This document shows positions 1-64,000 of a stretch of 64,000 bases of DNA, one piece after another. Made by a program: the position numbers and the translations under genes. Positions within the stretch are counted from its first letter, which is position 1; the number at the start of each line of letters is the position of its first letter. The notes under the pieces are model-generated. The model saw only the letters and a program-made list of their open reading frames with translations. It was not told where the DNA came from and made no database searches. This stretch comes from an uncultured Verrucomicrobiota bacterium (lineage in GTDB: Bacteria > Auribacterota > JABMQX01): positions 3,073 through 67,072 of the forward strand of contig CAZFAP010000004.1 in NCBI GenBank assembly GCA_964516325.1. The letters run 5' to 3'.

Positions 1-3000
1 CGGCGAGCTTTTCGGGCGGCAGAACCAGGGTCATTGTCCCCGCGAAGATTGACGCCAAACATCTCGCAAAGTATGTACTCCAGTACAAAATCGGGCGCGA
101 GGGGAAAGCGTTTCGGAAAAGCCTGTTCTATCTCGCGGACAAGCTCCAGACGGTCGTCCTCGGTCAGCGTGAATATTATGCCGGATCGCTCACAGGCTTG
201 AGAGTCATCGTTCGGAACAAGAGCGCCGACCAGGCAATCGAGGGGGCGAAGGTCTCTATTTCCGTGGAGAAGGAAGGCAAACTCGCCAATCTTTTTGATG
301 GAAAGACGAACGCAGAAGGGACCCTGGATGCATCGTTCCGGATGCCGGAGGGAGAAGAAGGCGCGGCGGAATTGAAGGTGGAGGTCGAGACGGACATCGG
401 GAAAGACGAGATCAAGGAGGGCATTCGCCTCAAGACGGGCAACAAGATTCTTCTGACGACGGATAAGCCGATGTACCAGCCGGGGCAGCTCATCCACATG
501 CGGTCGCTGGCTTTGACCGTCCCGGACTCGAAAGCGGTCAAGGATTCGCCAGCGATCTTCGAGGTCATGGACTCGAAAGGGAACAAGGTCTTCAAGAAAG
601 AGACGAAGACGGACGAGTTCGGAGTTACCTCCGCCGACTTCCAGCTTGCCGATGAGTTGAATCAGGGACGATACACCGTCCGCGTTTCCGTCGGGAAAGG
701 GCAGCAGGAAAAGACGGTAACGGTCGAGCGGTACGTCCTGCCGAAGTTCAAAATCGTCCTCAAGACGGATAGGGATTACTACGAGCCGGGCGAGACGGTC
801 AAAGGGGACGTGCAGGTGGATTATTTCTTCGGTAAGCCGGTGGCGGGAGGGAAACTGACCATCACGTTCTCGAAGTTCGACGTGGGCTTTGAGGAGTTCG
901 CCAAGATTACCGCGGAGCTGGACAACGAAGGGCATTACAAATTCGAGCAAAAGCTGCCGGACGCTTTCGTCGGGCAGCCGCTTGAGCAGGGGAAGGCGTT
1001 TGTGAAGGTGGATGCTTCGGTAGTGGACTCGGCCGACCATAAGGAGCAGTTGACCCGAAACCTCAGCGTTACGAAGTCCGCGATAACGGTGGTGGCAGTT
1101 CCGGAGAGCGGCGACCTCGTGCCGAACGTCGAGAACACGGTCTATTTTGTCACGACCTATGCGGACAGCCGACCGGCGAAGACGGAGATGACTCTTCGGG
1201 TAACCGGAGCGCAGGCCGCGGCAGGAAACCGAATTGCATTGAAGACCGACGAAGGAGGATTCGGCGAATTCTCGCTTGTGCCGCAAAGCGACAAGGTGCA
1301 GTTTGCAATCGAGGGGAAGGACGCAAAGGGGAATCGGTTCTCGGCGACGGTCGAGCTTCAGCCGAAGCCCCAGGGAACGGATAGCATCATAGCGAGGACG
1401 AATCGCGCCCTCTACAAGGTCGGCGACTCGATCGAGGTGAGTCTGGTCTCAACAAAGAAGAAAGGGACTGCGTACATTGACCTCATTCGGGACAATCAGA
1501 CAATTTTGACAAAGACCCTGAATCTCTCGGATGGCACTGCGTCAACAGAGATTGGTCTCGACGAGAACCTCGTCGGGGCAGTCGGGCTGAGTGCCTATAT
1601 CATCTCTGCGGACGGCAACATCGTCCGAGACCGGAAGCTGATGTTCGTGGACCCGGCGAACGATTTGAACCTGACGATTTCCCCGGACAAGGACACCTAC
1701 CTGCCAGCGGAGTACGCGAAGGTGAACTTCAAAGTCGCGGACAAGGGCGGGCATCCGGTCCTCGCGGCGCTCGGAATCATGGTAGTTGATGAGGCGGTCT
1801 TTGCGCTTCAGGAAATGCAGCCGGGGATGGAAAAGGTCTATTTCTACCTCGAAGAGCAGATTATGAAGCCGAGGTACGAGATTCACGGCTATGACATGAA
1901 GGATGTCGTGAAGCCGATGCCGTTCGAAAGGCGCGAAGGGATCGAGCAAGAGCTGGAGATGAAGGAGAAGGCGGCGAGGGTGCTGCTCGCCTCCGCGGAG
2001 GGATTCGCCGCGTACGCCATAGACGTGGACACCTACCGAACGAAGGGCGAGGATGCCGCCTACGGTCTCGCTGTCACGGAGCATCTCACGAAGAAATATC
2101 AGAGGGTCGCGGAGGCGTTTGAGTCCTTCCGCAAGAGAGCGCAGCGAGACAAGGATGCCTATTTCCAGAAGATTGGCTGGGACGCGAACAAGCCAATAAC
2201 GCTTCAGGTGCTCGTGGACCAGAGGTTCATCACAAGGGCGGACATCACAGATTCCTGGGGCAACCCCTTCGAGCTGAAGGGAAGCTGGTGCAATAGCTGC
2301 AAGACCTATCATGGCTTCCAGCTTCTGACCTACGGCGTGGATGGACTCAAAGGGACGGCCGACGACGTGTGGATTCCGGACTATCGGCTCGCTCTCCGGG
2401 ACACTCAGGTTCGCCGTCGAGGGGGCTTGCAGCCGGGGGGCGTGCAAATCATGGAGGAGGCAGTCCAGGCACCGATGGCCGCACTCGCCGGTGACCTTAA
2501 CGGGGACGCCAGGGCGCCGGTCGAGCGCTTCGCTCTGGCGAAATCCGAGGCTAAGGGCGGTGCCGGAGGCGAAGGGGCGCCGGAGCCGCCGCGAGTCCGC
2601 AAGTATTTCCCGGAGACGCTGTACTTCAATCCGCTGCTGATCACGGACGCGAATGGCGTAGCAAGCGTGGAGATCAAGCTGGCGGACTCCATCACGACGT
2701 GGCGGCTCACTTCGATGGCGTCGTCCAAAGACGGGATGCTCGGCTCCAAGACCTGTCCGATGCGAGTCTTTCAGGATTTCTTCATTGACATAGACTTCCC
2801 CATCTCGCTGATCCAGAACGACCAGGTCTCCGTGCCGGTGGCAGTCTATAACTACCTGCCGACGGAGCAGAAGATACGCCTCAAAGCAGAAGAGGCCGAC
2901 TGGTTCACGCTCCTCGACGAGCCGGAGAAGGAAGTTGTCCTCCGACCGGACGAGGTGAGGGCCGTCTATTTCACGATGAAAGTGAACAAGATTGGGAACT

Positions 3001-4691
3001 ACGCCTTCACCGTCTATGGATACGGCGAGAAGAAGAGCGACGCGATTTCCCGCTCCATCGAAATTGAGCCGGACGGGAAAGAAACGCTGTTCAACGCCAC
3101 CGGGCGGCTGGAAAAGGAAGTCGCGGCACTCGTCAACATCCCGGAGAATGCGATTGATGGAGCGAGCAAGATTTTCGTGAAGGTTTATCCGGGCGTGTTC
3201 TCACAGGTGGTCGAGGGAATGGACAAGATTTTGCAGATGCCGTTCGGGTGTTTTGAGCAGACCTCTTCGGCAACGTATCCGAACATCCTCGTTCTCGACT
3301 ACATGAAGTCCACCGGAAAAGTCACGCCGGAAATTCAGATGAAAGCGGAAGGGTTCGTGAATGCCGGCTATCAAAGGCTTTTGAGCTACGAGGTGCAGGG
3401 CGGCGGGTTCGAGTGGTTCGGCAAGGCGCCGGCACATAACGTCCTGACGACGTATGGGCTGATGGAATTCTTCGACATGAGCAAAGTGCACGATGTTGAC
3501 CCGAACGTCATCGCCCGGACTCAGGACTGGCTCGTCAAGCAGCAGCAGCCCGATGGCTCGTGGAAGCCGTCGGAAGGAGGAATCGCCGAGGGAGCGATTG
3601 ATAAGTTCCAGAACGACCTTCTCCGCACGACCGCCTATGCGACGTGGGGGCTGCTGGCAACGGAGTACAAGGGTCCGGCAATTGCGAAAGCCGTTCAGTA
3701 CATCGAGAAGAACATGGACAAGGCGCTCGACAACTACACGCTGGCGATGCTGGCAAACGCGTTTGTCCTCTATGACAAGAACGGCGCGACGGCAGCCGCT
3801 CTTATCCGCCAACTTCTGGACAAGAAGGTCGAGGAAGAGGGGCTGATTTACTGGCCGATGAAGGAGCAGACGCCGACTTTTGGAAGAGGAGAATCGGGCG
3901 TGATTGAGACGACGGCGCTGGCTTGTCAGGCGCTTCTCCGCTACGGCAAACATCCGGCAGTCGTCACCAAGGTCAACGATTACCTCGTCAAGAAAAAGGA
4001 CCCGAATGGCACGTGGCACTCGACGCAGGCGACGATTCAGGCTCTCAAGGCGCTCGTGATGTCCATCAAGGAAGCCACGCAGGAAGTGGAGGGTTCGATT
4101 CGCGTCGCCATCAACGGGAAAGAGGCAGCCGTCCTGAAGATAGACCGGACGAACTCGGACGTGCTTCGGCTTGTGGACCTCAAGAGCATGACCGTCGAGG
4201 GAGAGAACACCGTCAAGCTCAACATCGAGGGTGAAGGGAGCATGTTCTATCAGGTCGTCGGGCGGTATTACCTGCCCTACCGCGAGCTGCATGCCGAGAA
4301 AGAGCCGATGAGCATCGAGGTCAAGTACGACAAGACCGAGCTTGCCGTCAGCGACACGGTCGGATGCAACGTAACGGTCACAAACAACCGCCCGGCAGCC
4401 GCGAAGATGGTCATCGTGGACATCGGATTGCCGCCCGGATTCACGGTTCTGACCGAGGATTTGAATGACCTGGTCGAGAAGGGCGTGATGGAGAAGTATT
4501 CGCTCACCGGTCGTCAAATCATCGTCTATCTGCGGGAGGTGCCGGCCGATCAGCCGATTGCCCTGAAGTACCGTCTGATGGCTCGCTTCCCCATCAAGGC
4601 CAAGGCTGCCAAGTCCATCGCCTATGAATACTACGATCCCGACGTCAGGGACGAAGCACCGCCGGAGGAAATCCTGGTAAAGGCGAAATAG
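1..4691 (+). CDS. Alpha-2-macroglobulin family protein, 5'-truncated by the window edge. The reading frame is open back to position 3, and the ORF track starts at a TTG at 198.
   Basis: Protein of about 1500 aa with MG-domain-like N-terminal repeats. Thioester-region motif MPFGCFEQTSSATYPN, a CxEQ variant, at nt 3249-3260. Typical A2M receptor-binding-like C-terminus. No stop upstream in frame 0. Confidence 0.85.
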   Translation, partial: ASFSGGRTRVIVPAKIDAKHLAKYVLQYKIGREGKAFRKSLFYLADKLQTVVLGQREYYAGSLTGLRVIVRNKSADQAIEGAKVSISVEKEGKLANLFDGKTNAEGTLDASFRMPEGEEGAAELKVEVETDIGKDEIKEGIRLKTGNKILLTTDKPMYQPGQLIHMRSLALTVPDSKAVKDSPAIFEVMDSKGNKVFKKETKTDEFGVTSADFQLADELNQGRYTVRVSVGKGQQEKTVTVERYVLPKFKIVLKTDRDYYEPGETVKGDVQVDYFFGKPVAGGKLTITFSKFDVGFEEFAKITAELDNEGHYKFEQKLPDAFVGQPLEQGKAFVKVDASVVDSADHKEQLTRNLSVTKSAITVVAVPESGDLVPNVENTVYFVTTYADSRPAKTEMTLRVTGAQAAAGNRIALKTDEGGFGEFSLVPQSDKVQFAIEGKDAKGNRFSATVELQPKPQGTDSIIARTNRALYKVGDSIEVSLVSTKKKGTAYIDLIRDNQTILTKTLNLSDGTASTEIGLDENLVGAVGLSAYIISADGNIVRDRKLMFVDPANDLNLTISPDKDTYLPAEYAKVNFKVADKGGHPVLAALGIMVVDEAVFALQEMQPGMEKVYFYLEEQIMKPRYEIHGYDMKDVVKPMPFERREGIEQELEMKEKAARVLLASAEGFAAYAIDVDTYRTKGEDAAYGLAVTEHLTKKYQRVAEAFESFRKRAQRDKDAYFQKIGWDANKPITLQVLVDQRFITRADITDSWGNPFELKGSWCNSCKTYHGFQLLTYGVDGLKGTADDVWIPDYRLALRDTQVRRRGGLQPGGVQIMEEAVQAPMAALAGDLNGDARAPVERFALAKSEAKGGAGGEGAPEPPRVRKYFPETLYFNPLLITDANGVASVEIKLADSITTWRLTSMASSKDGMLGSKTCPMRVFQDFFIDIDFPISLIQNDQVSVPVAVYNYLPTEQKIRLKAEEADWFTLLDEPEKEVVLRPDEVRAVYFTMKVNKIGNYAFTVYGYGEKKSDAISRSIEIEPDGKETLFNATGRLEKEVAALVNIPENAIDGASKIFVKVYPGVFSQVVEGMDKILQMPFGCFEQTSSATYPNILVLDYMKSTGKVTPEIQMKAEGFVNAGYQRLLSYEVQGGGFEWFGKAPAHNVLTTYGLMEFFDMSKVHDVDPNVIARTQDWLVKQQQPDGSWKPSEGGIAEGAIDKFQNDLLRTTAYATWGLLATEYKGPAIAKAVQYIEKNMDKALDNYTLAMLANAFVLYDKNGATAAALIRQLLDKKVEEEGLIYWPMKEQTPTFGRGESGVIETTALACQALLRYGKHPAVVTKVNDYLVKKKDPNGTWHSTQATIQALKALVMSIKEATQEVEGSIRVAINGKEAAVLKIDRTNSDVLRLVDLKSMTVEGENTVKLNIEGEGSMFYQVVGRYYLPYRELHAEKEPMSIEVKYDKTELAVSDTVGCNVTVTNNRPAAAKMVIVDIGLPPGFTVLTEDLNDLVEKGVMEKYSLTGRQIIVYLREVPADQPIALKYRLMARFPIKAKAAKSIAYEYYDPDVRDEAPPEEILVKAK

Positions 4692-5067
4692 GCGGGGACA
4701 GAAGGTCGGTGAAATCCAGGATGTACGTGGCTGGACAGAAGACGTGCTGCGTCGCTCGGAGAAGAAGTTGTTGGGCCTTCGTTGTCTGGATCGCGCAGGA
4801 AGGCAAGCGGTAAGAAGCCGTCAAGAAGCACTCTGCCGTGCCTTGTGGGGGTCAATCAAAGCCACGTGTTGGATGTGACCCCAAACGGCAGGGTCACTTC
4901 GAGTCGGTGATCTCCTGTTGGTAAGTTCACGGCAGAACTCCGGATTCCTGGCCTTGAGCAGTTTCGTGGCCTGCGACTCAGCCTGCGAAGACCCGCAGAA
5001 GAACACTCCGGCCGCTGTCAACAGACGGGCCATAATCGTATGTTGTTTCGTCGTGTGGATCACCCAG

Positions 5068-5919
5068 CTACTGCCAACATGCTTTATTCATCTCGACGAA
5101 CGCTTCGAACGACGTTGGCTCGCTGCCGGTAACCAGTCTGACATCATCCGTGACCGCTGCCGTGTAACCAGCCCGGACGGCAGCGTAGAGCGCTCTCATG
5201 TACTGCACCGCGCCTTCAGGCATACCCATGTGCCTTGCTCCCTGCAGCATTGCCTCTTCGGACAGGGGTTGGTACGTGATCTTCTTGCCGATGGCCTTGC
5301 TGATGGTTTTCGCTACTTCAGTGTGGTCGAGGGCGTCCGGGCCAGTAAGATTGTACTCCTTGCCGAAAAGCTTCTCTGCAAAGGCCGTGGCCGCCACTTC
5401 GGCGATGTCTTTGGTCGAGATGAAACTGGTTTTGCCGTCCCCAGCGGCAAGGAAGATGCTCCCCTGACTCTTTATCATGGGAGATACAAAACCGGCCGAG
5501 AAATTCTCCATGAAGAAGTTCGGACGCAGAATGGTGTAGTGCACGCCCGAGGCGATCAGGGCCCGTTCGACAATGCGCAGCGGCGCCTGCTCGTTCTGGT
5601 CCACGCCCAGAGCGGAGTTGAACACGATGTGTGCGACCCCAAGTGTCTTGGCCTTCTCGATGACCGGTTCCAGTTTTGCCGCCGCCTCCGGGTCCATGGG
5701 TGGAGCAACCAGGAACACGGCTTTGACGTTGGAAAGTGCTGCGTCGAGTGTGGAAGGATCGTCATAGTCCATCCTCACCGCCTCAACGTTCTCTGCCGAG
5801 GGTATGGTTTCAGGGTGACGTGATGCCGCCTTCACACGGAAGCGTTCCCTTGTGACGGCCTGTACCACGCCTCTACCAAGATTACCCGTCGCGCCAGTTA
5901 CCAGGATTGTGTCTGTCAT
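5068..5919 (-). CDS. NmrA-family NAD(P)-binding protein (atypical SDR)
   Basis: N-terminal Rossmann motif ILVTGATGNLGRGVV. Length 283 aa. Sits downstream of a MarR gene on the same strand. Confidence 0.8.
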   Translation of the reverse strand: MTDTILVTGATGNLGRGVVQAVTRERFRVKAASRHPETIPSAENVEAVRMDYDDPSTLDAALSNVKAVFLVAPPMDPEAAAKLEPVIEKAKTLGVAHIVFNSALGVDQNEQAPLRIVERALIASGVHYTILRPNFFMENFSAGFVSPMIKSQGSIFLAAGDGKTSFISTKDIAEVAATAFAEKLFGKEYNLTGPDALDHTEVAKTISKAIGKKITYQPLSEEAMLQGARHMGMPEGAVQYMRALYAAVRAGYTAAVTDDVRLVTGSEPTSFEAFVEMNKACWQ

Positions 5920-6030
5920 CGTTCATCCTCCTTCTTGCTGTTTTGAGAACTCCCTTATGTCTTCAGCCTCCGCAAATCGCCTCACATGGTTCGCCGCCGA
6001 ACGAATAGTCCAAAAAATTGCCGCCCATGT

Positions 6031-6501
6031 TCACTGCGCCCCCCTGAGGTTTCGTTCAAGCTCAGACAAAAGTCGAAAAAGCGTCTCTCGATCCTGCTGG
6101 GACATGGACCCGTAAAGACGGCGAATCAGTCTCTCGGATATATGATCGAAGTCCGGCTTCAACGCCCGTCCCTTCTTTGTCAGCTCGACTAAGACAACGC
6201 GCCTGTCTGTGTCGGACGGCGTCTTGTGAACGTATCCATGCTGGTCTAACGTATTCAACATGCCGGTTACCGTGGACTTCACCCGCCCGACACGTTTCAC
6301 AACCTCTTTGATGGCGACGGCCCGACGCTGTCTAAAGAGGTAACTCAACACGGCGCCATGTGCAGGCAAAAGCCCCGTAATGGAGCGGCTTCTCAACTCC
6401 TCCTCAATCAACAGATTCGCCTGCTCACGAATCCGCGCTATTTGCCCGATAATACCGCGAGTGTCCGCGCGTCGTTTCTCTTGTCTGTGATTCGAATTCA
6501 T
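6031..6501 (-). CDS. MarR-family transcriptional regulator
   Basis: 156 aa with a winged-HTH region (SITGLLPAHGAVLSYLFRQRRAVAIKEVVKRVGRVKSTVTGMLNTLDQHGYV). Likely co-transcribed with the nmrA-like gene. Confidence 0.8.
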   Translation of the reverse strand: MNSNHRQEKRRADTRGIIGQIARIREQANLLIEEELRSRSITGLLPAHGAVLSYLFRQRRAVAIKEVVKRVGRVKSTVTGMLNTLDQHGYVHKTPSDTDRRVVLVELTKKGRALKPDFDHISERLIRRLYGSMSQQDRETLFRLLSELERNLRGAQ

Positions 6502-6513
6502 AATCTACCCGGC

Positions 6514-6542
6514 ATGATAGTTCGCCACCGAACTATTGTCAA
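6514..6542 (-). promoter_or_regulatory. Putative sigma70-like promoter for marR with an overlapping 8+8 inverted-repeat operator
   Basis: Minus strand reads TTGACA-N17-TATCAT, then 12 nt, then ATG. The spacer contains the perfect palindrome ATAGTTCG-GTGG-CGAACTAT (plus-strand coordinates 6517-6536). Confidence 0.45.
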
Positions 6543-6732
6543 GCGTAAATTTGCCTCTGGAGGTGCTGCCGTCCCAGAAGCCGTGTGTAGCGCGTCGCTC
6601 AAGCCGGTTTTTCGGCCTTGCGATGCAGGGGAACACCCGCGATTGTAAGCTGCGGGTTACTCCTCTGGACAAACCTGGGAGGGGACGGAGGTCGCTGCGC
6701 GCTTCGGATGGCAGCGGACTGTGGACCTGGGC

Positions 6733-6903
6733 CAGGTCGTCGTGAAGTTGGCCGGAGCTGAATAGCCGGCGACGTTGAAGTACCGCTTGATAGCTCGATT
6801 CCCTATCAAAGCAAAGGCAGCTAAGTCGGTGGCTTATGAATACTACGATCCGGGCGTGACGGACGAAGCGGCTCTGCAAGAACTTCTCGTGAAAGCTCAG
6901 TAA
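6733..6903 (+). pseudogene. Relic of an alpha-2-macroglobulin C-terminus, a pseudogene fragment
   Basis: Translation QVVVKLAGAE*PATLKYRLIARFPIKAKAAKSVAYEYYDPGVTDEAALQELLVKAQ* matches the real A2M C-terminus (QIIVYLREVPADQPIALKYRLMARFPIKAKAAKSIAYEYYDPDVRDEAPPEEILVKAK*) at both the aa and nt level. It has an in-frame TAG at 6763-6765 and no upstream ORF. Confidence 0.55.
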
Positions 6904-7270
6904 CCGAGCTTCGACCGTTCCTGCAAATCCGCGCCGGGGCGCTCAACCTCTTTGGGCGCTCCGGCTTTTTGTCACTCGCAGGCGCGGTGGCGCGAAGATG
7001 CCGCTGTGTTTTCCTGGCATAGCTGTGGTCTGTTCCCCTCATCATAGGGATGGACGGCACCGAAAGGCCGCAGCGGACGAACTTGTTGCGCCCTATGCTC
7101 GCGTTCGCCGTTGCTGTGCGATGGGTATCTTGCCCGCCAAGGACCTGCTATTGAGGGGTGCTGCCAGAGGCAGGATGCCGCCGAGAATTCCATGGCATGC
7201 AGGTGCCTTCTCCCCTTTCCCCAAAATCGCGCGCGGCCAGAACCGGTTTCACGGCCATCCGCTTTATTCG

Positions 7271-7299
7271 TTGACACCGCCACCGTTTTCGGGTTACTT
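7271..7299 (+). promoter_or_regulatory. Putative promoter of the NHL-repeat gene
   Basis: TTGACA (7271-7276), a 17-nt spacer, then TTACTT (7294-7299), about 40 nt upstream of the RBS AAGGAGG and the ATG at 7339. Confidence 0.3.
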
Positions 7300-7338
7300 T
7301 CTCTGCCGAAAACTTGCAAGTTAAAAGGAGGGGATGCC

Positions 7339-9348
7339 ATGAGAACACAAAAGCGATGGAACATTGCTGCTTCGGGCCTTACGGTGTTGTTCGTCTCTGG
7401 CGTTTTTCTGACCGGAGACGCCAGCGAGTCCTACTTGTTTGTGAGAGCGTGGCCGCCCGTGGGTGACGCTTGGAGTTTCAGTGGGCCCTGCGCGGTGGCG
7501 GTGGACTCATCCGGAAGCGTCTTCGTAGTTGAGAGCTGGGGCGACAGAGTCAAAAAGCTCGACTCGTCGGGAAAGTGGCTTGCTGAGTGGGGTGGTCCAG
7601 GTGGCCCGGACGGAGAATTCGACGAACCCTCGAGCATCGCCGTGGATTCAGGAGGAAATGTGTATGTAGTTGACAGCGGCAACAACAGGATCCTGAAGTT
7701 TGACGGGGGCGGGAGGTTCATCCTGAAGTGGGGCAACGAGGGCGACGGAGACGGAGAGTTTGAGAATCCGCACGGCGTGGCGGTAGATTCATCCGGAAAC
7801 GTCTACATAGCCGATACGTATAACGACAGGATTCAAAAGTTCGACTCGTCCGGAAAGTTCTTAGCCGAGTGGGGCTCGGAAGGCTCCGGTGATGGGGAGT
7901 TCGCCAGTCCTTATGGCGTCGCCGTAGATTCATCCGGAAATGTCTATGTAGCCGATAGCTATAACAACAGAATTCAGAAGTTCGACTCGTTGGGAAACTT
8001 CTTAGGAAAGTGGGGCTCCTTAGGCGACGCCGACGGAGAGTTGGACAGTCCCCATGGCGTGGCCGCAGATTCATCCGGAAATGTTTATGTAGCCGATACC
8101 GTTAACGACAGGATTCAGAAGTTCGACTCATCGGGAAAGTTCTTGGCAAAGTGGGGCTCCTGCGGCAACGCCGACGGAGAGTTCGACAATCCGCAGGGCG
8201 TGGCCGTAGATTCGTCCGGAAACGTCTATGTAGCCGATACGTACAACGACAGGATTCAGAAGTTCGATACGCAGGGAAATTTCAGGGTGACCTGGAGCTA
8301 CACAGGTTACTCAGATGGTGAGTTCTCCTGGCCCACAGGCCTGGCCGTTGATCGCTCGGGAAGCATCTACATCGCAGACACTTGGAACAGCAGAATCCAG
8401 AAATTCGATTCCTGCGGCAAATTCACGGCTGCCTGGGGCTACTACGGCCGCGGCAACGGAGGGTTTGAGGACCCCGAGGGCATAGCGGTGGATTCATCCG
8501 GGAACGTCTATGTCGCAGATACCGGCAATCACAGGATCCAGAAGCTCGACTCCTCCGGCAGGTTTCTTGCCGCCTGGGGTTACCTGGGTTCGGATGACGG
8601 GGAGTTCTTCATGCCGAGCGGCATAGCCGTCAACCCTTGGGGAAACGTGCTTGTCGCAGATACGGGAAACGGCAGAATCCAGAAGTTCGACGCCTCGGGA
8701 AAATTCCTGCTGAAGTGGGACCTGGAAGGCGCGGCCGCTGGACGATACTCATACCAGCACGGCATAGCCATTGACTCATCGGGAAATGCCTACGTGCCGA
8801 CTTGGAGCTCGATTCAGAAATTCGATACATCCGGGAAGCTACTGTGCGAGTGGGGCACGGGCGGGAATGGCGACGGCCAACTCTCGGGGCCCTCAGGAAT
8901 AGCAATAGATTCATCTGGCAACCTCTTCGTCGTGGACACGTACAACAACAGGGTTCAGAAATTCGATCCTACAGGCAGGTTCATCACCAAATGGGGTTCT
9001 CTTGGGTCCGACGATGGAGAGTTCTATGAGCCGACCGGGATAGCTGTCGATTCGTCGGGAAATGTCTATGTCGCCGACACCCAGAACGACAGAATCCAGG
9101 TGTTCCAACGTGGTCCAAACATTCGGATCACGGGCTCGGCCGATTCTCCCCTCGTCGAATGGGATAGCGAAGGAGGCGGAAACTACAGGCTGTGGCTGTC
9201 CGCGGACCTTTTCGATTGGATAACGGCCGGTGGCATTCAGCCGGCCTCGCCGCTGGGCATCAACATGTGGATGGACGACGGCGTGCACACCCTCGGCCCG
9301 CCTCACAAGGCGGGACGCCGCTTCTACCGGGTCGAAATCCTGCAATAG
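7339..9348 (+). CDS. Secreted NHL-repeat beta-propeller protein (12 NHL repeats) with a C-terminal FN3-like RFYRV module
   Basis: RBS AAGGAGG 7 nt upstream of the ATG. Signal peptide [26 protein letters not shown]. Twelve ~47-aa repeats of the form [43 protein letters not shown]. C-terminus ...[22 protein letters not shown]...[12 protein letters not shown]. Confidence 0.85.
   Translation: [669 protein letters not shown]
7489..9110. repeat. Tandem ~141-bp coding repeats (NHL units) inside the NHL gene
   Basis: Twelve consecutive near-identical 47-codon units are visible at the DNA level, for example recurring gattcatccggaaa(c/t)gtctatgtagccgatac. Confidence 0.7.
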
Positions 9349-9350
9349 TT

Positions 9351-9378
9351 GCCCTCGGCGCCACACAGGATGGACACG
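9351..9378 (+). repeat. Conserved 28-mer GCCCTCGGCGCCACACAGGATGGACAGG, copy 1 of a motif also at 61834-61861 (inverted) and 63844-63870
   Basis: Starts 3 nt after the NHL stop codon. It is 27/28 identical to the reverse complement of 61834-61861 and ~24/27 identical to 63844-63870. Confidence 0.6.
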
Positions 9379-9584
9379 ATGTCAGATTAACCGCGGATGC
9401 ACGCAGATATACACTTTTCTATCTATCTGCGTTCATCGGCGTCCATCTGCGGTTCCTGATCATCGCGTGAATTCTGTTATCCCGTCGAGCTTCTTCTCTG
9501 CGCCCTCTGGGGTCTCGGCGGTGAAAAAGGGACGCGCCAGGGGCTGTTGAACCACAAAGCGGCTGCGGACGCGGGGTCTGGCCC

Positions 9585-10469
9585 CTACCCCTTATCGCAC
9601 TCGGCGAGGATTCGGAGAATGTCCTCCGTCGGCTTGGTCTTTCCGAACTCGCAGGCGACTATCCCGCGATAGCCCGACTCGAAGATGGCTTTGAAAACGT
9701 TCTTGTAGTTGATCTCGCCGGTTCCCGGCTCATGTCGTCCGGGGACGTCCGCGAAGTGGAAGTGCCCGATTTCTTTGATGTACCGTCGAATGTTGTTGAT
9801 GAGGTTCCCTTCGCTGATCTGCTGGTGATAAATGTCGAAGAGGCACTTGATGCACGGGCGCTCGGTCCGCTTGACCAGTTCCGATGCATCCTTGGAATAG
9901 ACGAGGAAATAGCCCGGATGGTCAACCAGGACGTTCAGGATTTCCCACACGAGCGTCATGCCAGCGTCCCCGACCATCGGAGCCACGAGCTGACCCGCTT
10001 TCACAAGAGCGTCCATCTGCTCTTCCTTTGACACGCCGTCTCGATTCCTGCCGGTCAACGCGAGGAGGATTTTCGTGCCGAGCATCCTGGCGTTCTCGAT
10101 GGCGCCTTTGACGCTATCCGCGAACCTCTGGTGCTGCGCCGGATCGTTTGGACCCCAGCCGCCGATGCTGCCGCCGGCGCCGATGGCGCCGATTTGCATC
10201 CCAAGCTCCTGGCATTTGGCTTTCACCTGCTCCTTATCATTCCATCCGCCGGCGCCAAGGTCCTCAAAAGCCCGAAAGCCATAGGCGGCTATCTGCTCGA
10301 TTCTCTCGACATGCGAACCGGTGAACCACCCCGGCGAGACGGCGATGGTGTTTCGCATGCCCGCGCCGATTTTCTCAACCTCCGCCCGAGCGCTTGATGA
10401 ATGAAAAACGCTCACCGTTGAAGCCACGGCAACTCCTCCAGCTGTCTTGAGAAACGTCCTTCTGTCCAT
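9585..10469 (-). CDS. TAT-exported sugar phosphate isomerase/epimerase (xylose-isomerase-like TIM barrel)
   Basis: RBS GGAGGT 7 nt upstream of an ATG giving MDRRTFLKTAGGVAVAS..., a twin-arginine signal. AP-endonuclease-2/xylose-isomerase-like fold motifs. The longer ORF to 10535 lacks an RBS. Confidence 0.7.
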   Translation of the reverse strand: MDRRTFLKTAGGVAVASTVSVFHSSSARAEVEKIGAGMRNTIAVSPGWFTGSHVERIEQIAAYGFRAFEDLGAGGWNDKEQVKAKCQELGMQIGAIGAGGSIGGWGPNDPAQHQRFADSVKGAIENARMLGTKILLALTGRNRDGVSKEEQMDALVKAGQLVAPMVGDAGMTLVWEILNVLVDHPGYFLVYSKDASELVKRTERPCIKCLFDIYHQQISEGNLINNIRRYIKEIGHFHFADVPGRHEPGTGEINYKNVFKAIFESGYRGIVACEFGKTKPTEDILRILAECDKG

Positions 10470-10594
10470 AAGATAACCTCCAATGCGAGAATTTCTGTTT
10501 GCCGACCAGAACCTTGAGACGCCTGACCCTACCACACACCGGTCGCGCGGTCAAGCCCAGCATTTGCCGGAGTGGAAGGGCTCCCTTTGCGGAG

Positions 10595-10660
10595 GGAGCC
10601 ACCGCAGAGAACGCAGAGGATAGATAGTTGTGGCACCCCGCCTCTGGCGGGACCCGTGAA
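10595..10660 (+). repeat. ~65-bp direct repeat, copy A; copy B is at 13282-13355
   Basis: CACCGCAGAGAACGCAGAGGA...GGCACCCCGCCTCTGGCGGGACCCGTG versus CACCGCGGAGAGCGCAGAGGA...GGCATGCCGCCTTTGGCGGGACCCGTG. The two copies bracket the C45/hydrolase gene. Confidence 0.5.
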
Positions 10661-10923
10661 TGGTCTCCCCACCATAAGCAACATGCCCATGCCACAACGA
10701 GAGCCAACGGGAGCGTGGAGTGCAACAAGTTCCCCCCTTTCGGTCTTTCGGTCCGCCGCACCCCGACCACGGGTGGAGCAGACCATAGCTACACCGCCAA
10801 AATGTAGCCACGCTGTTCGCAGGCCATTGCGGGCATCAGAGTGTGGTAGAATGGGAATTGAAGGGCCCTCCACAGCGCCCTGGCCCCTTTCAGCACCCGT
10901 AACACCAAAAGGATATCCCTGTT

Positions 10924-13176
10924 ATGAAAAACTCACTCGCAACCTCACGCCTCGCAAACAAATCGAGGACCGCCCATTTCTGGCGTGTCGCCTCCATTAT
11001 CCTGCTCCTCGCGCTATTCATTGTCGTGCCGGTCTCGTCGCACCCGGAGCAACCCTCGGACTGGCAGACGGTCGGACAGGAAGGGCAAGGAAAACTTCTT
11101 TCGACCAGAGGGCAGAGAGTTCTGGTTCTCAAAGGGACGCCCTACGAAATTGGCTTTCAGCACGGGAAACTGCTCGCCAAGGAAGCGGCGCAGGATGCGA
11201 AGGCGTACCTCGACGATTGGGCTATTGGGAAACGCGGGGAGTCCAGATCGTCGCTCTCGAAGATATTCGAGTCCCTGCGACCGTTTATCCCCGAGCGATA
11301 CATGGAAGAGATGAAAGGGCTCGCCGACGGCTCCGGCGTACCCCTGGAAGAAATTCATCTCCTTCACGCGATTCCGACCCGCTTCCACTGCACGGGAGCC
11401 GCTGCGTTTGGCAAAGCGACCGCCGACGGGTACCTTTATCACACCCGCAGCCTCGATTACAGCCTCGACGTGGGCAGCCAGAAGACAGCCCAGGAGAATG
11501 CGGCGCTGATTGTCTTTCAGCCCGAGGAAGGGAACGCTCACGCGGTGCTGTCCTGGGCGGGGCTTATCGGCTGCGTCTCCGGGATGAACGCAAAAGGGAT
11601 TTCCATCGGCGAGATCGGGAATGCGTGCCGCGACGAAAGCTACTCAGGGATGCCGATGATTTTCATGCTGAGGGAAGCGCTCCGAACGTGCGAGAGCCTC
11701 GACGAGGTCATCAACTTCATCGGCAAAGCCCCCCGGACGTGTGGCTTCACGTTCGTCGTTGGGGACGGCAAGATTCCCTCCGCGTCTGCGCTGGAGGTCT
11801 CCCATTCGCGGATGGCTGTGGGGCGACCGGGCGATCCAAAAAGCGACCCTCCTCCCCACTCCCCGATCACGGACGCTGTCCGTCGCGGAAACTATTTCGT
11901 TGATAGGGAAATGGCTGCCGTTCAAAGAGACGAGTACGACCCCCGAATTTCGGCTCCGGAGCATTGGCTCGGGTATTCAGTGATGAGCGGGTTTCTCGTC
12001 GAGAACCTCGGACGGCTCAACGACATCAAGATGATTGAGCTCCTGCGAAAGTACCCGCCGGAGCACCCCTGCCTCCACCAGGCGGTCTTTTGTCCTTCGA
12101 CGCTCGAGTTGTGGGTGTCCAACGCGGTCTCGCCCGCCAAAGCGAAATTCGCCGGCGCCCAGAACCAACCCTTCTATAAGTACAACCTCGCAAAATTGAT
12201 CGAGGGTATTCCATTTGAAGTCATCGTCGCCGAGCCACCTGCACGCTCCACCGGCGTCTTGCCGCGCCCGGAGACGGGGACGACGACCATCTCCGAAAAG
12301 GAGGAATTCATTTCGGACGGCTCGCTCTCACCGTTCCGCCTCAAAAAGAAAAACTTCGATTGGGTTCTGACGTACGATTCCGCGACCGACAAGTATTTCG
12401 TCGCTGACCTTTCCTTCCCGTCAGAAGTCGAGACCCCGTGGCTTGAAGTCAATACGGTTCTTGCCGAATATTACCTCCCGAGAAGCACAGAGAAGATGCC
12501 CGGCGTCATCGTCCTTGACATCCTCGAAGGGAATTTCGTCGTAGCCCGGACCCTCGCCCGAACGCTCGCGGACAACGGCATTGCGGCTCTTCCGCTGCAT
12601 CTCCCCTTTTTCGGAAAACGCAGGCCAAGGAACGGTCCCGAGGAAGCCATGATTTCGGGAGAGATTGATTTGACATGCCGCTTGATGACACAAGCTGTCC
12701 TCGATATCCGGTGTGCCGCGCAGTGGCTCAGAACGCGCAAAGAGATTGACGCGGGAAAGACCGGCATAGTCGGGGTGAGCCTCGGGGCGATTACGGGCGC
12801 CCTCGCGATCGGCGTGGACGGCGGCTTCACGAAAAACGCCCTCGTCTTGGGCGGCGGAGACATAGCGCAGATCGTCTGGACGTCGCCCGAAACCGTCAAA
12901 GTGAGGGAACAGCTAATCGAAAAGGGCTACACGCTCGAAAAGCTGCGCGAGGAGCTGCGCCCGGTTGACCCCCTCACGTACGCTCACCGCATCAAGCCCT
13001 CCACCGTGATGATGTTCAACGCGAAAAACGACCAGACCGTCCTCCCCGATTGCACGACGAAGCTGTGGCAGAAAGCCGGACAACCGAAAATCGTGTGGTA
13101 CAACACCTCCCACGTCGGCGCGGCGATGTACATGAACAAAATCCTCGAGGAGATCATCGCCTTTGTCCGGGAATGA
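10924..13176 (+). CDS. Fusion protein: C45-family (acyl-CoA:6-APA acyltransferase-like) Ntn peptidase domain plus a C-terminal alpha/beta-hydrolase domain
   Basis: N-terminal signal anchor. C45-like region with the probable nucleophile in FHCTGAAAFG. C-terminal GxSxG (GVSLGAITG) and a dienelactone-hydrolase-like tail with a His in NTSHVG. Confidence 0.65.
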   Translation: MKNSLATSRLANKSRTAHFWRVASIILLLALFIVVPVSSHPEQPSDWQTVGQEGQGKLLSTRGQRVLVLKGTPYEIGFQHGKLLAKEAAQDAKAYLDDWAIGKRGESRSSLSKIFESLRPFIPERYMEEMKGLADGSGVPLEEIHLLHAIPTRFHCTGAAAFGKATADGYLYHTRSLDYSLDVGSQKTAQENAALIVFQPEEGNAHAVLSWAGLIGCVSGMNAKGISIGEIGNACRDESYSGMPMIFMLREALRTCESLDEVINFIGKAPRTCGFTFVVGDGKIPSASALEVSHSRMAVGRPGDPKSDPPPHSPITDAVRRGNYFVDREMAAVQRDEYDPRISAPEHWLGYSVMSGFLVENLGRLNDIKMIELLRKYPPEHPCLHQAVFCPSTLELWVSNAVSPAKAKFAGAQNQPFYKYNLAKLIEGIPFEVIVAEPPARSTGVLPRPETGTTTISEKEEFISDGSLSPFRLKKKNFDWVLTYDSATDKYFVADLSFPSEVETPWLEVNTVLAEYYLPRSTEKMPGVIVLDILEGNFVVARTLARTLADNGIAALPLHLPFFGKRRPRNGPEEAMISGEIDLTCRLMTQAVLDIRCAAQWLRTRKEIDAGKTGIVGVSLGAITGALAIGVDGGFTKNALVLGGGDIAQIVWTSPETVKVREQLIEKGYTLEKLREELRPVDPLTYAHRIKPSTVMMFNAKNDQTVLPDCTTKLWQKAGQPKIVWYNTSHVGAAMYMNKILEEIIAFVRE

Positions 13177-13281
13177 CAGCGAAGTTCTCGGCGCGGAACT
13201 GCGTTTGGGTCCCTGAAGCGGCAGGGCGCTGGCGCCCACAGAGCTGGGGTCACCGCAAGCGTCGGTAATCGCTCAGCTACG

Positions 13282-13355
13282 TGGGGACTCACCGCGGAGA
13301 GCGCAGAGGACGCCCCCCGAAGGCGGGGTGGCATGCCGCCTTTGGCGGGACCCGT
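13282..13355 (+). repeat. ~65-bp direct repeat, copy B (see 10595-10660)
   Basis: Sequence identity to copy A as described for that feature. Confidence 0.5.
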
Positions 13356-13581
13356 GTCCCGAGGGCACACCTCCAACCGCCTGGGGCGACGAAACCCACG
13401 GTCCTGTCAATCCCGTACATCCTGTTCATCCTGTCCAACTTTCCCCCTTCCCGGCGTTCCTCGCGACCCCTGTGGGTCAATACCAACAACCCGACCACCC
13501 GTAAGTGAGGCGCTACATCAAATGCAGGAAATCTTATCCTCCGCCGGAGACTGAGGCCTTACGCCGAATAAGACTTTTCTC

Positions 13582-13611
13582 TTGACAGACAAAGTCCACT
13601 ATTATTATTCT
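13582..13611 (+). promoter_or_regulatory. Putative promoter in an AT-rich island upstream of the first multihaem cytochrome gene
   Basis: TTGACA (13582-13587), an 18-nt spacer, then TATTCT. It lies in the only strongly AT-rich stretch nearby (ctattattattctcattatcaaaatagg). That would give a ~200-nt leader to the ATG at 13820. Confidence 0.3.
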
Positions 13612-13819
13612 CATTATCAAAATAGGAATGATATCTCGGTTTGCTGACCGAATCCCACTCGCGGGAGCTTCAGAGATGGCGTCGCCAGGATTGCCACTTC
13701 GTCTGAGGCGCCTATGCGGGTCCGTCCCTACCACACAGGCTGGAGGCGGTGAAAGACGCGGAAATGGATTTGGTCGGGAACTGAGGGAAGTCAGTGCCCG
13801 GCTCACCCGGGAGGTAAAG

Positions 13820-15937
13820 ATGAGAAGGCGGCTGATTGTTGGTTGCGTCATCCTATGCGGCTCGCTTGTGTCCGTTCGGGACGTTAGTGGGACGGCGCCA
13901 GCGTGGCTGGCTTGCGAGAACTGCCACCGGGAAGGGGCGATGCTCGAGACGCTGAAGCACCACAAGCTGAGCAGCTCAGACCTAACGCTGAGGGAGGCTC
14001 TGGACGAATGCGTGGGATGCCACGAGCCGGGGCTCCAAAAGGGGGAGAAGTCCTTTTCCTACAGGGTCCATCGGATCAGTGGGCACAGCATCTACGAAAA
14101 GGCCTGCGCCGTATGCCACGCGAATTCGGAAGGGAACGATTATCCGATGGCATGGGACTGCGGGACCTGCCACGCCACACACAAGAACGGCGAGGCTTTT
14201 CCGAGCAATCAACCGTGCATGGACTGCCACGACGGAAGTCAGGCGGCGACTGCCGACGCTGCTCACGAGATTCCTCCAACGGAATACCAGACATCGGGGC
14301 TGTGCAAGGACTGCCATCGCACCGACTACGACAAGTGGAGAAATTCGTCCCACAGCCGGATCATCCGAGAGGTCGGCGACCCGAAGTACACGGGCACAAA
14401 GTTTGGGGTTCTGGGGACCTGGGCCGACGGGACCTGGTCGCAGTTTTCGTTGAGCGATCCGAACGCCGGGATTCCCCCGGTTACCGTGTACACAAAGGCG
14501 GAGGGGGGGGTGTACAAGTTGAAGCTTGGCGACCCGGTGACAGGGCCCGAATATACGGTGGCGCGGACCCTCGGGGGAGGAAACGCGTGGAAGCAGCACT
14601 TTCTGACGAAGATAGGTTTAAGTCACTACATTCTTCCGATGCGGTGGGTTGAAGCGAAAAATGTGTGGGCCGCATACGGACTGAAAGACTGGTTTGACAC
14701 GGCGGGGAATCCAAGAACCCCGGCGAAGGGGCGCTCGTATGAGCGAAGGTGCGCCGGCTGCCATTTCACGACATCGTCCTCCGTTGCCTATAACGAGACG
14801 AGCCAGGAGTATTTTCTGACTTTCGGGGAGTCAAACGTGGGTTGTGAGAGGTGCCACCGTCCCGCGGGCGGGCATCTCAATGCCGGCGGCGGGCCCGGAG
14901 TGGGAACGATCAATCCAGCGACTTTCCCGGACAAGTTGCAGCGAGGAGAGTTGTGCGGGCAGTGTCACTCCCGCGGTTCGAGCGTCTATGTCAACGCGAG
15001 CGACGGGTTATCCCGAGACTACCCGTGGGCCGCAGCGACCCTCGAGCACCCACAAGGAAGAGGGTATCAGCCGGGAGAGAGCCTCTGGAACCTCTATAAT
15101 CTCATTTCACCGCCGGACCCCGACCTATGGGGAGACACCCCTCCCACCTCGAAGGGGCATCGCCAGGAGTGGCTGGACTTCCAGAATAGCCCCCACTACG
15201 AGCCGGCGAGCATGGCCTGCTGGGACTGCCACGACTCCATGGGTTCGACCATTCCGCATGAGTTGAAGTGGCAGAACGACAATAACGAACTTTGTTTGCA
15301 TTGCCACGGGACGGGTGAGGGAGGCTCGGCGTCGTCCCAGTTTGCCAAACCTTATGACGTCGAAGTCCCCAAGCACACGCGCCACGCCTACAACCCGGCA
15401 AACAATAACCCGCCCGACCCCGATGGGTACGGTCAGAGCCGATGCACCAGGTGTCACATGCCGAAAGTCGCCATATCGGCTGCGCCTTATGACGTTCATG
15501 CTCACACGTTTGAGACCCTGGTTCCCGCCAGCACTCTCGAATTGGCGATGCCGAGCTCCTGCGCCGTGAGCTGCCACCGCAAATATGCCAATGCGGCGCC
15601 CGGACGTCCGGGGTACGGCGACTACTCTTTGTCTGATTGGACTGAGGAGACCGACAGGAAGCTGGCGGCCTATCTCTCGAAGTTCGAGGAGGCGTGGTTC
15701 GAGGGGAAGGCGCACGTCCTGGAGGTGGTTTATTCCGCTAATTTTGTCACGTTCACATGGGTCTCCGAAGAGGGGAAGACGTACGTGGTTTACCGGGCTG
15801 ATGGACTGGGAGCCTCGGCGACGTGGAATCTCCTGGCGGAGGTCCTCGGCAAAGCCGGAAGCAGAACCTCGTCTTTCACGGACACCGACATCATCGGTCC
15901 CAGTTCCCGATTTTACCGAGTTCTCGGTGTGGAGTGA
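13820..15937 (+). CDS. Secreted multihaem c-type cytochrome with 12 CxxCH motifs and 1 Cx3CH, and a C-terminal FN3-like RFYRV module
   Basis: RBS GGGAGGT 5 nt before an ATG giving the signal peptide MRRRLIVGCVILCGSLVSV. Haem motifs: CENCH, CVGCH, CAVCH, CGTCH, CMDCH, CKDCH, CAGCH, CERCH, CGQCH, CWDCH, CLHCH, CTRCH and CAVSCH. C-terminus ...FTWVSEEGKTYVVYRADGLGASATW...SSRFYRVLGVE. Confidence 0.85.
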   Translation: MRRRLIVGCVILCGSLVSVRDVSGTAPAWLACENCHREGAMLETLKHHKLSSSDLTLREALDECVGCHEPGLQKGEKSFSYRVHRISGHSIYEKACAVCHANSEGNDYPMAWDCGTCHATHKNGEAFPSNQPCMDCHDGSQAATADAAHEIPPTEYQTSGLCKDCHRTDYDKWRNSSHSRIIREVGDPKYTGTKFGVLGTWADGTWSQFSLSDPNAGIPPVTVYTKAEGGVYKLKLGDPVTGPEYTVARTLGGGNAWKQHFLTKIGLSHYILPMRWVEAKNVWAAYGLKDWFDTAGNPRTPAKGRSYERRCAGCHFTTSSSVAYNETSQEYFLTFGESNVGCERCHRPAGGHLNAGGGPGVGTINPATFPDKLQRGELCGQCHSRGSSVYVNASDGLSRDYPWAAATLEHPQGRGYQPGESLWNLYNLISPPDPDLWGDTPPTSKGHRQEWLDFQNSPHYEPASMACWDCHDSMGSTIPHELKWQNDNNELCLHCHGTGEGGSASSQFAKPYDVEVPKHTRHAYNPANNNPPDPDGYGQSRCTRCHMPKVAISAAPYDVHAHTFETLVPASTLELAMPSSCAVSCHRKYANAAPGRPGYGDYSLSDWTEETDRKLAAYLSKFEEAWFEGKAHVLEVVYSANFVTFTWVSEEGKTYVVYRADGLGASATWNLLAEVLGKAGSRTSSFTDTDIIGPSSRFYRVLGVE

Positions 15938-16135
15938 TTCTCTGAAGACTCTGCCGTCGGCGTGAACCGCGGATGTAGCTGGCCACGGGGCAATGAGCCG
16001 CCGAATTCAGCGGATGGAACCGCGGAATCCGGATGCTCGGTTTTCATTGCTTGGAGAGAATAAGTCGGCTGTCCATGGGCCTTTTGTTCGGGTGGCGCTG
16101 TTTCTGAAGAGGCGGGAGGAAGGAGGAAACCGTAC

Positions 16136-19100
16136 TTGCGTAACAGGCTTGGGACACGGAGGATAGGAGGAAGATTCGTGAAATCGGACAGGCATACGTT
16201 GGCCGGGCGCCTGGCGCTGCGGGCAATAGGTTCTCTCTGGCTCGCTTTCGTTCCGGGCGTGCTCACTGCTCAATCGCAGGGAATCGAATTGCTTTCCGAG
16301 CTCTCGCCTCCCTTGAACGGACAGTATTACGTGGGAGGGGAAAACGTCACTCTGACGGTCCGCGCCAGGGACGGCGGGGGTGTTGAATTCACGAACACGG
16401 ACGACATTGCGCTCCTTACCTACTATGTCAGCGGTCCGCGGCAGGATTATCGCGGCGTGATTCGTGACCAGAAGCTTATATCCGGGTTGGATTCGGGAGT
16501 CTCCTATCCCGCAGCGGGATCGTTTTCAATCCCCGAGTCGCCCCGGCCGGGCTCCTACTCAATGCTCATCCGACTGGTCACAAGAGCCGGGGAGGAGGGA
16601 TATAGCCTCAAGCACTTCAAGGTCGGTCAAGTTCAGAGCACGGTTCCGGGGTCGCTCCCCCCTCAGGGATGGATGGGATGCGAGAAGTGCCACGAAAACG
16701 GCAACATCGGCCACTACCGTCCGAAAGGCCTGGCGCTGACCGGGTCCATCGAGTATTGCCTCGTCTGTCACGCGTGGGAAACCGAGAAGCCTTTCGGCCC
16801 CACGATGCACGTCCTCCAAGAACACGACAGTCTGAAGATATTCCGGGACTACCCGAATTCGTGCGCGGTATGCCACACCGGCTCCGAAGGGAATGACTTC
16901 ATAAGCAAGGCCGCCTGTCGGTCGTGCCATCCGAATGTCGGTCCCACGGGGCACTTCGGGTTCGATTGGCCGGACAATACCTGCACCTTCTGCCACAACG
17001 ACGTCTTCGCCGCGAAGCCGGACACCATTCACAGGATCGAGCCGGGAAATTATGTAACCTCGGAGACTTGCGCGAATTGCCATGCGGACCAGTACCAGCG
17101 CTGGGACAAGACGGCTCACGCCCACGCCCTGAAACCGACTGACTCGACCTTCCGGGGAGGCGTTATTGGCAACTTCTCGCAGAGTCCCGTTTTGAGCGAC
17201 CCCGCCAACAACGTTCCGCCAGTGACGGTTTACCTTTCCAGGGAGGGAGCTACACACAGGGCGACCCTCGGCGCGGGGGGACCGACGTACCCGGTGGACC
17301 GCGTCGAGGGAGGAGGGAGCGGATGGAAGCAGCGATACCAGACCAGGATCGGCAACAGCTATTACACGCTCCCCATCCAATGGAACGAGAAAGAGGGAAA
17401 GTGGGCAGCGTTCGAGCTGCACAAGTGGTTTGACGCGCAGGGAAAGGCGAAGACTCCCGACAAGTCCGATTCCTTTGAGAGGAGATGGCTGGGCCGCTAT
17501 GCCACGAACCTACAAGTGTCCTTCGACAGCGTAACCCGCGAGTACATGGGGACGCATTCCGAACTAAACATCGGGTGCGAGGGCTGCCACGGTCCCGCCA
17601 GCGGCCATATCAACGCTGGAGGCGGCTCGGAAGGAGTCGTCAACCCGCGGGACTTTGCTCGAGACCGGGCGGGGGAAGTTTGCGGGCAATGCCATTCACG
17701 AGGAGAAAGCACTTACGTCAATTCGACCGGTGACGGGAAGCGGAGGGAATATCCCTGGTCGCCGCAGGACAAGGGCTTCCGCCCCGGAGACATCCTTTCT
17801 AATTTGTTCACCTTTACGACCTCTTTTCTGCACTTCTGGCCGGACGGCACGGCGAAATCCGAGAACCAACAGCACATGGACTATATCCACAGCGTGATGT
17901 ACTCCGCGCCTGGGGAGAAAGTGACGTGCTTCAGTTGTCACGACTCGCATGGTTCGCCGAACAACTACGACCTGGTCGCCTCGACAAGAAGGGACGGAGT
18001 CGAGATCGCCACGAAAAATGAAGACAACACCCTGTGCCTCTCCTGCCATGCAGGAAGAGGCGATTTCGCCGAGATCACGAAAGAGATGGTGGCCAATGCG
18101 GCGCGGAACCTGGCGGCGATCGGTGCGGTTGTGTCAAAGCACACGGCTCACGAGCTCTACTTCCCCATGGGAGAGGGCTTCACGGCGGTGGGGCGTTGCT
18201 CCCGCTGCCACATGCCGAAAGTAGCGACGTCCGCCGTGCCCTACGACATCCACTCACATACGTTCCGGGTCATCGAGCCGGACAGGACTCTCACCCACTC
18301 GATGCCCAGTTCGTGTGCGGCGAGCTGCCACAGGGATATTTCGAACCTCGTTCCGACGGCGCCAGGGTCCGGCGATAGGACGCTGACAAATTGGGGCGAG
18401 CCTACGGATGTGGACCTCGCGAAATTCCTCAAGGGATTTCATCACCAATGGTACGAATACGGTCCGCTCCTTCCCGAAGTTGCAGACAGCGATGGAGACG
18501 GCATGCCGGATGACTGGGAAACGGCGCATGGACTTCTGCCCGCATTTGCGGGGGACGGCTCCGCCGACCCGGACGGCGATACCTACACGAATCTGCGGGA
18601 ATATCTCGGAAGCAGCGATCCTCAAGACGCCGACTCGAAGCCCTACTCCGCCAAGGTTGAGGTCCTTTCCGTGGCGCCGCGGCTGAACGAAAAAGACGCC
18701 CAGGGAAATAGGATCGTCACCAGCGGGTTGAGCAATGTGCCGGTGGGCACGTATGTGAGGTTATCCGGCAGCGGCGCGGACTGGGAGGGGAAGGCTGTTC
18801 CGAGCTACTCGTGGACGGTGGTGGGCCCTCCGGATTCCCTATCGGCTCTCGATAACCCTTCTGCCGAGACGGTCAACTTTGCCCCGGATAGAGAAGGGCA
18901 GTATCGGGTCGAGCTACGGGTGGGAGACGCGGCGCCGACAGATTCCCCGACGGCGGTGCAAATCATCACGGTGGGCACGTGGTTGGGGAAGGAAAACTGC
19001 CAGGTCTGCCACAGCGGGCGCTACGCGGAAAGGCCCGGCTGGGAACTGGCCGACTTGTACACACCCTGGACGGAGACCCACCACGGGACCGCTTTCACGC

Positions 19101-20695
19101 GGAAGATCAGCGGGCTGAGCTCCTTCAAGGACAGTTGCGTCTATTGCCACGTGGTCGGGGACGACCGGGCGCCCGCTGCGGTCAACAACGGCTGGGACGA
19201 TTGGACCAAAGCGTTGGGATGGACCTTCCCCACGACGATCGAGCCAGCCAACTGGAGCGCCATCCAGAAGAAATACCCGCAACTGGAAAACATGGCAAAC
19301 ATCCAGTGCGAAAACTGCCATGGGCCGGGCAGCGAGCACCGCGCGGGAAAGGGCGTCATCGGCGTCAGCCTGAAGTCCGGCATCTGCGGACAGTGTCACG
19401 ATTCGCCAACCCATCACATCAAGAATTACCAGTGGGATACCTCCGCCCATGCCCACGCCTTGCAGGCGGCCGGCGGTTTTCCTTCCCGAAGCGCCAGTTG
19501 CCTGAAGTGCATGACAGCGGAAGGGTTCGTGGACGTTTTCGTGAAACAGAAGCCGACGGAGGTCATCGAGGACCCCAGTCCCGTCGGCTGCGCGACATGC
19601 CACGACCCACATACCGACGCGTTTGAGCACCATTTCCGCTTCTACGGCCTCGTGCAATTGCCCAACGGCACGAAGCTCAACGCCGGAAGGGGGGCAACAT
19701 GCTTTAAGTGCCACACGAATGACGGGGCATACCCCGGTCATCAGGCACGGCACGATCAGGCGGAGATGTTCAGCGGGACAGGAGGAGCGGAGTTCCCCGG
19801 AGTCCGATACATGTCCAGCCGCCATGCGATGCTCATCCCGGACACGTGCGTTCGCTGCCACATGTTTGAGACTCCGCCAGAGGGCGAGCCGGGACGTTTC
19901 CTCGTCGGGGAACACACGTATAAAGTGGCGTATGATAACAACACTCCGGACGACCCGGCGGACGACGTTTACAACGTGCGCGCGTGCGCTCCGTGCCATA
20001 CGGGACTGACGAACTTCAACATCAACGGAACCCAGGACCACATCACAGCCCTCACCGGTGAGCTCGAAGCATTGCTCCCAAAAGAGAACGGCAAAATCCT
20101 CTATGAGTCCACCCCCACCCGGACGCTGACCGAGGCGGAGAAGGACGCCGCGTTCAACTACTCCTTCGTTGCGGCGGACCGGAGCCAGGGGGTTCACAAT
20201 GCGCTCTACGCAAAGCAGTTGCTCTGGGATTCCATTACGGCGCTGGACGCCGACCACGACGCATCGCGAGATGAAGTGGACGCCGACGCGGATAGCGACG
20301 GCGTCGCGAACGCGGCGGACGCCCTCCCCCTGGACACGGACAATGATGGACAGCCCAACCTCATTGACCCGGACGACGACAACGATAGCGTTTCCGATTT
20401 GGAGGAATATGCCGCGAAGGGGGACTTCTTGAGCTTCTTCCCCTACTTCGTAGTGAAAGAAATGACGACCGACACCGACGGAAACGTGGTCGTTCGCTGG
20501 CAGTCTGTCCCCGGCAAGACGTACAGCATACAGTACGCCAATGTGGGAGGGACGACTCTGGAGTGGCACGTCGCCGAGCCGAGCTTCCCCGCCGCGGCAG
20601 GGAACGAAACCGCCTGGACCGACGATGGGACGAAAGCGAATCCGCCGTTGCCTGCGGTCCGCGGGAGATTCTACAGAATCCTCGTGAACCAATGA
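16136..20695 (+). CDS. Secreted giant multihaem c-type cytochrome (~1500 aa) with 19 CxxCH motifs and 1 Cx3CH, Asp-rich Ca-binding linkers and a C-terminal FN3-like RFYRI module
   Basis: A TTG at 16136 (RBS AGGAGG 9 nt upstream) or a GTG at 16178 (RBS TAGGAGG) could be the start. The central ~450-aa module is paralogous to the upstream cytochrome. An extra 8-haem C-terminal region is present. Thrombospondin-type-3-like DxDxDG stretches (DSDGDGMPDDWE; DADSDGVANAADALPLDTDNDGQPNLIDPDDDND). Ends ...RWQSVPGKTYSIQYANVGGTTLEW...RGRFYRILVNQ. Confidence 0.85.
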   Translation: MRNRLGTRRIGGRFVKSDRHTLAGRLALRAIGSLWLAFVPGVLTAQSQGIELLSELSPPLNGQYYVGGENVTLTVRARDGGGVEFTNTDDIALLTYYVSGPRQDYRGVIRDQKLISGLDSGVSYPAAGSFSIPESPRPGSYSMLIRLVTRAGEEGYSLKHFKVGQVQSTVPGSLPPQGWMGCEKCHENGNIGHYRPKGLALTGSIEYCLVCHAWETEKPFGPTMHVLQEHDSLKIFRDYPNSCAVCHTGSEGNDFISKAACRSCHPNVGPTGHFGFDWPDNTCTFCHNDVFAAKPDTIHRIEPGNYVTSETCANCHADQYQRWDKTAHAHALKPTDSTFRGGVIGNFSQSPVLSDPANNVPPVTVYLSREGATHRATLGAGGPTYPVDRVEGGGSGWKQRYQTRIGNSYYTLPIQWNEKEGKWAAFELHKWFDAQGKAKTPDKSDSFERRWLGRYATNLQVSFDSVTREYMGTHSELNIGCEGCHGPASGHINAGGGSEGVVNPRDFARDRAGEVCGQCHSRGESTYVNSTGDGKRREYPWSPQDKGFRPGDILSNLFTFTTSFLHFWPDGTAKSENQQHMDYIHSVMYSAPGEKVTCFSCHDSHGSPNNYDLVASTRRDGVEIATKNEDNTLCLSCHAGRGDFAEITKEMVANAARNLAAIGAVVSKHTAHELYFPMGEGFTAVGRCSRCHMPKVATSAVPYDIHSHTFRVIEPDRTLTHSMPSSCAASCHRDISNLVPTAPGSGDRTLTNWGEPTDVDLAKFLKGFHHQWYEYGPLLPEVADSDGDGMPDDWETAHGLLPAFAGDGSADPDGDTYTNLREYLGSSDPQDADSKPYSAKVEVLSVAPRLNEKDAQGNRIVTSGLSNVPVGTYVRLSGSGADWEGKAVPSYSWTVVGPPDSLSALDNPSAETVNFAPDREGQYRVELRVGDAAPTDSPTAVQIITVGTWLGKENCQVCHSGRYAERPGWELADLYTPWTETHHGTAFTRKISGLSSFKDSCVYCHVVGDDRAPAAVNNGWDDWTKALGWTFPTTIEPANWSAIQKKYPQLENMANIQCENCHGPGSEHRAGKGVIGVSLKSGICGQCHDSPTHHIKNYQWDTSAHAHALQAAGGFPSRSASCLKCMTAEGFVDVFVKQKPTEVIEDPSPVGCATCHDPHTDAFEHHFRFYGLVQLPNGTKLNAGRGATCFKCHTNDGAYPGHQARHDQAEMFSGTGGAEFPGVRYMSSRHAMLIPDTCVRCHMFETPPEGEPGRFLVGEHTYKVAYDNNTPDDPADDVYNVRACAPCHTGLTNFNINGTQDHITALTGELEALLPKENGKILYESTPTRTLTEAEKDAAFNYSFVAADRSQGVHNALYAKQLLWDSITALDADHDASRDEVDADADSDGVANAADALPLDTDNDGQPNLIDPDDDNDSVSDLEEYAAKGDFLSFFPYFVVKEMTTDTDGNVVVRWQSVPGKTYSIQYANVGGTTLEWHVAEPSFPAAAGNETAWTDDGTKANPPLPAVRGRFYRILVNQ

Positions 20696-20898
20696 GTCAT
20701 GGGGTCGGCGGGCCTACAAGTCAGAGAGTTCGGGTGTAGGGCGGATGCAGCCCGGGCACGACCGGCAGCACGGGTCTCACGGCTGCTCAAAGCCGATTGG
20801 AGCGACGGGAGTGTTTGTCAGGTCAGACAAGGCGGCTCCCGGAGTCTGAGCCGCGGTTGGGTCTGCTTGATGCTTGCGTGGAGAGGGAGGATGAGTGA

Positions 20899-22251
20899 TT
20901 GTCGCGCGGCGCTCGGCCCGAGGAGCTTGAAAGGGGCTGGCAATCAATCGAAACTGTAAAAAGGGCTCAACCCACACTCCTGGTTCTGCTCATTTTGTGG
21001 CGGGTCTTCTTGCCGGATTCCGGAAATGCAGAGGGTCCCGAGGAGCAGCGCCGCCCCCACCTCTCCGGTGAGGTCTCTACCAGATACCGCACGCAATGGA
21101 ATGCGGACGATACCGACCATAATTTCCTGCAGTACCTCAACTTTGACCTCAAGAACCTTCTGACGCCAAAACTTTCTCTTCACGGCTTTCTGCGCGCCGG
21201 CGAGGACCTTGACGACTCGGACCCGATTTTCGACTGGACGAACTACGACGTTCAGGACCGCATTTACGACCTGTATCTGGAGGGCGAGGGCGTCATCCCG
21301 TATTCTTCTTTTCGCGCAGGACGCCAGTATTACGATGGCCTGGAGGGAGTCCAGTTTGACGGGCTGCGATTCTTTCGGGACGAGGGGAGATGGTTGAAAT
21401 GGGGAGCCATCGGAGGAAGGTACGTGAGCTTTTATGACCGAGACCTTCAGCGAGATTCCATGGTCGCGGGCGCCCACGCGACAGCGTCCTTTCTCCGGGG
21501 CGCCTCTTTCTCGACTGAATACCTCCGGCTCATGGGCTTTCCAACAGGGGATGACGACTACCTCGGTTTCGCATTTCAGCAGCGCTTGGAACGGCTCAGC
21601 TCTCTCACGCGGTATTCGGTCCTGAACGGTGAATCCAGAGACGTCTCCACCCGTGTTTTCTGGGTTGTGGGGAGCGGCTGGGAGGTCTCCGCCAAGTACT
21701 TTCGTCTTCTTCACTCCATTGAAGAACTCTCGAACGAATTCGACCCGTATTACCCTCTTTTTGGCGCTTACATGGGATTCCACCAGTACGATGTGGACGT
21801 GACGAAGCATGTCGGCGACCGGTTCTCCGTCTCGGGCGGATATGCCGCCCGGAGACTGGTTGGGGAGGAGGTGGAGAGCGTGGCCAATAGGGAGTTCGAC
21901 AGGTACTACGCATCATTCTCGGCACGGGACGTGCCGACACGGGATTTTGGGGTCTTCGCGACGATCGAGCGGTGGCTCGCGAGCGACGGCGAGGAGAACT
22001 ACAGCGCCGGCGGGGAAGTCAGCTACAGGTTAAAACGCAAGCTGGATGTGGCGGTGGGGACGTATTACTCGAAGTACAAATACGACATAGACACGATCAC
22101 GGAAAAAACGGATGTCCGGAGCGTGTACGCGAGAGTGAAGTATCACTTCAATCCGAAAGCCTACCTTTCCGTGAAAGCGGAGAGGGAAGACGATGACTCG
22201 CCGGAATCTCCTTACGGCAGGGCTGAGATAAGGATGACCTACAGGTTTTGA
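20899..22251 (+). CDS. Putative outer-membrane beta-barrel (porin-like) protein
   Basis: TTG start with RBS GGGAGGA. N-terminal signal-like hydrophobic stretch. Alternating aromatic/hydrophobic beta-strand pattern throughout. Terminal Phe (…RAEIRMTYRF). Only 36 bp upstream of the next cytochrome gene. Confidence 0.55.
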   Translation: MSRGARPEELERGWQSIETVKRAQPTLLVLLILWRVFLPDSGNAEGPEEQRRPHLSGEVSTRYRTQWNADDTDHNFLQYLNFDLKNLLTPKLSLHGFLRAGEDLDDSDPIFDWTNYDVQDRIYDLYLEGEGVIPYSSFRAGRQYYDGLEGVQFDGLRFFRDEGRWLKWGAIGGRYVSFYDRDLQRDSMVAGAHATASFLRGASFSTEYLRLMGFPTGDDDYLGFAFQQRLERLSSLTRYSVLNGESRDVSTRVFWVVGSGWEVSAKYFRLLHSIEELSNEFDPYYPLFGAYMGFHQYDVDVTKHVGDRFSVSGGYAARRLVGEEVESVANREFDRYYASFSARDVPTRDFGVFATIERWLASDGEENYSAGGEVSYRLKRKLDVAVGTYYSKYKYDIDTITEKTDVRSVYARVKYHFNPKAYLSVKAEREDDDSPESPYGRAEIRMTYRF

Positions 22252-22287
22252 AAGGCAGAACTCATTTGCCGGAACGACGGCCAACCT

Positions 22288-23424
22288 ATGAGAAAGAGGA
22301 AGAACAAGATTAGACGGAAGAAGATGGGCTTTCTGGCAGGGGCAGCGAGCAGTGTTACTCTGGTCTCGGTTCTTCTATCCCCGCAGATATACGGGAGACC
22401 GAAGAAGGCGGACCTCATTTTCAGCCATAAGCAACACATCAAGGAAATGGAGCTTACCTGCGACGCTTGCCACGAAGGCGCCGCAAAGGAGGAAACAGCG
22501 GGTCTGCCATCGGAGAGCACCTGCCAAACCTGCCATGACTTCGACAGGGAAAAGCCTTCCAAGGCATGCCTGACCTGCCATTCCTCCGTCGAGGTGAAGA
22601 TTGCCAGAAGGAAAGGGGCTGAATACGCCGATGTGAGTTTCTCGCACGTGAAGCACGCGAACGTAGAATGCAGTGATTGCCATCCGGGCGTCGAGAAAAG
22701 CACCGAAATCGAGCGAGGGAAATACATACCCTCGATGGAGCAGTGCCTGAAGTGCCACGCGGAACTCGGTGTTTCTCAGGAGTGCCAGAGTTGCCACAAG
22801 GTTCTGCGAAAGGAGGAAAGGCCCGCTTCACACGGTGCGGGTTTCGACCGCGCCCATGGAAGGCTATCCGAGATGAGGAATGCCCGGTGCGCCGTGTGCC
22901 ACCAGAGCCGGTTTTGTCAGGAATGCCACCTCAGCCAGGAACCCCAGAGCCATACCTTTCTCTGGAAGACGAAAACCCATGGTCGCTTGTCCATGATTGA
23001 CCGGTCGAGTTGCCAGACCTGCCACAGAACCGATTTCTGCGTCGCGTGCCATTCCGAAACCCGTCCGACCAACCATGCCGGCGGCTGGGGAAACCCACGG
23101 AACACGCACTGCCAGAGCTGTCATCTTCCCCTCTCGACGAGCGGCTGCGGCGTTTGCCACAAGACCACGGAGTCGCACTTCAGCGTTCTCCCCGGAGACC
23201 ACGTTGGGAACTACGCCATAGCGCACTGTGCGAAATGTCATTTTCCGGTCAACGCGACCGATTGCGGGCTGTGCCATGCCCGAGTAAACCATGAGTCGGC
23301 CCCAGATGTGGATTGGCACCCTGACAACTGGCGGGATTGCCGTGCTTGTCATCCGTCCATACTCACACCGAAGCCTCGGCATCCCGACCCAGGACTGGGC
23401 TGCACGAGGTGTCACAGGATTTAG
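22288..23424 (+). CDS. Compact 16-haem c-type cytochrome (periplasmic, N-terminal membrane anchor or signal)
   Basis: 16 CxxCH motifs in 378 aa, about 1 haem per 24 aa, with many extra His residues for bis-His ligation. N-terminus MRKRKNKIRRKKMGFLAGAASSVTLVSVLL. Confidence 0.85.
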   Translation: MRKRKNKIRRKKMGFLAGAASSVTLVSVLLSPQIYGRPKKADLIFSHKQHIKEMELTCDACHEGAAKEETAGLPSESTCQTCHDFDREKPSKACLTCHSSVEVKIARRKGAEYADVSFSHVKHANVECSDCHPGVEKSTEIERGKYIPSMEQCLKCHAELGVSQECQSCHKVLRKEERPASHGAGFDRAHGRLSEMRNARCAVCHQSRFCQECHLSQEPQSHTFLWKTKTHGRLSMIDRSSCQTCHRTDFCVACHSETRPTNHAGGWGNPRNTHCQSCHLPLSTSGCGVCHKTTESHFSVLPGDHVGNYAIAHCAKCHFPVNATDCGLCHARVNHESAPDVDWHPDNWRDCRACHPSILTPKPRHPDPGLGCTRCHRI

Positions 23425-23675
23425 GGGGCAGCAGAGCATGGGACACCTCTGCCTGCTGCTCTTTGGCGGAGGGAAAAGAGGAATGCGCTGTCTGCTGCCC
23501 GGGCACAAGGAAAGGAAGAAGAGAAATCACCGGGAAAAGCGAACCGGGCAACAGAGGGAGTTTCGCCCTTGGATTCGCGATGAAGAAAGGAAGAACCAAA
23601 GGGAGTTCGTGGCTGTCCCTGAAGTGCCCAGTACGCGAGTTCTTACACCCAGTAACGTGTTAGAGCGCACGGACC

Positions 23676-23787
23676 TTTTTTTGACGGGATAACCCCGCCT
23701 AAGGCGGGGTCAGGGCAGGACCAGACTAATCCGGGTCATCCTGTAATCTTGTCCAGAAAAACACGTGATTGAACTTGTCCACCGCAG
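23676..23787. repeat. Composite intergenic repeat element, copy 1 (TTTTTGACGGGAT, a CCCCGCC-N-AAGGCGGGG hairpin, GGGTCATCCTGTAA and TTGAACTT modules)
   Basis: Shares ordered sequence modules with 47397-47545 and 60537-60668. Confidence 0.5.
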
Positions 23788-23873
23788 AAATAACCCGCAA
23801 CCCTCAAGGGAACTGACGAAGTCCGCAGGTGGAACAGTCCGGCAGGGGGCGGGCGACAACGGGAGTGTAAGTC

Positions 23874-25313
23874 ATGGCGAGCTTTGACCTTCCGCTCGGC
23901 AAACCTCCGGCCGCGGATACCGACGCGGGCAAGACGACGGGCTTCTTGCCAGCGGAGCTTCTTGCGGACAATGTGTTTTGGTTTTGTCGGCTGCGCTGGA
24001 TCGTGATCGCCCTGCTGTGTGTGGCAGAGGGAATGGCTGCCTCTGCAGGAGGGTTTCTTGAGCGTTACGGTGTCTATCTTTCCTCCCGCTGGCCTGTCGT
24101 ATGCGCAGCGGTCCTGGCCGTAACCAACATTCTCTTTCTGCTGGACGGACGCCGTCTCCGCAGACTCCCCGACCCCAGAGCGGCGAACACGAATCTCGTG
24201 CTTCAAAGCGTCTCGGACCTGCTCGTTCTCACGGTCGTCGTTCACTTCGTGGGAAGCGTTGAAACGTTCGCTCCCTTCGCGTACCTCTTCCACGTGGTGC
24301 TTGCCTGCATCTTCTTCCCCTCGAAACCGAGTCTCGGGATTACCCTATTGAGTTGCCTCCTTTATTCGGCATGCGTTGCCGTCGAATACCTCGGCTTGTT
24401 CCCAGCGGGAGGGCTTTTTGCCAGGTTGCCGGTACGTGCGGGCTTTCAGGCCCAGGCTACCCCTCTCGTCCTGCATGTCTCCTCCGCCATGGCTGTGTGG
24501 CTCCTGGTTTGGTATCTCGTCTCGCACCTGTCCGCCGCCGTGAGGAGGCGCGACCGCGACCTTGTCGAAGCCAATGAACGGCTAATCCGGGTGGAGAACG
24601 AGAAAGCGATGCACATGCTCCGGACAACGCATGAGTTGAAGGCGCCTTTCGCGGCGATTCAGAGCAACGTTCAGCTTCTCCAGAAGGGCTATTGTGGGGA
24701 GCTCAGCGACGAGGTCGCCGAAGTGCTTGATCGGATTGGCACCCGGTGCTTGAAGTTGTCCACCCAGATCATGGAGATGCTTCAGCTTGCGGACCTGCGG
24801 TCGCTCCCTGCCGCCGACAGCCAGCGCGAGAAAATACGGCTGGACCGTCTCCTTCACTCTGTGGCGGACGGCTTCCGTGTCCCCGCCTCTGCGCGTCGCA
24901 TCGAGATCGAAGAACGCATCCGTCCTGCCACAACAACCGGAGTGATGGGACACCTGCACATGATGCTGTCCAATGTCACTTCAAACGCTGTTGTCTATTC
25001 GAGAGAGGGAGGGCGGGTGACGGTAACATGCGAGCCGCAAGCCACAGGGGAGGTTGTTGTTACGGTCGAAGACCATGGCATCGGCATCCCTGAGCGAAGC
25101 CTTCCACACATCTTTCAGGAGTACTATCGTTCCAGTGAAGCGGCTCAGTACAACAAACTGTCCACGGGGCTCGGCCTGGCAATTGTCAGGCATATCGCCG
25201 AGTCACATGACATTGCCGTCCACGTGGACTCAACGGAAGGGGAAGGTACAGTCTTCCGGCTGACTTTTCCGGCCCCGGACGAAGAGGAGGTACTACCATG
25301 TCCCGAATCCTGA
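23874..25313 (+). CDS. Membrane sensor histidine kinase (~6 TM helices, HisKA plus HATPase_c)
   Basis: H-box HELKAPFAAIQSNVQLL. ATPase G-boxes (VEDHGIGIP, GLGLAIVRHIA). N-terminal hydrophobic segments. Confidence 0.8.
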   Translation: MASFDLPLGKPPAADTDAGKTTGFLPAELLADNVFWFCRLRWIVIALLCVAEGMAASAGGFLERYGVYLSSRWPVVCAAVLAVTNILFLLDGRRLRRLPDPRAANTNLVLQSVSDLLVLTVVVHFVGSVETFAPFAYLFHVVLACIFFPSKPSLGITLLSCLLYSACVAVEYLGLFPAGGLFARLPVRAGFQAQATPLVLHVSSAMAVWLLVWYLVSHLSAAVRRRDRDLVEANERLIRVENEKAMHMLRTTHELKAPFAAIQSNVQLLQKGYCGELSDEVAEVLDRIGTRCLKLSTQIMEMLQLADLRSLPAADSQREKIRLDRLLHSVADGFRVPASARRIEIEERIRPATTTGVMGHLHMMLSNVTSNAVVYSREGGRVTVTCEPQATGEVVVTVEDHGIGIPERSLPHIFQEYYRSSEAAQYNKLSTGLGLAIVRHIAESHDIAVHVDSTEGEGTVFRLTFPAPDEEEVLPCPES

Positions 25314-25690
25314 TTGTAGATGATGACACGGATTTTACCGAGGTCGCCAAGAAGGTTCTTCAAGCCGATGGACACGAGGTTCATGTGCTGAGTTACATCG
25401 AAAGGGCTTTAGAAACGCTCGAAGAGGAACCGCCCGACTGTCTCATTCTCGACGTGATGTTTCCGGAAGATGCTACCGCAGGCTTCGACCTCGCGAGAGA
25501 GATCCGGAAACACGAAACGCTCGCGGCCCTTCCGGTCCTGATTCTCAGCGCCGTCAACACGAGATTCCCCCTCGGCTTTGGCCCCCGCGACATTGACAAC
25601 CATTGGTTTCCAGTTCAGGATTTCCTGGAGAAGCCCGTGGATTTTGACGTCCTGAGAGAGAAAATCAAACGCCTCTGCGCTCAAAATTAG
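25298..25690 (+). CDS. Single-domain response regulator (CheY-like receiver)
   Basis: ILIVDDD...ILDVMFPE with the phospho-acceptor Asp. 130 aa. Overlaps the kinase gene by 16 nt. Confidence 0.8.
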   Translation: MSRILIVDDDTDFTEVAKKVLQADGHEVHVLSYIERALETLEEEPPDCLILDVMFPEDATAGFDLAREIRKHETLAALPVLILSAVNTRFPLGFGPRDIDNHWFPVQDFLEKPVDFDVLREKIKRLCAQN

Positions 25691-25837
25691 CGTCACGCGG
25701 GGAGCCTTTTCATGCACCACCAAGGCACGAAGACACAGAAATACCTTCGCCCAAAGGTCATCTCTCCCTTGTGTCCTGGTGTCTTGGTGGCGCCCCGCCT
25801 CAAAGTTGCCATCAGGGGGACGACATTCCCACCGTCT

Positions 25838-25867
25838 CCCGGTGAACGAAGTTCGTGAGCGACTGCG
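25838..25867 (+). repeat. 30-mer CCCGGTGAACGAAGTTCGTGAGCGACTGCG, near-identical to 63607-63639
   Basis: 28/31 identity. Contains the palindromic core GAACGAAGTTC. Confidence 0.45.
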
Positions 25868-26202
25868 AACAAGGAAAGAAAAGACTCGGCTGATTCCTTC
25901 GGCAGACGGACGTATGGGTTGATGCGGGGCAGAAGGCGCGTTCGAGTCGCGACAGGAATTTGTCCGGACCGTCAGACGCTGACTCTTCTGGGGCGGGATG
26001 CCACTTTCCTTTCGACCCGGCTGCGGCCCCCACGCTTCGTTGTCCGCCCAAGACGGAGGGGTTACAGACCAGGGTTTTTGCCCTCGACGCGGGCAGCAGC
26101 GTTTTGGTAAAGTTCCCCCATGTCCCGAGGTTCCGGTATGCTCTTGCAGCGGCCGGAGCATCGAAGGGAAGAAGCGGATACAACATCGAGGAGGATTTCA
26201 AC

Positions 26203-26796
26203 ATGCGTGAAAAGAAAGCGGAAACGGCAGAGGTCGCCGACCTGATTACGAAGATCAGGGACAGGGACGACAAGGTGCGAGCACAAGGATTGCTCGACGC
26301 CGCAAAGGTGGGGGCGCCGGCGGTCAAGCCCCTCGCGGCGGTGATGAGCGATCCGGATTTCGAAGTCGCACGAGCAGCCAGGCGCGGGTTATGGGGCGTT
26401 GTTCGGCACGTTGGCCGCCCCGGCGCGGATAACGAGAGAAAACCGGTTGTCAGCGAGCTGGTTGCGCTATTAGCCGATAACCAGCCTATGCCGGTTCGGC
26501 GGGAGGTGATGTGGATGCTGTCGGAACTGGGCGGCGACGAGTCGGTTGAGCCGGTAGCCGGATTGCTGTCGAACGCGGAACTCCGCGAGGATGCGCGGAT
26601 GGTTCTCGAAAGGTTACCGGGGCGGAAATCGCTCGCGGCTCTTCAGAGAGGACTCCAAACCGCTCCTCCCGATTTCAAGTCGAGCGTCGCGGAATCTCTC
26701 CGAGTACGCGGCGTTCGAGTACCGGGGGTTCCAAGCCGGAAGCTCGTGCCGACACGGAAGACAAACCTGAAACCCGTGGAACAACCCTCCAGGTGA
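26203..26796 (+). CDS. HEAT-repeat (PBS-lyase-like) protein
   Basis: RBS GAGGAGGA 8 nt upstream of an ATG (MREKKAETAEV...). Repeated helical ~30-aa HEAT-like units (VRAQGLLDAAKVGAPAVKPLAAVMSDPDFEVARAA...). Confidence 0.5.
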   Translation: MREKKAETAEVADLITKIRDRDDKVRAQGLLDAAKVGAPAVKPLAAVMSDPDFEVARAARRGLWGVVRHVGRPGADNERKPVVSELVALLADNQPMPVRREVMWMLSELGGDESVEPVAGLLSNAELREDARMVLERLPGRKSLAALQRGLQTAPPDFKSSVAESLRVRGVRVPGVPSRKLVPTRKTNLKPVEQPSR

Positions 26797-26838
26797 AAAG
26801 GCCGCTCAATCCAATCTTTCAGGAAAGGTGAAGATACA

Positions 26839-28191
26839 ATGAGCAAACAGAATACGATTAACCGACGCCAGTTTCTGGCGACTTTTGGAGCTGCGATGGG
26901 CGCTCCATACATCCTGGGGTCCGGCGTGCTTGCCGCCTCGGGCAGACCGGCGCCCAGCGACCGGCTGACGACGGCTCTTATCGGCTGCGGCGGACGCGGC
27001 CGGGGTCTTCTGAACGAGGTAAGAAGGTCGAAAATCGCGGATCAACTCGAATGCATCGCGTTCAACGATGTGGATGAGAACCGCCTCGCCGACGCGGTGA
27101 AATGGGAGAGCCGATGGGCGAGAAAAAGCGTTATGCCCTACGCGGACTACCGCTATATCCTGGAGCGGAAGGACATTGACACGGTGATTATCGCCACGCC
27201 CGACCACTGGCATGCGGTTCAGACGGTTCATGCCGCCGAATGCAGCAAGCACATGTATGTCGAGAAGCCGGCATGCTGCACGATCGAGGAAGGCAAAGCG
27301 ATGGTCGCCGCCGTCAAGAAGAATAAGGTGGCATGCCAGGTCGGCTCCCAGGGGCGCTCCCAGCCGGAGGCCTACCTGTCGCACCGATACCTCGTGAACG
27401 GCAATATCGGCCGCGTCGAGAAGGTCTGGTGTTTCCATTATAACAGCCCCGAAGATGATAAGCCGGTCCCGGACAGCGATCCTCCGGCCGAGTTGGACTG
27501 GGACATGTGGCTGGGACCGCTACGATGGCGACCGTACAACCCGCGCTATCTCCCAGGCACGTTCCGCTGGATAATGGAGTCGGGCGGCGGGCAGATTCGT
27601 GACCGCGGGGCGCACGTGATGAGCTGCGCCATGTGGTGGTTGGGCGCCGATGGAACGGGCCCCGTGAGTGTCGAGGCGACAGGAACATCGCCGACGAAGG
27701 GATTGTGGGATTCCGCCGTCACGATGAACGTGACCTACACCTTCAAGAATCCCGACTGGGTCATGATTTGGGACCAGCATACGGGGAACGCACCGCCCCC
27801 GGAAGAAAGAACACCGCAGGAGGCCAGGATCGAACGGCCCGGCTACGGCGCCGTATATCACGGCACCAAGGGCACGTTCACGCACTGGGGAGGGGACGGC
27901 GGCACGTGGGCTGAGAAAAAGGCACGCGAGTGGGCGCCGCCCGCCCTCGTCAAGGACGTTTACAGAAGCACCGGTCATTGGGAAGACTGGATGGAGGGCA
28001 TCAAGACCGGCAAGAAGACCATCATGAACATCGAGGCGGCAGTCGGCGTGGCGAACCTGTGCGTCCTGGGCAATCTCTCGTTCATCCTCGGCCGGAAGCT
28101 CCAATGGGACCAGGCGAAGCAGGAGATTGTCGGGGACGAACAGGCTCGGCGCCTCATGGGCCGGCCGCAGCGCCATCCATATCATCTCTGA
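26839..28191 (+). CDS. TAT-exported Gfo/Idh/MocA-family oxidoreductase
   Basis: Twin-arginine signal MSKQNTINRRQFLATFGAAMGA. Rossmann motif LIGCGGRGRG. Typical 450-aa length. Confidence 0.8.
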   Translation: MSKQNTINRRQFLATFGAAMGAPYILGSGVLAASGRPAPSDRLTTALIGCGGRGRGLLNEVRRSKIADQLECIAFNDVDENRLADAVKWESRWARKSVMPYADYRYILERKDIDTVIIATPDHWHAVQTVHAAECSKHMYVEKPACCTIEEGKAMVAAVKKNKVACQVGSQGRSQPEAYLSHRYLVNGNIGRVEKVWCFHYNSPEDDKPVPDSDPPAELDWDMWLGPLRWRPYNPRYLPGTFRWIMESGGGQIRDRGAHVMSCAMWWLGADGTGPVSVEATGTSPTKGLWDSAVTMNVTYTFKNPDWVMIWDQHTGNAPPPEERTPQEARIERPGYGAVYHGTKGTFTHWGGDGGTWAEKKAREWAPPALVKDVYRSTGHWEDWMEGIKTGKKTIMNIEAAVGVANLCVLGNLSFILGRKLQWDQAKQEIVGDEQARRLMGRPQRHPYHL

Positions 28192-28402
28192 GCCGTTGGC
28201 GGCGGCGCCTCAATCGTGCGGTGTGGAATCCCGCCAGCGCGCCCCCGAGGGACCGATTATCGGGGCGGCAACGTGCCCGGTGAGCCCGCGCAGGGGCGTG
28301 CAAAGGGAGAGTCTTCTTAGCGGGCCTGCTGCCGCTCGATGCTGTATTCCGATGGTCCCGCCCGCGCGCCGTGTCGTGTCGTAGCGAAGAGGCCGTTGGG
28401 GG

Positions 28403-29545
28403 TCATCTCGTCTTATTTTCCCACATCTCGACGGGCTGGTGGTCCCCGCTCCAGTTTGCGCCGATTATGTCCAGGTCGCCGTCGCCTCCAATGTCGGCGA
28501 CGCGGATATTATGAGAGCCTTTCGTCCCCAGAACTTGCTTTCTCCATTTGAGTCCCCGGTCCTCGTTGAGATAGATGCACACTTCGTGCGGTGCCTCGTA
28601 CTGATGCATTTTGGCGATTACCACGTCCAGCTTGTTGTCGCCGTTCATGTCGGCAACTTGCAGGCTATGAACGCCAGCGGCGGGATTCTCGATGACATGC
28701 TCCGCCCAGTTCTGGGCTTTGGGGTCCAGCGGCGCCTCGAACCAGGAGATGCGGAAGTTTCCCTCCGCGGGTGTGAGAACCACGTCCCGGCGACCGTCGC
28801 CGTTGATGTCAGCGATTTCAACTTTAGCGTCTGCGTGCCCCCATGTCGTCGAGAAAACGTGTTCGGTCCATAGACCAGCGAGAATGTCTTTGGTGTTTTC
28901 GTACCAGCGACCGGCGATCGCTGCGTCCATGTTGCCGTCGTTATCGAGGTCCCCGAGAGCCAATCCTTCTCCGTGGGGACAGTCAATGGCCCGGCTGCCC
29001 CAGGAGGCTGGCGTGTTCTGTCTCCAGAGAAGTATCTTGTTGCCGGCCTTACTGCCGAAACCGGATTGGTCGCGCGTGACGACGTCAAGGCGGCGGTCGG
29101 CGTCCAGGTCCAGAACCTCGACATCGTGAGACTTGTGGAAGCCAATCCTGTGCGCTTCCCAGGGGCCGCTCGCAGGGCTTCGGCTGGGACGCGGGTTTTC
29201 ATACCAGAGTACCCCGCCCATGACGATGTCGGGGTCGCCATCGCTATCCACATCGCCGACTTCGCCGTCAACAGCCGAATATCCTCCCTCCGCGAGTATC
29301 GTTTTTGTCCATTTCGGGTAGGCGTACCAGACGAGGGGGCCGCGTTGTCCGCCGATTATCACGTCCGCCAAGCCGTCTCCGTCCAAGTCCCCGACGGCTT
29401 TTATCCAGGGATCGCGTGGGCCATTTTCATCTATGACGACATGTTGGAAGGGTATCTCCGCAGCGATTGCATCAGGCATCAGGAAGAAGAACGCTATGCC
29501 AATGACAAGACTCAATGCACCTTTCGATTTCCTCTCATTTCTCAT
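28403..29545 (-). CDS. Secreted FG-GAP/VCBS-repeat 7-blade beta-propeller protein
   Basis: Signal peptide. Seven repeats of D-x-D/N-G-D-G-x-x-D-[VI][VI] (VGDLDGDGLADVIIG, VGDVDSDGDPDIVMG, LGDLDNDGNMDAAIAG, ...). RBS GGAGG upstream. Confidence 0.75.
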   Translation of the reverse strand: MRNERKSKGALSLVIGIAFFFLMPDAIAAEIPFQHVVIDENGPRDPWIKAVGDLDGDGLADVIIGGQRGPLVWYAYPKWTKTILAEGGYSAVDGEVGDVDSDGDPDIVMGGVLWYENPRPSRSPASGPWEAHRIGFHKSHDVEVLDLDADRRLDVVTRDQSGFGSKAGNKILLWRQNTPASWGSRAIDCPHGEGLALGDLDNDGNMDAAIAGRWYENTKDILAGLWTEHVFSTTWGHADAKVEIADINGDGRRDVVLTPAEGNFRISWFEAPLDPKAQNWAEHVIENPAAGVHSLQVADMNGDNKLDVVIAKMHQYEAPHEVCIYLNEDRGLKWRKQVLGTKGSHNIRVADIGGDGDLDIIGANWSGDHQPVEMWENKTR

Positions 29546-29863
29546 AGCACAGCCTCCAACTCAGGTTATCGGGATGAACGAGGGCAGCGCTGCTTATTAC
29601 GCTGGAATAACCAGCAGCCACACGGTCTCGGTCCTTTGGATTACCACGGAAAAACAGGCAGTGCACGCAGCAAAGGTGGTAAGAGCCGAACCGCTGGCTT
29701 ATAATATCTCAGTGCGGTGGGGAAACCAAGACTGGTATTCGGCTGGGTGGTAGCCCCTCACGCTGGTGGCCCAAAGCATCCAGCGCTTCTTCAATAGGAA
29801 GAAAGCTCTGTTCAAGACCTCGGAAGAGTGGCCAACAATTAACCTTCATAGGAGGAAGGGAGG

Positions 29864-30874
29864 ATGTCCATGACGAAGAATATGTTGCGTCTGGCGCTCA
29901 TAGCGGTTTGTGCGGTGTTTTTGGTCGGCAATCGGGTGAACGCAGAAGACCCGTGGATTGTCCTCGAGGGTCGCGGCGGGCCCGGGGAAGGCAAACATAT
30001 TGTCTTTGTGACGGGCGACGAGGAGTATCGCTCCGAGGAGTCCATGCCGCAACTCGCCAAGATTCTCGCGGTGCACCACGGCTTCAAGTGCACGGTACTG
30101 TTCGCCATCAACAGCCAAACCGGCGAGATTGATCCCCAGACGGTGGACAACATTCCGGGGCTTGAGGCGCTTGAAAAAGCGGACCTGATGGTGATTTTCG
30201 CGCGTTTTCGGGACCTCCCCGACGAGCAGATGAAGCACATCGTGGACTACATCAATTCGGGCAAACCGATTGCGGGGTTGAGAACTTCGACGCATGCGTT
30301 CGACTTCAAGAAACACAAGACGTACGCCAAGTACAGTTGGCGGAGCGAGGAGTTCAAGGGGGGATTTGGCCGGCAGGTGCTCGGGGAGACGTGGATCAGC
30401 CACTATGGGCAGCACCAGAAGGAAAGCACGCGAGGAATCATCGCGGAAGGCATGGAGAAGCACCCCATCGTGAAAGGCGCCGAAGACATTTGGGGTCCCT
30501 CGGACGTTTACGCAATCACGACGCTGGAGGGCGACTGCAAGCCGCTGGTCATGGGGCAGGTTCTCGTCGGTATGAGCCCGGGCGACGGACCGAAGCCCGG
30601 GAGCAAGCTCGTGCCGGTTGCCTGGGTCAAAAGCTATACGGGGGACAAGGGGAGAACTGCCAGCGTTTTCGCGACCACGATGGGGCACGGGGGCGATTTC
30701 ATGAGCGAAGGATTCCGCCGCCTCCTCGTGAACGCCTGCTACTGGGCTTTGGGCATGGAGGAGAAAATACCGGCAAGAAGCAAGGTTGATCTCGTTGGGG
30801 AGTATAAACCGATAGGGATCGGCTTCGGCGGGCATAAGAGAGGCTTGAAGCCTTCGGATCATAAGATCAAATGA
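29864..30874 (+). CDS. Secreted ThuA-like (class-I glutamine-amidotransferase-like) domain protein
   Basis: Strong RBS GGAGGAAGGGAGG. Signal peptide. ThuA-like fold, judged by pattern only. Confidence 0.5.
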   Translation: MSMTKNMLRLALIAVCAVFLVGNRVNAEDPWIVLEGRGGPGEGKHIVFVTGDEEYRSEESMPQLAKILAVHHGFKCTVLFAINSQTGEIDPQTVDNIPGLEALEKADLMVIFARFRDLPDEQMKHIVDYINSGKPIAGLRTSTHAFDFKKHKTYAKYSWRSEEFKGGFGRQVLGETWISHYGQHQKESTRGIIAEGMEKHPIVKGAEDIWGPSDVYAITTLEGDCKPLVMGQVLVGMSPGDGPKPGSKLVPVAWVKSYTGDKGRTASVFATTMGHGGDFMSEGFRRLLVNACYWALGMEEKIPARSKVDLVGEYKPIGIGFGGHKRGLKPSDHKIK

Positions 30875-31049
30875 GGTCGTGCGCCCGGGAGGCGCGGCGC
30901 CTCTTTCGTGCCCGAATGCGTCTCTCTCCTGGACCGAGCGGGGGCAGCGCACGTTCCTATCGTGCCCAGGGACGTAAATGCATTTCCGGGTTTCGGCATA
31001 ATCGGGGGCTGCGTCGAACTGGTGAGCGTTGAGAAAATGGGAGGAGGAC

Positions 31050-32816
31050 ATGAAGAGACCCACGTGGCGAACGAGCTTGGCTCTCTGGACCGGTTCTGCT
31101 CTGCTGATAGCGCTTTTCGCTTGTGAAGCTGAGGCGGAAGACGTGCTTCCAGCCTCTCCCGCCGCAACAGGGAGAGAGAATGTCAAGATTCGTGTCGAAG
31201 GACAGAGGCTGATCGTCGAGTCACGGCGCTTCACGGCGGAGTTCGAGGGAGCGAGCCTGACAAGCGCCGTCGCGCGCCAGAGCGGGATTGAGTTTTGGCG
31301 AAAGGATGATTCGGTTTTCCCTCTGGAACTCTTCTACGTTCATGGCGACACGTTGAGGCAAGACAAGCACCAGCGAATCGAGGTTAAGTGTCTTTCCGAC
31401 CGTGCCGCGCGAATCATCATCACGGGCGACGACTCGGACCGCGAACTGTTCATCCGGTTGGACACTGAGACGGGCGACCTGTGCGTTACGCCGAGCGGGA
31501 GAAGCGCGCGGGCGGGCGTCCTCGCGGTCCGCTGGAACATTGCGGTCGCGCGAGAAGCCGCCCTGGTCCTTCCGTGCATAAACGGTGTTTTCGTGGAGAG
31601 CGATCGTGACTTTCCGGGGAACGACCGATTTCCCTGGCCGTTTCGATGGAATGCGCAACTGGTCATTGCACAACGCGACGGCGGTTCTTTGATGATTCAC
31701 AGCGAGGATACCGCCTTCAAATTCAAAGCGTTGAACCTGGCGCGAAAGGGGGGCTTGACCACCCTCGGTTTCGATAGCGAGCAGGTCGGGCCAGTGTGGG
31801 AGAATCGGTCTGCTGGAGGCGTCGAATGGCGACTGAATGTCTATGACGGAGACTGGCAGAAACCAGCAGTGCGCTATCGCGATTGGATGAGCCGGACATA
31901 CCAGCTTGAGGCGAAGCGAGCGGGTCGCCCGGAATGGGTCAAGGACATCTCGTTCACGCTTCAGTGGGCGAATGCCGATACGAAACTCCTCGATGCTCTT
32001 TCCCAAATCCATCCTGCCGAGAAGACTCTCATCCATCTTTCGGACTGGCGGACGAGCAAATACGATGTGGACTATCCCGATTACATTGCCTCCGCGGGTG
32101 CGAGAGCCTTTCTCGAAAAGGCGAACGCCATGGGGTTCAAGGTCATGCCCCATTTCAACTATTTTGCATGCTACCTCAAGCACCCATTGTTTCAGCAAGT
32201 TCGGGACTGGCAGGTCCGCAGCGTCAACCGGAACGAACCGCAGGGGTGGTACTGGCCGCCGGAGACCCACGACTACACTCGAATGGCGTACATTCACCCC
32301 GGGTTGGGACTGTGGCGGCGCGTGCTGATTGACGCGGTGATCGAATCCTGCCGCAGCCTGAGGTCGCCCGCTGCATTTCTCGATCAGACATTGTGCACCT
32401 GGAACACGGACAACGGGCTGGCGGACAACATGACGACGGTCGAGGGGATGAGGCAGACGCAGGAAGAGTTTGCGGCGATTCAGGCGGACCTGGTGCTGGC
32501 AGGGGAAGGGCTGAACGAAATCAGCTTCCAGCGGGAGTGCTTCGCGCAAGCGCACATCCACGACGGCTGGGGCGAACTCAAACCGCATCACGTGCCCACG
32601 GCTCACCCGATTTGCTCATTCCTCTGGCAGGGACACACGCGGCTGGTGGGCTACTACCATCTTGGACCCAGAGATAAGGACGCCGAAATTGGCATTGAAG
32701 TATATCGCCGCATGGGGGCTATCCCGACTCTGATCTGCAATGATCCAGCCCTGATCACGAGAGACCAGCCGATCGTGCGCAAGGTGCTCGAATGGGCGGG
32801 TTCAAGCGGGCGGTAG
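31050..32816 (+). CDS. Secreted hypothetical protein, possibly a TIM-barrel glycoside-hydrolase-like protein
   Basis: RBS GGGAGGAGGA. Signal peptide MKRPTWRTSLALWTGSALLIALFACEAEA. No confidently recognisable domain. Confidence 0.45.
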   Translation: MKRPTWRTSLALWTGSALLIALFACEAEAEDVLPASPAATGRENVKIRVEGQRLIVESRRFTAEFEGASLTSAVARQSGIEFWRKDDSVFPLELFYVHGDTLRQDKHQRIEVKCLSDRAARIIITGDDSDRELFIRLDTETGDLCVTPSGRSARAGVLAVRWNIAVAREAALVLPCINGVFVESDRDFPGNDRFPWPFRWNAQLVIAQRDGGSLMIHSEDTAFKFKALNLARKGGLTTLGFDSEQVGPVWENRSAGGVEWRLNVYDGDWQKPAVRYRDWMSRTYQLEAKRAGRPEWVKDISFTLQWANADTKLLDALSQIHPAEKTLIHLSDWRTSKYDVDYPDYIASAGARAFLEKANAMGFKVMPHFNYFACYLKHPLFQQVRDWQVRSVNRNEPQGWYWPPETHDYTRMAYIHPGLGLWRRVLIDAVIESCRSLRSPAAFLDQTLCTWNTDNGLADNMTTVEGMRQTQEEFAAIQADLVLAGEGLNEISFQRECFAQAHIHDGWGELKPHHVPTAHPICSFLWQGHTRLVGYYHLGPRDKDAEIGIEVYRRMGAIPTLICNDPALITRDQPIVRKVLEWAGSSGR

Positions 32817-32895
32817 GCCCAGCCCCTTCGTGAGCGTTCGCGGCCGACGTTTGGCCGCAAGAATTGCCAACCACTCGAAGGAGCTGTTCGGAAAC

Positions 32896-34884
32896 ATGAG
32901 GGCGATTCGGACCGTTTTTGCAGTCGTATTCGTGACACTTCTCTGCAAGGAGCCTGGTGCCCAGGCCAGTCCGGTTATGGGAGTTGCTGGGAACGAACCC
33001 CAGTCCGGCCTTCTCCGGGTCGCGCCGACATTGCTGCCTGATTTGTTTATCTGGACGGACACCTGTAACGTTTACGTGCTCCGCGATGGGGACGCCGCGC
33101 TGCTCATTGACCTGGGCGATGGCAGCGTGCTCGAACACCTCGAAGAGGTCGGCGTGCGCCGGGTGGAATGGGTGTTGTTCACGCACCATCACCGTGAGCA
33201 GTGCCAGGGTTACCGAGCGCTGGAGAACCGGGGCGCAAAGGCCGCGGCGCCGGAAGCCGAACGCGCACTATTCGAGCAGCCGCTGAGTTTTCGCAAGATG
33301 AAGCCCTCGCTGGGCGACGCCTTCACGGTGCATGGCGCCAGTTACGTCCGACCGCCCATCCAGCCCATTCGTCTCGATCAGACCTTCGGCAGCATGGACA
33401 CCTTCACCTGGCATGGCCACGAGTTTCGCTGCGTGGCGACACGCGGAAACAGTCCCGGGAGCATGTCTTATCTGCTGCGGCGAGGCGACCAGTGGTTCGC
33501 CTTCAGCGGGGATGTGATGCTCGATGGAGCGCGCATGCACAACTGGTTCGATACGGAGTGGGATTACGGCTTTGCTTCCGGCATTTACGCTCTGCACAAT
33601 TCCGCCGCACTCCTGGAGAGCTTTGATCCGGTGTTGCTCCTCCCGTCACATGGTCTCGCTATTTCCAACGCCAGGATGCAGTTGCGAGAATACTGCGAAA
33701 AGCTGCGTCGGCTCGAGAGACTGCTCGTTCGGGGCTATCCGGTGAACACATTCGCAGCCGGCGGGCAGGACACGGTGTCGCGGCCGACGGCGGTTGCGAA
33801 CGTCTGGCAGGTCACGCCGCACCTATTCAAGTTCAAGGGACCCGATTTCTGGCCGAACTTCGGGCTGATTCTATCGGAAAGCGGCCATGCCCTCGTGGTA
33901 GATTGCGGGTTGTTGGACCGGAGCTTCCTGGACCGGGCGCTGGAGGGATTGCGCGCGGAGTCCGGCCTCAAGGCGATTGATGCGGTGGTGATCACGCACA
34001 TGCACGGAGACCATTTCCTCGAGGCGCCGTATCTGCGTGAGAAATGGGGTGCGCGGGTCTGGGCGCTCGACCGGATGGCGGGCCCCTGCGAGCACCCGGA
34101 GCGCTACGACTACGCCGCCATGATTCCCGCATACCGGCATGGTTTTGACTCCATTCGTTTCGATCGCCTTTTTAAGTCGGGAGAGACCTTTGACTGGGAA
34201 GGCCACAGGTTCACCGTGGACTGGATGCCGGGGCAGACGGAGTTTGCGCTTTGCCTCCACGGTGTTATTGACGGGCGCAAGGTCGCCTTTACCGGGGACA
34301 ACCTCTTCGCTGACCCGAAAGACCGCTCGCAGACAGGGCACGAAGCGGTGGTGGCGCGCAACAGCGCCATCCTTGAAGAGGGCTATATTTACAGCGCGGA
34401 ATATTTGCGTCGCTTGAAGCCCGATTTGATCGTCGGGGGACACTCTTACGTCATGGACCGGCCCGCTAAGCTGGTCGAACGTTATCGGAAATGGGCTTAT
34501 GAGATGCGGGCGGCTTTCCAGGCATTGAGTCCGGACACCGACTATCGGTACTGGTTTGATCCGTATTGGGTCCGTGTCGAGCCTTATCGGATCACCGTTC
34601 GGGCGGGCCGGTCTGCTGAGGCCGTCGTGCACGCACGGAATTTTCGGGACCGCGTGCAGAAACATCGGATTGCTTTCCACGCTCCGCCCGGGCTTTCGGT
34701 CGAGCCGGGAGTGCTGGAAGGAGAAGTCCCCGCGGACACGACATGGGAGGTACAGATTCAAATCCGAGCGGAGGGTAGTGCACCGAGCGGTGTGCAGGTT
34801 GTAGCTCTTGACGTAACGCTCGACGGACACCCCGCGTTCCGGCGGGGCGAGTGGTTTGACTGCATCGTGAACGTGGAGAGGTAG
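32896..34884 (+). CDS. Secreted tandem MBL-fold metallo-hydrolase
   Basis: Signal peptide MRAIRTVFAVVFVTLLC. A first MBL-like domain (LFTHHHREQ) and a second canonical one (VITHMHGDHF). Confidence 0.65.
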   Translation: MRAIRTVFAVVFVTLLCKEPGAQASPVMGVAGNEPQSGLLRVAPTLLPDLFIWTDTCNVYVLRDGDAALLIDLGDGSVLEHLEEVGVRRVEWVLFTHHHREQCQGYRALENRGAKAAAPEAERALFEQPLSFRKMKPSLGDAFTVHGASYVRPPIQPIRLDQTFGSMDTFTWHGHEFRCVATRGNSPGSMSYLLRRGDQWFAFSGDVMLDGARMHNWFDTEWDYGFASGIYALHNSAALLESFDPVLLLPSHGLAISNARMQLREYCEKLRRLERLLVRGYPVNTFAAGGQDTVSRPTAVANVWQVTPHLFKFKGPDFWPNFGLILSESGHALVVDCGLLDRSFLDRALEGLRAESGLKAIDAVVITHMHGDHFLEAPYLREKWGARVWALDRMAGPCEHPERYDYAAMIPAYRHGFDSIRFDRLFKSGETFDWEGHRFTVDWMPGQTEFALCLHGVIDGRKVAFTGDNLFADPKDRSQTGHEAVVARNSAILEEGYIYSAEYLRRLKPDLIVGGHSYVMDRPAKLVERYRKWAYEMRAAFQALSPDTDYRYWFDPYWVRVEPYRITVRAGRSAEAVVHARNFRDRVQKHRIAFHAPPGLSVEPGVLEGEVPADTTWEVQIQIRAEGSAPSGVQVVALDVTLDGHPAFRRGEWFDCIVNVER

Positions 34885-34915
34885 TCGTGATTTCAGATCG
34901 AGAGGAGGAACCGGT

Positions 34916-36256
34916 ATGAAAACGCTGTCTGTATTCGGACTGGTAATGGCCATTGGTTTTTCTTGTCTTCCCAGTGCTGGTGGAGGGGCGACAGTGGGTG
35001 TTCCCCAAGGCGAGAATCCCGCGCCTCCCCCCGGTTTCATTTCCCTTTTCAACGGAAAGGATTTGACCGGCTGGTATGGCATGGGCCATTTCGACCCCCG
35101 GAAACTCTGGGCGATGTCACCCGAGGAGCGCGCGACGAAACGCGAGGCGGATATGGCCGAATTCAAAGCCCACTGGCATGTCGAAAACGGCGAGCTGGTT
35201 AACGACGGGAACGGCCCCTACGCGACCACTGAAAAGGAATTCGGCGACATCGAGTTGCTGATTGACTACAAGACCGTCGCGATGGCCGACAGCGGAATTT
35301 ACCTCCGCGCCACGCCGCAGGTGCAGATTTGGGATTACACGAAGGAAGGAGGCAAATGGGACATTGGCGCCGACAAAGGCTCCGGCGGCCTTTGGAACAA
35401 CAGCGCCGGGGCACCGGGCAAAGACCCGCTCGTCCTGGCGGACAAGCCGTTCGGCGAGTGGAATCACTGCCGCATCCTGCAACTTGGCAGCCGCACAACG
35501 GTGTATCTGAACGACAAACTGGTCGTAGATAATGCCATCATGGAAAACTTCTGGGACCGCGCCGTACCTCTTTTTCCCAAGGGACCAATCCAGCTACAAA
35601 CGCACGGCGGCGAAATCCGCTGGCGCAACATTTGTCTCCGTGAGGTCCCCGCTGAGGAAGCCAACCGCCTTCTCCGTGGCAAGGACGAAGGTCTCCAACC
35701 AATATTCAATGGCAAGGACTTCGACGGTTGGGCTGGGCCGATTGAAAACTACGAAGTCGTGGACGGCGCGATTGTCTGCAAGGAAAACAAAGGGGGCACC
35801 ATCTATACCAAAGAAGAATACTCCGACTTCGTCGTGCGGCTCGAATTCAAGCTCCCGGCCGGCGGGAATAACGGTCTGGCCATCCGTCACCCCGGGCAGG
35901 GCGACACAGCTTATGTGGGCATGTGCGAATTGCAGGTTCTCGACGATACCACAACGAAATACGGGAAGCTCGATCCCCGGCAATGCCACGGGTCGGCCTA
36001 TGGCATGGTGGCGGCGCACCGCGGCTATCTCCGTCCGGTGGGAGAATGGAATTACCAGGAGGTGACGGTCGTAGGTTCGACGATCAAGGTTGAGCTGAAT
36101 GGTACCGTCATCCTCGACACGGACTTGAGCAAGGTCACCGAATACATGGGGAACAGAGCACACCCCGGCAAGAGTCGCACGTCGGGCTATTTCGGCTTTG
36201 CCGGTCACAGCGATCCGGTTATGTTCCGCAACATAGCGATCAAGCGGCTGAAATGA
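34916..36256 (+). CDS. Secreted tandem DUF1080 (3-keto-disaccharide-hydrolase-like, LamG jelly-roll) protein
   Basis: RBS GAGGAGGAA. Signal peptide. Two ~200-aa repeats with conserved segments such as FNGKDLTGW / FNGKDFDGW and IYLRAT / LAIRHPG. Confidence 0.65.
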   Translation: MKTLSVFGLVMAIGFSCLPSAGGGATVGVPQGENPAPPPGFISLFNGKDLTGWYGMGHFDPRKLWAMSPEERATKREADMAEFKAHWHVENGELVNDGNGPYATTEKEFGDIELLIDYKTVAMADSGIYLRATPQVQIWDYTKEGGKWDIGADKGSGGLWNNSAGAPGKDPLVLADKPFGEWNHCRILQLGSRTTVYLNDKLVVDNAIMENFWDRAVPLFPKGPIQLQTHGGEIRWRNICLREVPAEEANRLLRGKDEGLQPIFNGKDFDGWAGPIENYEVVDGAIVCKENKGGTIYTKEEYSDFVVRLEFKLPAGGNNGLAIRHPGQGDTAYVGMCELQVLDDTTTKYGKLDPRQCHGSAYGMVAAHRGYLRPVGEWNYQEVTVVGSTIKVELNGTVILDTDLSKVTEYMGNRAHPGKSRTSGYFGFAGHSDPVMFRNIAIKRLK

Positions 36257-36389
36257 GGACCGGGGCACCGACCGCTCCTCAGGTTAAGCTACCGAATGTC
36301 CTCGTAGCCCCGAATGAGGGGCTCGCGAAGGAATTCGTGGCAGGCTTCAGCGCCGAAATGAGGGTTCTCCAGTTATCGGGAGGGGTACG

Positions 36390-39302
36390 ATGCGTTCACG
36401 AGAAACCGTGTCTCAAAACGGACTTGGCCCTTTTAGCGTGAAGAGATTCCCGGCGACATGTTGTCTGGCAGTCTTCCTATTTTCCGTCGCTTGCAGCGAG
36501 GGCCAGCCAACCATGACGGAGGTGAATGTCAGGATTGACGGAGCGCAGCAGTTTCAGCGCATTGATGGCTTTGGCGTCAACGCGAATTCGGCGAGTTGGA
36601 ATGGTCAGGAGTTGAAACCAGCGATAGACTTATTGACCAATACGCTTCGGGCGACGATCTGGCGCGTGGTCGTCGAAACGGAACGGGATTGGGAGGACAA
36701 AAACGACGACGGGAATCCGTTCGTTTTCAACTGGACGTATTACCGCTCGATATACGAAAAGCCCAAGTTTCAAAAGGTCTGGGACCTGATCGCCTATCTC
36801 AATCATAATGGCATGACGGACGGCGTCATGATCAATTTAATGGGGCGTCTTCCTGCATGGATGGGGCGAGAGGTCATCAAAGAGGACAAAGAGGACGAGT
36901 GGGTGGAGATGGTCGTGTCCCTTCTGTACTATGCGAGGAATGTCCGCCACCTCAAGTTTGGCATTTTCGCCCCCATGAATGAGCCAAACATCAGGAATGA
37001 AGGCCCAACGGTTTCGCCCCAGCAATACGTGCGTGTTCTCAAGAAATTGATCCAACGCTTGGACGCGGTTGGTCTGGACAACATTCGCATCGTCGCTCCG
37101 GACGTGGCGGGGATGGGTTCGGGGTTGAATGACTACATGCCCAAGATGATGGCGGACGCCGCAATCATGTCCAGGGTGGCTCATTTCGGTTTGCACAGCT
37201 ATTCGGGTCAAGATACCGACGCGGAGAAGGTCATCAAGAATTCTCCCTACGCGGACCGCGGTTTCTGGATGACGGAATGGAACGCCTGGCGCAACGGGCT
37301 GGACAATGGACAACTCGGCGTCTATGACTATCAGTTTGCGAGCGAGTGCGTTCGATACCTCTTGCAGCACCTGGAGGGCGGCGCGACTGCGGCTCTTGTC
37401 TGGGAAGCCTACGACAGCGTCTATGAGCATCCGCCGAGCACCTGGAGTCTTTGGGGCACACTGGGCTTCGATCAGAGCACCCGCACCTACTCGCCTCGAA
37501 AGCATTTTTATGCCATCGCCCAGGTTTCGAAATTCGTCCCGCCCGGCTCACGGCGGATTGGGGTGTCCGGTTCGACTCAGCAATTTACCGTGTTGGCGTT
37601 CCACGACAAGGTTTCTGGGAAATTAGCGATTGTTGGCGAGAGCCGGCGCGGAACCGACATGCGGCTGAAAGGGGAGCTGCTTAACCTCCCAAACGTATCG
37701 GAGCTGGAGGTCTATTACACCAGCAGCCTGGCGGACCTTCAGAAAGGCGATGATGTTACGGTGCAATCGGACGCATTCTCCGTCGTGATTCCGGCGGAGT
37801 GCATTTTCACCCTCGCTGGCGCCGGCTCCCCCGGTGTCGCGGCACCGGTGTTTGACCCCAACAGCGGGACGTACCCCCAGGGGCAATGCGTCGCTATTAC
37901 CTGTGCCACTCCTGGCGCTGCCATTCGCTACACGGCCGACGGAAGTGAGCCGACTGAATCGTCCTCGTTGTACGAGGTCCCGTTAAGGTTGGGCAGGACA
38001 ACGGCCATCAGGGCGCGCGCTTTCAAGAACGACGGTGTGGAGAGTGACATAGCATCCGCTACATACACCCTCTGGGTGAATCCAGAAGCCCCGGGCTGGT
38101 ACGCCGGAGATATGCACGTGCATCGAAGCGGCGGCGGGCCGCCCATCCCGGTCTCAGCGATCTATGAGGGGATGAGCGAAAACGATGTCGCGGTGGTATC
38201 GTTGCTCGCCGATATGGGAAACGGGGAAGTCAAAGACCCAGCGGAAGACCTTCCTCGTGTCAACGGATCGGACGATCCGGTTTCCGAGCCCGGACGCCTT
38301 GTGCACTGGGACGCGGAATGGCATTACGACCCGGTGGGATGGACGGTTGAACACAAAGTGATTGGGGGGCACGTCATCGCTTTGGGTCTCACGCATGCTC
38401 GTACGATTCCTGCCGAATATACCTATCCGATTTTTGACTGGGCGAGGAAACAAAATGCGGTAACCGGTCTTGCACATCTTCAGTACCTCGAGGAAGGCGT
38501 TCCCCAAGACCTGGACGGGTGTGCGCCGCTGGAATATCCCGTGGAGGCAGCCCTGGGCGCTTGCGATTTTGTGTCGGAGGATGTGGATGGGAACGAGCAC
38601 GCGATACACGCTTACTATCGCTTGTTGAATTGCGGCTTCCGCCCTGGATTAGCCGCGGGCACGGACTATTCATTCAATTTCGGCAGACCCATTGGCGATC
38701 TTCTGACATACGTTCGCGTTCAGGGAGACCTCACCTATCGGAAATGGATCGAGGGCATTGCGAGAGGAAGAACTATCATCTCCCGAAATGGACACAATGA
38801 GTTTCTGGAGTTGAAGGCAAGCGGCAACGCTTTTCCCGGCGACGAGACAAAGCTGACGGGCGGTGGGACTGTCGAAGTCAACGTCAAGTGGACGGCAAGG
38901 CGAAATCTGACGGGAACGATTGAGCTGGTTGCCAACGGATCGGTCGTTGCTCTGAAACAAGCCTCGGTGACGCCGGATTCTCCCGCGGTTCTAAGTACGA
39001 CTGTGAGTTTTTCGAGGAGCGGATGGCTTTGCGCCCGGCGGATGGGCCGTGATGGGCATCAAGCGCATACCGCGGCTGTCTTTGCAATCGTTGATGATGC
39101 CCCGATCCGCGCGAGCGCGGATGACGCGAATTTCTTCCTGAAGTGGATTGACAACTTGCTGGAAAAGACGTCTCCTGGCGGAGCGTGGAGCCGATATTTC
39201 CCGCACGACCGGGAAGCCGCCCACAAGCGTTATCGAAAGGCGCGAGAGATATTTGAGAGAATTGCCACAGAGGCGCAGGAATTGGCCAAAACGAGCCGAT
39301 AG
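36390..39302 (+). CDS. Secreted multidomain protein: clan GH-A glycoside hydrolase (GH5/GH30-like), a chitobiase/hexosaminidase-C-like domain and a PHP (CehA/McbA-like) metallohydrolase domain
   Basis: QRIDGFGVN. Acid/base motif FAPMNEPN. Nucleophile motif WMTEWN. ...YTADGSEPTESSSLYEVPLRL... PHP motif GDMHVHRSGGG. Confidence 0.6.
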   Translation: MRSRETVSQNGLGPFSVKRFPATCCLAVFLFSVACSEGQPTMTEVNVRIDGAQQFQRIDGFGVNANSASWNGQELKPAIDLLTNTLRATIWRVVVETERDWEDKNDDGNPFVFNWTYYRSIYEKPKFQKVWDLIAYLNHNGMTDGVMINLMGRLPAWMGREVIKEDKEDEWVEMVVSLLYYARNVRHLKFGIFAPMNEPNIRNEGPTVSPQQYVRVLKKLIQRLDAVGLDNIRIVAPDVAGMGSGLNDYMPKMMADAAIMSRVAHFGLHSYSGQDTDAEKVIKNSPYADRGFWMTEWNAWRNGLDNGQLGVYDYQFASECVRYLLQHLEGGATAALVWEAYDSVYEHPPSTWSLWGTLGFDQSTRTYSPRKHFYAIAQVSKFVPPGSRRIGVSGSTQQFTVLAFHDKVSGKLAIVGESRRGTDMRLKGELLNLPNVSELEVYYTSSLADLQKGDDVTVQSDAFSVVIPAECIFTLAGAGSPGVAAPVFDPNSGTYPQGQCVAITCATPGAAIRYTADGSEPTESSSLYEVPLRLGRTTAIRARAFKNDGVESDIASATYTLWVNPEAPGWYAGDMHVHRSGGGPPIPVSAIYEGMSENDVAVVSLLADMGNGEVKDPAEDLPRVNGSDDPVSEPGRLVHWDAEWHYDPVGWTVEHKVIGGHVIALGLTHARTIPAEYTYPIFDWARKQNAVTGLAHLQYLEEGVPQDLDGCAPLEYPVEAALGACDFVSEDVDGNEHAIHAYYRLLNCGFRPGLAAGTDYSFNFGRPIGDLLTYVRVQGDLTYRKWIEGIARGRTIISRNGHNEFLELKASGNAFPGDETKLTGGGTVEVNVKWTARRNLTGTIELVANGSVVALKQASVTPDSPAVLSTTVSFSRSGWLCARRMGRDGHQAHTAAVFAIVDDAPIRASADDANFFLKWIDNLLEKTSPGGAWSRYFPHDREAAHKRYRKAREIFERIATEAQELAKTSR

Positions 39303-39400
39303 GCGTCCTCTGAAAAACCGGCAGATTCCTGGAACACCCCTCTGAGCGGCGGAAAGTCGTTTTGGCAGTGACTCTGAACAAAGTTCCGAGGGAAAAACAC

Positions 39401-42400
39401 ATGAACAGATTCTCGTCGAGGTTGCGCTGGACGTCGTCCACTTTGAGCATCGTGGCTGCGACGGTTGTTTCCGTGGCGCAGCTCTGTCCCGCGGAGGAGA
39501 ATCTCGCCCTGGTCGGGCGTGATGGAACCGCGCGAAATTGGGAACCGGGAGTCCCGACCATCTGCGGGCAGGAGCCGGACAAGGCGAATGACGGCAGTTT
39601 TCATACGTACTGGATGGTCCGCGCCGAGAGCCTCCCCGCCGATTTGGGTGTCGAGTGGGCTGAGGCGCGGCGCATCGCCAGCGTCATTGTCCGTTACTTC
39701 GACGGGCGGATGGTTCGCGGGCCGGCGGTCGCCCGCACCCAGCAATGGGCGCGGCTGCAATGTTGGCAGAACTCGGAGTGGAACGACCTCGACGCCGAAG
39801 TGTTGGGACAAGAAACTTCTGTGGTCCGATACGTCTTCTTGCCCGTTACGACCTCTCGAATCAGGCTTCTTTTCACGGAGCCGCCGGACCCGGAAGCTCG
39901 CCGCTCGCCGGACAGACTGGGCATTTATGTCTGCGAGCTGGAGGCGTTCGAGGACGTTCCGTTTCAGTGGGTCAGTTCTCCGAACAGACTGACGGGTGCG
40001 GCGCGACGGGGACCGCCCTACAATGAGCCGCCCACCGGCGACTGCGGGCTGGATGTGGTAGGTGCCTTGATCATCGAGCCAAAGCAAACGCGCATCTTCA
40101 CGGATACGCTCACGCCGACCTTGATTGTCTCCGAAAGCCGCTGGGCAAATGAACCGTGTCTCGTCGAGCAGCCCGATCCGAACACGTGCAGGCTGAGGAA
40201 TGGTTTCGTTCAACTTGAGCTCTCGACGTCGGCGGTGCTCAAGGAGACAAGCGTGGTCAACCGTGTTACGGGTGACGCGGTTTCGACGCCGGGTTCCCGG
40301 TTATTCCTGATTCGCACGGATGATCGAGAACTGACGTCTGCCGACTTCAAGCTTCGTCGGATGGACGCTGCCGGTTCCGACGATCAGTGCTGCCGCGTGC
40401 GATTTGAACTGACCTCTGAGAACCTCGATGCTGCAATCCACTACGAACTGCGACGCCAGGACCATTTCTATCACAAGTGGCTGACGCTCTCGAATAAGGC
40501 GGGTTCGGACCTGCTCGTCCGAGACGTGGTTGTTTCATCGCTCGGACTTCCCCGCCCGGTGGGCCTGATGGCGGGAGCAGAACTGACCTACCCCGTTTCG
40601 ACTCTGGAAAAGGGCGGTTTCTTCTCCTGCCTCGAAACGGTCTATTGGGAGCATCGCGGCGATACGCTCGTCTATTTCCCCGCAGCCGCCGTCAAGCCGG
40701 GGCAGACCTTTGAGTCGGAGAGGGCGGTAGTCGGCGTGTTCAAGAAGCGAGGGGAGACCGTAGCAGGTTGGGACCGCGGCGTTCGCGAGTGGGTCGTGGA
40801 ATACCACGCACAGGTTTCACCGCTGCCAGAAGCATGGCCCGACGTTTATTGTGAAGCCTGGTCCGCCAAGTTCGGGATCAGGGAAATTCGTGAACGTCCC
40901 GAATGGTCGGAGCGCTTCATGGCGACAGCTCAGAAGCTCGGGATTCGCTACATGGACCTGTTTGAACCCACGCATGAGGCAGCGGCGATGCCCGCGGAGT
41001 GGGTCAAGCGGGCCGTGGACCTCGCCCAACGCCATGCCATCGGTACCGGTTTCTGGACGGATTTTGGGTCCGGCGGCGACTTCTATGGAGGTCTCGGCGT
41101 GAATTTGGGACCGCACCGCTGCAAGCTCTCTCCGGAAGCGGAAGCCTATTTCAAGAGGATGGTTGAATTAACGCGCGCGCACCAGTTCAAGGCTTTGCAC
41201 TGGGGAGACTTTTTGGCTGTCTGGCCATGTTCTGAAGCGGGGCATGGCCATTTGCCCGGCAAATACTCAATCTATGCGCAGGGTCAACGGATGCTGCGAT
41301 TTCGTCAGGAGCTAAAGGAGGCGAGCCCGGGAATCATGCTGGGCGCCGACGGCGGATTCACAAATCCTCAGTATGTTCGACACGAAGACAGCCGCGCGCA
41401 CGGAATATTCTATGGCGGCATTGACGGCGACCACTGGTCCTGCGTTGAGCCAGACATTCATCTCGATCGCCTTTATGCCGGGATGAATCGTGCCTGGGTT
41501 GTCGGGGGTTATTGGGTCTTTCTGCGGCCGTGGTTCCGAATGATTAACTGTGTCAATCATTTTGGACAGGAGACGCATCGCCACGACCGGGCGGGCTTCC
41601 GCTATGGGATGCTAAGCGCCATCGCGATGGCAGCTCAGGTGACTTTCAACGATGTTCCCGTTGACATGCCGGAAAGTGAAATCGAATTTGCCCGTCGCTG
41701 GTTGTCCTGGGCGAGAGAGAATAAGGATTACCTGAGGCAAGGCGACAAGCTCTTCGACAGGTCGCTGCACTTCGCCGACGTCTGGCAGGGGAATGCGGAA
41801 GCCTTGTCGGGATTCGCTCATATTCGAAAGGACCGGGGACATGTGTTCTTGCTCAATCCCTCACCCGTCGAGCAAATCGCTGACCTGACTCTGTCGCTGG
41901 ACGTGTCCGCGTCGGAACGACTGACGGTGGAGGAAGTCTATCCCGGCGGCATGACGCTGCAAGGTCCCGCCGATGGCATGTATCTGAACGGTGAGAAGCT
42001 TCGTGTTACGGTCCCTGCGAAACAAGTTCGCATTCTTTGGATTGCTCCTGCCTCCAGCAGCGGAAGGAGTGCACCGGTTCAACCGGAAAATGCGCGCGTT
42101 GCCGAATATAGGCGGTACGTCGGGAAATGGGAAATCACAGAGAAAACGTCCGAATTCGCGAGACTCCGCGCTCGATTCACGTTTCCAAACGGCGGAGAAC
42201 GTTTCTTGTCCCCCGCGGTTCCGGAGTCCGCCTGGTCGGAGGAGCCGTGGGCTTACGACAAGGCTTACATGGTGTTTCTGCTGAAGGATGAGTTGGAAGA
42301 ATTGAACAACAATTGGGTGTCCGACCACCTCTCCGTTCCCGGAGCCTCCGGTGGCCGGCTGACAGTCACGTTGAATGGCGTCTCAAAGACCGCCCGTCCA

Positions 42401-42568
42401 TTCAAGACGAAGCGTTTCCAGAGAGGCGGCGTGACCCGCTGCTTCTTCGCGGACCTCGGCGAAGAGGTGAAACTCGATCAATCGAACGCGGTTGAGGTCG
42501 TGCTCCCAATCCAGAGCGGTCTCGTTTTTTCCGGCGCGTACATAGACTTGCCCGATCAAATGCCCTGA
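39401..42568 (+). CDS. Large secreted protein with an N-terminal discoidin (F5/8 type C) domain; function unknown
   Basis: Signal peptide MNRFSSRLRWTSSTLSIVAATVVSVAQLCPA. A galactose-binding-like N-terminal domain. The rest is unassigned. Confidence 0.5.
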   Translation: MNRFSSRLRWTSSTLSIVAATVVSVAQLCPAEENLALVGRDGTARNWEPGVPTICGQEPDKANDGSFHTYWMVRAESLPADLGVEWAEARRIASVIVRYFDGRMVRGPAVARTQQWARLQCWQNSEWNDLDAEVLGQETSVVRYVFLPVTTSRIRLLFTEPPDPEARRSPDRLGIYVCELEAFEDVPFQWVSSPNRLTGAARRGPPYNEPPTGDCGLDVVGALIIEPKQTRIFTDTLTPTLIVSESRWANEPCLVEQPDPNTCRLRNGFVQLELSTSAVLKETSVVNRVTGDAVSTPGSRLFLIRTDDRELTSADFKLRRMDAAGSDDQCCRVRFELTSENLDAAIHYELRRQDHFYHKWLTLSNKAGSDLLVRDVVVSSLGLPRPVGLMAGAELTYPVSTLEKGGFFSCLETVYWEHRGDTLVYFPAAAVKPGQTFESERAVVGVFKKRGETVAGWDRGVREWVVEYHAQVSPLPEAWPDVYCEAWSAKFGIREIRERPEWSERFMATAQKLGIRYMDLFEPTHEAAAMPAEWVKRAVDLAQRHAIGTGFWTDFGSGGDFYGGLGVNLGPHRCKLSPEAEAYFKRMVELTRAHQFKALHWGDFLAVWPCSEAGHGHLPGKYSIYAQGQRMLRFRQELKEASPGIMLGADGGFTNPQYVRHEDSRAHGIFYGGIDGDHWSCVEPDIHLDRLYAGMNRAWVVGGYWVFLRPWFRMINCVNHFGQETHRHDRAGFRYGMLSAIAMAAQVTFNDVPVDMPESEIEFARRWLSWARENKDYLRQGDKLFDRSLHFADVWQGNAEALSGFAHIRKDRGHVFLLNPSPVEQIADLTLSLDVSASERLTVEEVYPGGMTLQGPADGMYLNGEKLRVTVPAKQVRILWIAPASSSGRSAPVQPENARVAEYRRYVGKWEITEKTSEFARLRARFTFPNGGERFLSPAVPESAWSEEPWAYDKAYMVFLLKDELEELNNNWVSDHLSVPGASGGRLTVTLNGVSKTARPFKTKRFQRGGVTRCFFADLGEEVKLDQSNAVEVVLPIQSGLVFSGAYIDLPDQMP

Positions 42569-42604
42569 CACGCGGCAACCAAGAACTCCGAAGAGGTGGG
42601 TCCC

Positions 42605-45388
42605 ATGAGACATGTTGCGATCGGCGTTATCCTTTCTGTCGTTTTGCTTGGTCAAGCTCACGGTTCCGACGTTCCCGAGCAGCTCAAGGTGAGCGTTTCC
42701 TGGGGACATGAGGCGACCTCGAGCGCTCCGTACTTCCTCAGACTCGCGCCCAATGGATTTGAGGTCACCAAGCCGAAGCCCATGCAGCTTGAGCCAACGG
42801 ATGGCTTCAAGGACGGCGCCTGGCAGGGCGCGGCAGGCGCCAGCGATGTGGATGGCTGCGAATTCATTTTGGTCTATCCGAAGCAGCCTCCCAATCGCCA
42901 GCGAAAAGAGCACGTCATCTGGACGCACCTACTGCGCGAAGGCGACCCCGAGGCGGCAAATCGGCTGCGGCAGGATCCCGCGTTCGATCCCGATCTTCTG
43001 GTCCTCACGCTGCAAATGAATAGCGAGGGCACGCGGGGCTTTTCCGTCGCCGTTGACCAGTTGATTTGCAACAGGGCCATCTGGGCGCCCGAGATGGACG
43101 TTTTTCTCACGGCTGGCGAGCCGTTGGTTTCATTCGAGGATCACAAGAAGTCCCTGGAGCCATTCAAGGGGCAGCGCGTGCTCAACCGCGTGCGCAGGGA
43201 GCCGGAGGCGACCTACGAGCAGTTCATCTCCCTCTGGGCGGATATGGGCGATCCGAGAAACGACCATCCCAACCACATCGTCGGCCTGACGTGGGACAGC
43301 GCCATTCACAAGTTCGGCATAGACCGCCTCGCCGGAGTGCGCAGTGACCTGGGCAATCCCGGCCAATTCCGGTTCGCGTTCGATCTCAGCGGGTTCACGT
43401 GGAAAGGGCAGAAGCTCGATGACGGGCTTCCGATTATGACGACCGCGCTCGAAAAGGATGGAATCGCCATTGAAATCGAGCAGTTCGCGTATCCGCTGAA
43501 TGGACCGCCGCCGGAGCGTCGAGGCGACATCCCAATGGTTCTCCTCCAGAAGGTCAAACTGACAGAATCGCGCGGTGAGCCGCGCATGCTCTCTCTCCCT
43601 CTAAACCATCTCCGGCAGTTTCCGAAGGCGCAGGAAGTCGTCCTCGCCGCGCAGCGGATCGCAGGCAACATTCTGCTCGAGGACAGTAAATCTCACCGGG
43701 TGCTCCTGACCATCGAAGGAACCGATGCCGACGTAAAGCTCCTGGAATCCACCGAGAAAAGAGACGACAGGGCAGAGGTGATTCACCGGAACGTCAACGT
43801 CGAGGTTCCGCTTGACCTCGCCGCCCTCGGCTCACGCGAATTCATCGTGAAACTGCCGTCGCCTGTCGTCGAGCCGGGGGATTGTGAGAGACTCCTGAAT
43901 CTTGGTTACGCCGTCGCACGCCAGAGCACAAGGCGATTCTGGTTGGACTTTCTTTCCCGCGGGGCTCAGTTCCGCGTTCCAGAGAAGGTAGTGAATGACC
44001 TGTTCCGAGCCAACCTCTGGCACGCGTTGCGGCTACCGCGACGACATGGTGGGCGGGAACCCAACGTCCGGATTGACCTGCCCTACTCGAATTTTGCCTA
44101 CGAGCAGAACGGCGTCCCGTGGCCGGTCAATCAAGCGGTTTACGTGGATTACATGCTCTATGACCTGCGCGGATACCATGACCTCTCCCTGGAGGAACTC
44201 CTTACCATCTATGGCAGCAACCAGCAGCAGGACGGGCGGATTGTCGGTTTCGCGAACTGGGGCGTTTACACTCCGGCGATGGTCTATTCCTCCGCCAAGC
44301 ACTGCCTTCTTTCAGGCAGCAGGCACGACCTGGAGCAACTCCTTTCTCCGACTCTGAAAGCCGCGGACGGGTGTCTCGCCGAAATGAAGAAGGCTTCTGA
44401 AGTCGAAGGGCCGGGTAAGGGACTGGTTTTGGCGCCGTTGAATGATCTGACGCATGAGGCGAGAGCTTGGTCATTCAATCAAGCCTATTTCTACGCCGGT
44501 TTCGACGTGCTGGGGAGGCTGCTACGGCAAATCGGGCATCCGCGTGCGGAGGAGTTTCGCGGCGCAGCCAGGGCGATGCATGAAGCGACTGATCGCGGCT
44601 TTGCCCAGGCCTGCATACGTTCACCGTTGGTGCAGTTGCGCGATCACACTTGGATTCCATACGTCCCCGCGGACGCGCTCACCCCGCGTCGCCTGATCGA
44701 GGTCTGGTATCCGACGGACGTGGACACGGGACCGCTTCACCTCCCTCGTTTGAAGGCGCTCGATCCGAGTGGTCCCCTCGCCACCTATCTCCTCCACGAC
44801 CACGAGGACAACCTATATTTCAAGGGCTGGGGCATGGCGAACGAGCCGGTCTATAACCCGCAGGCGACGGTCTATCTGTTGCGCGACGACCCAAAGGGCG
44901 CCAGTCGCGCGTTCTACAGTTATATGGCGTGCGCCTTCAGCCACACCGTCCTCGAGCCGGTGGAACATCGCTGGGGCTGGGGGCAGTTCTTCGGGCCGCC
45001 AAGCACGGACGGCGCCTGGTTTGAGCTGTATCGCAACATGCTCATTCAAGAGCGAGACGACGACACCGTGCTTCTTTTCGCAGCTACTCCGAGGAGGTGG
45101 CTGGAGGATGGCAAGAGAGTCGAAGTCGAGCGCGCACCCACTTATTACGGAACCCTCTCGGCGACCGTCGAGAGTAGAGCTAACAACGGTAGAATCACGG
45201 CAGAGATCAGACCATCCGGTCCCCGCCAGCCGAAGGCCCTGCTCGTCCGCTTTCGCCATCCTCAAGCAACCCCGATGCGATCCGTCAGTGTCAACGGTCA
45301 ATCCTGGACGGACTTCGATGTCGAGAAGGAATGGGTTCGCATCAACAACCCGACAGCGCAGCGGTATCTCATCGAGGTGAATTATTGA
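42605..45388 (+). CDS. Large secreted hypothetical protein, possibly a glycoside-hydrolase-like alpha/alpha toroid
   Basis: RBS AGAGGTGG. Signal peptide MRHVAIGVILSVVLLGQAHG. No recognisable motif. Confidence 0.45.
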   Translation: MRHVAIGVILSVVLLGQAHGSDVPEQLKVSVSWGHEATSSAPYFLRLAPNGFEVTKPKPMQLEPTDGFKDGAWQGAAGASDVDGCEFILVYPKQPPNRQRKEHVIWTHLLREGDPEAANRLRQDPAFDPDLLVLTLQMNSEGTRGFSVAVDQLICNRAIWAPEMDVFLTAGEPLVSFEDHKKSLEPFKGQRVLNRVRREPEATYEQFISLWADMGDPRNDHPNHIVGLTWDSAIHKFGIDRLAGVRSDLGNPGQFRFAFDLSGFTWKGQKLDDGLPIMTTALEKDGIAIEIEQFAYPLNGPPPERRGDIPMVLLQKVKLTESRGEPRMLSLPLNHLRQFPKAQEVVLAAQRIAGNILLEDSKSHRVLLTIEGTDADVKLLESTEKRDDRAEVIHRNVNVEVPLDLAALGSREFIVKLPSPVVEPGDCERLLNLGYAVARQSTRRFWLDFLSRGAQFRVPEKVVNDLFRANLWHALRLPRRHGGREPNVRIDLPYSNFAYEQNGVPWPVNQAVYVDYMLYDLRGYHDLSLEELLTIYGSNQQQDGRIVGFANWGVYTPAMVYSSAKHCLLSGSRHDLEQLLSPTLKAADGCLAEMKKASEVEGPGKGLVLAPLNDLTHEARAWSFNQAYFYAGFDVLGRLLRQIGHPRAEEFRGAARAMHEATDRGFAQACIRSPLVQLRDHTWIPYVPADALTPRRLIEVWYPTDVDTGPLHLPRLKALDPSGPLATYLLHDHEDNLYFKGWGMANEPVYNPQATVYLLRDDPKGASRAFYSYMACAFSHTVLEPVEHRWGWGQFFGPPSTDGAWFELYRNMLIQERDDDTVLLFAATPRRWLEDGKRVEVERAPTYYGTLSATVESRANNGRITAEIRPSGPRQPKALLVRFRHPQATPMRSVSVNGQSWTDFDVEKEWVRINNPTAQRYLIEVNY

Positions 45389-45404
45389 GAACAGGAGGGA
45401 CGTT

Positions 45405-46793
45405 ATGAAGCGTGTTATTGGCGTCTTCTTCATCGCTTTGCTGGGCGTTCAAGCAGTTTGTGCGCAACCGCGTGAGACCTCTATCACAATCTCGTTTGCT
45501 GAACGGCTCGGACCGCTCGAGATAGACCGCATGGCCCTCGGGCAGGGCGGCCTGTCAGAAGAACCGATGTGGGCGGATCGGATTCCGGAGATTCGCGCGC
45601 TGCGTCCGTGTCTGATCCGCCTGTTTGTCCAGGAGTATTTCGACCTTCTTCCCGAGCGCGGTCGCTATCACTTCACGACGCTGGACCGTTCCGTTGACAC
45701 GATCCTGAAAACCGGCGCCAAGCCGCTCATGTGCATTTGCTTCAAACCGCGAGTGCTTTTCCCCGTCGTGAATCAGGATGTTGTTGAGCCGAACGACTAC
45801 GAGGAATGGGAGCGGCTGGTTTACAACCTCGTGAAGCATTACCGCGACTCGGGCGCCGCAATTCGCTACTGGGAAATTACGAACGAGCCGGACATCGGCG
45901 AGAGCGGCGGTTGCCCCTATCGTTTCCAACCGGAGAGCTACGTGCGCTATTACAAGCGGACCGCCGCTGCCATTTTACGAGCGGATCCCGAGGCGCGGGT
46001 CGGGGGACCGGCTTTAGCCAGCGTTCGCTCACCGATATTTCCCGCATTGCTGAGTCTTTGCGACAAGGAGAGTGTGCCCCTCCACTTCGTGTCCTGGCAC
46101 ATTTACAGCAGCGATCCGGGGCAGATTCGCGAAACCATTCATTACGTCCAGGACCTGCTCAAGAAGTACCCCGGTTTGAAGCCGGAGACGATCCTCGACG
46201 AGTGGAACATGGACTTGATGAATCCTCCGCTCGATGCACGATTCCAACCGTGCTTCATTGCAGAGGTCATCTGGCAGATGAAAGAGGCAGGGCTTGACTA
46301 CTCGTGCTATTACCACATTCGGGATTATCACGTTTCTTATGAACGGTTCGCACCGTTCATGTCGCCGCAGGGAACTGCTTTCATGACGAGGTGGTGGAAT
46401 CGGATGCCCCAGTTCGATGGCCTGTTCGACTACCAGAACAACGTGCGGCCGTCCTACTTCGCGTTCAAGCTGCTTTCTCGTCTCGCCGGCGAACGACTGC
46501 GTCTTGCTTCTTCCGACGCGGCCGTCCACGGATTCATGACGCACGACGACAAGCTTCAGACCTACAATCTTCTGCTCTGGAATTTCTCAGAATCACCGGC
46601 GGACGTGGCACTCTCGCTGGAGAACCTGCAGAAGAACATGAAGGTGCGGCATCTCGTTCTTGATGCTTTGGCTCCCAGCGCAGACGAGAACGCGCGCCTC
46701 CATCTTGAACGCCTCGCGGAACTCAAAAAAGGAACCCAGCAACTGCGAGTCCACTTCGACCCATATGCCGTAAGGTTCTGGTCGCTCGAGTGA
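45405..46793 (+). CDS. Secreted clan GH-A glycoside hydrolase (GH39-like)
   Basis: RBS AGGAGGGA. Signal peptide. Acid/base motif WEITNEPD. Nucleophile motif ILDEWNMD. Confidence 0.6.
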   Translation: MKRVIGVFFIALLGVQAVCAQPRETSITISFAERLGPLEIDRMALGQGGLSEEPMWADRIPEIRALRPCLIRLFVQEYFDLLPERGRYHFTTLDRSVDTILKTGAKPLMCICFKPRVLFPVVNQDVVEPNDYEEWERLVYNLVKHYRDSGAAIRYWEITNEPDIGESGGCPYRFQPESYVRYYKRTAAAILRADPEARVGGPALASVRSPIFPALLSLCDKESVPLHFVSWHIYSSDPGQIRETIHYVQDLLKKYPGLKPETILDEWNMDLMNPPLDARFQPCFIAEVIWQMKEAGLDYSCYYHIRDYHVSYERFAPFMSPQGTAFMTRWWNRMPQFDGLFDYQNNVRPSYFAFKLLSRLAGERLRLASSDAAVHGFMTHDDKLQTYNLLLWNFSESPADVALSLENLQKNMKVRHLVLDALAPSADENARLHLERLAELKKGTQQLRVHFDPYAVRFWSLE

Positions 46794-47003
46794 AGAAGTC
46801 GAACGGATGAATGGAGGGACCCTGTAAGATGCCCGCGTGCCCATGGACGAATCAGGGGCAGGACAGGTCCGAGGGCAAATGTCAACATGCTCGGTTGACA
46901 ACCCGCGATACTCGTCAACGGTAAGGCGCCGGTTCACGAACAGCCGATTGGCTCCGACGATGGGGTCGTTCAGGGCCATTTTGGAGACGGAAAGGAGGAG
47001 TAA

Positions 47004-47396
47004 GTGGGAGAAGAGATTTTCCAGGTAGATGCGTTCACGGACAGAGCCTTTGCAGGGAATCCGGCTGCGGTCTGCATCCTGAAAAAGGCACGCGATGACG
47101 ACTGGAGGCAGAACGTGGCAAAGGAAATGAACCTGTCGGAAACAGCGTTCTTGCGAAGGGGACATGACCATTTCAGTTTACGTTGGTTTACGCCGGTCGT
47201 GGAGGTTGAGTGGAAACCCGATGTCCGTCGGGAGGGCCGGAGTCTTTCTCTTGAGGAAAGTGAGGCGTTATCGCGGAATCTCAGACTCTTCCCGCGCCCT
47301 GATCGGGTGGGATCACGCGTAGTCGCCCGCCGCGGCGCCCGCCCCATTGTGCTTCAAGTAGTAAGCACACTAACTCATAAATCCAGTAACGTATGA
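47004..47396 (+). pseudogene. Truncated PhzF-family (phenazine-biosynthesis-like isomerase) gene fragment
   Basis: Intact N-terminus EIFQVDAFTDRAFAGNPAAVC...LSETAFLRR...LRWFTPVVEVE. It then diverges and stops at ~130 aa, against ~280 aa expected. A repeat element begins immediately downstream. Confidence 0.5.
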
Positions 47397-47545
47397 ACCC
47401 CCGCGGAAGGCGGGGCGGGGGACGCTCTTTTTGACGGGATCAGGGGATATACAGGATGCCGTAAAGCGGCACCAGACGAATCGGGGTCATCCTGTAAATG
47501 CTGTCAAACAGGACGCCATTGAACTTATGAACTTCAGCACTACGT
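47397..47545. repeat. Composite intergenic repeat element, copy 2
   Basis: Contains CCCCCGCGGAAGGCGGGG, TTTTTGACGGGAT, CGGGGTCATCCTGTAAAT and TTGAACTTATGAACTT, homologous to copies at 23676 and 60537. Confidence 0.5.
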
Positions 47546-48178
47546 TGCCCCTTCTGGGCCCGTCGTAGGTCTTTGCCCCGTCGAGTTCCCTGCTTCCCGG
47601 CGGAGGCTTTCGACCCTCTGCTCTGCTCTTTGGGCAAGCTTTGTCCCCGGCCAGTTCTGGATGATCTTTGAGAGCGTTGCGATGGCGGCTTCCGTGTCTC
47701 GGAGGTTCGTCTCGTAAATGTCCGCAATGCGGTTGAGGACAGAAGCGGCCTGCGCCGTGCTGATCGGCAGTGTCAGGCACACCTGCAGTTCAGAGATCGC
47801 CCGACGAAAGTCCTTCATTTCCCGGCTGTAGATATCGGCAATCTCCAATCGCAATCCGAGGTCTTCGGGCTCCTCCTCGAGTGCGAGCCGAAACTCGGAG
47901 ATTGCCTCCTCGAATTGCCCCTGGGTGGCCAGCCATTTCGCCCGCGAGTAGTCTTTCTTAGTTTTCCCCTTATCCGGGGCGTAGAGCTTGTTGATGAGGC
48001 CGCCCGATACGGCCCCCGCGAGAGGATAGCAGGTCAGAGCCGCTATGAAGACGAGGATTATGATGGCGAGGAAGAGTCCCCATCCGAACTGCTCCGCGAA
48101 CAGGATGCGGACGCCGATCAGTGCGACGACCAAGGCCAGGACGCTCCCCAGCCAAACGGCTTTCAGCATGCCTCTCAT
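47540..48178 (-). CDS. Membrane-anchored TPR-repeat protein, a paralogue of the next gene
   Basis: N-terminal TM helices plus a TPR region. About 50% identical to the 48252-48851 protein (...ADIYETNLRDTEAAIATLSKIIQNWPGTKLAQRA...). Confidence 0.6.
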   Translation of the reverse strand: MRGMLKAVWLGSVLALVVALIGVRILFAEQFGWGLFLAIIILVFIAALTCYPLAGAVSGGLINKLYAPDKGKTKKDYSRAKWLATQGQFEEAISEFRLALEEEPEDLGLRLEIADIYSREMKDFRRAISELQVCLTLPISTAQAASVLNRIADIYETNLRDTEAAIATLSKIIQNWPGTKLAQRAEQRVESLRREAGNSTGQRPTTGPEGAT

Positions 48179-48251
48179 TTCAACACCCGCCTTGAGATTG
48201 CGACCGAGTCTGCGGCGTGAGCATATCCATCAGAATTCCTTGCCCCGTCAA

Positions 48252-48851
48252 TCACCCGGCGGTTTCGTTGGGGTACTGCATGCTTTCAATCCTCTGCCGT
48301 GCCCTCTGAGCGACCTTTGTCCCGGGCCAGTTCTGGGCTATTTTCCTGAGTGTGGCAAGAGCCGCCTCTTCGTCGCCCAGATTGATCTCGTAGATATCCG
48401 CGATGCGGTTCAGAACCGAGGCGCCCTGCGTCTCGCCCAACCGCACCTTCAGGCACTCTTCCAGCTCCGAAATCGCGCGGCGGTACTCCTTCATGTCCCG
48501 GCAAAGAATCTCGGCAATCTCCAGGCGGAGCATCACGTTCTCGGGGTCCTTTTCCAAGCCTCGCCGGTACTCCTGAATCGCCTCTTCAAATTCCCCCTGC
48601 GCCGCGAAGCTTCTTGCGACCGAGTATTCTCTCGCTATCTTTCCGGCGTGGCGACGAAGCAGATGCTCAAGCAGCCTCTCGCTGAAAAGGGTGGCGAGCG
48701 GCGGAGCGATGAACGCAGCAATGATTGCCCACGAAATGAGGACGACCCACAACGATTCGAAAGCGAAAGGGAGAGTCCGCGAGAAGAAGAGATAGGCAAT
48801 GATCAGACCTACCCCGATCAGCAGCCGAATTCGCTCGCCTCTCTCCATCAT
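48252..48851 (-). CDS. Membrane-anchored TPR-repeat protein
   Basis: Start ATGATG overlaps the pilT stop (TGATGATGG), suggesting translational coupling. TM helix plus a TPR region. Confidence 0.6.
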   Translation of the reverse strand: MMERGERIRLLIGVGLIIAYLFFSRTLPFAFESLWVVLISWAIIAAFIAPPLATLFSERLLEHLLRRHAGKIAREYSVARSFAAQGEFEEAIQEYRRGLEKDPENVMLRLEIAEILCRDMKEYRRAISELEECLKVRLGETQGASVLNRIADIYEINLGDEEAALATLRKIAQNWPGTKVAQRARQRIESMQYPNETAG

Positions 48852-49903
48852 CAGAGGTTCCGGAATTCCTGGATATTCTTCGCGCGCGCGATCGCCGTCT
48901 CGTAACTGATGATACCGCGAAGATAGAGGTCCTTCAGGCACTTATCCATCGTAACCATGCCATACTGGGAGCCGGTCTGGATGATTGTCGCCAATTGGTG
49001 CGTCCTGCGCTCTCGCGCGCAGGAGCGGACGGCATCGGTGCCCACCATGATCTCCGTCGCTACGACCCTCCCCTTCCCGTCCTTTCGCGGGAGAAGCTGC
49101 TGGGCCACAATTCCCTGGATGCAACCCGCCAGTTGCACCATGACCTGCTGCTGCTGGTGCGGCGGGAAAACGTCAATAATTCTGTCAATGGTCTGTGGGG
49201 CGTCGGGCGTGTGGAGAGTGCTCAGGACCAGATGCCCCGTCTCGGCGGCGGTGATCGCTGTGGCGATGGTCTCCAGGTCTCGCATTTCCCCGATGAGTAT
49301 GACGTCGGGGTCCTGCCGCAGGACGTGCTTCAGGGCGGCCGCGAACGAATGAGTGTCGGACCCGACCTCCCTCTGCTTGATGACGCTCTTCTTGTTCTTG
49401 AAGAGGTACTCGATTGGGTCCTCGATCGTGACGATCAGGCAGCTCCTCTCGGTGTTAATCAGGTCAACCATTGCCGCCAGCGTCGTTGTTTTCCCCATGC
49501 CCGTTGGTCCGGTGATGATGACCATTCCGTTGGGTTTCAGGGCGAGTTTCCCCACAATGGGCGGGAGTCCGAGTTCTTCAAGGCTTCGGATGTTGAGGAG
49601 GACGACGCGAAACGCCGCCTCGACGGAACCCCTCTGCTGGTGCACATTTATGCGAAACCTGCTTATGTTCGGAATGTACAGGGAGAAATCCAGCTCCATC
49701 TCCTCCTCAAACTTCACCTTCTGTCTGTCCGTCAGGATGCTGTAAATCATCCGCTTCATGTCGTCGGAGGTCAACCTCGAGCCCTCTATGGAGACGAGTT
49801 CCCCATTAATCCGCAGAATCGGCGGCTCGCCTTCCGTGATGTGAAGGTCGGAAGCGTTTCTTTCAACGACTTGCTGGAGCAGAGTCCTCAAATCCACACT
49901 CAT
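48851..49903 (-). CDS. pilT: Type IV pilus retraction ATPase PilT
   Basis: MSVDLRTLLQQVVERNASDLHITEGEPPILRINGEL. Walker A GPTGMGKTTT. PilT-specific AIRNLIRE-like region ATIIQTG. Confidence 0.9.
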   Translation of the reverse strand: MSVDLRTLLQQVVERNASDLHITEGEPPILRINGELVSIEGSRLTSDDMKRMIYSILTDRQKVKFEEEMELDFSLYIPNISRFRINVHQQRGSVEAAFRVVLLNIRSLEELGLPPIVGKLALKPNGMVIITGPTGMGKTTTLAAMVDLINTERSCLIVTIEDPIEYLFKNKKSVIKQREVGSDTHSFAAALKHVLRQDPDVILIGEMRDLETIATAITAAETGHLVLSTLHTPDAPQTIDRIIDVFPPHQQQQVMVQLAGCIQGIVAQQLLPRKDGKGRVVATEIMVGTDAVRSCARERRTHQLATIIQTGSQYGMVTMDKCLKDLYLRGIISYETAIARAKNIQEFRNL

Positions 49904-50056
49904 CTCTCACCTCATTCCAAAATCGTGAGTTACGCATGCAACCGCAGTCCCCAAAGGGAACCCTCTGTCACCTCCCATTCGTTCCTGGCGCCTTCGGCGC
50001 TCCCTGCGGTAAGTCCCCCCCGCAACTTGGGCATTAGTGCCCGGCGAAGAAATCTC

Positions 50057-50085
50057 TTGACGTTGCATGCTCACCATGCTAATTT
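50057..50085 (+). promoter_or_regulatory. Putative sigma70-like promoter of the PilZ gene, divergent from pilT
   Basis: TTGACG, a 17-nt spacer, then TAATTT, ~55 nt upstream of the ATG at 50143. Confidence 0.35.
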
Positions 50086-50142
50086 CGCGATTAGCAAGGA
50101 CGGCAACTATCGTCGCGAAACACCCAGAAGGGGGTGGGCCAG

Positions 50143-50490
50143 ATGGGTACACTGGACGTTGACCGTACCTTTCACAAGCACCTGCCGGTGATCATCCAAA
50201 GAAAGAGACTCCTTGGAAGGACCTCCCCGCATAGAGCCTATATTCAGGACATTAACCTCCACGGGGGCCGCCTCTTCACCACCGAGCCGCTCTCTGATAA
50301 CTGCCATATTTGCATTACTTTTAGGGATCCCGATAGCGACACCGACAGGGTTTTGTGCGCCAAGGTAACCAACGCAGAGTGCATCGTCTTCCAGGGCAAA
50401 CCGGTCTATCACGCTCACATGGAGTTCCTGAAGCTCACCAAGCACGACGAGGTGATGCTCCAGAACATTTTTTACGCTGGCCGTAAGTAG
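50143..50490 (+). CDS. PilZ-domain (c-di-GMP-binding) protein
   Basis: RxxxR motif IQRKRLLGR and D-x-S-x-x-G-like motif [10 protein letters not shown]. 115 aa. Confidence 0.6.
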
Positions 50491-51461
50491 CTCGCCAGTT
50501 CCGCAGCCCAGTAGGAGATGAGGAGGTCGGCGCCCGCCCTTTTTACGCCGGTTAGTATCTCGACCATGGCGCTCGTCGCGTCAATCCATCCTTTCTGCGC
50601 TGCCGCCTTCACCATAGCATATTCGCCGCTCACATTGTAGGCCGCTATCGGCACGTCGAAACGTTCCTTCGCCCGGCAAATCACGTCCAGGTACGCCAGC
50701 GCCGGCTTCACCATTACGATGTCCGCGCCTTCCTCGATGTCCAGTTCCATCTCCCGCATCGCTTCCCGCCAGTTCGCAATGTCCATCTGATAGGATTTGC
50801 GGTCGCCAAACGCGGGAGGGGATTCTGCGGCGTCGCGAAAGGGACCGTAGAAGGAGGAAGCATATTTTGCTGAGTAAGACATAATTGCGGTCATGGGGAA
50901 GTTCTCGTCATCCAGCGCTCTACGAATGGCGGCGACAGCCCCGTCCATCATCCCGCTCGGCGCCACGATATCGGCGCCCGATGCCGCGTGCGAAACCGCT
51001 GTCTTGGCCAGGAGTTCCAACGTGGCGTCGTTATCCATAGTCGCTCCTTTTCCTTCGCCGCGAACGAGTCCACAGTGGCCGTGACTCATGTATTCGCACA
51101 GACACACATCCGTGATGACCACGCTCTCGACGCCATTGTCCTTTATCTGTCTTACGGCTTTCTGGACGACGCCATCTTTGTTGTACGCCTCCGACGCGCG
51201 ATCGTCCTTTCTCTTTGGAATGCCGAAAAGAATGACCGCGGGGATGCCGAGCCGCGCGGCCTCTTTCACGTCTCCGACCACATCACTGAGGGGAATCTGA
51301 AAGCAACCCGGCATGGACTCGATTGGCTGTCTTTCGGAGATTTTCTCCGAGACAAAGACGGGCAGCACAAAATCGCTTGGGGATAGCCGTGTTTCCCGAA
51401 CCATCCGTCTCAGCTTGTCATTGACCCTCATCCTTCTCATGCGAACCGTCGGATAACCCAT
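50472..51461 (-). CDS. hemB: Porphobilinogen synthase (delta-aminolevulinate dehydratase), Zn-type
   Basis: [24 protein letters not shown]...[15 protein letters not shown]. Cys-rich Zn site [14 protein letters not shown]. Active-site lysine region. Confidence 0.9.
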
Positions 51462-51563
51462 TTTCCTTCTCCCATTGCGTTGGTGGCCATTCAGTTCCGG
51501 GCCGCGACCCAAGTCTTGCCAGTCTCTTCGCTCTTGATGCACGTTGTGTTAGACGCCGCCTGG

Positions 51564-54176
51564 CTATCTCTCGATGCCCATCATTTTCAGTTGGGTGCTC
51601 GCCTCGACCCCAAACGGCCCGTGTGAATCAAGTTCCATCGTACGCCGGAACGCCTCCACAGCCCGCTCCGGCTCGTTCATTCTGCGATAGACTTTTCCGA
51701 GGTTCAGGCTGAGCAATGGATCGTTCGGTCGGATATTGGACGCCGCGCGAAGCTGACCCAGCGCATCCTCGAAACGTCGCACTTCCGCATAGACAAGCGC
51801 CAGCGCCGCTCGGCTCGGCACGCTTTCTGGCCTGTTCCTGACGGCTATCTCCTGCTCCGCGATGCTCTTCTGATAATACTCGATAGCCTGCGAATCCTCT
51901 CCGCGTCTCTTGTGAAAATTGCCCATCATCTGATAAGCCAGGCCCATGCCGAGGCGGGCGTCCGCGTCCTCCGGGTCGCTCTCAATCGCCTCCTTATAAC
52001 GCTCCATTGCTGCCGCGGGGGCATCTCGCCGTAAGTCCATAGCAGCAACGCCGTTCAGCGCCTGGACCCGATAATCCGGGAAATCTTTCCGTGTCGCTTC
52101 GTATTGCTCCTTCGCCTTCTCAAGGAGGTGGAGGTTTTCGTACGCCCTCGCCAAACCCAGCCGGGTCAACGGCCCGATCTTCATCCTCAGAGCGGTCTCA
52201 TACTCTTCCCTGCTGTCTTCCCACCGCCGCATGTTCGCATAGACCGTTGCGACATTGAAATGAATGTCCGAGCCGTCCGGAGCCAACTCCGCCATGCGAA
52301 GGTACGCCCGCAATGAATCCTCGAGTTTCCCTTGAAGATTATAGCAGTGGGCAAGCTTATAGTACGCGGATAGATTATAGCGATTCCGTCGGACCGCGTC
52401 GTCATAGTGCCTGGCTGCCTCATCCAGAAACGCTCTTTTCCTGTCCAGTGCGGCGACGAGCTTCTCGGCGGACAGGCCGCGCAACAGCACGTTCTCCGCG
52501 GCGGTCTGGTAGCCTTCACCTCTCCTTGTCAGAACGGCAGAGTCCCAGATTCGTTTTTCCCACCATCCGGCCGCGAATAGGAGGCCGCCGACTGCGAGGA
52601 CTACGATGGCACGCAGGATCGGCTTCCTGATGGGCTTGACCTTGATCCGGTAGAACCGCCCCCTCTCGTTGGCAATGACCTCGCCTCTTCTCGTTTTACT
52701 TTTCTCCGTGCCGGCCAGCCCGCTCATCCCGCCGACAGCCATCGCCAACCCCAAGCCCAGCCAAAGGAAGAATCGCCCCACAACCCATCGCGTCGTTACA
52801 CACACGACTGCCTGAAGTAAGATCGCACCGCAGCCCGCCGCCAACCCCGCGAGTGCGAGGCGATGAAGCTCGTTCCCGGCCCGGCTTGTTCTCCGCAGGC
52901 TTTCCCAGAAGAATGCCCCGATTATCCACAGGAACGCCGCCAGCCCGATCACCCCCATCTCCGCCGCTATTTCCAGGTACTCAGAATGAGCGTGGAGGGT
53001 GTTGGGCATGATTTTTACGGCTGTCGCGGGGTCTCGGAATCGAGGGAAATAGATGCTGAATGTCCCCAGCCCCCAGCCGAAGATGGGACGCGCCTTCACC
53101 ATGTTCAGCGTCCCCGCCCAGATTACTTTCCTTGCCCGCACGGAACCCTTCTCCACCTCAAACGCGGCTTTCATCCTGCCCCGGATTTCGTCTCGGTTCA
53201 CGAGCCCGTTGGACGCGAAAATAACCGTCGCCAGAAGCGACACCGCCCACGCGGAGTTGCTCGTGAAACAGACCCTCCTTTGACGGCTCAGAACCCGGAG
53301 CACAATCGCCGCCGCAACCCAGAACGGAAGCGCCCAGAGAATGACATATCCTCTCGCTTCCTCCGTCGTGAGAAGCGCGAACATGCCCGCCGCGATGGCG
53401 ACCGTCGGAGCCGCCAGAATCAGTCTCAACCGTTTCTCCGGCACAGAGAGAAGAAACCAAGCCGGTAATGCTCCGAGGAGCCCAAGCCACGCTCCTCGCG
53501 ACTGCGTGTAGAGGAGAGAAAGCTCCGCTCCGCAGATCAAGATGACGAGAGAGGCCTTCACGAACGGGCGCTGGCTCGCGAAAAAGACGCTCAGCAAAAC
53601 CGGCAGTGCCAAGACCAGAAACGACCCAAAGAAATTCGGGTGCCCCATGGTCGAAAGCGAACGTTCGGAGCTTGGCAGCGATGCGTCTTCACCGTACAGC
53701 GGGTCAAAACCATAATGTTGCGCGATCGCGTACATGCAACCAACGAAAGCAACGACCGCGAGGGCTCCGAGCACAACCATGAGTGCTTTCTTGCTTGTGA
53801 CGCCCCTCGCAGCAACAACGAGGACCATCGCGCAGCATGCCATGCTCAGTAGCTCCTGGACGCTCGCGTATTTGTAGCGGGATAGCAAAGTGGAGACCGC
53901 GGCGAGACAGAGATAAACCCCGAGCGGAAGCGTCATCCTGGAACGCGGAATCAAAAACTCTCCCCGAAAAAGGCCGGTCAAAACAAGAACCAGAAAGAGC
54001 GCTGCCGCGAGCCAGCAGAACAGAAGGTTCTTTATGAGAGTGCTGTCTTTCGTCGTCAGCGCGACCGCCAGCCCCACGATGCCGATCGTGACCACAAGCC
54101 CGATCAGCATGGTCAAGCCTACGACATCTTTTTCGTGTGGAGGTTTGTTTTTAGCTCTGTGGCTCACAAGTTCCAT
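51564..54176 (-). CDS. Polytopic membrane protein with an O-antigen-ligase (Wzy_C) domain and a C-terminal TPR domain
   Basis: About 12 TM helices. Wzy_C-type motif HAHSEYLEIAAEMGVIGLAAFLW. About 350 aa of C-terminal TPR repeats. Confidence 0.7.
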   Translation of the reverse strand: MELVSHRAKNKPPHEKDVVGLTMLIGLVVTIGIVGLAVALTTKDSTLIKNLLFCWLAAALFLVLVLTGLFRGEFLIPRSRMTLPLGVYLCLAAVSTLLSRYKYASVQELLSMACCAMVLVVAARGVTSKKALMVVLGALAVVAFVGCMYAIAQHYGFDPLYGEDASLPSSERSLSTMGHPNFFGSFLVLALPVLLSVFFASQRPFVKASLVILICGAELSLLYTQSRGAWLGLLGALPAWFLLSVPEKRLRLILAAPTVAIAAGMFALLTTEEARGYVILWALPFWVAAAIVLRVLSRQRRVCFTSNSAWAVSLLATVIFASNGLVNRDEIRGRMKAAFEVEKGSVRARKVIWAGTLNMVKARPIFGWGLGTFSIYFPRFRDPATAVKIMPNTLHAHSEYLEIAAEMGVIGLAAFLWIIGAFFWESLRRTSRAGNELHRLALAGLAAGCGAILLQAVVCVTTRWVVGRFFLWLGLGLAMAVGGMSGLAGTEKSKTRRGEVIANERGRFYRIKVKPIRKPILRAIVVLAVGGLLFAAGWWEKRIWDSAVLTRRGEGYQTAAENVLLRGLSAEKLVAALDRKRAFLDEAARHYDDAVRRNRYNLSAYYKLAHCYNLQGKLEDSLRAYLRMAELAPDGSDIHFNVATVYANMRRWEDSREEYETALRMKIGPLTRLGLARAYENLHLLEKAKEQYEATRKDFPDYRVQALNGVAAMDLRRDAPAAAMERYKEAIESDPEDADARLGMGLAYQMMGNFHKRRGEDSQAIEYYQKSIAEQEIAVRNRPESVPSRAALALVYAEVRRFEDALGQLRAASNIRPNDPLLSLNLGKVYRRMNEPERAVEAFRRTMELDSHGPFGVEASTQLKMMGIER

Positions 54177-54216
54177 CACGTGTTTTCGGACACGATTACA
54201 GGATAATCCGGATTCG
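54173..54216 (+). repeat. ~45-bp direct repeat, copy 1; copy 2 is at 54829-54875
   Basis: TCCATCACGTGTTTTCGGACACGATTACAGGATAATCCGGATTC versus TCAATCACGTGTTTCTCGACAGGATTTACAGGATGAACCGGATTC. The two copies bracket a ~610-bp non-coding stretch. Confidence 0.45.
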
Positions 54217-54828
54217 TCGGCTGCTGCAGCATCCTATGCGTCGCGTTGCCCTTTCAAGAAGGGCGGACCCTGCGGCTTCATACGAGGGGGAAATCATGAA
54301 TGCGCGCCGCGAACTCGTGGGGACGATTCTACACAAGAGTGCCCCTCGCATGAAAGCAGGGACTCGGGGGGGACTCGCTCGGTTTTCGGGGCGTATTTCC
54401 CGTCAACCTGTTGGCGAGAAGCCCGACTGAAAGCCTGCAGCTCGATGGATTCGCGCATATAATCTCCCCCCGGTTGATGGTCATCAGCCATTTAACTTGA
54501 CTCCGCCGGCGCGCGAAGCAACCAGTAGGCCGCCAGTCGGAAGCGTCGAATGGGTTCAGACCATGCGGGGCCCTGTCGAGCTAATTCGGTTACGACTATC
54601 AGCCGGCGCCCCCTTGATAGCCACCTGCTTGAGCTGGCGGTAAACCAAAGAGCGTCCCCCTCTCCCAGCCCCGCCTTCGTCGGGGCCTTCTCGACAAATG
54701 GATTCATCCATCCGCCCACTGAAATACAGCCACACCCCCCTGCCTGCAAAAATTGACCTGCGGTGTCCGTGCTGATATGCTCGCCATCGCTGAGGTCAGG
54801 CATGTTGCGACTTAGTGCTCTGGTCCGT

Positions 54829-54875
54829 AAATTCAATCACGTGTTTCTCGACAGGATTTACAGGATGAACCGGAT
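54829..54875 (+). repeat. ~45-bp direct repeat, copy 2
   Basis: See copy 1 at 54173-54216. Confidence 0.45.
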
Positions 54876-55021
54876 TCCTCTGGTCGTCGGTCTTGACCAT
54901 CCCGTACATCCTGGTATGCGGTCGAAAAGAGGGTCCCCCGCCCCGCGTTCCGCGGGGGGTTCCATACGTCACCGGATTTATGAATTAGCGTCCTTAGCCA
55001 TTTGTCCCTGAGGGCTCGTGT

Positions 55022-56926
55022 ATGAACCGCTCATTGTTGATTGTCTTCACGGCTCTGACGCTTGTTTGCGTCGCATCGCTGATGCTGCCCACTGTCTTGG
55101 TCGAGCCAGATGACTACGACTGGTATTCGGGGATGATTTCTTTCTCGCGCGGGCATTTCGTCAGCTCGGAAGAGGAAATCGGGGAGATTCACGAGGCGAT
55201 GGCGGAGCGGTTCAGGCGGGGAGAGTTTCATTTTCCGCTGGTTCGGAATGAGAAGGGATTCGTCCACGAGCGGTCGCCGGGCTATTACGGCTTGTTGGCT
55301 CTCTTCTATTTGTTTGAACTCGACCGCTACACAAACGTATTTCTCGTGGTCGGGTGCGTCCTTTTCTTTTTCTTCGTGTTGAGGAAATATGCGGGCGAAA
55401 GGATCGCTCTGAGCGCCTGCCTTCTAATGATTTTCAACCCGACGTTCCTGACCGGGCTTTACCGGGTCTATATGAGCGACTTTGCGTATTTCGTATTCGG
55501 GCTTTTCGGGATGGGGACTTACTGGATGGCGAGGGAGAGGGGAAATGCGTGGCTGCATCTTCTCGCGGGTTTCCTCCTCTCGGTGAGCGTGGTTTTTCGC
55601 GTCACGAACGCGATCTTCTTCGTCTCGATTGCTCTTTACGAACTCTGCATCTTGGTATTTCCGAAGGCTCTTCCACAAGCGGTCGGCGGCTCACCCCCGC
55701 GACCGGTCTTCGCCCCGCGCTCCCTCGTTCCCCTCGCGCTCGGGCTTGTCATCGGCATCGTACCCCTTCTGCTTTACAACTATCACACCATGGGAAAAAT
55801 CCTCGCGGCGGGTTATTCCTACCGCTTCTCCCACGAGGGCACAGAATACTTTTCCCTCTTCGGACGGAATGCTACGTTCTCTCTGAGAAACCTCGGCTAC
55901 ACATTCCCTGTTGGGTTGCCGCGATTGCTGCTCGGCTACCAAATCATCGTCCTGGCGCCGGCCGGCTTTTTCTTTTTGGGCCGAGAGCGGCGGCGATTGG
56001 CGCTCTTCGCAGGGCTTTGGCTTGCAGCGTACTGGGCGTTCTACCTCTGCTACAGCACCATCCGCGAGGACAGCTTCCAGTTCATGTGCCGGAAGTTCTT
56101 GCCATCGCTGCCCGCGCTATGCATTGGGGCAGCTTCCGTCCTGGAAGCTATTAAGGGAAGATGGAGAATCATCATTCTGGCGACCTTTGCCGTATTCGGA
56201 ATCGCGGTTGCCAGCGAGTTCACGGTGCGGTTCGTCGTTCCTCAGCCTTTCGGAAAGCCAGTCTTCCCTCGACGACAACCCCCGCCCGAAGCCTTCCGCG
56301 AGGTTGCTGACCGCCTTGGGCAAGTTGACGGACTGCTGGAGAAGAATCCCAACGAGGCGCTCCGTCCGCTGCGCAGGTGCGTTATCATACTGAAAGACCT
56401 CGCCCAGACAATGCCGGGTCCCGTCGGCGCCGAACTGGGCGGCTCTTCCGCGAGCCTGCACGAGCTTGAGAAGGAACTCAAGCAGTCGCTCAAGGAGGGG
56501 AAAAAGCCAAGCCGGGAACAAATCGCACAATATCGGGCGGTCATTCGAGAAACGCACAGGAAACTGGAGGAACTGGCGGGCGCTATCCCCGGGCCTCCTC
56601 GCTTCGGCTTGCCCGGTCCCGCGGGGATTCCTCCCGACGTTCGGATGAGGGTTGAGCTTCTCCATCGCTCGATGGATGAGGCAAAAATGGGCGGTCGAGA
56701 CACCACGGTCGCCGCCTTTGCGGACGACCTTGCGCGGATCGAAATTGAAAATCGCCGATTTCACAAGGCAGTCGAATTCCTCAACACCGGCATCGAATCC
56801 CTCGGCGAAGCGCCCCCGCCTCCGCCGCCCGTCGGAAGCCCGCGTTTTCCTCCCGTCGAAGCCCGTCCACAGTCTTTCGGCCCGCCAGGGGAACAAGGTC
56901 GGCGCTTGCCGGACCGCAGATTCTAA
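55022..56926 (+). CDS. Polytopic membrane protein, putative GT39/GT83-like (ArnT/PMT-type) glycosyltransferase with a Pro-rich C-terminal tail
   Basis: About 11 N-terminal TM helices. C-terminal soluble region ending in PPPPPPVGSPRFPPVEARP. Fold assignment by pattern only. Confidence 0.45.
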   Translation: MNRSLLIVFTALTLVCVASLMLPTVLVEPDDYDWYSGMISFSRGHFVSSEEEIGEIHEAMAERFRRGEFHFPLVRNEKGFVHERSPGYYGLLALFYLFELDRYTNVFLVVGCVLFFFFVLRKYAGERIALSACLLMIFNPTFLTGLYRVYMSDFAYFVFGLFGMGTYWMARERGNAWLHLLAGFLLSVSVVFRVTNAIFFVSIALYELCILVFPKALPQAVGGSPPRPVFAPRSLVPLALGLVIGIVPLLLYNYHTMGKILAAGYSYRFSHEGTEYFSLFGRNATFSLRNLGYTFPVGLPRLLLGYQIIVLAPAGFFFLGRERRRLALFAGLWLAAYWAFYLCYSTIREDSFQFMCRKFLPSLPALCIGAASVLEAIKGRWRIIILATFAVFGIAVASEFTVRFVVPQPFGKPVFPRRQPPPEAFREVADRLGQVDGLLEKNPNEALRPLRRCVIILKDLAQTMPGPVGAELGGSSASLHELEKELKQSLKEGKKPSREQIAQYRAVIRETHRKLEELAGAIPGPPRFGLPGPAGIPPDVRMRVELLHRSMDEAKMGGRDTTVAAFADDLARIEIENRRFHKAVEFLNTGIESLGEAPPPPPPVGSPRFPPVEARPQSFGPPGEQGRRLPDRRF

Positions 56927-57167
56927 CACACCGTCCGGTCCCTGTCGTGCCGAAATGCCCATCCACCAACGTTGACACCTCTCTCCTCTTTCCAATATAG
57001 TTCGGCCTGTGGAGACAAGACGATGGCCGGGCCTGTGAGCGGGCCAAGAACATAATGCGACAAGAAGGCCGACCGCCTGGCCATCGAGCAGGGAAGCTGG
57101 GTCTCGCCACAGACCTGTCCCTGATGCTTCTCGGCGCGTGAGGTTGAACAGCAGAGGGGGCATTGCC

Positions 57168-58028
57168 ATGTTACTCGGAGCGCACATGTCCATAGCGGGG
57201 GGAGTGTTCAATGCCCCGCTTCGCGGGAAGAGCATCGGCTGCGACACGATTCAGATTTTCGTCAAGAATGCCAACCAGTGGCTCGGCAAACCGATCCCCG
57301 ACCAGGAAATCGAGCAGTTCCAGCAAGCGAAAAAAGAGACCGGAATAGACCCGATCTTTTCTCATGACTCCTATCTGATCAACCTGGCTTCGCCCGACGA
57401 CGCCCTTTACCAGAAATCCATAGATGCGATGCTCGATGAGCTTGAGCGGTCGGAGAAGCTCGCTTTGCCGTTCATCGTGATGCATCCGGGAGCGCACGTC
57501 GGCAGCGGGGAGGAAGCCGGATTGAAGAGAATCGCTGCTGCGATCAATGCCCTTTTCCAGAAGACAAAGGGCTATAAGGTGAAAATTGCCCTCGAAACGA
57601 CCGCCGGTCAGAAGAGCAATCTGGGCTATAAGTTCGAGCACCTTGCGGCGCTCATCGAGGCGGTCAAGGACAAGAAAAGAGTCTGCGTCTGCTACGACAC
57701 CTGCCATACCTTTGCCGCTGGATACGATCTGCGGACGGAAAAGGCCTACGACACAACCTTTGCAGAATTCGATAAGGTCGTGGGACTTGACCGAATCTGC
57801 GCGTTCCATTTGAACGATTCCGTGAAGGAACTCGGCTCGAACATTGACCGCCACGCCCACATCGGGCAAGGGCACATTGGCGAGGCCGGATTCAAGCTTC
57901 TTCTGAACGACGAGAGGTTCGCGAACGTCCCGATGGTCCTTGAGACGCCGAAGGGGCCGGACATGGCGGAAGACGTGATGAATTTGAAGGTTCTGCGTAG
58001 CCTGATCGGCAAAAAGAGAAAAAAATGA
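57168..58028 (+). CDS. nfo: Endonuclease IV (AP endonuclease family 2)
   Basis: RBS AGAGGGGG 7 nt upstream. MLLGAHMSIAGG. Metal-binding His/Asp/Glu pattern (HAHIGQGHIG, ETP). Confidence 0.9.
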   Translation: MLLGAHMSIAGGVFNAPLRGKSIGCDTIQIFVKNANQWLGKPIPDQEIEQFQQAKKETGIDPIFSHDSYLINLASPDDALYQKSIDAMLDELERSEKLALPFIVMHPGAHVGSGEEAGLKRIAAAINALFQKTKGYKVKIALETTAGQKSNLGYKFEHLAALIEAVKDKKRVCVCYDTCHTFAAGYDLRTEKAYDTTFAEFDKVVGLDRICAFHLNDSVKELGSNIDRHAHIGQGHIGEAGFKLLLNDERFANVPMVLETPKGPDMAEDVMNLKVLRSLIGKKRKK

Positions 58029-58092
58029 ACGTACCGTACGCGGAGCTTCTCCTCGTCTGCGGCCCTCCACCAGCAACAAGGAAACAAGACTT

Positions 58093-59226
58093 TTGACCCC
58101 TCCCCGAAAAGCCAGACCTTCCGACTACGACGACCTGATCCGTTTCCTGAACAGCATTTTCCACAAAGGAATGGACCTGGAGTACTCCCATATCTACAAA
58201 CCGACGAGCAAGGATATGGCGAATAACATCGTCGTCCTCGACGGCGGGCACATCGTCGGCTGCGTCGGCATCTTCCCGATGACGTTTGTTTGCGGGGACG
58301 TTCGGCTGTCCGTCGCGGGCATCGGCGGGGTCTCGACGGAGCCGGAGTACCGCGGGCAGGGGACCATGACGGAGCTTTTGAACAAAGCTATCTCCGTGAT
58401 GCAGCGGCAGAATTACGACCTCTCGATCCTTTGGGGAGACCGATTGCGGTACAATCATTTCGGATGGGAAAACGCCGGAAGGCAGTACGTCTTCAGCATT
58501 GACCGGAGGCACGTCACGCCCAGAAAACCGGAAGGCGCGGAGATTCGCCCGCTCTCGCTCTCAACCGACGATCTCAAGAGAATCCCTCGGCTTTGCAAGC
58601 AGCGGGAACTCAGGGTTCACAGAACGCCGCAGCAACTGAAATCGGTCTTGAGCCGTTACACCTACGAAACGTGGGTTTGGAGAAAAGGTCGGGATTTCGC
58701 TTATATGACCGTCAAGGGGACGACCAAGGACCGGGAGTTGATTGAATCTGGGGGCGACCTCGGCGGACTCGAAGACCTATTGAGCTTTCTGGTTGAAAAG
58801 TATGAATTGGAGAACCTGAGAGGGACGGTCAGCGTGGGACGAAACCCCTACCTCTCTTTCATCCTTCGGCACAGCAGCGAATGGGGCATCCGCTTCATCG
58901 GAATGGTGAAAATACTCAATCTCCGGTCGGTCTTGGAGAAGTTCTCGAAGCAGATTAAACGCAAGTGGGGGGCATCAGGGTTGAGGCACAGTCTCACATT
59001 GGAGATGACTGACTCCGACCAGTTCGCCACGCTTCACCTTGGCAAGAGGGAGCGTGTCGGTGACAAAAAGAAAGAGCCAGTGCTTCGCCTATCCAACACC
59101 GAGATGGTCCGTCTGGTCTTCGGCACAGTCCCGCCAACCCATTCCCTGAACCTCGACGAATCATTCGGCTATCTTGACTCGATCTTTCCCCTTGACTTCC
59201 ACGTCCCGCGACTCGACTACGTGTGA
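58093..59226 (+). CDS. GNAT-family N-acetyltransferase (Eis-like two-domain architecture)
   Basis: TTG start. GNAT core HIVGCVGIFPMTFVCGDVRLSVAGIGGVSTEPEYRGQGTMTELL plus a C-terminal extension. Confidence 0.6.
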   Translation: MTPPRKARPSDYDDLIRFLNSIFHKGMDLEYSHIYKPTSKDMANNIVVLDGGHIVGCVGIFPMTFVCGDVRLSVAGIGGVSTEPEYRGQGTMTELLNKAISVMQRQNYDLSILWGDRLRYNHFGWENAGRQYVFSIDRRHVTPRKPEGAEIRPLSLSTDDLKRIPRLCKQRELRVHRTPQQLKSVLSRYTYETWVWRKGRDFAYMTVKGTTKDRELIESGGDLGGLEDLLSFLVEKYELENLRGTVSVGRNPYLSFILRHSSEWGIRFIGMVKILNLRSVLEKFSKQIKRKWGASGLRHSLTLEMTDSDQFATLHLGKRERVGDKKKEPVLRLSNTEMVRLVFGTVPPTHSLNLDESFGYLDSIFPLDFHVPRLDYV

Positions 59227-59537
59227 CGAATCCCGTCCACCGACGCGGCCCGCTCACCTCGTGGACAGTCTCCCTGAGCTCGGAAGAAACCGCAGCAAAG
59301 CCCATCCAAAAAAGGAACGCCCCCAGCAGTTCTTCACCATTGGGGATGGAGCTGAAAGTTTCCGCGGCCGGAAACCTTCGGCTTCATGCGCCAGTTGATC
59401 CTGGGGGAAGATCAAGTTGAGAGGTGGAAGAACTGCCAGGGGCGCAAAACCGTCTCACCATTCGTCAACTCGGGGCGACCCCTCCACCAGCTTTTCGCTC
59501 CGAGTCCCATTCAAAACCGCCTCACGCCAAAAGCACG

Positions 59538-60251
59538 CTATTGCTCGGCGTAGCGGGTCATCTTCGCTTTAACCCAACTCCCGAACCATTTGACGTGCCA
59601 GTCCGCGAAAAGAATGTTGTACCCGCGGCCATGCGGACCCGAGAAATTCGGACCGCCGGTATAAGAATTCCATAGCCCGCCCGGACCATATCCGTCCGGC
59701 CCCCCGCTGTTCCCCCACTCGTCGGTCATGTCCGCATCGGTAGGCTCGCCCGTCCACCTGTTCCTGTCGTAAAGGACTACGACCGCGCTCGGGTGCTTAA
59801 GCCTTCCTATGTCAACCGTTCCGGAAGCCGTGTCCAGGTAAAGGCGGGAGTTTAGTATGTAGCTGGTGAGATACTTCCGGCCATCCAGGGCGTACGTCTT
59901 AGTGCTCGGACATCGGAAGACCGCCGTGTTTTCCGACTCGGCGCTCTCAGGATACGAGGGACCACGACCGCTCGCCGTCTGCGACACGAAGGGATACAAC
60001 TTATCCATCCAGCTCGCGCCCTGTCCCCAGCCAAACTGGATCACCCCGCCGTAGGGCGGGACGAATCCGCCGTACTCCTGAAGATACATGGCAAACGCCC
60101 GACCAAGCTGGCTGAGATGCCCCGCGCACACAGTCCGGCGGGCAGCCTCCTTTGCGCTTCGCAGCGACGGCAGCAGCAAACTCGCCAGGATAGCGATGAT
60201 CGCGATCACCACCAGAAGCTCTATCAGAGTAAAACCACGCCCCTTTTTCAT
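59538..60251 (-). CDS. DUF1559 / H-X9-DG-domain protein with a prepilin-type N-terminal cleavage/methylation helix
   Basis: [30 protein letters not shown] (class III signal). C-terminal [11 protein letters not shown], an H-X9-DG-like motif. Confidence 0.75.
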
Positions 60252-60536
60252 AACCGCCGCTCCGGGAACGGCCTCCAGGCGCCCCCCTCTCGCAGAGCCA
60301 GCCCGGAGCTTCACCTCCTTGGCCGTTAACAATTCCCCTCAACTTCTGAAACGCTCCTAACCTGCCGCCGGTTCCGTCGGTTGCGCATGAATACACCAGC
60401 CCCCCGGCGGCGCCCTCAGCGCACGAGTTCATGAATTCGGTGGCGTATCAAACCTCATGAACTTGTCTCGTCGAGGAGATTGCCGCGGGTTCGGGCAGGC
60501 GCGATGTCGTCCAGAAGGAAGAAAGGAGATGCGACC

Positions 60537-60668
60537 ACCCCGCCTATGACGGGGAGCCTTTTTTTAACGGGACGACCCCACCGAAGGCGGGGCACAGAAG
60601 CACCAGAATGATCTGGGTAATCCTGTAAACCCCGCCGAAAAATAGGTCACCGAATTTATGAGTCGGAG
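60537..60668. repeat. Composite intergenic repeat element, copy 3
   Basis: CCCCGCCTATGACGGGG, TTTTTTTAACGGGAC, CCCCACCGAAGGCGGGG, GGGTAATCCTGTAAA and AATTTATGAG, homologous to copies at 23676 and 47397. Confidence 0.5.
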
Positions 60669-60670
60669 CC

Positions 60671-61471
60671 CTAAGGCTTTGCGTCCCCGGTTTCCGGTTT
60701 CCCCGGTGCAGGCGGGCGTACCCCGCGACGCGGTCCACGCTCGGAAGGAACCGGCTTCCCGGGCGGCCCGTGCCTGTATCCGACGAAGCCGAGCCCGCGC
60801 TTGACCATCTCTTCACGCGGGATGGAGTACTTCTGCCCAAAATCATGAAGAGCTTTGATGTTCTCGATCCTCACAAAGCGACCCAGCCTCTCGCTACGGT
60901 CTCGTCCGTCCGACCGCTCCAGAGCCTCTAATTGCTCCCGAAGCCAGTTCTTTTCCCTCTCATTTGTCGCTTCGGCGAGCCGTTCCGAGAACCACCCCCG
61001 CACCCTATTGTAAAGTTCTTCCTCGGAAATGTGCTTGCCGATCTTCTCCTTGAGCTGAGCAACCTCTTTCAGAAATTCCTCCCGCCTCGCTGCATCCAAA
61101 ATCGTCGGCGCAAACGACTCCGCCAGCTTATCCAACCTCCCGCCAAGCTCCTTCGGGTCGCCCAGGGCCTGCCACATCTGGGCAGGGTCCGGCGGTGGTT
61201 CTCCCCCAGGCGCCTGCGGCGGTGGGCCGAACGACCTTCCGGGCCGGGTGGATTCTGCTGGCGCCTCAATGTCCCTGGCCTCCTCGCCGCCCGGCGGCCG
61301 CCCCGGCGACGCGCGAAGTCGCCTCATCTCCTCCTCGATGCGGTCCAGCCGCCGCTCAATCTGCTCGAGCATCTTCAGGATTTTTGACGACTCCGGGAGT
61401 GTCGTTTCCTCCGCAGACGCAAGCGAAAGCACGAGTAGAACTACGATTACGACTATCTGTCTTGCGTACAC
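60671..61471 (-). CDS. Secreted Pro-rich coiled-coil hypothetical protein
   Basis: Signal peptide MYARQIVVIVVLLVLSLASA. No recognisable domain. Moderate coding confidence. Confidence 0.4.
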   Translation of the reverse strand: MYARQIVVIVVLLVLSLASAEETTLPESSKILKMLEQIERRLDRIEEEMRRLRASPGRPPGGEEARDIEAPAESTRPGRSFGPPPQAPGGEPPPDPAQMWQALGDPKELGGRLDKLAESFAPTILDAARREEFLKEVAQLKEKIGKHISEEELYNRVRGWFSERLAEATNEREKNWLREQLEALERSDGRDRSERLGRFVRIENIKALHDFGQKYSIPREEMVKRGLGFVGYRHGPPGKPVPSERGPRRGVRPPAPGKPETGDAKP

Positions 61472-61833
61472 TTTTCTTCTCCCAATATGAAAGTTCGGAC
61501 GAATTCATCTCCCAGAAGTTTTAACGGCATTATCGGGACTAAGTTTAATATTGCGAGAATCCGCAGCGCTCGCCCAGAGGGGGTTTGGTTCCATATCGGG
61601 GCACAGTCGCGCCCGCGAGAGATTGCTCTTCATCGCCCTCTTTTCGTGGCAGAGGCTGGATTTCGTGTTCTGTCGCCAGGACACAAATGGCGAAGCGCTT
61701 CACCGCGGAGAGCGCGGAGGTCGCGGAGAGGAAGAAATTCGACGGGATGACAGGATTCACGGGATGATGCGATCTTCTTGTCTATCCTGTTCATCCTGTA
61801 GATGCTGCCCAAAGAAAATTCGCACAAAATGAT

Positions 61834-61871
61834 CCTGTCCATCCTGTGTGGCGCCGAGGGCGCCATTATCC
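61834..61871 (-). repeat. Conserved 28-mer motif, inverted copy, forming an inverted-repeat pair with 63834-63870
   Basis: Plus strand reads CCTGTCCATCCTGTGTGGCGCCGAGGGCGCCATTATCC. Its reverse complement matches 9351-9378 and 63834-63870. Confidence 0.6.
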
Positions 61872-61977
61872 GGTCCACCTCCTCTGCCTGCTTCGCGGCT
61901 TTGCGGGAAACTTCCCCAACTTTTGCCGCCGGGTGCGTAGCGCTCATTTTCAGAGCAGAGAGGACAACCTGTTGCCG

Positions 61978-63228
61978 ATGTCGCCGATCCTCTACTACTC
62001 GCTGGAAAGCTCCCTCACTGTCCCCGCGGTTCCGCCAGCTCAGGCGATTATCGAGGCGTTCGCCGATGAGGTCGAGCGGCTTGAGGAAGGAACAGGCGGG
62101 GCGCACCCCTTCTGGGATTTACTGGCCAGAGAAAGGTCGCAGCGGGTCGCCGATGTGCCGCTCAGTCAATTCCCTTCCGCTCCTGTTGGCCCGCTGCTGA
62201 CGACCGCCTGGAGCCAGTTGCCGCCCTACATGGACAAGTGCCCCATGTACAACGGCGAGCGATGCTGGCCTGGCTGCGTGGCAATCGCAATGGCACAGGT
62301 AATGCGCTACTGGCGGTATCCCACGACGAGAACGGGCAATCATTGTTACTACTGGTCGCTCGGCCAGAAGAATCTCTGCGCGGACTTCGCTTCCACAACC
62401 TACGACTGGGCGAACATGCCCGACAAAGCGACGTCCACCAGTCCTCAGGCGGTCAAAGACGCGGTCGCCACGCTCTGTTACCACTGCGGCGTTGCGCTTG
62501 ACACGCAATACAGGCCGCGCGGGTCGCCACCCGGACCCGAATACTCGACGGGGAGTCCCTATGGGCGGGCACTGACGAAATACTTGGGGTATGCGTACAC
62601 CCGCTTTGTGGAAAGGTCCGACTACGGCGATTCGCGATGGTTCGACCTCCTGCGCGACCAGATTAGCAGAGGGCAACCCGTCCTGTACAGGATTGCCTAC
62701 GACGGCGCCAGCCACCTGGTCGTTCTGGACGGCTGCGATTACCCGAACCTTGTGCACCTCAACATGGGATGGGGAGGCGGTCAGAACGGGTGGTACGCCA
62801 TCGGGACTTCTCAGTCCGTCTCCGACGCGAAGAACTGGGCGGTCGTTGACATCAAGCCGCACTGCGAACAGACAACGTACTACGTTGACGGAACCGCCGG
62901 AGACGACGGCTGGGACGGTACGGCGCCTGTCCATGTCGGCGGTGAGAATGGGCCTAAGAAGACGATTCAAGCCGCCATCTATGCCACTGGTCCCCGTGAC
63001 ACCGTGCTCGCGGCAGACGGGACGTACACCGGGAAAGGCAACACGAATCTGGATTTCGGCGCGAGGGAGAGCTGTGAAGGTCCATCAACCTTCGGCCAGT
63101 TCCTCTCGGGGCGGGCATCGCGCATGGATACCATCTCCCCGCTTTGGCCATCCCCCTATCAGAAAGTCCTTGTTCACTGTTCGTCGCCGTGCTATTCTAT
63201 CAACGCGCCGTACGAGTCAGAACGCTGA
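61978..63228 (+). CDS. Peptidase C10 (streptopain/SpeB-like) family cysteine protease
   Basis: Catalytic-Cys region GCVAIAMAQVMRYW. His region GASHLVVLDG. C10 hallmark NMGWGG. An alternative TTG start at 61972. Confidence 0.7.
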   Translation: MSPILYYSLESSLTVPAVPPAQAIIEAFADEVERLEEGTGGAHPFWDLLARERSQRVADVPLSQFPSAPVGPLLTTAWSQLPPYMDKCPMYNGERCWPGCVAIAMAQVMRYWRYPTTRTGNHCYYWSLGQKNLCADFASTTYDWANMPDKATSTSPQAVKDAVATLCYHCGVALDTQYRPRGSPPGPEYSTGSPYGRALTKYLGYAYTRFVERSDYGDSRWFDLLRDQISRGQPVLYRIAYDGASHLVVLDGCDYPNLVHLNMGWGGGQNGWYAIGTSQSVSDAKNWAVVDIKPHCEQTTYYVDGTAGDDGWDGTAPVHVGGENGPKKTIQAAIYATGPRDTVLAADGTYTGKGNTNLDFGARESCEGPSTFGQFLSGRASRMDTISPLWPSPYQKVLVHCSSPCYSINAPYESER

Positions 63229-63312
63229 ACGGGCACAAGTCCCATCGGGGCGAAGAGGGACGGAAGATTCCCGGAGCGAGCAACGAGACTCATGGCCCGA
63301 ACAACTCCATAC

Positions 63313-63386
63313 GCGCCCGTAGCTCAGTTGGATAGAGCAACGGATTTCTAATCCGTGGGTCACAGGTTCGAGTCCTGCCGGGCGCG
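63313..63386 (+). tRNA. tRNA-Arg (anticodon TCT)
   Basis: Cloverleaf: acceptor GCGCCCG/CGGGCGC; D-arm GCTC-AGTTGGATA-GAGC; anticodon stem ACGGA/TCCGT with loop TTTCTAA; T-arm with TTCGAGT loop; discriminator G. 74 nt, no encoded CCA. Confidence 0.85.
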
Positions 63387-63426
63387 CTTTCGCTTTCTGG
63401 GAAGGGGGCAAGGGAGGGCTTCACTG

Positions 63427-63505
63427 CCCGGAAAATCGGCGTCACGCAGCCAGGATCAGGACTTGGGAGGTCTCTCGCAAAGCCGCAAGCACGCAAAGCA
63501 GAACA
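63427..63505 (+). repeat. ~80-bp direct repeat, copy 1, downstream of tRNA-Arg; copy 2 is at 63742-63826
   Basis: CCCGGAAAATCGGCGTCACGCAGCCAGGATCAGGA...CGCAAAGCCGCAAGCACGCAAAGCAG versus CCCCGAAAATCGGCCCCGCGCAGCCAGGACCGGAA...GCAAAGGCGTCAAGCACGCAAAGCAG. Confidence 0.55.
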
Positions 63506-63741
63506 CCGGATGAATTCTTGCCCCGCCGTGGGCGGGGTTGGCGACAGAGGACGAAATTCGGCTTCTCCTGTGAAAATGAGCCGGACGCAACCAACATTCT
63601 CATGCTCTCCGGGTGAACGAAGTTCATGAGCCACTGCGGTAACCCGTGACTCTTGGGGCCACAAGGGGATAATAGCCCGACCTTCCGGATCGCGCCGCAC
63701 AATCGTTGTCCTCCTCATCCGCGTTCATCTGCGTTGATCTG

Positions 63742-63870
63742 CCCCGAAAATCGGCCCCGCGCAGCCAGGACCGGAACCTGGCCCTGCCCTTGGCCGGGTC
63801 GCAAAGGCGTCAAGCACGCAAAGCAGGTGGACAGGATAATGGCGCCCTCGGCGCCACACGGGATAGACAG
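63742..63870 (+). repeat. ~80-bp direct repeat, copy 2, followed immediately by the third copy of the conserved 28-mer (63834-63870)
   Basis: See 63427-63505 and 9351-9378. Confidence 0.55.
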
Positions 63871-64000
63871 CGCAATCCGGTCAATGCTGTTGTCCTGTCG
63901 AATTTGTTCCCCTCTGCGATCTCCGCGGTGAGTCCCTTCCGAGAGTCAGGCATTCCACCCATTGCTTAAGGGGCTTGCTCGGAGCGGGAGAGTGTGTTAG

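Follow-up and report, generated by a model that had tools for sequence, protein, structure and literature searches.

A homologous module of about 72 residues closes three otherwise unrelated exported proteins encoded on the + strand of the window (the whole 64,000-nucleotide stretch analyzed here): an NHL propeller and two multihaem cytochromes with 13 and 20 haem motifs. All three tails represent a single autonomous domain that belongs to the FN3 superfamily. They are members of a very large and apparently undescribed family whose distribution centers on the Verrucomicrobiota and other members of the PVC group; in this family the domain is overwhelmingly the last of an exported multidomain protein, either as a single copy or as a C-terminal tandem array. 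We suggest that the tail is a folded, non-covalent docking module that provides surface retention and/or a handle for outer-membrane translocation, a reading to which we assign a probability of roughly 45%.

The three tails and their fold

When the C-terminal ends of the three proteins (Table 1) are compared, the homology that the first-pass annotation had claimed is borne out: the peptides quoted there lie at the ends of the ORFs, and copies A and C each match copy D by BLASTP, with pairwise identities among the tails of 27-32%. The end coordinates given for them coincide with the stop codons of the carriers (9348, 15937 and 20695), whereas the starts are out of frame. The haem counts of 13, 20 and 16 proposed for the cytochromes agree with the motif counts. 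In all three tailed proteins the stop follows exactly four residues past RFYR[VI], the final residues being EILQ, LGVE and LVNQ, respectively. When the start with the best ribosome-binding site is taken for each, all three have a signal-peptide-like N-terminus; carrier A begins with an ATG preceded by AGGAGG, and the start of carrier D is uncertain (16136 or 16178). The three carrier genes lie within 12 kb of one another.

Table 1. Tail copies, their carriers and the tail-less neighbors, in window positions
Feature	Position	Strand	Basis
Tail copy A, FN3-like C-terminal domain of the NHL-propeller protein	9121..9345	+	HMM envelope; BLASTP vs tail D E = 4e-7
Carrier A, secreted NHL-repeat double propeller	7339..9348	+	Pfam NHL E = 5e-107; NCBIfam ScyF-like NHL E = 9e-139
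Tail copy C, short-loop variant (...SSFTDTDIIGPSSRFYRVLGVE), 13-haem cytochrome	15713..15934	+	HMM envelope; BLASTP vs tail D E = 1e-6
Carrier C, multihaem c-type cytochrome, signal peptide MRRRLIVGCVILCGSL	13820..15937	+	12 CxxCH + 1 CxxxCH
Tail copy D (...AWTDDGTKANPPLPAVRGRFYRILVNQ), 20-haem cytochrome; copy used for the structure model	20450..20692	+	HMM envelope
Carrier D, giant multihaem cytochrome	16178..20695	+	19 CxxCH + 1 CxxxCH; MtrC/MtrF-like domains; TSP3-like and PKD modules
Tail-less neighbor, putative outer-membrane porin, ends ...IRMTYRF	20899..22251	+	No Pfam match; homologues in metagenome loci
Tail-less neighbor, 16-haem cytochrome, presumed periplasmic partner	22288..23424	+	16 haem motifs

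A search of the six-frame translation of the window with an HMM built from the three tails returned no fourth copy (next best match E = 0.49), in agreement with the earlier statement that the A2M, the secreted glycoside hydrolases and the 16-haem cytochrome lack the tail. The only other FYR[VIL] string in the window, in the ORF at 51567-54233 on the - strand, is an isolated chance match.

The model of copy D is a beta-sandwich that can be superposed on solved FN3 domains, and DSSP assigns it six strands in place of the canonical seven (A, B, C, C', E, F and G). The resemblance to FN3 that had been noted from the sequence is therefore supported at the level of the fold and not by a sequence match: PF00041 (fn3) is silent on the three window tails (E <= 10) and on the tail regions of 10 homologues, and it does detect other domains within two homologues that carry tails (P0018 and P0034). 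An FN3 domain as described by PF00041 has about 90 residues and seven strands, whereas the tail has about 72 residues, six predicted strands and a strong C-terminal bias. Among its conserved residues (W, Y, W, [WF]TD and RFYR[VIL]) are the Trp of strand B and the Tyr of strand C, together with the last strand, formed by RFYR[VIL], beyond which the tails end after 3-4 residues. The tails are all-beta, with no transmembrane segment, hydrophobic helix or basic cluster. As RFYRV is retained in 128 of 149 internal tandem copies, we regard this motif as the last beta-strand of the fold, a structural element and not a terminal signal; and because the conserved residues are mostly of the fold core and are kept in internal copies, their conservation alone does not demand a binding partner. 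The terminal Pro found in 125 of 183 tails was likewise rejected as a terminal signal: Pro-rich linkers usually follow internal tandem copies and Pro often occupies the equivalent position there, so that it most likely marks the domain boundary. A basic, LPS-binding character was also considered and rejected (median pI 5.4, mean net charge -1.2).

Size, distribution and position of the family

The tail is not limited to the three window proteins. A profile search matched 11,177 protein clusters (counted at 50% identity) at E <= 1e-3 and 713 at E <= 1e-10. For each window tail, relatives in other genomes are nearer (41-58% identity) than the paralogues in the window (27%), and the tail is not a product of recent domain shuffling; the nearest outside tails to copy A sit on other NHL proteins (52-58%), and the best outside relatives of copy C share 41% identity with it. 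Among the matches listed for a degenerate DNA pattern, which recognizes the WTDDG subtype only, the genomes are almost all Verrucomicrobiota, with a single member each of the Kiritimatiellae and Lentisphaerae.

No Pfam or NCBIfam model matched the three tails even at E <= 10. This result takes in the models that had been proposed for comparison, among others: TIGR04183 and PF18962 (T9SS type A CTD), TIGR04131 (gliding-motility-associated, type B CTD), and PEP-CTERM and other sorting-signal models gave no match on the tails at this threshold, like PF00041 above, and the choice-of-anchor models gave none on the three window proteins. PPC (PF04151) had no HMM match on the tails, none of the tail regions of 10 homologues was covered by Pfam or NCBIfam, and a literature search found no description of the domain. 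A CBM32 motif and a clostridial Fn3-like module resemble the tail weakly in sequence (E about 0.01).

The tail had been described as always sitting at the extreme C-terminus, and this survives as a strong bias. A tail copy lies within 8 aa of the protein end in 141 of the 159 best family members (56 of the 58 with a single copy and 85 of the 101 with several), the best-150 member list being biased toward multi-copy proteins. Among the matches listed for the DNA pattern, which is blind to position, a stop lies 3-11 codons past FYR in 95 of the 101 that reach a stop in frame. The same holds within single genomes: copies are C-terminal in 15/16 and 11/11 cases in two MAGs, and at least 16 carrier ORFs were found within 77 kb sampled from one MAG. 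The word "always" does not stand, as tandem, internal and N-terminal copies exist. Many relatives have 2-10 tandem copies arranged as C-terminal arrays; a rare internal copy occurs in L014 (in the order NHL, tail, peptidase C25, AbfB), and rare N-terminal copies in L042 and L067 (signal peptide, tail, hydrolase). A free C-terminus is therefore not obligatory.

Passengers and genomic context

The tail is found on many unrelated exported proteins, in keeping with what had been proposed from the three in the window. The 56 carriers contained 45 Pfam families, with phosphoesterases, beta-helix proteins, subtilases, metallophosphatases, GH31, GH2 and NHL among them, and no family was common to more than 10 carriers, although many of the roughly 100 carriers collected are orthologues drawn from a few passenger families. 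A signal-peptide heuristic was positive for 41/55 carrier ORFs compared with 92/330 other ORFs. Such a wide passenger range is typical of a tag.

The position of the tail relative to one of its passenger domains is also informative. In seven of nine relatives of the RFYRxLENP subtype, a large subfamily, the choice-of-anchor Q domain (NF041518) ends 3-10 residues ahead of the tail, and an eighth has the domain too; the choice-of-anchor Q segment used as a homologue query gave a single match. The name "choice-of-anchor" refers to domains of surface proteins that bear alternative C-terminal anchors (bioRxiv 10.1101/2023.03.06.531300), and it is directly after choice-of-anchor Q that known sorting tags are placed. 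In other lineages, T9SS CTDs (PF18962) are found on homologues of the carrier A NHL propeller (P0168, P0173, P0176, P0206 and P0230); these are among the few with such CTDs in the best 120 homologues of the NHL body, none of which has the tail or a PEP-CTERM motif.

The co-occurring transporter, sortase-like or exosortase-like gene that the first-pass annotation had proposed to look for was not seen near carriers at about 100 loci. Neither tblastn of the window proteins against 111 loci nor all-vs-all ORF clustering gave a recurrent transporter, sortase-like or other machinery gene; the only recurring neighbors were antisense shadow ORFs and DUF1559/prepilin-like genes (6 loci), the latter being common in genomes of this kind in any case. 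Upstream of the tail domain we noticed no conserved cleavage motif or linker.

Immediately downstream of the tailed cytochromes lie a putative porin and a 16-haem cytochrome. The gene order of tailed 13-haem cytochrome, tailed 20-haem cytochrome, 450-aa protein ending in an aromatic residue and 16-haem cytochrome is kept in two metagenome loci (L116 and L117), and in metagenome loci homologues of the putative porin (58-67% identity) are flanked by a tailed large cytochrome on one side and a 16-haem cytochrome on the other; an AF2 single-sequence model of the putative porin, at a pLDDT of 30, did not confirm a barrel fold. The 16-haem cytochrome was without a tail in every orthologous cluster examined. 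By sequence identity, the tail of the large cytochrome is as conserved across these clusters as the body of the protein (71-75% against 72%). The layout, with a putative porin and presumed periplasmic and extracellular multihaem cytochromes, resembles that of verrucomicrobial porin-multihaem-cytochrome clusters with an extracellular cytochrome (PMC5615132), although the periplasmic partner there has 8 haems compared with 16 in the window.

Possible roles of the tail

We infer that the tail has a docking, retention or export-recognition function. It would keep extracellular proteins on the cell surface; alternatively or additionally, it would give folded periplasmic cargo a common handle for recognition ahead of translocation across the outer membrane, for example by the type II secretion system. 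In the window, the tail would keep both large extracellular multihaem cytochromes beside the porin/16-haem conduit encoded immediately downstream, a placement at the putative conduit that would allow electrons to leave the cell, and it would tether the NHL propeller as well. More speculatively, the six-strand tail, if it is an FN3 fold without its G strand, might be completed by a donor strand from a receptor.

Several known systems resemble the tail in part. Dockerins of cellulosomal enzymes are likewise mostly C-terminal modules of ~70 aa that are found on many exoenzymes and are occasionally internal, and the similar occasional internal placement of the tail fits a docking role; cohesin-domain matches were found in 3 of 56 carriers. 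The dockerin fold is unrelated, being a Ca-binding helical duplicated loop-helix. PPC (PF04151) and C-terminal PKD extensions are small C-terminal beta-sandwiches on secreted hydrolases, and the hydrolases so extended cross the outer membrane folded. PPC differs in that it is typically removed after secretion and occurs mainly on proteases of Proteobacteria and archaea, whereas the range of cargo of the tail is far broader. Tripartite signals (PEP-CTERM/exosortase, LPXTG/sortase, GlyGly-CTERM and MYXO-CTERM) are also C-terminal, present in multiple copies per genome, borne by unrelated passengers and placed after choice-of-anchor domains; their defining criteria have been set out (bioRxiv 10.1101/2023.06.07.544157). 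They are short, each made up of a motif, a transmembrane helix and an Arg cluster, whereas the tail forms an all-beta globular domain with neither a hydrophobic helix nor a basic cluster, from which it appears not to be a cleaved sorting signal of this kind. The earlier reading of the tail as a sorting, anchoring or secretion signal is accordingly upheld in part: C-terminal bias, diverse exported cargo and the choice-of-anchor Q slot speak for it, and neither the exosortase-type design nor neighboring machinery was found.

The tail might instead be an ordinary structural, spacer or substrate-binding module, comparable to the FN3, PKD or CBM-like modules found in numerous exoenzymes and adhesins of bacteria and with no role in sorting or anchoring, its C-terminal bias reflecting how the lineage appends new domains. 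We consider this somewhat unlikely. It would account for the FN3 fold, for the arrays of 2-10 copies and the internal copies that retain RFYRV, for the occasional internal or N-terminal copy, and for the lack of machinery found near carriers; it is also consistent with the weak resemblance to CBM32 and clostridial Fn3-like modules and with the observation that the profile also catches, with low scores per domain, arrays of classical FN3 type (P0031, P0032 and P0056). It does not readily explain why about 90% of members end precisely at the domain boundary, and we know of no such positional constraint on generic FN3, PKD or Big domains. Nor does it explain why the tail fills the slot directly behind choice-of-anchor Q or why, of the cytochromes in porin-cytochrome clusters, the presumed extracellular one has the tail and the periplasmic one does not, and the passenger range is very wide for a single binding specificity.

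A bolder proposal, which we think doubtful, is that the tail tags cargo for an undescribed surface-sorting or outer-membrane translocation route in Verrucomicrobiota and the PVC group. It would then correspond in function to the T9SS CTD and might be the recognizable handle for type II secretion that has long been sought in this phylum. A related reading, which we regard as quite improbable, is that the tail is a dedicated secretion signal of an undescribed pathway, equivalent in function to the T9SS CTD: it would be recognized by a translocon and then cleaved, and the cargo would be attached covalently to a surface glycolipid. There are parallels: the type A CTD of Bacteroidota (TIGR04183 / PF18962 Por_Secre_tail) is also a folded C-terminal beta-sandwich, of about 70-100 aa, found on unrelated Sec-exported cargo in many copies per genome; NHL propellers, including homologues of carrier A, bear either the tail or a T9SS CTD in different phyla; and the tail follows choice-of-anchor Q. 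A single copy at the extreme C-terminus, as in type A CTDs, is found in the window proteins and most relatives, whereas the tandem and the rare internal or N-terminal copies would not be expected to persist if the tail were purely a signal. The silence of TIGR04183/PF18962 and TIGR04131 on the tails argues against a dedicated signal of this type, as does the fact that neither a conserved upstream cleavage motif or linker nor candidate machinery near carriers was noticed. Finally, the idea that the resemblance arose by chance or by recent local domain shuffling among the three genes alone, which their spacing (within 12 kb of one another) and low pairwise identity might suggest, is refuted by the pairwise E-values (1e-6 to 4e-7), the thousands of family members, the much closer relatives of each window tail in other genomes and the metagenome orthologues that keep the tail.

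Verrucomicrobiota abound in soils, lakes, oceans and guts and degrade polymers, and to our knowledge essentially nothing is known of how they display or release their exoenzymes. At minimum, the tail family is large and easily recognized, yet neither Pfam nor NCBIfam includes it, and this gap in annotation merits closing. If the tail is a retention or export tag, one model would predict the surface and secreted proteome of the phylum, and the tail would offer a handle for finding its receptor or translocon through phylogenetic profiling; if it is a cargo tag, a single HMM would predict the entire surface exoproteome of these mostly uncultured bacteria, including phosphatases, proteases, glycosidases and the cytochromes of extracellular electron transfer. 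A retention or export tag would also suggest how the extracellular multihaem cytochromes of verrucomicrobial porin-cytochrome clusters remain on the cell with no lipoprotein anchor.

A common C-terminal module without a family model

The NHL propeller, the 13-haem cytochrome and the 20-haem cytochrome of the window (carriers A, C and D) end in a common homologous module of ~72 residues, as the first-pass annotation had observed. Pairwise BLASTP comparison of the tails gives E = 4e-7 (A vs D) and 1e-6 (C vs D), and W, S, G, Y, W, D, P and RFYR are invariant across the three in the alignment. The peptide strings in that annotation are all correct and the ORFs end at stop codons; the start coordinates that it gave for the tails are out of frame. 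All three carriers have signal-peptide-like N-termini when, for each, the start with the strongest ribosome-binding site is chosen. No fourth tail was found when an HMM of the three tails was run against the six-frame translation of the window, and the only other FYR[VIL] there (GRFYRIKVKP, in a Wzy_C/TPR protein) is a chance match and not a tail domain. In carrier D, TSP3-like calcium-binding repeats and a PKD/K319L-like domain separate the haem blocks (residues ~780-945), and a TSP3-like DPDDDND...LEEY motif lies just upstream of the tail; many relatives (P0008-P0012, P0014) likewise have D-x-D-x-DG...E[FY]..GT.P directly N-terminal to the tail. The gene content of the window is typical of PVC bacteria, and its G+C content is 58.6%.

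No family in Pfam-A or NCBIfam 20.0 matches the tails even at E <= 10, including fn3, Por_Secre_tail/TIGR04183, TIGR04131, PEP-CTERM, PPC and the choice-of-anchor models, several of which had been put forward for comparison. Annotation of the full-length carriers by Pfam and NCBIfam is confined to the passenger parts, and in 10 homologues no model covers the tail, though PF00041 matches domains elsewhere in two of these proteins. Against PDB sequences, a profile search returned only marginal matches, to a CBM32 glucanase (E = 0.0085) and, at E = 0.017, to a clostridial Fn3-like protein, and literature searches found no published description of the domain. The label "FN3-like" is right at the level of fold. 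The tail is short, with six predicted strands vs seven; judging from the B-strand W, the C-strand Y.[IV].Y and the FYRV of the last strand, the missing strand is probably G. The tail domain is a real and very large branch of the FN3 superfamily that is apparently uncatalogued.

Features of the window and of the retrieved genome or metagenome loci (L-numbers; P-numbers are tail-bearing relatives)
Feature	Source	Position	Strand	Remarks
Carrier A, NHL propeller	window	7111/7339-9348	+	tail ends ...[11 protein letters not shown]
Xylose-isomerase-like TIM barrel	window	9585-10535		TAT signal
750-aa membrane-anchored protein	window	10924-13176	+	peptidase C45/acyltransferase (AAT) and ABHD18-like alpha/beta hydrolase
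Carrier C, 13-haem cytochrome	window	13628/13820-15937	+	12 CxxCH, 1 CxxxCH; tail ends ...SSRFYRVLGVE
Porin-cytochrome-like cluster	window	13820-23424		13820-25690 with regulators
Carrier D, 20-haem cytochrome	window	16136/16178-20695	+	19 CxxCH, 1 CxxxCH; tail ends ...RGRFYRILVNQ
TSP3-like repeats and PKD/K319L-like domain	window	18470-18960		within carrier D
Putative porin, 450 aa	window	20899-22251		no Pfam match; aromatic C-terminus ...IRMTYRF
GFO/IDH/MocA oxidoreductase	window	26839-28191
3-keto-disaccharide hydrolase (DUF1080)	window	34916-36256
Wzy_C/TPR protein, 871 aa	window	51564-54179	-	O-antigen-ligase-like membrane domain, long TPR region
DUF1559 prepilin-like	window	59538-60332
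Non-terminal tail	L014	3529-7215	+	NHL propeller, tail, peptidase C25, AbfB x2
Non-terminal tail	L042	2051-3172	+	signal peptide, tail, alpha/beta hydrolase
Non-terminal tail	L067	7089-8000	-	signal peptide, tail, alpha/beta hydrolase
P0004, 100-aa gene call	L112	9085-10303		one NHL blade and complete tail
Choice-of-anchor Q 3-10 residues before tail	P0079, P0087, P0091, P0103, P0117, P0120, P0128			RFYRxLENP subtype

Distribution, position and passengers

Restriction to the three window proteins through recent domain shuffling had been named as a possibility. Searching 1.84 billion 50%-identity clusters with a profile of 18 tails gives 11,177 representatives at E <= 1e-3 and 713 at E <= 1e-10. 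Identity to tails elsewhere is 52-58% for A, 54% for D and 41% for C, vs only 27% among the three; the window tails are closer to outside relatives than to each other, and a recent local shuffle is therefore ruled out. On these sequence comparisons we take the window subtypes to be ancient. A degenerate DNA pattern for WTDDG...R-FYR, which demands no stop codon, matched at least 111 loci with one genome taken per species. Of the 111 matches listed, ~98 are genuine tails: ~75 lie in MAGs labelled Verrucomicrobiota (Verrucomicrobiae, Chthoniobacterales/Spartobacteria, Opitutus, Limisphaerales, Akkermansiaceae, Haloferula, Luteolibacter), ~19 in unclassified "bacterium" MAGs, one each in Kiritimatiellae and Lentisphaerae, and two on short contigs placed, probably in error, in Bifidobacterium and Armatimonadetes bins. 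Matches in Enterobacter, Enterococcus, Cyanobacteria and similar genomes are out of frame or without the tail domain. The closest of those listed to the window organism is the MAG JAUYEE01, with a neighbouring oxidoreductase at 84% amino acid identity (L056), and the Verrucomicrobiota MAG CAYZXL01 has the RFYRxLENP and NHL tail subtypes in common with the window organism.

The proposal that the tail always sits at the extreme C-terminus holds as a strong bias and not as a rule. Among the matches listed, a stop follows FYR by 3-11 codons, most commonly 4 or 5, in 95 of the 101 in-frame matches that reach one, and in sampled loci of five MAGs, one with at least 16 carriers within 77 kb, 39 of 41 copies end at the stop. 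In the best 159 of the 11,177 profile matches, a copy ends <=8 residues from the C-terminus in 56/58 single-copy and 85/101 multi-copy proteins; 3-4 residues follow FYR[VILT] in 148 of 183 terminal tails, and 125 of these 183 end in Pro. Many relatives have 2-10 tandem tails at the C-terminus, and three genuine non-terminal tails were found. Near-full-length internal copies among the best matches retain xFYR[VILT] (128/149, vs 125/133 terminal copies) and are usually followed by a Pro-rich linker; the motif is therefore the last strand and boundary of the domain. The short P0004 call, preceded by a 200-aa gene of no known family on a contig otherwise encoding hydrogenase and housekeeping genes, may derive from an NHL carrier that was degraded or split.

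The passengers are a set typical of exoenzymes and adhesins. In the 56 complete carrier ORFs there are 45 Pfam families, none common to more than 10 of the ORFs: Phosphoesterase (10), Beta_helix (7), TSP3_bac (7), NHL (3), Peptidase_S8 (3), Metallophos/purple acid phosphatase (3), Cohesin (3), GH31 (2) and GH2 (2), plus PQQ propellers and others. The Cohesin domains (PF00963) raise the question of cohesin/dockerin-like assemblies in these Verrucomicrobiota. The suggested enrichment on exported proteins is borne out by a crude heuristic, which calls signal peptides in 41 of 55 carriers vs 92 of 330 other long ORFs. The C-terminal bias of the tail on exported Verrucomicrobiota/PVC proteins is striking.

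The porin-cytochrome-like cluster

Two large tailed cytochromes, a putative porin and a 16-haem cytochrome form a porin-cytochrome-like cluster, followed by a histidine kinase and a response regulator. Homologues of the putative porin gene were retrieved in seven metagenome loci, and in L114-L119 a like gene order recurs, with porin homologues 58-67% identical to the window protein. L117 has a tailed 20-haem cytochrome, the putative porin and a tail-less 16-haem cytochrome, in that order, as does L116, where the large tailed cytochrome has 8 CxxCH in the 834 aa read; in L118 a tailed non-haem protein lies beside the porin/16-haem pair. Between orthologous large cytochromes the tail is 71-75% identical vs 72% for the remainder, which supports the view that it is kept under selection. 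Multihaem cytochromes mature in the periplasm and must therefore cross the outer membrane folded, and extracellular ones must remain at the surface to be useful; as inspection of the tailed cytochromes C and D revealed no convincing lipobox, this would speak for a module of retention or of recognition in translocation. In Verrucomicrobia, gene clusters that pair a novel porin with a periplasmic multihaem cytochrome, sometimes with an extracellular one as well, have been linked to extracellular electron transfer (PMC5615132); the window cluster resembles these in layout, but its partner cytochrome has 16 haems rather than 8.

Readings of tail function

We favour, at a probability of roughly 0.45, a folded docking, retention or export-recognition module on exported proteins. 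Passenger diversity, export, the anchor slot, possible tag swapping, selection and ancient subtypes favour such a tag-like tail. The anchor slot is seen in RFYRxLENP, a large subfamily (490-2390 aa) ending ...SWTDDGSLTGxPPxLxPRRFYRxLENP: choice-of-anchor Q (NF041518), which caps the end of a right-handed beta-helix, is found by NCBIfam in eight of nine relatives, ends 3-10 residues before the tail in seven, and gives one of the nine its NCBI name, "choice-of-anchor Q domain-containing protein". Choice-of-anchor domains belong to surface proteins with alternative C-terminal anchors, namely LPXTG, PEP-CTERM and T9SS (bioRxiv 10.1101/2023.03.06.531300). NHL propellers homologous to carrier A have T9SS CTDs in other lineages, and carrier A itself scores above the cut-off of the NCBIfam ScyF NHL PEP-CTERM family, which fits the idea that different lineages tag the same passenger differently.

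An ordinary FN3 module, serving as a spacer or in binding, is the main rival and seems less likely to us: the fold and the internal copies sit comfortably with it, and the terminal bias and passenger diversity sit better with a tag. A cleaved secretion signal like the T9SS CTD, as found on carrier A homologues, is improbable, with TIGR04183 silent on the tails. The earlier reading as a sorting, anchoring or secretion signal is partly supported: export and unrelated passengers hold, strict terminal placement does not. Signals of the PEP-CTERM type are defined by a tripartite design (bioRxiv 10.1101/2023.06.07.544157), which the tail fails, having neither a hydrophobic helix nor a basic cluster.

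The first-pass annotation also suggested looking for a co-occurring transporter or sortase-like gene. A tblastn search of the 111 listed loci with each protein of the window and all-vs-all clustering of locus ORFs gave no recurrent non-carrier neighbour; only antisense shadow ORFs and DUF1559/prepilin-like genes recur (6 of these loci and the window), the latter being very numerous in PVC genomes. As cargo genes are scattered, such absence is expected and favours no hypothesis. The 750-aa C45/ABHD18-like protein is encoded downstream of the tailed NHL gene and ahead of both tailed cytochromes; it was set aside as a sorting-enzyme candidate, since none of the 111 loci has a homologue of it close to a carrier.

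The tail domain is of interest for how large a gap in annotation it exposes, and because its proposed connection with surface display and extracellular electron transfer can be tested.

Follow-up and report, generated by a model that had tools for sequence, protein, structure and literature searches.

A repeated 28-mer in a planctomycete chromosome: probable core of composite small interspersed repeats that form a species-level family

The window analysed here, a single stretch of DNA of 64 kb, contains three copies of a 28-mer (GCCCTCGGCGCCACACAGGATGGACAGG), which were located in a mismatch-tolerant search of both strands and are referred to as copies A, B and C. Copy A is solitary and without cargo; the two genes beside it, one with NHL repeats and one for a xylose-isomerase-like TIM-barrel protein, converge on it with their 3' ends. 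Copy B is found between the divergent gene X and C10 peptidase gene, and copy C lies ~450 nt downstream of a tRNA gene, with the window ending 130 nt beyond. The repeat unit containing copy B has gene X downstream of it and shares its orientation, with some 360 nt between this gene and the 28-mer. The main features are:

9351-9378, + strand: 28-mer copy A, one mismatch
61834-61861, − strand: 28-mer copy B, exact, no mismatches
63844-63871, + strand: 28-mer copy C, three mismatches
60671-61471, − strand: gene X, a secreted 266-aa protein with no Pfam match
61978-63228, + strand: C10 (streptopain-like) peptidase gene, remnant, between copies B and C
63313-63387, + strand: tRNA-Arg(TCT), intact

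The window comes from a planctomycete, as the named homologues of the TIM-barrel protein are annotated as Planctomycetes, Pirellulales or Thermoguttaceae, and the window encodes DUF1559/N-methyl proteins. Within the NHL gene, positions 7495-9100 consist of about ten tandem 141-nt (47-aa) repeats, which are 60-75% identical in DNA. Elsewhere in the window, positions 13628-23424 carry three large genes for multihaem cytochromes c of 769, 1519 and 378 aa, in which MtrC/MtrF-like domains are found, in a cluster which also holds a 450-aa ORF without a Pfam match and is followed by a histidine kinase/response regulator pair; judged by its domains, this cluster is possibly an extracellular electron-transfer locus in a planctomycete.

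The initial annotation had described a near-identical 28-mer at three loci, conserved far above the intergenic background, and both statements hold: matches were obtained at 9351 (+), 61834 (−) and 63844 (+), with 0 in 100 dinucleotide shuffles and a chance expectation of 0, and the sequence belongs to a true repeat family. The gene context that it gave was equally accurate, with copy A starting 3 nt past the stop codon of the NHL ORF (7111-9348, with an NHL Pfam match) and copy B located 116 nt before the ATG of the C10 gene at 61978 (~115 nt had been stated). The C10 gene, the tRNA-Arg(TCT) and a pair of ~80-bp direct repeats (63424-63501 vs 63739-63826, 73-81% identical) were all located between B and C, as had been claimed. 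The inverted identity of B and C is also real, but the ~37 bp reported for it was too short: the two arms (61835-61905 and 63800-63870) match over 71 nt at 87%, and form the longest inverted repeat in the window. Collinear homology was found further outward (61713-61765/63875-63927, 53 nt, 81%) and further inward (61931-61959/63564-63592, 29 nt, 79%).

The gene between B and C was compared with 1.8 billion representative proteins, and residues 2-362 of its product align to residues ~100-460 of homologues which are 568 to >2000 residues long. The signal peptide and the N-terminal ~100 residues are missing, and the beta-helix domain is cut after about residue 362, so that on these alignments the C10 gene inside the B/C pair is a decayed remnant, truncated at both ends.

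When the three regions were compared with the window by BLAST, a second conserved module became apparent downstream of the 28-mer in A, B and C, with A 9459-9525 matching B 61768-61699 (70 nt, 80%) and C 63875-63927 matching B 61765-61713. As this second module is common to all three copies, the repeat unit is not the 28-mer but a modular sequence of 90-370 nt. The full B-type unit measures about 210-260 nt and is a fixed series of short modules. Reading unit B from 61959 down to 61699, the TCTGCTCTGAAAATGAGCG head (also written TGAAAATGAGC) is followed by tandem GCAAAG words ending in GGTGGACCGGATAA, a perfect 7-bp hairpin (TGGCGCC-CTC-GGCGCCA), ACAC and two ACAGGATNN words, this 9-nt word being present in two or more tandem copies after the hairpin in the full unit; then come the spacer CATTTTGTGCGAATTTTCTTTGG and further ACAGGAT words, first sense and later antisense, and the tail consists of CGAATTTCTTC, tandem CTCTCCGCG (CTCTGCG) words and a terminal GCGGTGA. 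The units and their parts in the window are:

9351-9525, + strand: unit A, consisting of the 28-mer, a private CGCAGAT/ATCTGCG centre and module 3
61699-61959, − strand: unit B, consisting of module 0, module 1, hairpin plus 28-mer, spacer, words and GCGGTGA
61849-61865: GC hairpin in B, TGGCGCC-GAG-GGCGCCA, 7-bp stem and 3-nt loop
63564-63932, + strand: unit C, with the module order of B, a 207-nt insert and a shortened module 3
63564-63592, + strand: module 0 of unit C, homologous to B
63593-63799, + strand: insert of unit C, 207 nt, with a separate conserved motif, ATCTGCG words and the second direct-repeat copy
63800-63843, + strand: module 1 of unit C, followed by the 28-mer (63844-63871) and the shortened module 3 (63875-63932)
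63840-63856: GC hairpin in C, TGGCGCC-CTC-GGCGCCA
63421-63501, + strand: partial fourth copy, module 0/1 (GCAAAG words) only, without the 28-mer
13284-13313, − strand: lone CTCTGCGCTCTCCGCGGTGA module (end of module 3), without the 28-mer

Unit A aligns with unit B over 30 nt at 97% and 70 nt at 80%, and lacks module 1 and the 5' arm of the hairpin; it starts inside the hairpin loop, and hence the hairpin cannot form in A. Its module 3 comprises antisense ACAGGAT words, CGAGCTTCTTC, CTCTGCG words and GCGGTGA. The partial fourth copy is the first member of the direct repeat pair of the initial annotation, and matches B 61961-61879 over 83 nt (72%) and 63739-63826 over 88 nt (73%). Arrays of ACAGGAT words at 13399-13434 lie near the lone module at 13284-13313, and a piece of the tail module also stands alone at 10599-10623. 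All copies in the window are intergenic, and modules 0-3 occur in one order in B, in C and in two further copies on other contigs (P0276 and P0277, see below), with A as a truncated form. Units A and C look to be deletion or rearrangement derivatives of a B-type unit, and the 28-mer, which is made up of the hairpin loop, the hairpin 3' arm and the first two ACAGGAT words, can be read as the best-conserved core of a larger patchwork repeat in non-coding DNA.

The additional copies P0276 and P0277 were found by searching with the concatenated six-frame peptides of unit B. They are located on other contigs, present only in NCBI (16.4 and 11.8 kb), and the window does not encode them; their alignments to unit B cover 210-252 nt, with an amino-acid identity of 62-68%. 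The ORFs over these two copies were called in two different reading frames, and the conservation is therefore at the DNA level rather than the protein level. Both contigs presumably belong to the same genome as the window, and by these alignments the repeat is a dispersed family of non-coding DNA with at least five members; since additional copies become visible only where a gene caller has placed an ORF, there are probably more than these. A GTG supplied by each hairpin copy (61846 on the − strand, 63859 and 9366) opens a spurious ORF whose product begins MWRRG(R/Q), and as gene callers have placed ORFs over the repeats (P0275-P0277), the family contaminates protein databases. Two independent short-read Logan assemblies of the same strain break off within 0-12 nt of the 28-mer's 3' boundary, as is expected at a multi-copy repeat.

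Scans for GCCCTCGGCGCCACACNGGAT in genome and viral collections gave either chance matches in unrelated taxa or no matches, and in metagenomes gave a single true relative, a 1-kb contig of a sister strain (L006); the species is thus barely represented in public DNA collections. A second contig of this sister strain (L023, 2.4 kb) was recovered via the 90% cluster of gene X, and is 96.7% identical to the window over 60612-61960, including a perfect 28-mer. The homology breaks at 61960-61977, where 16 nt in the window stand against 241 nt in L023, then resumes over 61977-62199 (97.8%), which are the first 223 nt of the C10-like gene, and ends at 62199/62200, beyond which the L023 gene runs straight into a beta-helix domain without a C10 domain. 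An earlier reading of L006, according to which the C10 gene is absent from the sister strain with the break exactly at the inner edge of arm B, was corrected in its details by L023. The interior of the B/C pair is variable between strains, with the breakpoints inside it and arm B staying with its neighbours. Unit B of the sister strain has also lost 17 nt as whole words (ATCATCCCGTGAATCCT, L023 1245-1262 vs window 61752-61768), which removes about two word units and is a length polymorphism of the kind expected from slippage. More distant relatives show synteny on the downstream side of gene X, and upstream of it they have genes with no relation to C10 or the tRNA.

The C10-like gene itself differs by a whole domain between these ~97% identical strains (61978-63228 vs L023 229-1173): in the window it has a propeptide start, a C10 domain and a truncated beta-helix, whereas the L023 version is longer by 45 residues at the N-terminus, lacks the C10 domain and has an internal stop in its beta-helix. 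The difference points to recombination between paralogous members of a family of secreted protease/beta-helix genes.

The 7-nt and 9-nt words which make up much of the unit are not restricted to it. With both strands counted, the window has 16 ACAGGAT words in its 9.2 kb of intergenic DNA, against 10 in the 54.8 kb that is coding (1.73 vs 0.18/kb). In 127 kb of loci from related genera, gathered via homologues of gene X and of the TIM-barrel gene, the corresponding densities are 1.14 vs 0.07/kb, usually in a 9-nt phase, and those of CGCAGAG are 0.76 vs 0.05/kb. The ACAGGAT heptamer, or 9-nt ACAGGATNN word, is thus enriched 10-16 times in intergenic DNA in the window and in related planctomycete genera; neighbouring units are typically 9 nt apart, and ACGGGAT occurs as a variant. 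The CGCAGAG/CTCTGCG and CGCAAAG words behave like ACAGGAT, and all are found in either orientation in convergent, divergent and tandem intergenic regions alike. The hairpin half GGCGCCCTCGGCGCCACAC was absent from the 127 kb of related-genera loci, including the regions upstream of the gene X orthologues. The relative L019 has a word palindrome between the stop codon of the TIM-barrel gene and a canonical bidirectional terminator, and L018 has only the terminator at the equivalent position; the word arrays thus behave as optional inserts. The ACAGGAT arrays are located at:

Window: 9365, 13401-13434, 23729, 47442-47504, 54198, 54851-54914, 60620, 61742-61847 and 63831-63890
Relatives: L011 6813-6837, L018 2153-2170 and L019 3718-3750

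With regard to folding, unit A is the only one of the three units with a predicted structure of significant stability, which is centred on the following feature:

9354-9489, + strand: imperfect palindrome in unit A, 136 nt, 46 pairs, with the 28-mer as left arm and 9462-9489 as right arm

The 28-mer here is predicted to pair with the antisense words of the tail module (RNA dG −73.2, z −3.3; DNA z −3.5, with 0/200 shuffles as stable). Units B (z −1.0 to −1.4) and C (z −0.2 to −0.3) fold no better than their shuffles, though pairing is possible, and the GC hairpin is predicted in both, on either strand. A search of Rfam 15 gave no match other than the tRNA, either at the gathering threshold or at E <= 1.

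The initial annotation had proposed a small mobile or mobilisable cassette carrying the C10 gene and tRNA-Arg, with B and C as its terminal inverted repeats and the tRNA as its possible target. This proposal can be judged against these results, and we regard it as very improbable. Inverted repeats are indeed present, the 71-nt arms plus the two collinear segments bracketing about 1.6-2 kb, and the bracketed content differs between close strains and is not syntenic in other genera. The arms, however, are themselves copies of a dispersed repeat, which occurs alone at 9351 and on two other contigs, and neither copy A nor the other-contig copies are known to be paired around cargo. Target-site duplications were looked for and none was seen: the outer flanks of the short arms (...cacaaaatg/cgcaatccgg...) and those of the extended arms (...gacacaaatggc/cgagagtcaggc...) contain no direct repeat. 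Pfam searches of the 44 ORFs across the 64-kb window gave no transposase, integrase, recombinase, HUH or Y1 enzyme or RAYT gene; the 3' 22-mer of the tRNA has no second copy in the window at <=3 mismatches, and hence there is no tRNA att repeat, which together with the lack of an integrase also speaks against the tRNA as an insertion target. Moreover, the supposed cargo is truncated at both ends, no plasmid or phage similarity was found in the collections except at the tRNA, and the sister-strain breakpoints (61960-61977 and 62199/62200) are inside the segment rather than at the repeat ends. The segment 61834-63870 is not simply present or absent between strains, as comparison of its left end shows arm B plus 223 nt of interior retained in L023. 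Unpaired copies without cargo, which in the hundreds had been said to make the motif a simple REP-like element, do exist in kind, though not in hundreds. What survives of the proposal is that the repeats form a true family, that they look like mobile or recombinogenic DNA, and that the 28-mer is an inverted-repeat arm in copy A, of the 136-nt palindrome and not of the 2-kb segment. We also considered B and C as duplicated upstream regions of paralogous genes, and rejected this, as there is no homology beyond the GCGGTGA module and copy A is not followed by a gene in its own orientation. On the sequence comparisons B and C are best described as two units placed head to head by coincidence in adjacent intergenic regions.

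The reading which we favour, and consider probable, is that composite small interspersed repeats form a family, at the level of the species, in this planctomycete chromosome, and that the 28-mer is their core and not a cassette boundary. In non-coding DNA, and in intergenic regions, we found separated copies with a recurring order of modules, as described for the composite repeat class of BOX, NIME and BIME elements, where separated copies under ~200-300 bp have a recurring order of sub-sequences (PMC3049150). As this general definition applies and the specific families do not, the repeats were filed as a new family of composite small interspersed repeats. The BOX elements of Streptococcus pneumoniae consist of boxA, a variable number of boxB and boxC (PMC3049150), and resemble our units in being composite, intergenic and under about 300 bp, with fixed end modules and an internal tandem array of varying number, in having an extensive predicted secondary structure and no enzyme of their own, in being confined to one species and its closest relatives, and in attracting spurious ORF calls. 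There is, however, no sequence similarity between them, GC content is high here, the words are 8-10 nt long rather than the 45 nt of boxB, no insertion sequence with matching ends is known, and about 5 copies were seen here vs >100 for BOX.

REP sequences are imperfect palindromes of 20-40 bp, tagged by GTAG or CGTC at one end (PMC3733652). Like the REP/BIME elements of enterobacteria, our units combine a short GC-rich extragenic palindrome with short motifs in a mosaic arrangement, and are found between convergent genes and at other intergenic positions in both orientations, but their palindrome is 17 nt with GGATAA and CACAGG as flanks and no adjacent GTAG/CGTC, and the 64-kb window contains no RAYT gene or Y1 transposase. 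MITEs are AT-rich and generate target-site duplications (PMC3049150). Unit A recalls the MITEs Correia (of Neisseria), RUP and ERIC, being a non-coding, intergenic palindrome with outer arms like terminal inverted repeats and a variable centre. It differs from them in that the units are not AT-rich, with a GC-only stem and GC-rich words (CTCTCCGCGGTGA and GCAAAGCCGCGAAGC among them), the G+C content of the window being 55-62%, in the lack of flanking duplications at A, B or C, and in that the homology runs past the palindrome into the CTCTGCG...GCGGTGA module, while B and C fold like shuffles. The STRR heptamers of heterocystous cyanobacteria are words of 7-9 nt, tandemly repeated 2-4 times in intergenic regions and common to related genera; here the words and the phylum are different, and the arrays are embedded in longer composite units with a hairpin. 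No account of such a repeat family for this planctomycete lineage was found in the searchable literature.

Under the composite-repeat reading the units would spread, or would once have spread, as non-autonomous DNA, either by means of an enzyme in trans which recognises the hairpin and word core, or through recombination or slippage between word arrays. The combination of sense and antisense words may produce a long hairpin when the DNA is single-stranded or transcribed, and could in this way alter mRNA 3' ends or stability. The repeats may also act as breakpoints for local rearrangement, which would explain the truncated genes beside them (the C10 remnant and a PhzF remnant, described below). 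Some of the data do not sit easily with this reading: its mobility component finds no filled vs empty site polymorphism in the strain data compared, with about five copies seen; the significant folding is limited to unit A; the units are not AT-rich and lack target-site duplications, unlike classical MITEs; and conservation of the 7-mers across genera could reflect a host function such as a protein-binding site.

In two alternatives the sequence acts as a protein-binding site or as RNA. One, the other possibility named in the initial annotation, is a cis-regulatory DNA site maintained by selection, with GGCGCC-N3-GGCGCC as the operator of a dimeric regulator and the ACAGGAT array as sites for an abundant protein. 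The 15-bp palindrome is perfect in B and C, unit B is upstream of gene X in its orientation, and the ACAGGAT words are conserved across genera, intergenic and in a 9-nt phase; yet some 360 nt separate B from the start of gene X, no hairpin half is present upstream of the gene X orthologues or in the 127 kb of related loci, copy A is without the left half of the palindrome and, situated between the 3' ends of two genes, has no obvious operator target, and the words occur in both orientations in all types of intergenic region alike. The 28-mer is 100% retained in the sister strain against a background of 96.7%, but at a divergence of ~3% a perfect match over 28 nt is statistically uninformative, and overall we think this explanation unlikely. 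The TCATCCTGT sequence has what we take to be a resemblance to the DnaA box (TTATCCACA), for which a literature check found nothing.

We are similarly doubtful of a role as RNA, in which a UTR or small-RNA structure would terminate transcription, block exonucleases or be the target of an RNase or RNA-binding protein. It is plausible for unit A, which starts 3 nt past a stop codon in sense orientation and has the 46-pair hairpin at z −3.3, and is unsupported for B and C, where the folds are not better than shuffles. The word palindrome of L019 in the 3' UTR ahead of a terminator is in line with such a role, as is the terminator-like site formed in B by the 28-mer words, the spacer and a U-rich tail; this site over the 28-mer is weak and G-U-rich, is found in B only and not at A, and the GC hairpin has no adjacent U-run, hence an intrinsic terminator was rejected. 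Further points against an RNA role are the lack of an Rfam match, the inconsistent orientation relative to the flanking genes and the loss in the sister strain of 17 nt of the pairing partner, and the copies are too few for a covariation test. CAGGAUG presumably resembles the repeated CsrA-binding motif of CsrB, although a literature check found nothing, and a reading of it as a purely RNA-level CsrA site does not fit the data on word orientation.

The distribution of the words across genera allows a broader variant of the host-function idea, which we would not put beyond a tentative suggestion, and which has the phased ACAGGATNN arrays as a clade-wide planctomycete cis-element read by a conserved host factor, and the GC hairpin as a species-specific elaboration. 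Such a factor might work on DNA, as a nucleoid-associated or a termination/antitermination protein, or might be a CsrA-like protein that recognises CAGGAUG motifs in RNA. If this were true, the 28-mer loci would be unusually strong cases of an undescribed genome-wide intergenic mark.

Two other intergenic sequences were encountered in the window. An unrelated second repeat family of about 100-150 nt, made up of a T-run plus GACGGGAT, a CCCCGCC-N4-GGCGGGG hairpin, GCACCAGAnnAATCnGGGTCATCCTGTAA and CACGTGATTGAACTTGT, is present in five copies in both orientations. One of these directly abuts the PhzF remnant, a 130-aa ORF matching only positions 1-65 of the 281-position PhzF profile, and thus another truncated gene beside an intergenic repeat. 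In addition, a conserved motif of ~45-75 nt (…TGAAAATGAGCC…ACATTCTCATGNTCTCCGGGTGAACGAAGTTCATGAGCNACTGCGG) is shared by two loci in the window and a different genus at 84-86%. A HEAT-repeat gene (25960) starts ~100 nt downstream of it, and in L011 it falls within a called ORF of 70 aa; it has no Rfam match at the gathering threshold, and could be a promoter or a small RNA. The coordinates are:

23680-23801, 47398-47548, 54151-54227, 54804-54958 and 60545-60630, both orientations: copies of the second repeat family
47004-47396, + strand: PhzF remnant
63570-63640 and 25800-25868 in the window, L011 11680-11750 and L012 4107-4150: TGAAAATGAGCC/ACATTCTCATGNTCTCCGGGTGAACGAAGTTCATGAGCNACTGCGG motif

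These results remove a false lead, in that the C10 protease and tRNA-Arg are not a mobile cassette, and put on record what is probably a family of composite interspersed repeats in an uncultured planctomycete lineage. The repeat breaks short-read assemblies, draws spurious ORF calls and adjoins truncated or rearranged genes, and it thus matters for the quality and annotation of metagenome-assembled genomes. Finally, that its words are common to related genera, with a strong enrichment in intergenic DNA, hints at a conserved mobilising enzyme or host factor in these planctomycetes.

Follow-up and report, generated by a model that had tools for sequence, protein, structure and literature searches.

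A candidate porin-cytochrome conduit with a 16-haem wire and an OcwA-like outer cytochrome in an uncultured Planctomycete-like lineage

[quoted passage not shown] Within the 64-kb stretch analysed here (the window), these genes lie side by side on the + strand, as the initial annotation had stated, and encode in order a 13-haem cytochrome (A, 13820..15937), a 20-haem cytochrome (B, 16136..20695), a predicted beta-barrel (C, 20899..22251) and a 16-haem cytochrome (D, 22288..23424). They are separated by gaps of 198 nt (A-B), 203 nt (B-C) and 36 nt (C-D), the last being exactly the distance first reported between the barrel and 16-haem genes. No CxxCH motif occurs in the remaining open reading frames (120 aa or more) of the window's non-overlapping gene set, so the clustering of haem genes is not due to chance. 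The locus probably encodes a porin-cytochrome complex by which electrons cross the outer membrane, and the best reading makes it one form of a known conduit type rather than an independent invention. The original proposal of a porin-cytochrome module is favoured by the barrel prediction, the pairing and co-variation of C with D, and the OcwA-like module of B, each discussed below.

Gene C, which starts at a TTG with a GGAGG 8 nt upstream, encodes an outer-membrane protein of 450 aa that has no Cys-haem motif and ends in ...RMTYRF. Its predicted structure is a 22-strand beta-barrel (pLDDT 77.5, pTM 0.71) without a plug domain and with a longest loop of 23 residues. This agrees with the protein of about 450 aa with barrel signature and C-terminal Phe that had been proposed, and C is predicted to be neither soluble nor an inner-membrane protein. 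We hold with moderate confidence that C is a plug-less 22-strand outer-membrane barrel; with no plug and such short loops, the barrel alone would be an open hole. It falls outside the MtrB/PioB barrel family (Pfam PF11854), whose members have 26 strands as opposed to the 22 predicted here.

The conservation of C together with D was counted over 48 non-redundant related loci. In all 48, a C homologue ending in Phe is directly followed by a D homologue (5-19 haems, mode 13), and 40 of them have a further multihaem gene within 6 kb. The distance matrices of barrel and cytochrome are strongly correlated (Mantel r 0.867; 0 of 2000 permutations as high), and C and D are thus a conserved gene pair, strict and co-varying across phyla. 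The loci come from Planctomycetota (anammox lineages included), Nitrospirota, SAR324, Proteobacteria and Myxococcales. The barrel family comprises at least 467 clusters at 50% identity, a search for D homologues gave 436 matches, and the usual order is barrel, 12-14-haem cytochrome of about 340 aa (typical D relatives have about 330-350 aa), then outer cytochrome. No Pfam or NCBIfam model covers the pair, and a profile search that started from family members of anammox bacteria, delta-proteobacteria and Myxococcales matched only unnamed proteins. The pair looks like a widespread, unnamed relative of described porin-cytochrome systems, and the size of this family, with its Pcc-type layout, speaks against the earlier suggestion of an independently evolved or undescribed conduit.

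The Pcc survey of Shi et al. (2014; PMC4245776), which used BLAST E < 0.01 as its similarity criterion, describes a porin-like protein of 18-22 strands that is always accompanied by a multihaem gene and usually by an outer cytochrome gene as well, the periplasmic cytochromes having 5-14 haems. C falls within this description, with its 22 predicted strands, its 36-nt gap to D and the pairing in 48 of 48 loci, and the gene order of the wider C/D family is that of ombB-omaB-omcB, a likeness to Pcc of layout and description. Typical D relatives likewise match, by description, the cytochromes of the two-gene clusters of the planctomycete Candidatus Kuenenia (kuste4024/4025) and Anaeromyxobacter (338-344 aa, 12-14 haems; PMC4245776) in length and haem number. 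Porins and wires of Pcc clusters evolve together, whereas their outer cytochromes are exchanged (PMC4245776), and the C/D family shows the same pattern. The window's cluster departs from Pcc in that the 16 haems of D exceed the published range, and in that the outer cytochromes of its clade lie upstream and are not lipoproteins; moreover, most D relatives carry a lipobox, whereas the survey describes none for periplasmic cytochromes.

Gene D encodes 378 aa with 16 CxxCH motifs and a hydrophobic N-terminal helix, in agreement with the anchored protein first described. All 32 of its Cys residues are in haem motifs, and its 32 His residues are enough for bis-His ligation of all 16 haems. With about 24 aa to each haem, D is denser than the MtrA homologues, which have about 33 residues per haem (PMC5566968), and its C-terminal part holds five closely spaced haem-motif pairs. 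An assignment of D to the MtrA/DmsE decahaem wires was rejected (TIGR03508, 22 bits against a cut-off of 192.2; 16 haems, not 10). About 160 residues from the N-terminus, the helix included, resemble the pentahaem ActA of alternative complex III (6f0k, E 1e-9; 6btm, E 1.5e-9; Foldseek 8k9e, E 4e-5), and the same part of D partially matches QrcA of the Qrc complex (NCBIfam, 58.6 bits, below the cut-off of 180); beyond it, D has about ten more haems. A lipobox is present in 92 of 115 D homologues (~80%), while the helix of the window's D is without the lipobox Cys, having Ser at the position where close relatives have Cys.

The two upstream genes encode large secreted cytochromes. The open reading frame of A spans 13628-15937, and a Met followed by a signal-peptide-like stretch at 13820 gives the expected 705 aa, with 12 CxxCH and one CxxxCH making up the 13 haem sites claimed for it; position 13582, initially given as the start, is instead that of a promoter-like hexamer pair (TTGACA-18 nt-TATTCT, 13582..13611, + strand, 209 nt upstream of the gene A start). 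This is the sole sigma-70-like match in 13000-26500, where 3.0 would be expected by chance, and it therefore carries no statistical weight. No informative promoter or terminator signals were found around A-D, nor any sigma-54-like site in the intergenic regions. A matches Pfam cytochrome c7, c3 and c554 families and paired CXXCH models, its residues 303-432 match OcwA (6i5b, E 1.6e-10), and as a whole it is a paralogue of the N-terminal 12-haem module of B (38% identity over 654 aa, E 4e-126).

B has the predicted length of about 1500 aa (1519), 20 haem sites (19 CxxCH and one CxxxCH) and Asp-rich linkers. Along the + strand, a signal peptide is followed by the 12-haem A-like module (16643-18490), a first linker (18485-18625; DxDxDG at residues 784-830), a PKD-like domain (18746-18964; K319L-like PKD, 22.4 bits, cut-off 27), an 8-haem OcwA-like module (18986-20224), a second linker (20273-20410; DxDxDG at residues 1380-1425) and a C-terminal 'RFYRI' domain (20447-20692); the linkers have weak, below-cut-off NCBIfam matches to thrombospondin-type-3-like models. 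Residues 951-1068 match the Pfam Mtrc-MtrF_II-IV_dom model at 64.9 bits (cut-off 30), a point of likeness to MtrCAB. Whole B matches OcwA (6i5b, E 2.5e-23) and OmhA (6qvm, E 5.7e-9), the isolated module matches 6i5b (E 5.7e-15) with haem motifs aligned, and the alignment to OcwA and OmhA, over residues about 950-1363, spans several haem motifs and a C-terminal VAAD.S.GVHN helix. Judged by these alignments, the C-terminal half of B is a homologue of OcwA, and the statement that the proteins show no obvious similarity to Mtr components was, given this match and the Pfam score, inaccurate. For TIGR03507, the whole-protein OmcA/MtrC model, no match is listed for A or B, D alone matching weakly (11.4 bits, cut-off 209.3). 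Neither A nor B has a lipobox, unlike MtrC and OmcB, where one is typical; this counts against the conduit reading.

OcwA is reported to be the cell-surface terminal reductase of Thermincola potens and to resemble reductases of soluble acceptors, the latter a point against the conduit reading (PMC6703420). Whereas OcwA (6I5B) and OmhA (Carboxydothermus ferrireducens, 6QVM) come from Gram-positive metal reducers, B is a diderm protein encoded next to a porin; its module has 8 CxxCH as against the 9 haems of OcwA and is fused, on its N-terminal side, to another module of 12 haems. A 2026 preprint (10.64898/2026.05.27.727921) reports porin clusters with OcwA-like cytochromes from Acidobacteriota and Verrucomicrobiota. 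Putative porin-multihaem clusters known from genome surveys include PCC3 and PCC4 (PMC5566968), the porin-MHC clusters of Verrucomicrobia (PMC5615132) and EET1-4 from peat (10.64898/2026.05.27.727921), all of which, compared by description, share with the present cluster the logic of discovery and the proposed function. The lineage studied here likewise seems to have its relatives in the Planctomycetota/Verrucomicrobiota group. PCC3 also shares very haem-rich, repeat-built cytochromes; PCC3 and PCC4 differ in having a conserved five-helix inner-membrane protein, which the window's cluster is without, and the Verrucomicrobia porins in pairing with cytochromes of eight conserved haem sites. The principle is thus not new, sequence-divergent porin-cytochrome clusters having been reported repeatedly since 2014.

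As a working conduit, C would fold in the outer membrane as a wide plug-less 22-strand barrel and D would thread it as an insulated wire, like MtrA in MtrB, its N-terminal helix holding it to a membrane; this proposed path from a barrel-insulated wire to a surface cytochrome is what likens the cluster to Shewanella MtrCAB (6R2Q; PMC7198977). The structure model of D is poor (pLDDT 62.9), and its putative insertion into C is an analogy. Outside the cell, D would contact secreted A and B, with their 13 and 20 haems, and the OcwA-like module of B would be the terminal reductase, acting on insoluble or large acceptors (candidates are a partner cell, humic matter and minerals of Fe(III)/Mn(IV)). 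The cell-surface location of A and B is inferred, as are the direction in which electrons flow, their acceptor and a donor in the inner membrane; neither a quinol dehydrogenase nor any other gene for such a donor was found in the window. Most D relatives are lipoproteins, whereas MtrA and OmaB are soluble, so the topology may differ from the Mtr model. A bolder version, which we regard as improbable, is that C and an ActA-like, membrane-anchored D form a separate conduit lineage, unrelated in sequence to MtrAB and OmbB/OmaB; the wire of this clade may then have grown to 16 haems while keeping an uncleaved N-terminal anchor, in a pair that is widespread in Planctomycetota, Nitrospirota, SAR324 and others. 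On this version, and if the D chain were extended as in Mtr, one protein could bridge the periplasm between the inner membrane and the barrel and so make periplasmic shuttles needless.

The main challenge to an outward conduit comes from the same proteins run in reverse, in the manner of MtoAB or PioAB, with Fe(II), a syntrophic partner or a cathode-like mineral supplying the electrons. Members of the barrel/D family do come from Acidiferrobacterales, Betaproteobacteria, Nitrospirota and anammox MAGs, and lithotrophy is known from some of these lineages. Mtr-type haem wires are moreover bidirectional (PMC7198977), and the sequence of the cluster is compatible with either direction. However, the cluster is surrounded by the gene set of a sugar-degrading heterotroph, the relative of B that has been characterised, OcwA, works as a terminal reductase (PMC6703420), and large outer cytochromes are often missing from known conduits for Fe(II) oxidation (PMC4245776), so that we think uptake unlikely.

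We give even less credence to A and B being periplasmic reductases of nitrite, hydroxylamine, tetrathionate or sulfite, with D as their donor and C a porin or importer adjacent by chance. A and B weakly match cytochrome c552 (5ze8, E about 0.003-0.005), cytochromes of the OcwA type have relatives among the reductases of soluble substrates (PMC6703420), and one of the two closest loci (L002) has a sulfite/nitrite reductase gene upstream of its cluster. Yet the PDB matches of the cluster cytochromes to cytochrome c552 and NrfA are weak throughout (E 0.003-0.009), none of the cytochromes has a CxxCK motif, and none matches NrfA, HAO or MccA (Pfam E <= 0.01; NCBIfam 0.1), so that none of them reaches a Pfam or NCBIfam model of the nitrite, hydroxylamine and sulfite reductase families, named at the outset as the alternative. 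The co-varying pairing of barrel and D in 48 of 48 loci would be unexpected for an unrelated porin, 22 strands without plug or constriction loop are atypical of a diffusion porin, and A and B have linkers like those of adhesins, a PKD-like domain and a C-terminal domain that also occurs in a secreted NHL protein. Least plausible is that D, resembling ActA and QrcA at its N-terminus and without the lipobox Cys of most relatives, is anchored ActA-like in the inner membrane by its uncleaved helix and serves an inner-membrane or periplasmic redox chain, for its QrcA score is far below the cut-off, no ActB-F or QrcBCD partner subunits are among the scanned open reading frames of the window, and the strict D-barrel pairing would be left unexplained.

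Should the porin-cytochrome reading be true, a sugar-degrading uncultured Planctomycete-like lineage can pass electrons to, or receive them from, minerals, humic matter or partner cells. An OcwA-like terminal reductase fused into a diderm porin cluster links Gram-positive and Gram-negative solutions to one problem. A C-D profile, drawn from a pair strictly conserved in many phyla and in at least 467 sequence clusters, would serve as a metagenome marker for the capacity for extracellular electron transfer.

Downstream of D, Pfam agrees with the sensor kinase and single-domain regulator annotated at 23874-25690: a membrane histidine kinase (23874..25313, + strand; HisKA, HATPase_c), whose N-terminal half is hydrophobic by eye, with several apparent membrane segments and no large periplasmic domain, and a receiver-only response regulator (25298..25690, + strand; Response_reg), whose gene overlaps that of the kinase by 16 nt. 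The two would probably control expression of the cluster. The order B-C-D-kinase-regulator is kept at 64-80% identity in the two closest loci (L002 and L009), where B orthologues (70-72% identity) adjoin the barrel gene on its upstream side, kinase orthologues (69-72%) follow D and regulator orthologues (72-80%) take the equivalent place; no A orthologue was found in either. Genes for cytochrome c maturation (ResB, CcsA) immediately precede the cluster in L002. The neighbours in the window, among them GH39, GFO/IDH/MocA oxidoreductases and a 3-keto-disaccharide hydrolase, are genes of a heterotroph that degrades sugars. Further upstream, a secreted NHL-repeat beta-propeller protein (7339..9348, + strand; Pfam NHL, 343 bits) carries the same 'RFYRV' C-terminal domain as A (about 15707-15934) and B, and NHL proteins are also found near the barrel cluster in three other loci (L032, L020 and L022), which is only suggestive of an accessory role.

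The window carries, on its forward strand between 13.6 and 25.7 kb, six genes in a row that we consider to be probably a porin-cytochrome conduit with a kinase and regulator as local control. Gene A (ORF from 13628, with a methionine and a signal-peptide-like stretch at 13820) encodes a secreted cytochrome of 705 aa with 12 CxxCH motifs and one CxxxCH, and gene B (16136-20695) one of 1519 aa with 19 CxxCH and one CxxxCH. They are followed by gene C (20899-22251), whose 450-aa product lacks haem motifs and ends in ...RMTYRF, gene D (22288-23424), a 378-aa protein with 16 CxxCH, and genes for a histidine kinase (23874-25313) and a regulator consisting of a receiver domain only (25298-25690). Intergenic distances are 198 nt (A-B), 203 nt (B-C), 36 nt (C-D) and 449 nt (D-kinase). 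All 32 cysteines of D fall within its CxxCH motifs, and its 32 histidines are exactly sufficient for bis-His ligation of 16 haems. Since no CxxCH occurs in the remaining ORFs kept in the gene set of the 64-kb window, the clustering of the haem genes is not due to chance.

Against Pfam and NCBIfam, C gave only sub-threshold matches, to generic outer-membrane barrel models. Its AlphaFold2 model, built with 11 homologs (pLDDT 77.5, pTM 0.71), places 22 beta-strands between residue 56 and the C-terminus; it lacks a plug domain, and the longest of its loops has 23 residues. Thus C is predicted to be a large outer-membrane barrel without specific affinity for MtrB, and, as modelled, lacking both a plug and a long constriction loop, it would by itself form an open hole unless filled. 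Such a hole would fit the MtrAB principle of a barrel sheathing a wire: the 26-strand MtrB, likened by the authors of its structure to secretory barrels such as FimD, sheathes MtrA (PMC7198977). A search of PDB sequences with the barrel profile returned spurious matches only (best E = 0.064), and a profile of ten divergent barrels (seeded from anammox-labelled, Myxococcales, delta-proteobacterial and other loci) yielded 97 matches among 5.8 billion proteins, none of them from Kuenenia, Anaeromyxobacter or Geobacter; the named matches were all 'hypothetical protein', mostly from Planctomycetota. The start codon of C is a TTG at 20899 with GGAGG 8 nt upstream. A shorter form beginning where the homologs begin was discarded because the codon there is GTA, and the long form was retained.

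Relatives of C numbered 11 by word-indexed search and far more by exhaustive HMMER search, in which 467 clusters formed at 50% identity reached E ≤ 1e-3 and 326 reached E ≤ 1e-10; D had 436. Two close relatives, the 174-kb JGI contig L002 and the MAG L009 (the genome closest to the window), show the succession of a B-like 20-haem gene, barrel, 16-haem gene, kinase(s) and regulator, with 64-80% identity; in L002 the cluster is immediately preceded by genes for ResB and CcsA (cytochrome c maturation) and for a sigma-54-dependent regulator. A further locus, L004, holds only a barrel and a 10-haem D homolog. In three loci with distant D homologs, picked solely for their long contigs (L005, L006 from Candidatus Abyssubacteria, and L008), a C homolog was found immediately upstream in every case. 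A barrel-motif scan of representative genomes, using the 11-sequence barrel alignment, identified 43 loci, the majority in Planctomycetota (including MAGs labelled Anammoxibacter and Brocadiaceae) and the remainder in Nitrospirota/Thermodesulfovibrionales, SAR324, Acidiferrobacterales, Beta- and Deltaproteobacteria and Myxococcales.

Across 48 non-redundant loci, every barrel ends in phenylalanine and every one is directly followed by a D homolog (5-19 haems, mode 13), with an extra multihaem gene within 6 kb in 40 of them, in most cases immediately downstream of the D homolog. Pairwise distances among the barrels are correlated with those among the D homologs (r = 0.867, a value reached in none of 2000 permutations), and the third cytochrome is mostly unalignable between lineages. 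This combination of a co-varying pair and a variable third cytochrome is the pattern published by Shi et al. for the Geobacter-type porin-cytochrome (Pcc) clusters, where the porin and its partner cytochrome co-evolve and the outer cytochromes are very diverse (PMC4245776). At the family level, the result is a strictly paired, unnamed barrel/cytochrome module distributed across many phyla, which is useful and not surprising.

The candidate wire D resembles ActA, the membrane-anchored pentahaem subunit of alternative complex III, in its N-terminal helix and first ~160 residues (6f0k, E = 1e-9; 6btm, E = 1.5e-9; Foldseek 8k9e, E = 4e-5), and its N-terminal part has a partial likeness to QrcA (58.6 bits against a cut-off of 180). 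Assignment of D as a subunit of alternative complex III or Qrc was rejected, as no other gene of either complex lies nearby. The C-terminal part contains five close haem-motif pairs, with starts 9-21 residues apart within pairs and ~24-35 residues between them. The AlphaFold model of D (pLDDT 62.9, pTM 0.47) is unreliable in its C-terminal half, and a structure search with it gave meaningful matches from the ActA-like N-terminal part only, leaving an MtrA-like shape neither confirmed nor excluded. With one haem per ~24 residues, D is more densely packed than MtrA homologs, for which ~33 residues per haem has been quoted (PMC5566968). If its 16 haems were spaced as in the Mtr chain, where 20 haems extend over 185 Å (PMC7198977), they would span very roughly 150 Å.

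In a lipobox survey of D homologs P0013-P0131, 92 of the 115 relatives with a usable N-terminus (~80%) have a canonical lipobox, and in another 13 a hydrophobic stretch ends with cysteine, indicating that the D family is mostly lipid-anchored, in contrast to the soluble MtrA and OmaB. The window D and one other relative (P0021) have serine where close relatives carry cysteine; the window D retains the N-terminal hydrophobic helix, which may be either cleaved off or kept as an anchor.

Gene B is modular, consisting of a signal peptide, a 12-haem A-like module, an Asp-rich DxDxDG linker, a PKD-like domain, an 8-haem module, a second Asp-rich linker and an 80-aa C-terminal domain. The 8-haem module is homologous to OcwA of Thermincola potens (E = 2.5e-23 with whole B as query, 5.7e-15 with the module alone) and to OmhA of Carboxydothermus (E = 5.7e-9); the alignments extend over several haem motifs and include the C-terminal VAAD.S.GVHN helix. 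The same stretch exceeds the Pfam threshold for MtrC/MtrF domain II/IV (64.9 bits against 30). A is a paralog of B residues 170-785 (38% identity over 654 aa, E = 4e-126), with a CAGCH motif at residues 311-315 that has no counterpart at the aligned B position. As no A ortholog was found in L002 or L009, A is an extra copy in the window lineage. Neither A nor B has a lipobox; the third cytochrome of many other loci is a lipoprotein with a Gly/Ser-rich linker.

In the proposed conduit, C would act as the sheath, D as the wire and A and B as outer cytochromes distributing electrons, with the kinase and receiver-only regulator providing local control. Elsewhere in the window lie genes for sugar-related enzymes (GH39, 3-keto-disaccharide hydrolase and GFO/IDH/MocA oxidoreductases), an alpha-2-macroglobulin, an NHL-repeat propeller, HemB, a DUF1559/prepilin protein and an O-antigen-ligase/TPR protein. 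Such a gene set is typical of Planctomycetota-like heterotrophs, and the lineage was inferred from it (DUF1559/prepilin, 3-keto-disaccharide hydrolase and similar). Neither a quinol dehydrogenase nor a cytochrome b nor any other gene of respiration was found among these genes. Sequence does not fix the direction of electron flow, and the same conduit run in reverse is a real alternative, which we consider unlikely given that both the heterotrophic context and the relation to OcwA favour outward transfer. OcwA itself, described as the terminal reductase at the cell surface of a Gram-positive metal reducer, has also been likened to reductases of soluble acceptors (PMC6703420), which would suit A and B as periplasmic reductases; we regard this as quite improbable, as neither protein has a CxxCK motif or matches the NrfA, HAO or MccA families, and the strict pairing with a barrel would be left unexplained. 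That pairing weighs equally against D working at the inner membrane only, which seems highly improbable.

Relative to known systems, neither C nor D belongs to the Mtr family, and the cluster has the architecture of Pcc-type clusters; its likeness to the OmbB-OmaB system is drawn from that architecture. A typical D-family member (~340 aa, 12-14 haems) matches the published sizes for Kuenenia kuste4024/4025 and Anaeromyxobacter (PMC4245776; bioRxiv 10.1101/855817). Sequence-divergent porin-multihaem clusters have been reported repeatedly, in Verrucomicrobia (PMC5615132), as PCC3 and PCC4 of Fe(II) oxidisers (PMC5566968), in Oslofjord tunnel MAGs (PMC10732223; two MAGs among our related loci share the OFTM prefix in their isolate names) and, including OcwA-like cytochromes, in peat Acidobacteriota and Verrucomicrobiota (preprint 10.64898/2026.05.27.727921), so the window cluster is a variant of an already known type of system. 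Its distinctive features are the 16-haem candidate wire without lipobox, the 20-haem fusion protein with an OcwA-like module, the placement of the outer cytochromes upstream of the barrel, and a novel C-terminal domain common to several proteins.

This domain, ~75-85 aa long and ending R-F-Y-R-[VI]-x(3-4)-stop, is common to the NHL-repeat propeller protein, A and B (9100-9345, 15707-15934 and 20447-20692, all on the + strand); Pfam and NCBIfam searches with it found nothing, even at E ≤ 10. It is also present in B orthologs (L001/L002 ~9480-9689; L009 ~7560-7772), and an 894-aa protein ends in a similar stretch (L002 17227-17457, - strand). It could be a lineage-specific sorting or anchoring signal for surface proteins. 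NHL-repeat beta-propeller proteins with up to 56% identity to that of the window (7111-9348) recur near barrel-cytochrome clusters of unrelated lineages (L032 4216-5115; L020 431-1321 and L022 2762-3568, both on the - strand) and may be accessory components of these clusters.

The initial annotation began the module at 13582, which proved to be a promoter-like TTGACA-18-TATTCT and not a gene start; the region holds no second match of this kind, where chance alone would give 3.0, so the site proves nothing. Promoter and terminator scans gave counts at or below chance, with terminator-like sites at background level, and a sigma-54 promoter search found none within the relevant gaps and total matches below chance. 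These signals are uninformative, and only the tight C-D junction points to co-transcription.

Contig CAYVEO010000006.1 holds two complete barrel-cytochrome pairs ~12 kb apart; on it, a 471-aa ORF with 11 CxxCH (L012 4077-5492, equivalent to L032 15995-17410) lies ~0.8 kb downstream of a B-like 13-haem gene (L032 12395-15208). In two Candidatus Anammoxibacter-labelled MAGs, the 19-haem D homolog is followed by an 823-824-aa, 19-haem protein (L019 4191-6665; L029 12784-15255) that has no counterpart in the window. Judged by eye, its N-terminus resembles a multi-helix membrane domain; if that domain is real, the protein could combine an entry point at the inner membrane with a haem wire in a single chain. 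A comparison with L002 (12701-14110) shows that there the D homolog and the regulator are separated by two histidine kinase genes; the window has only one, and a non-coding gap (23425-23873) where the first would be, which suggests a deletion. Unrelated to the cluster, the window encodes a 1497-aa bacterial alpha-2-macroglobulin (198-4691) with MG2, bait-region, TED and receptor-binding domains, and its only Rfam/ARAGORN match is a tRNA-Arg with anticodon TCT (63313-63387).
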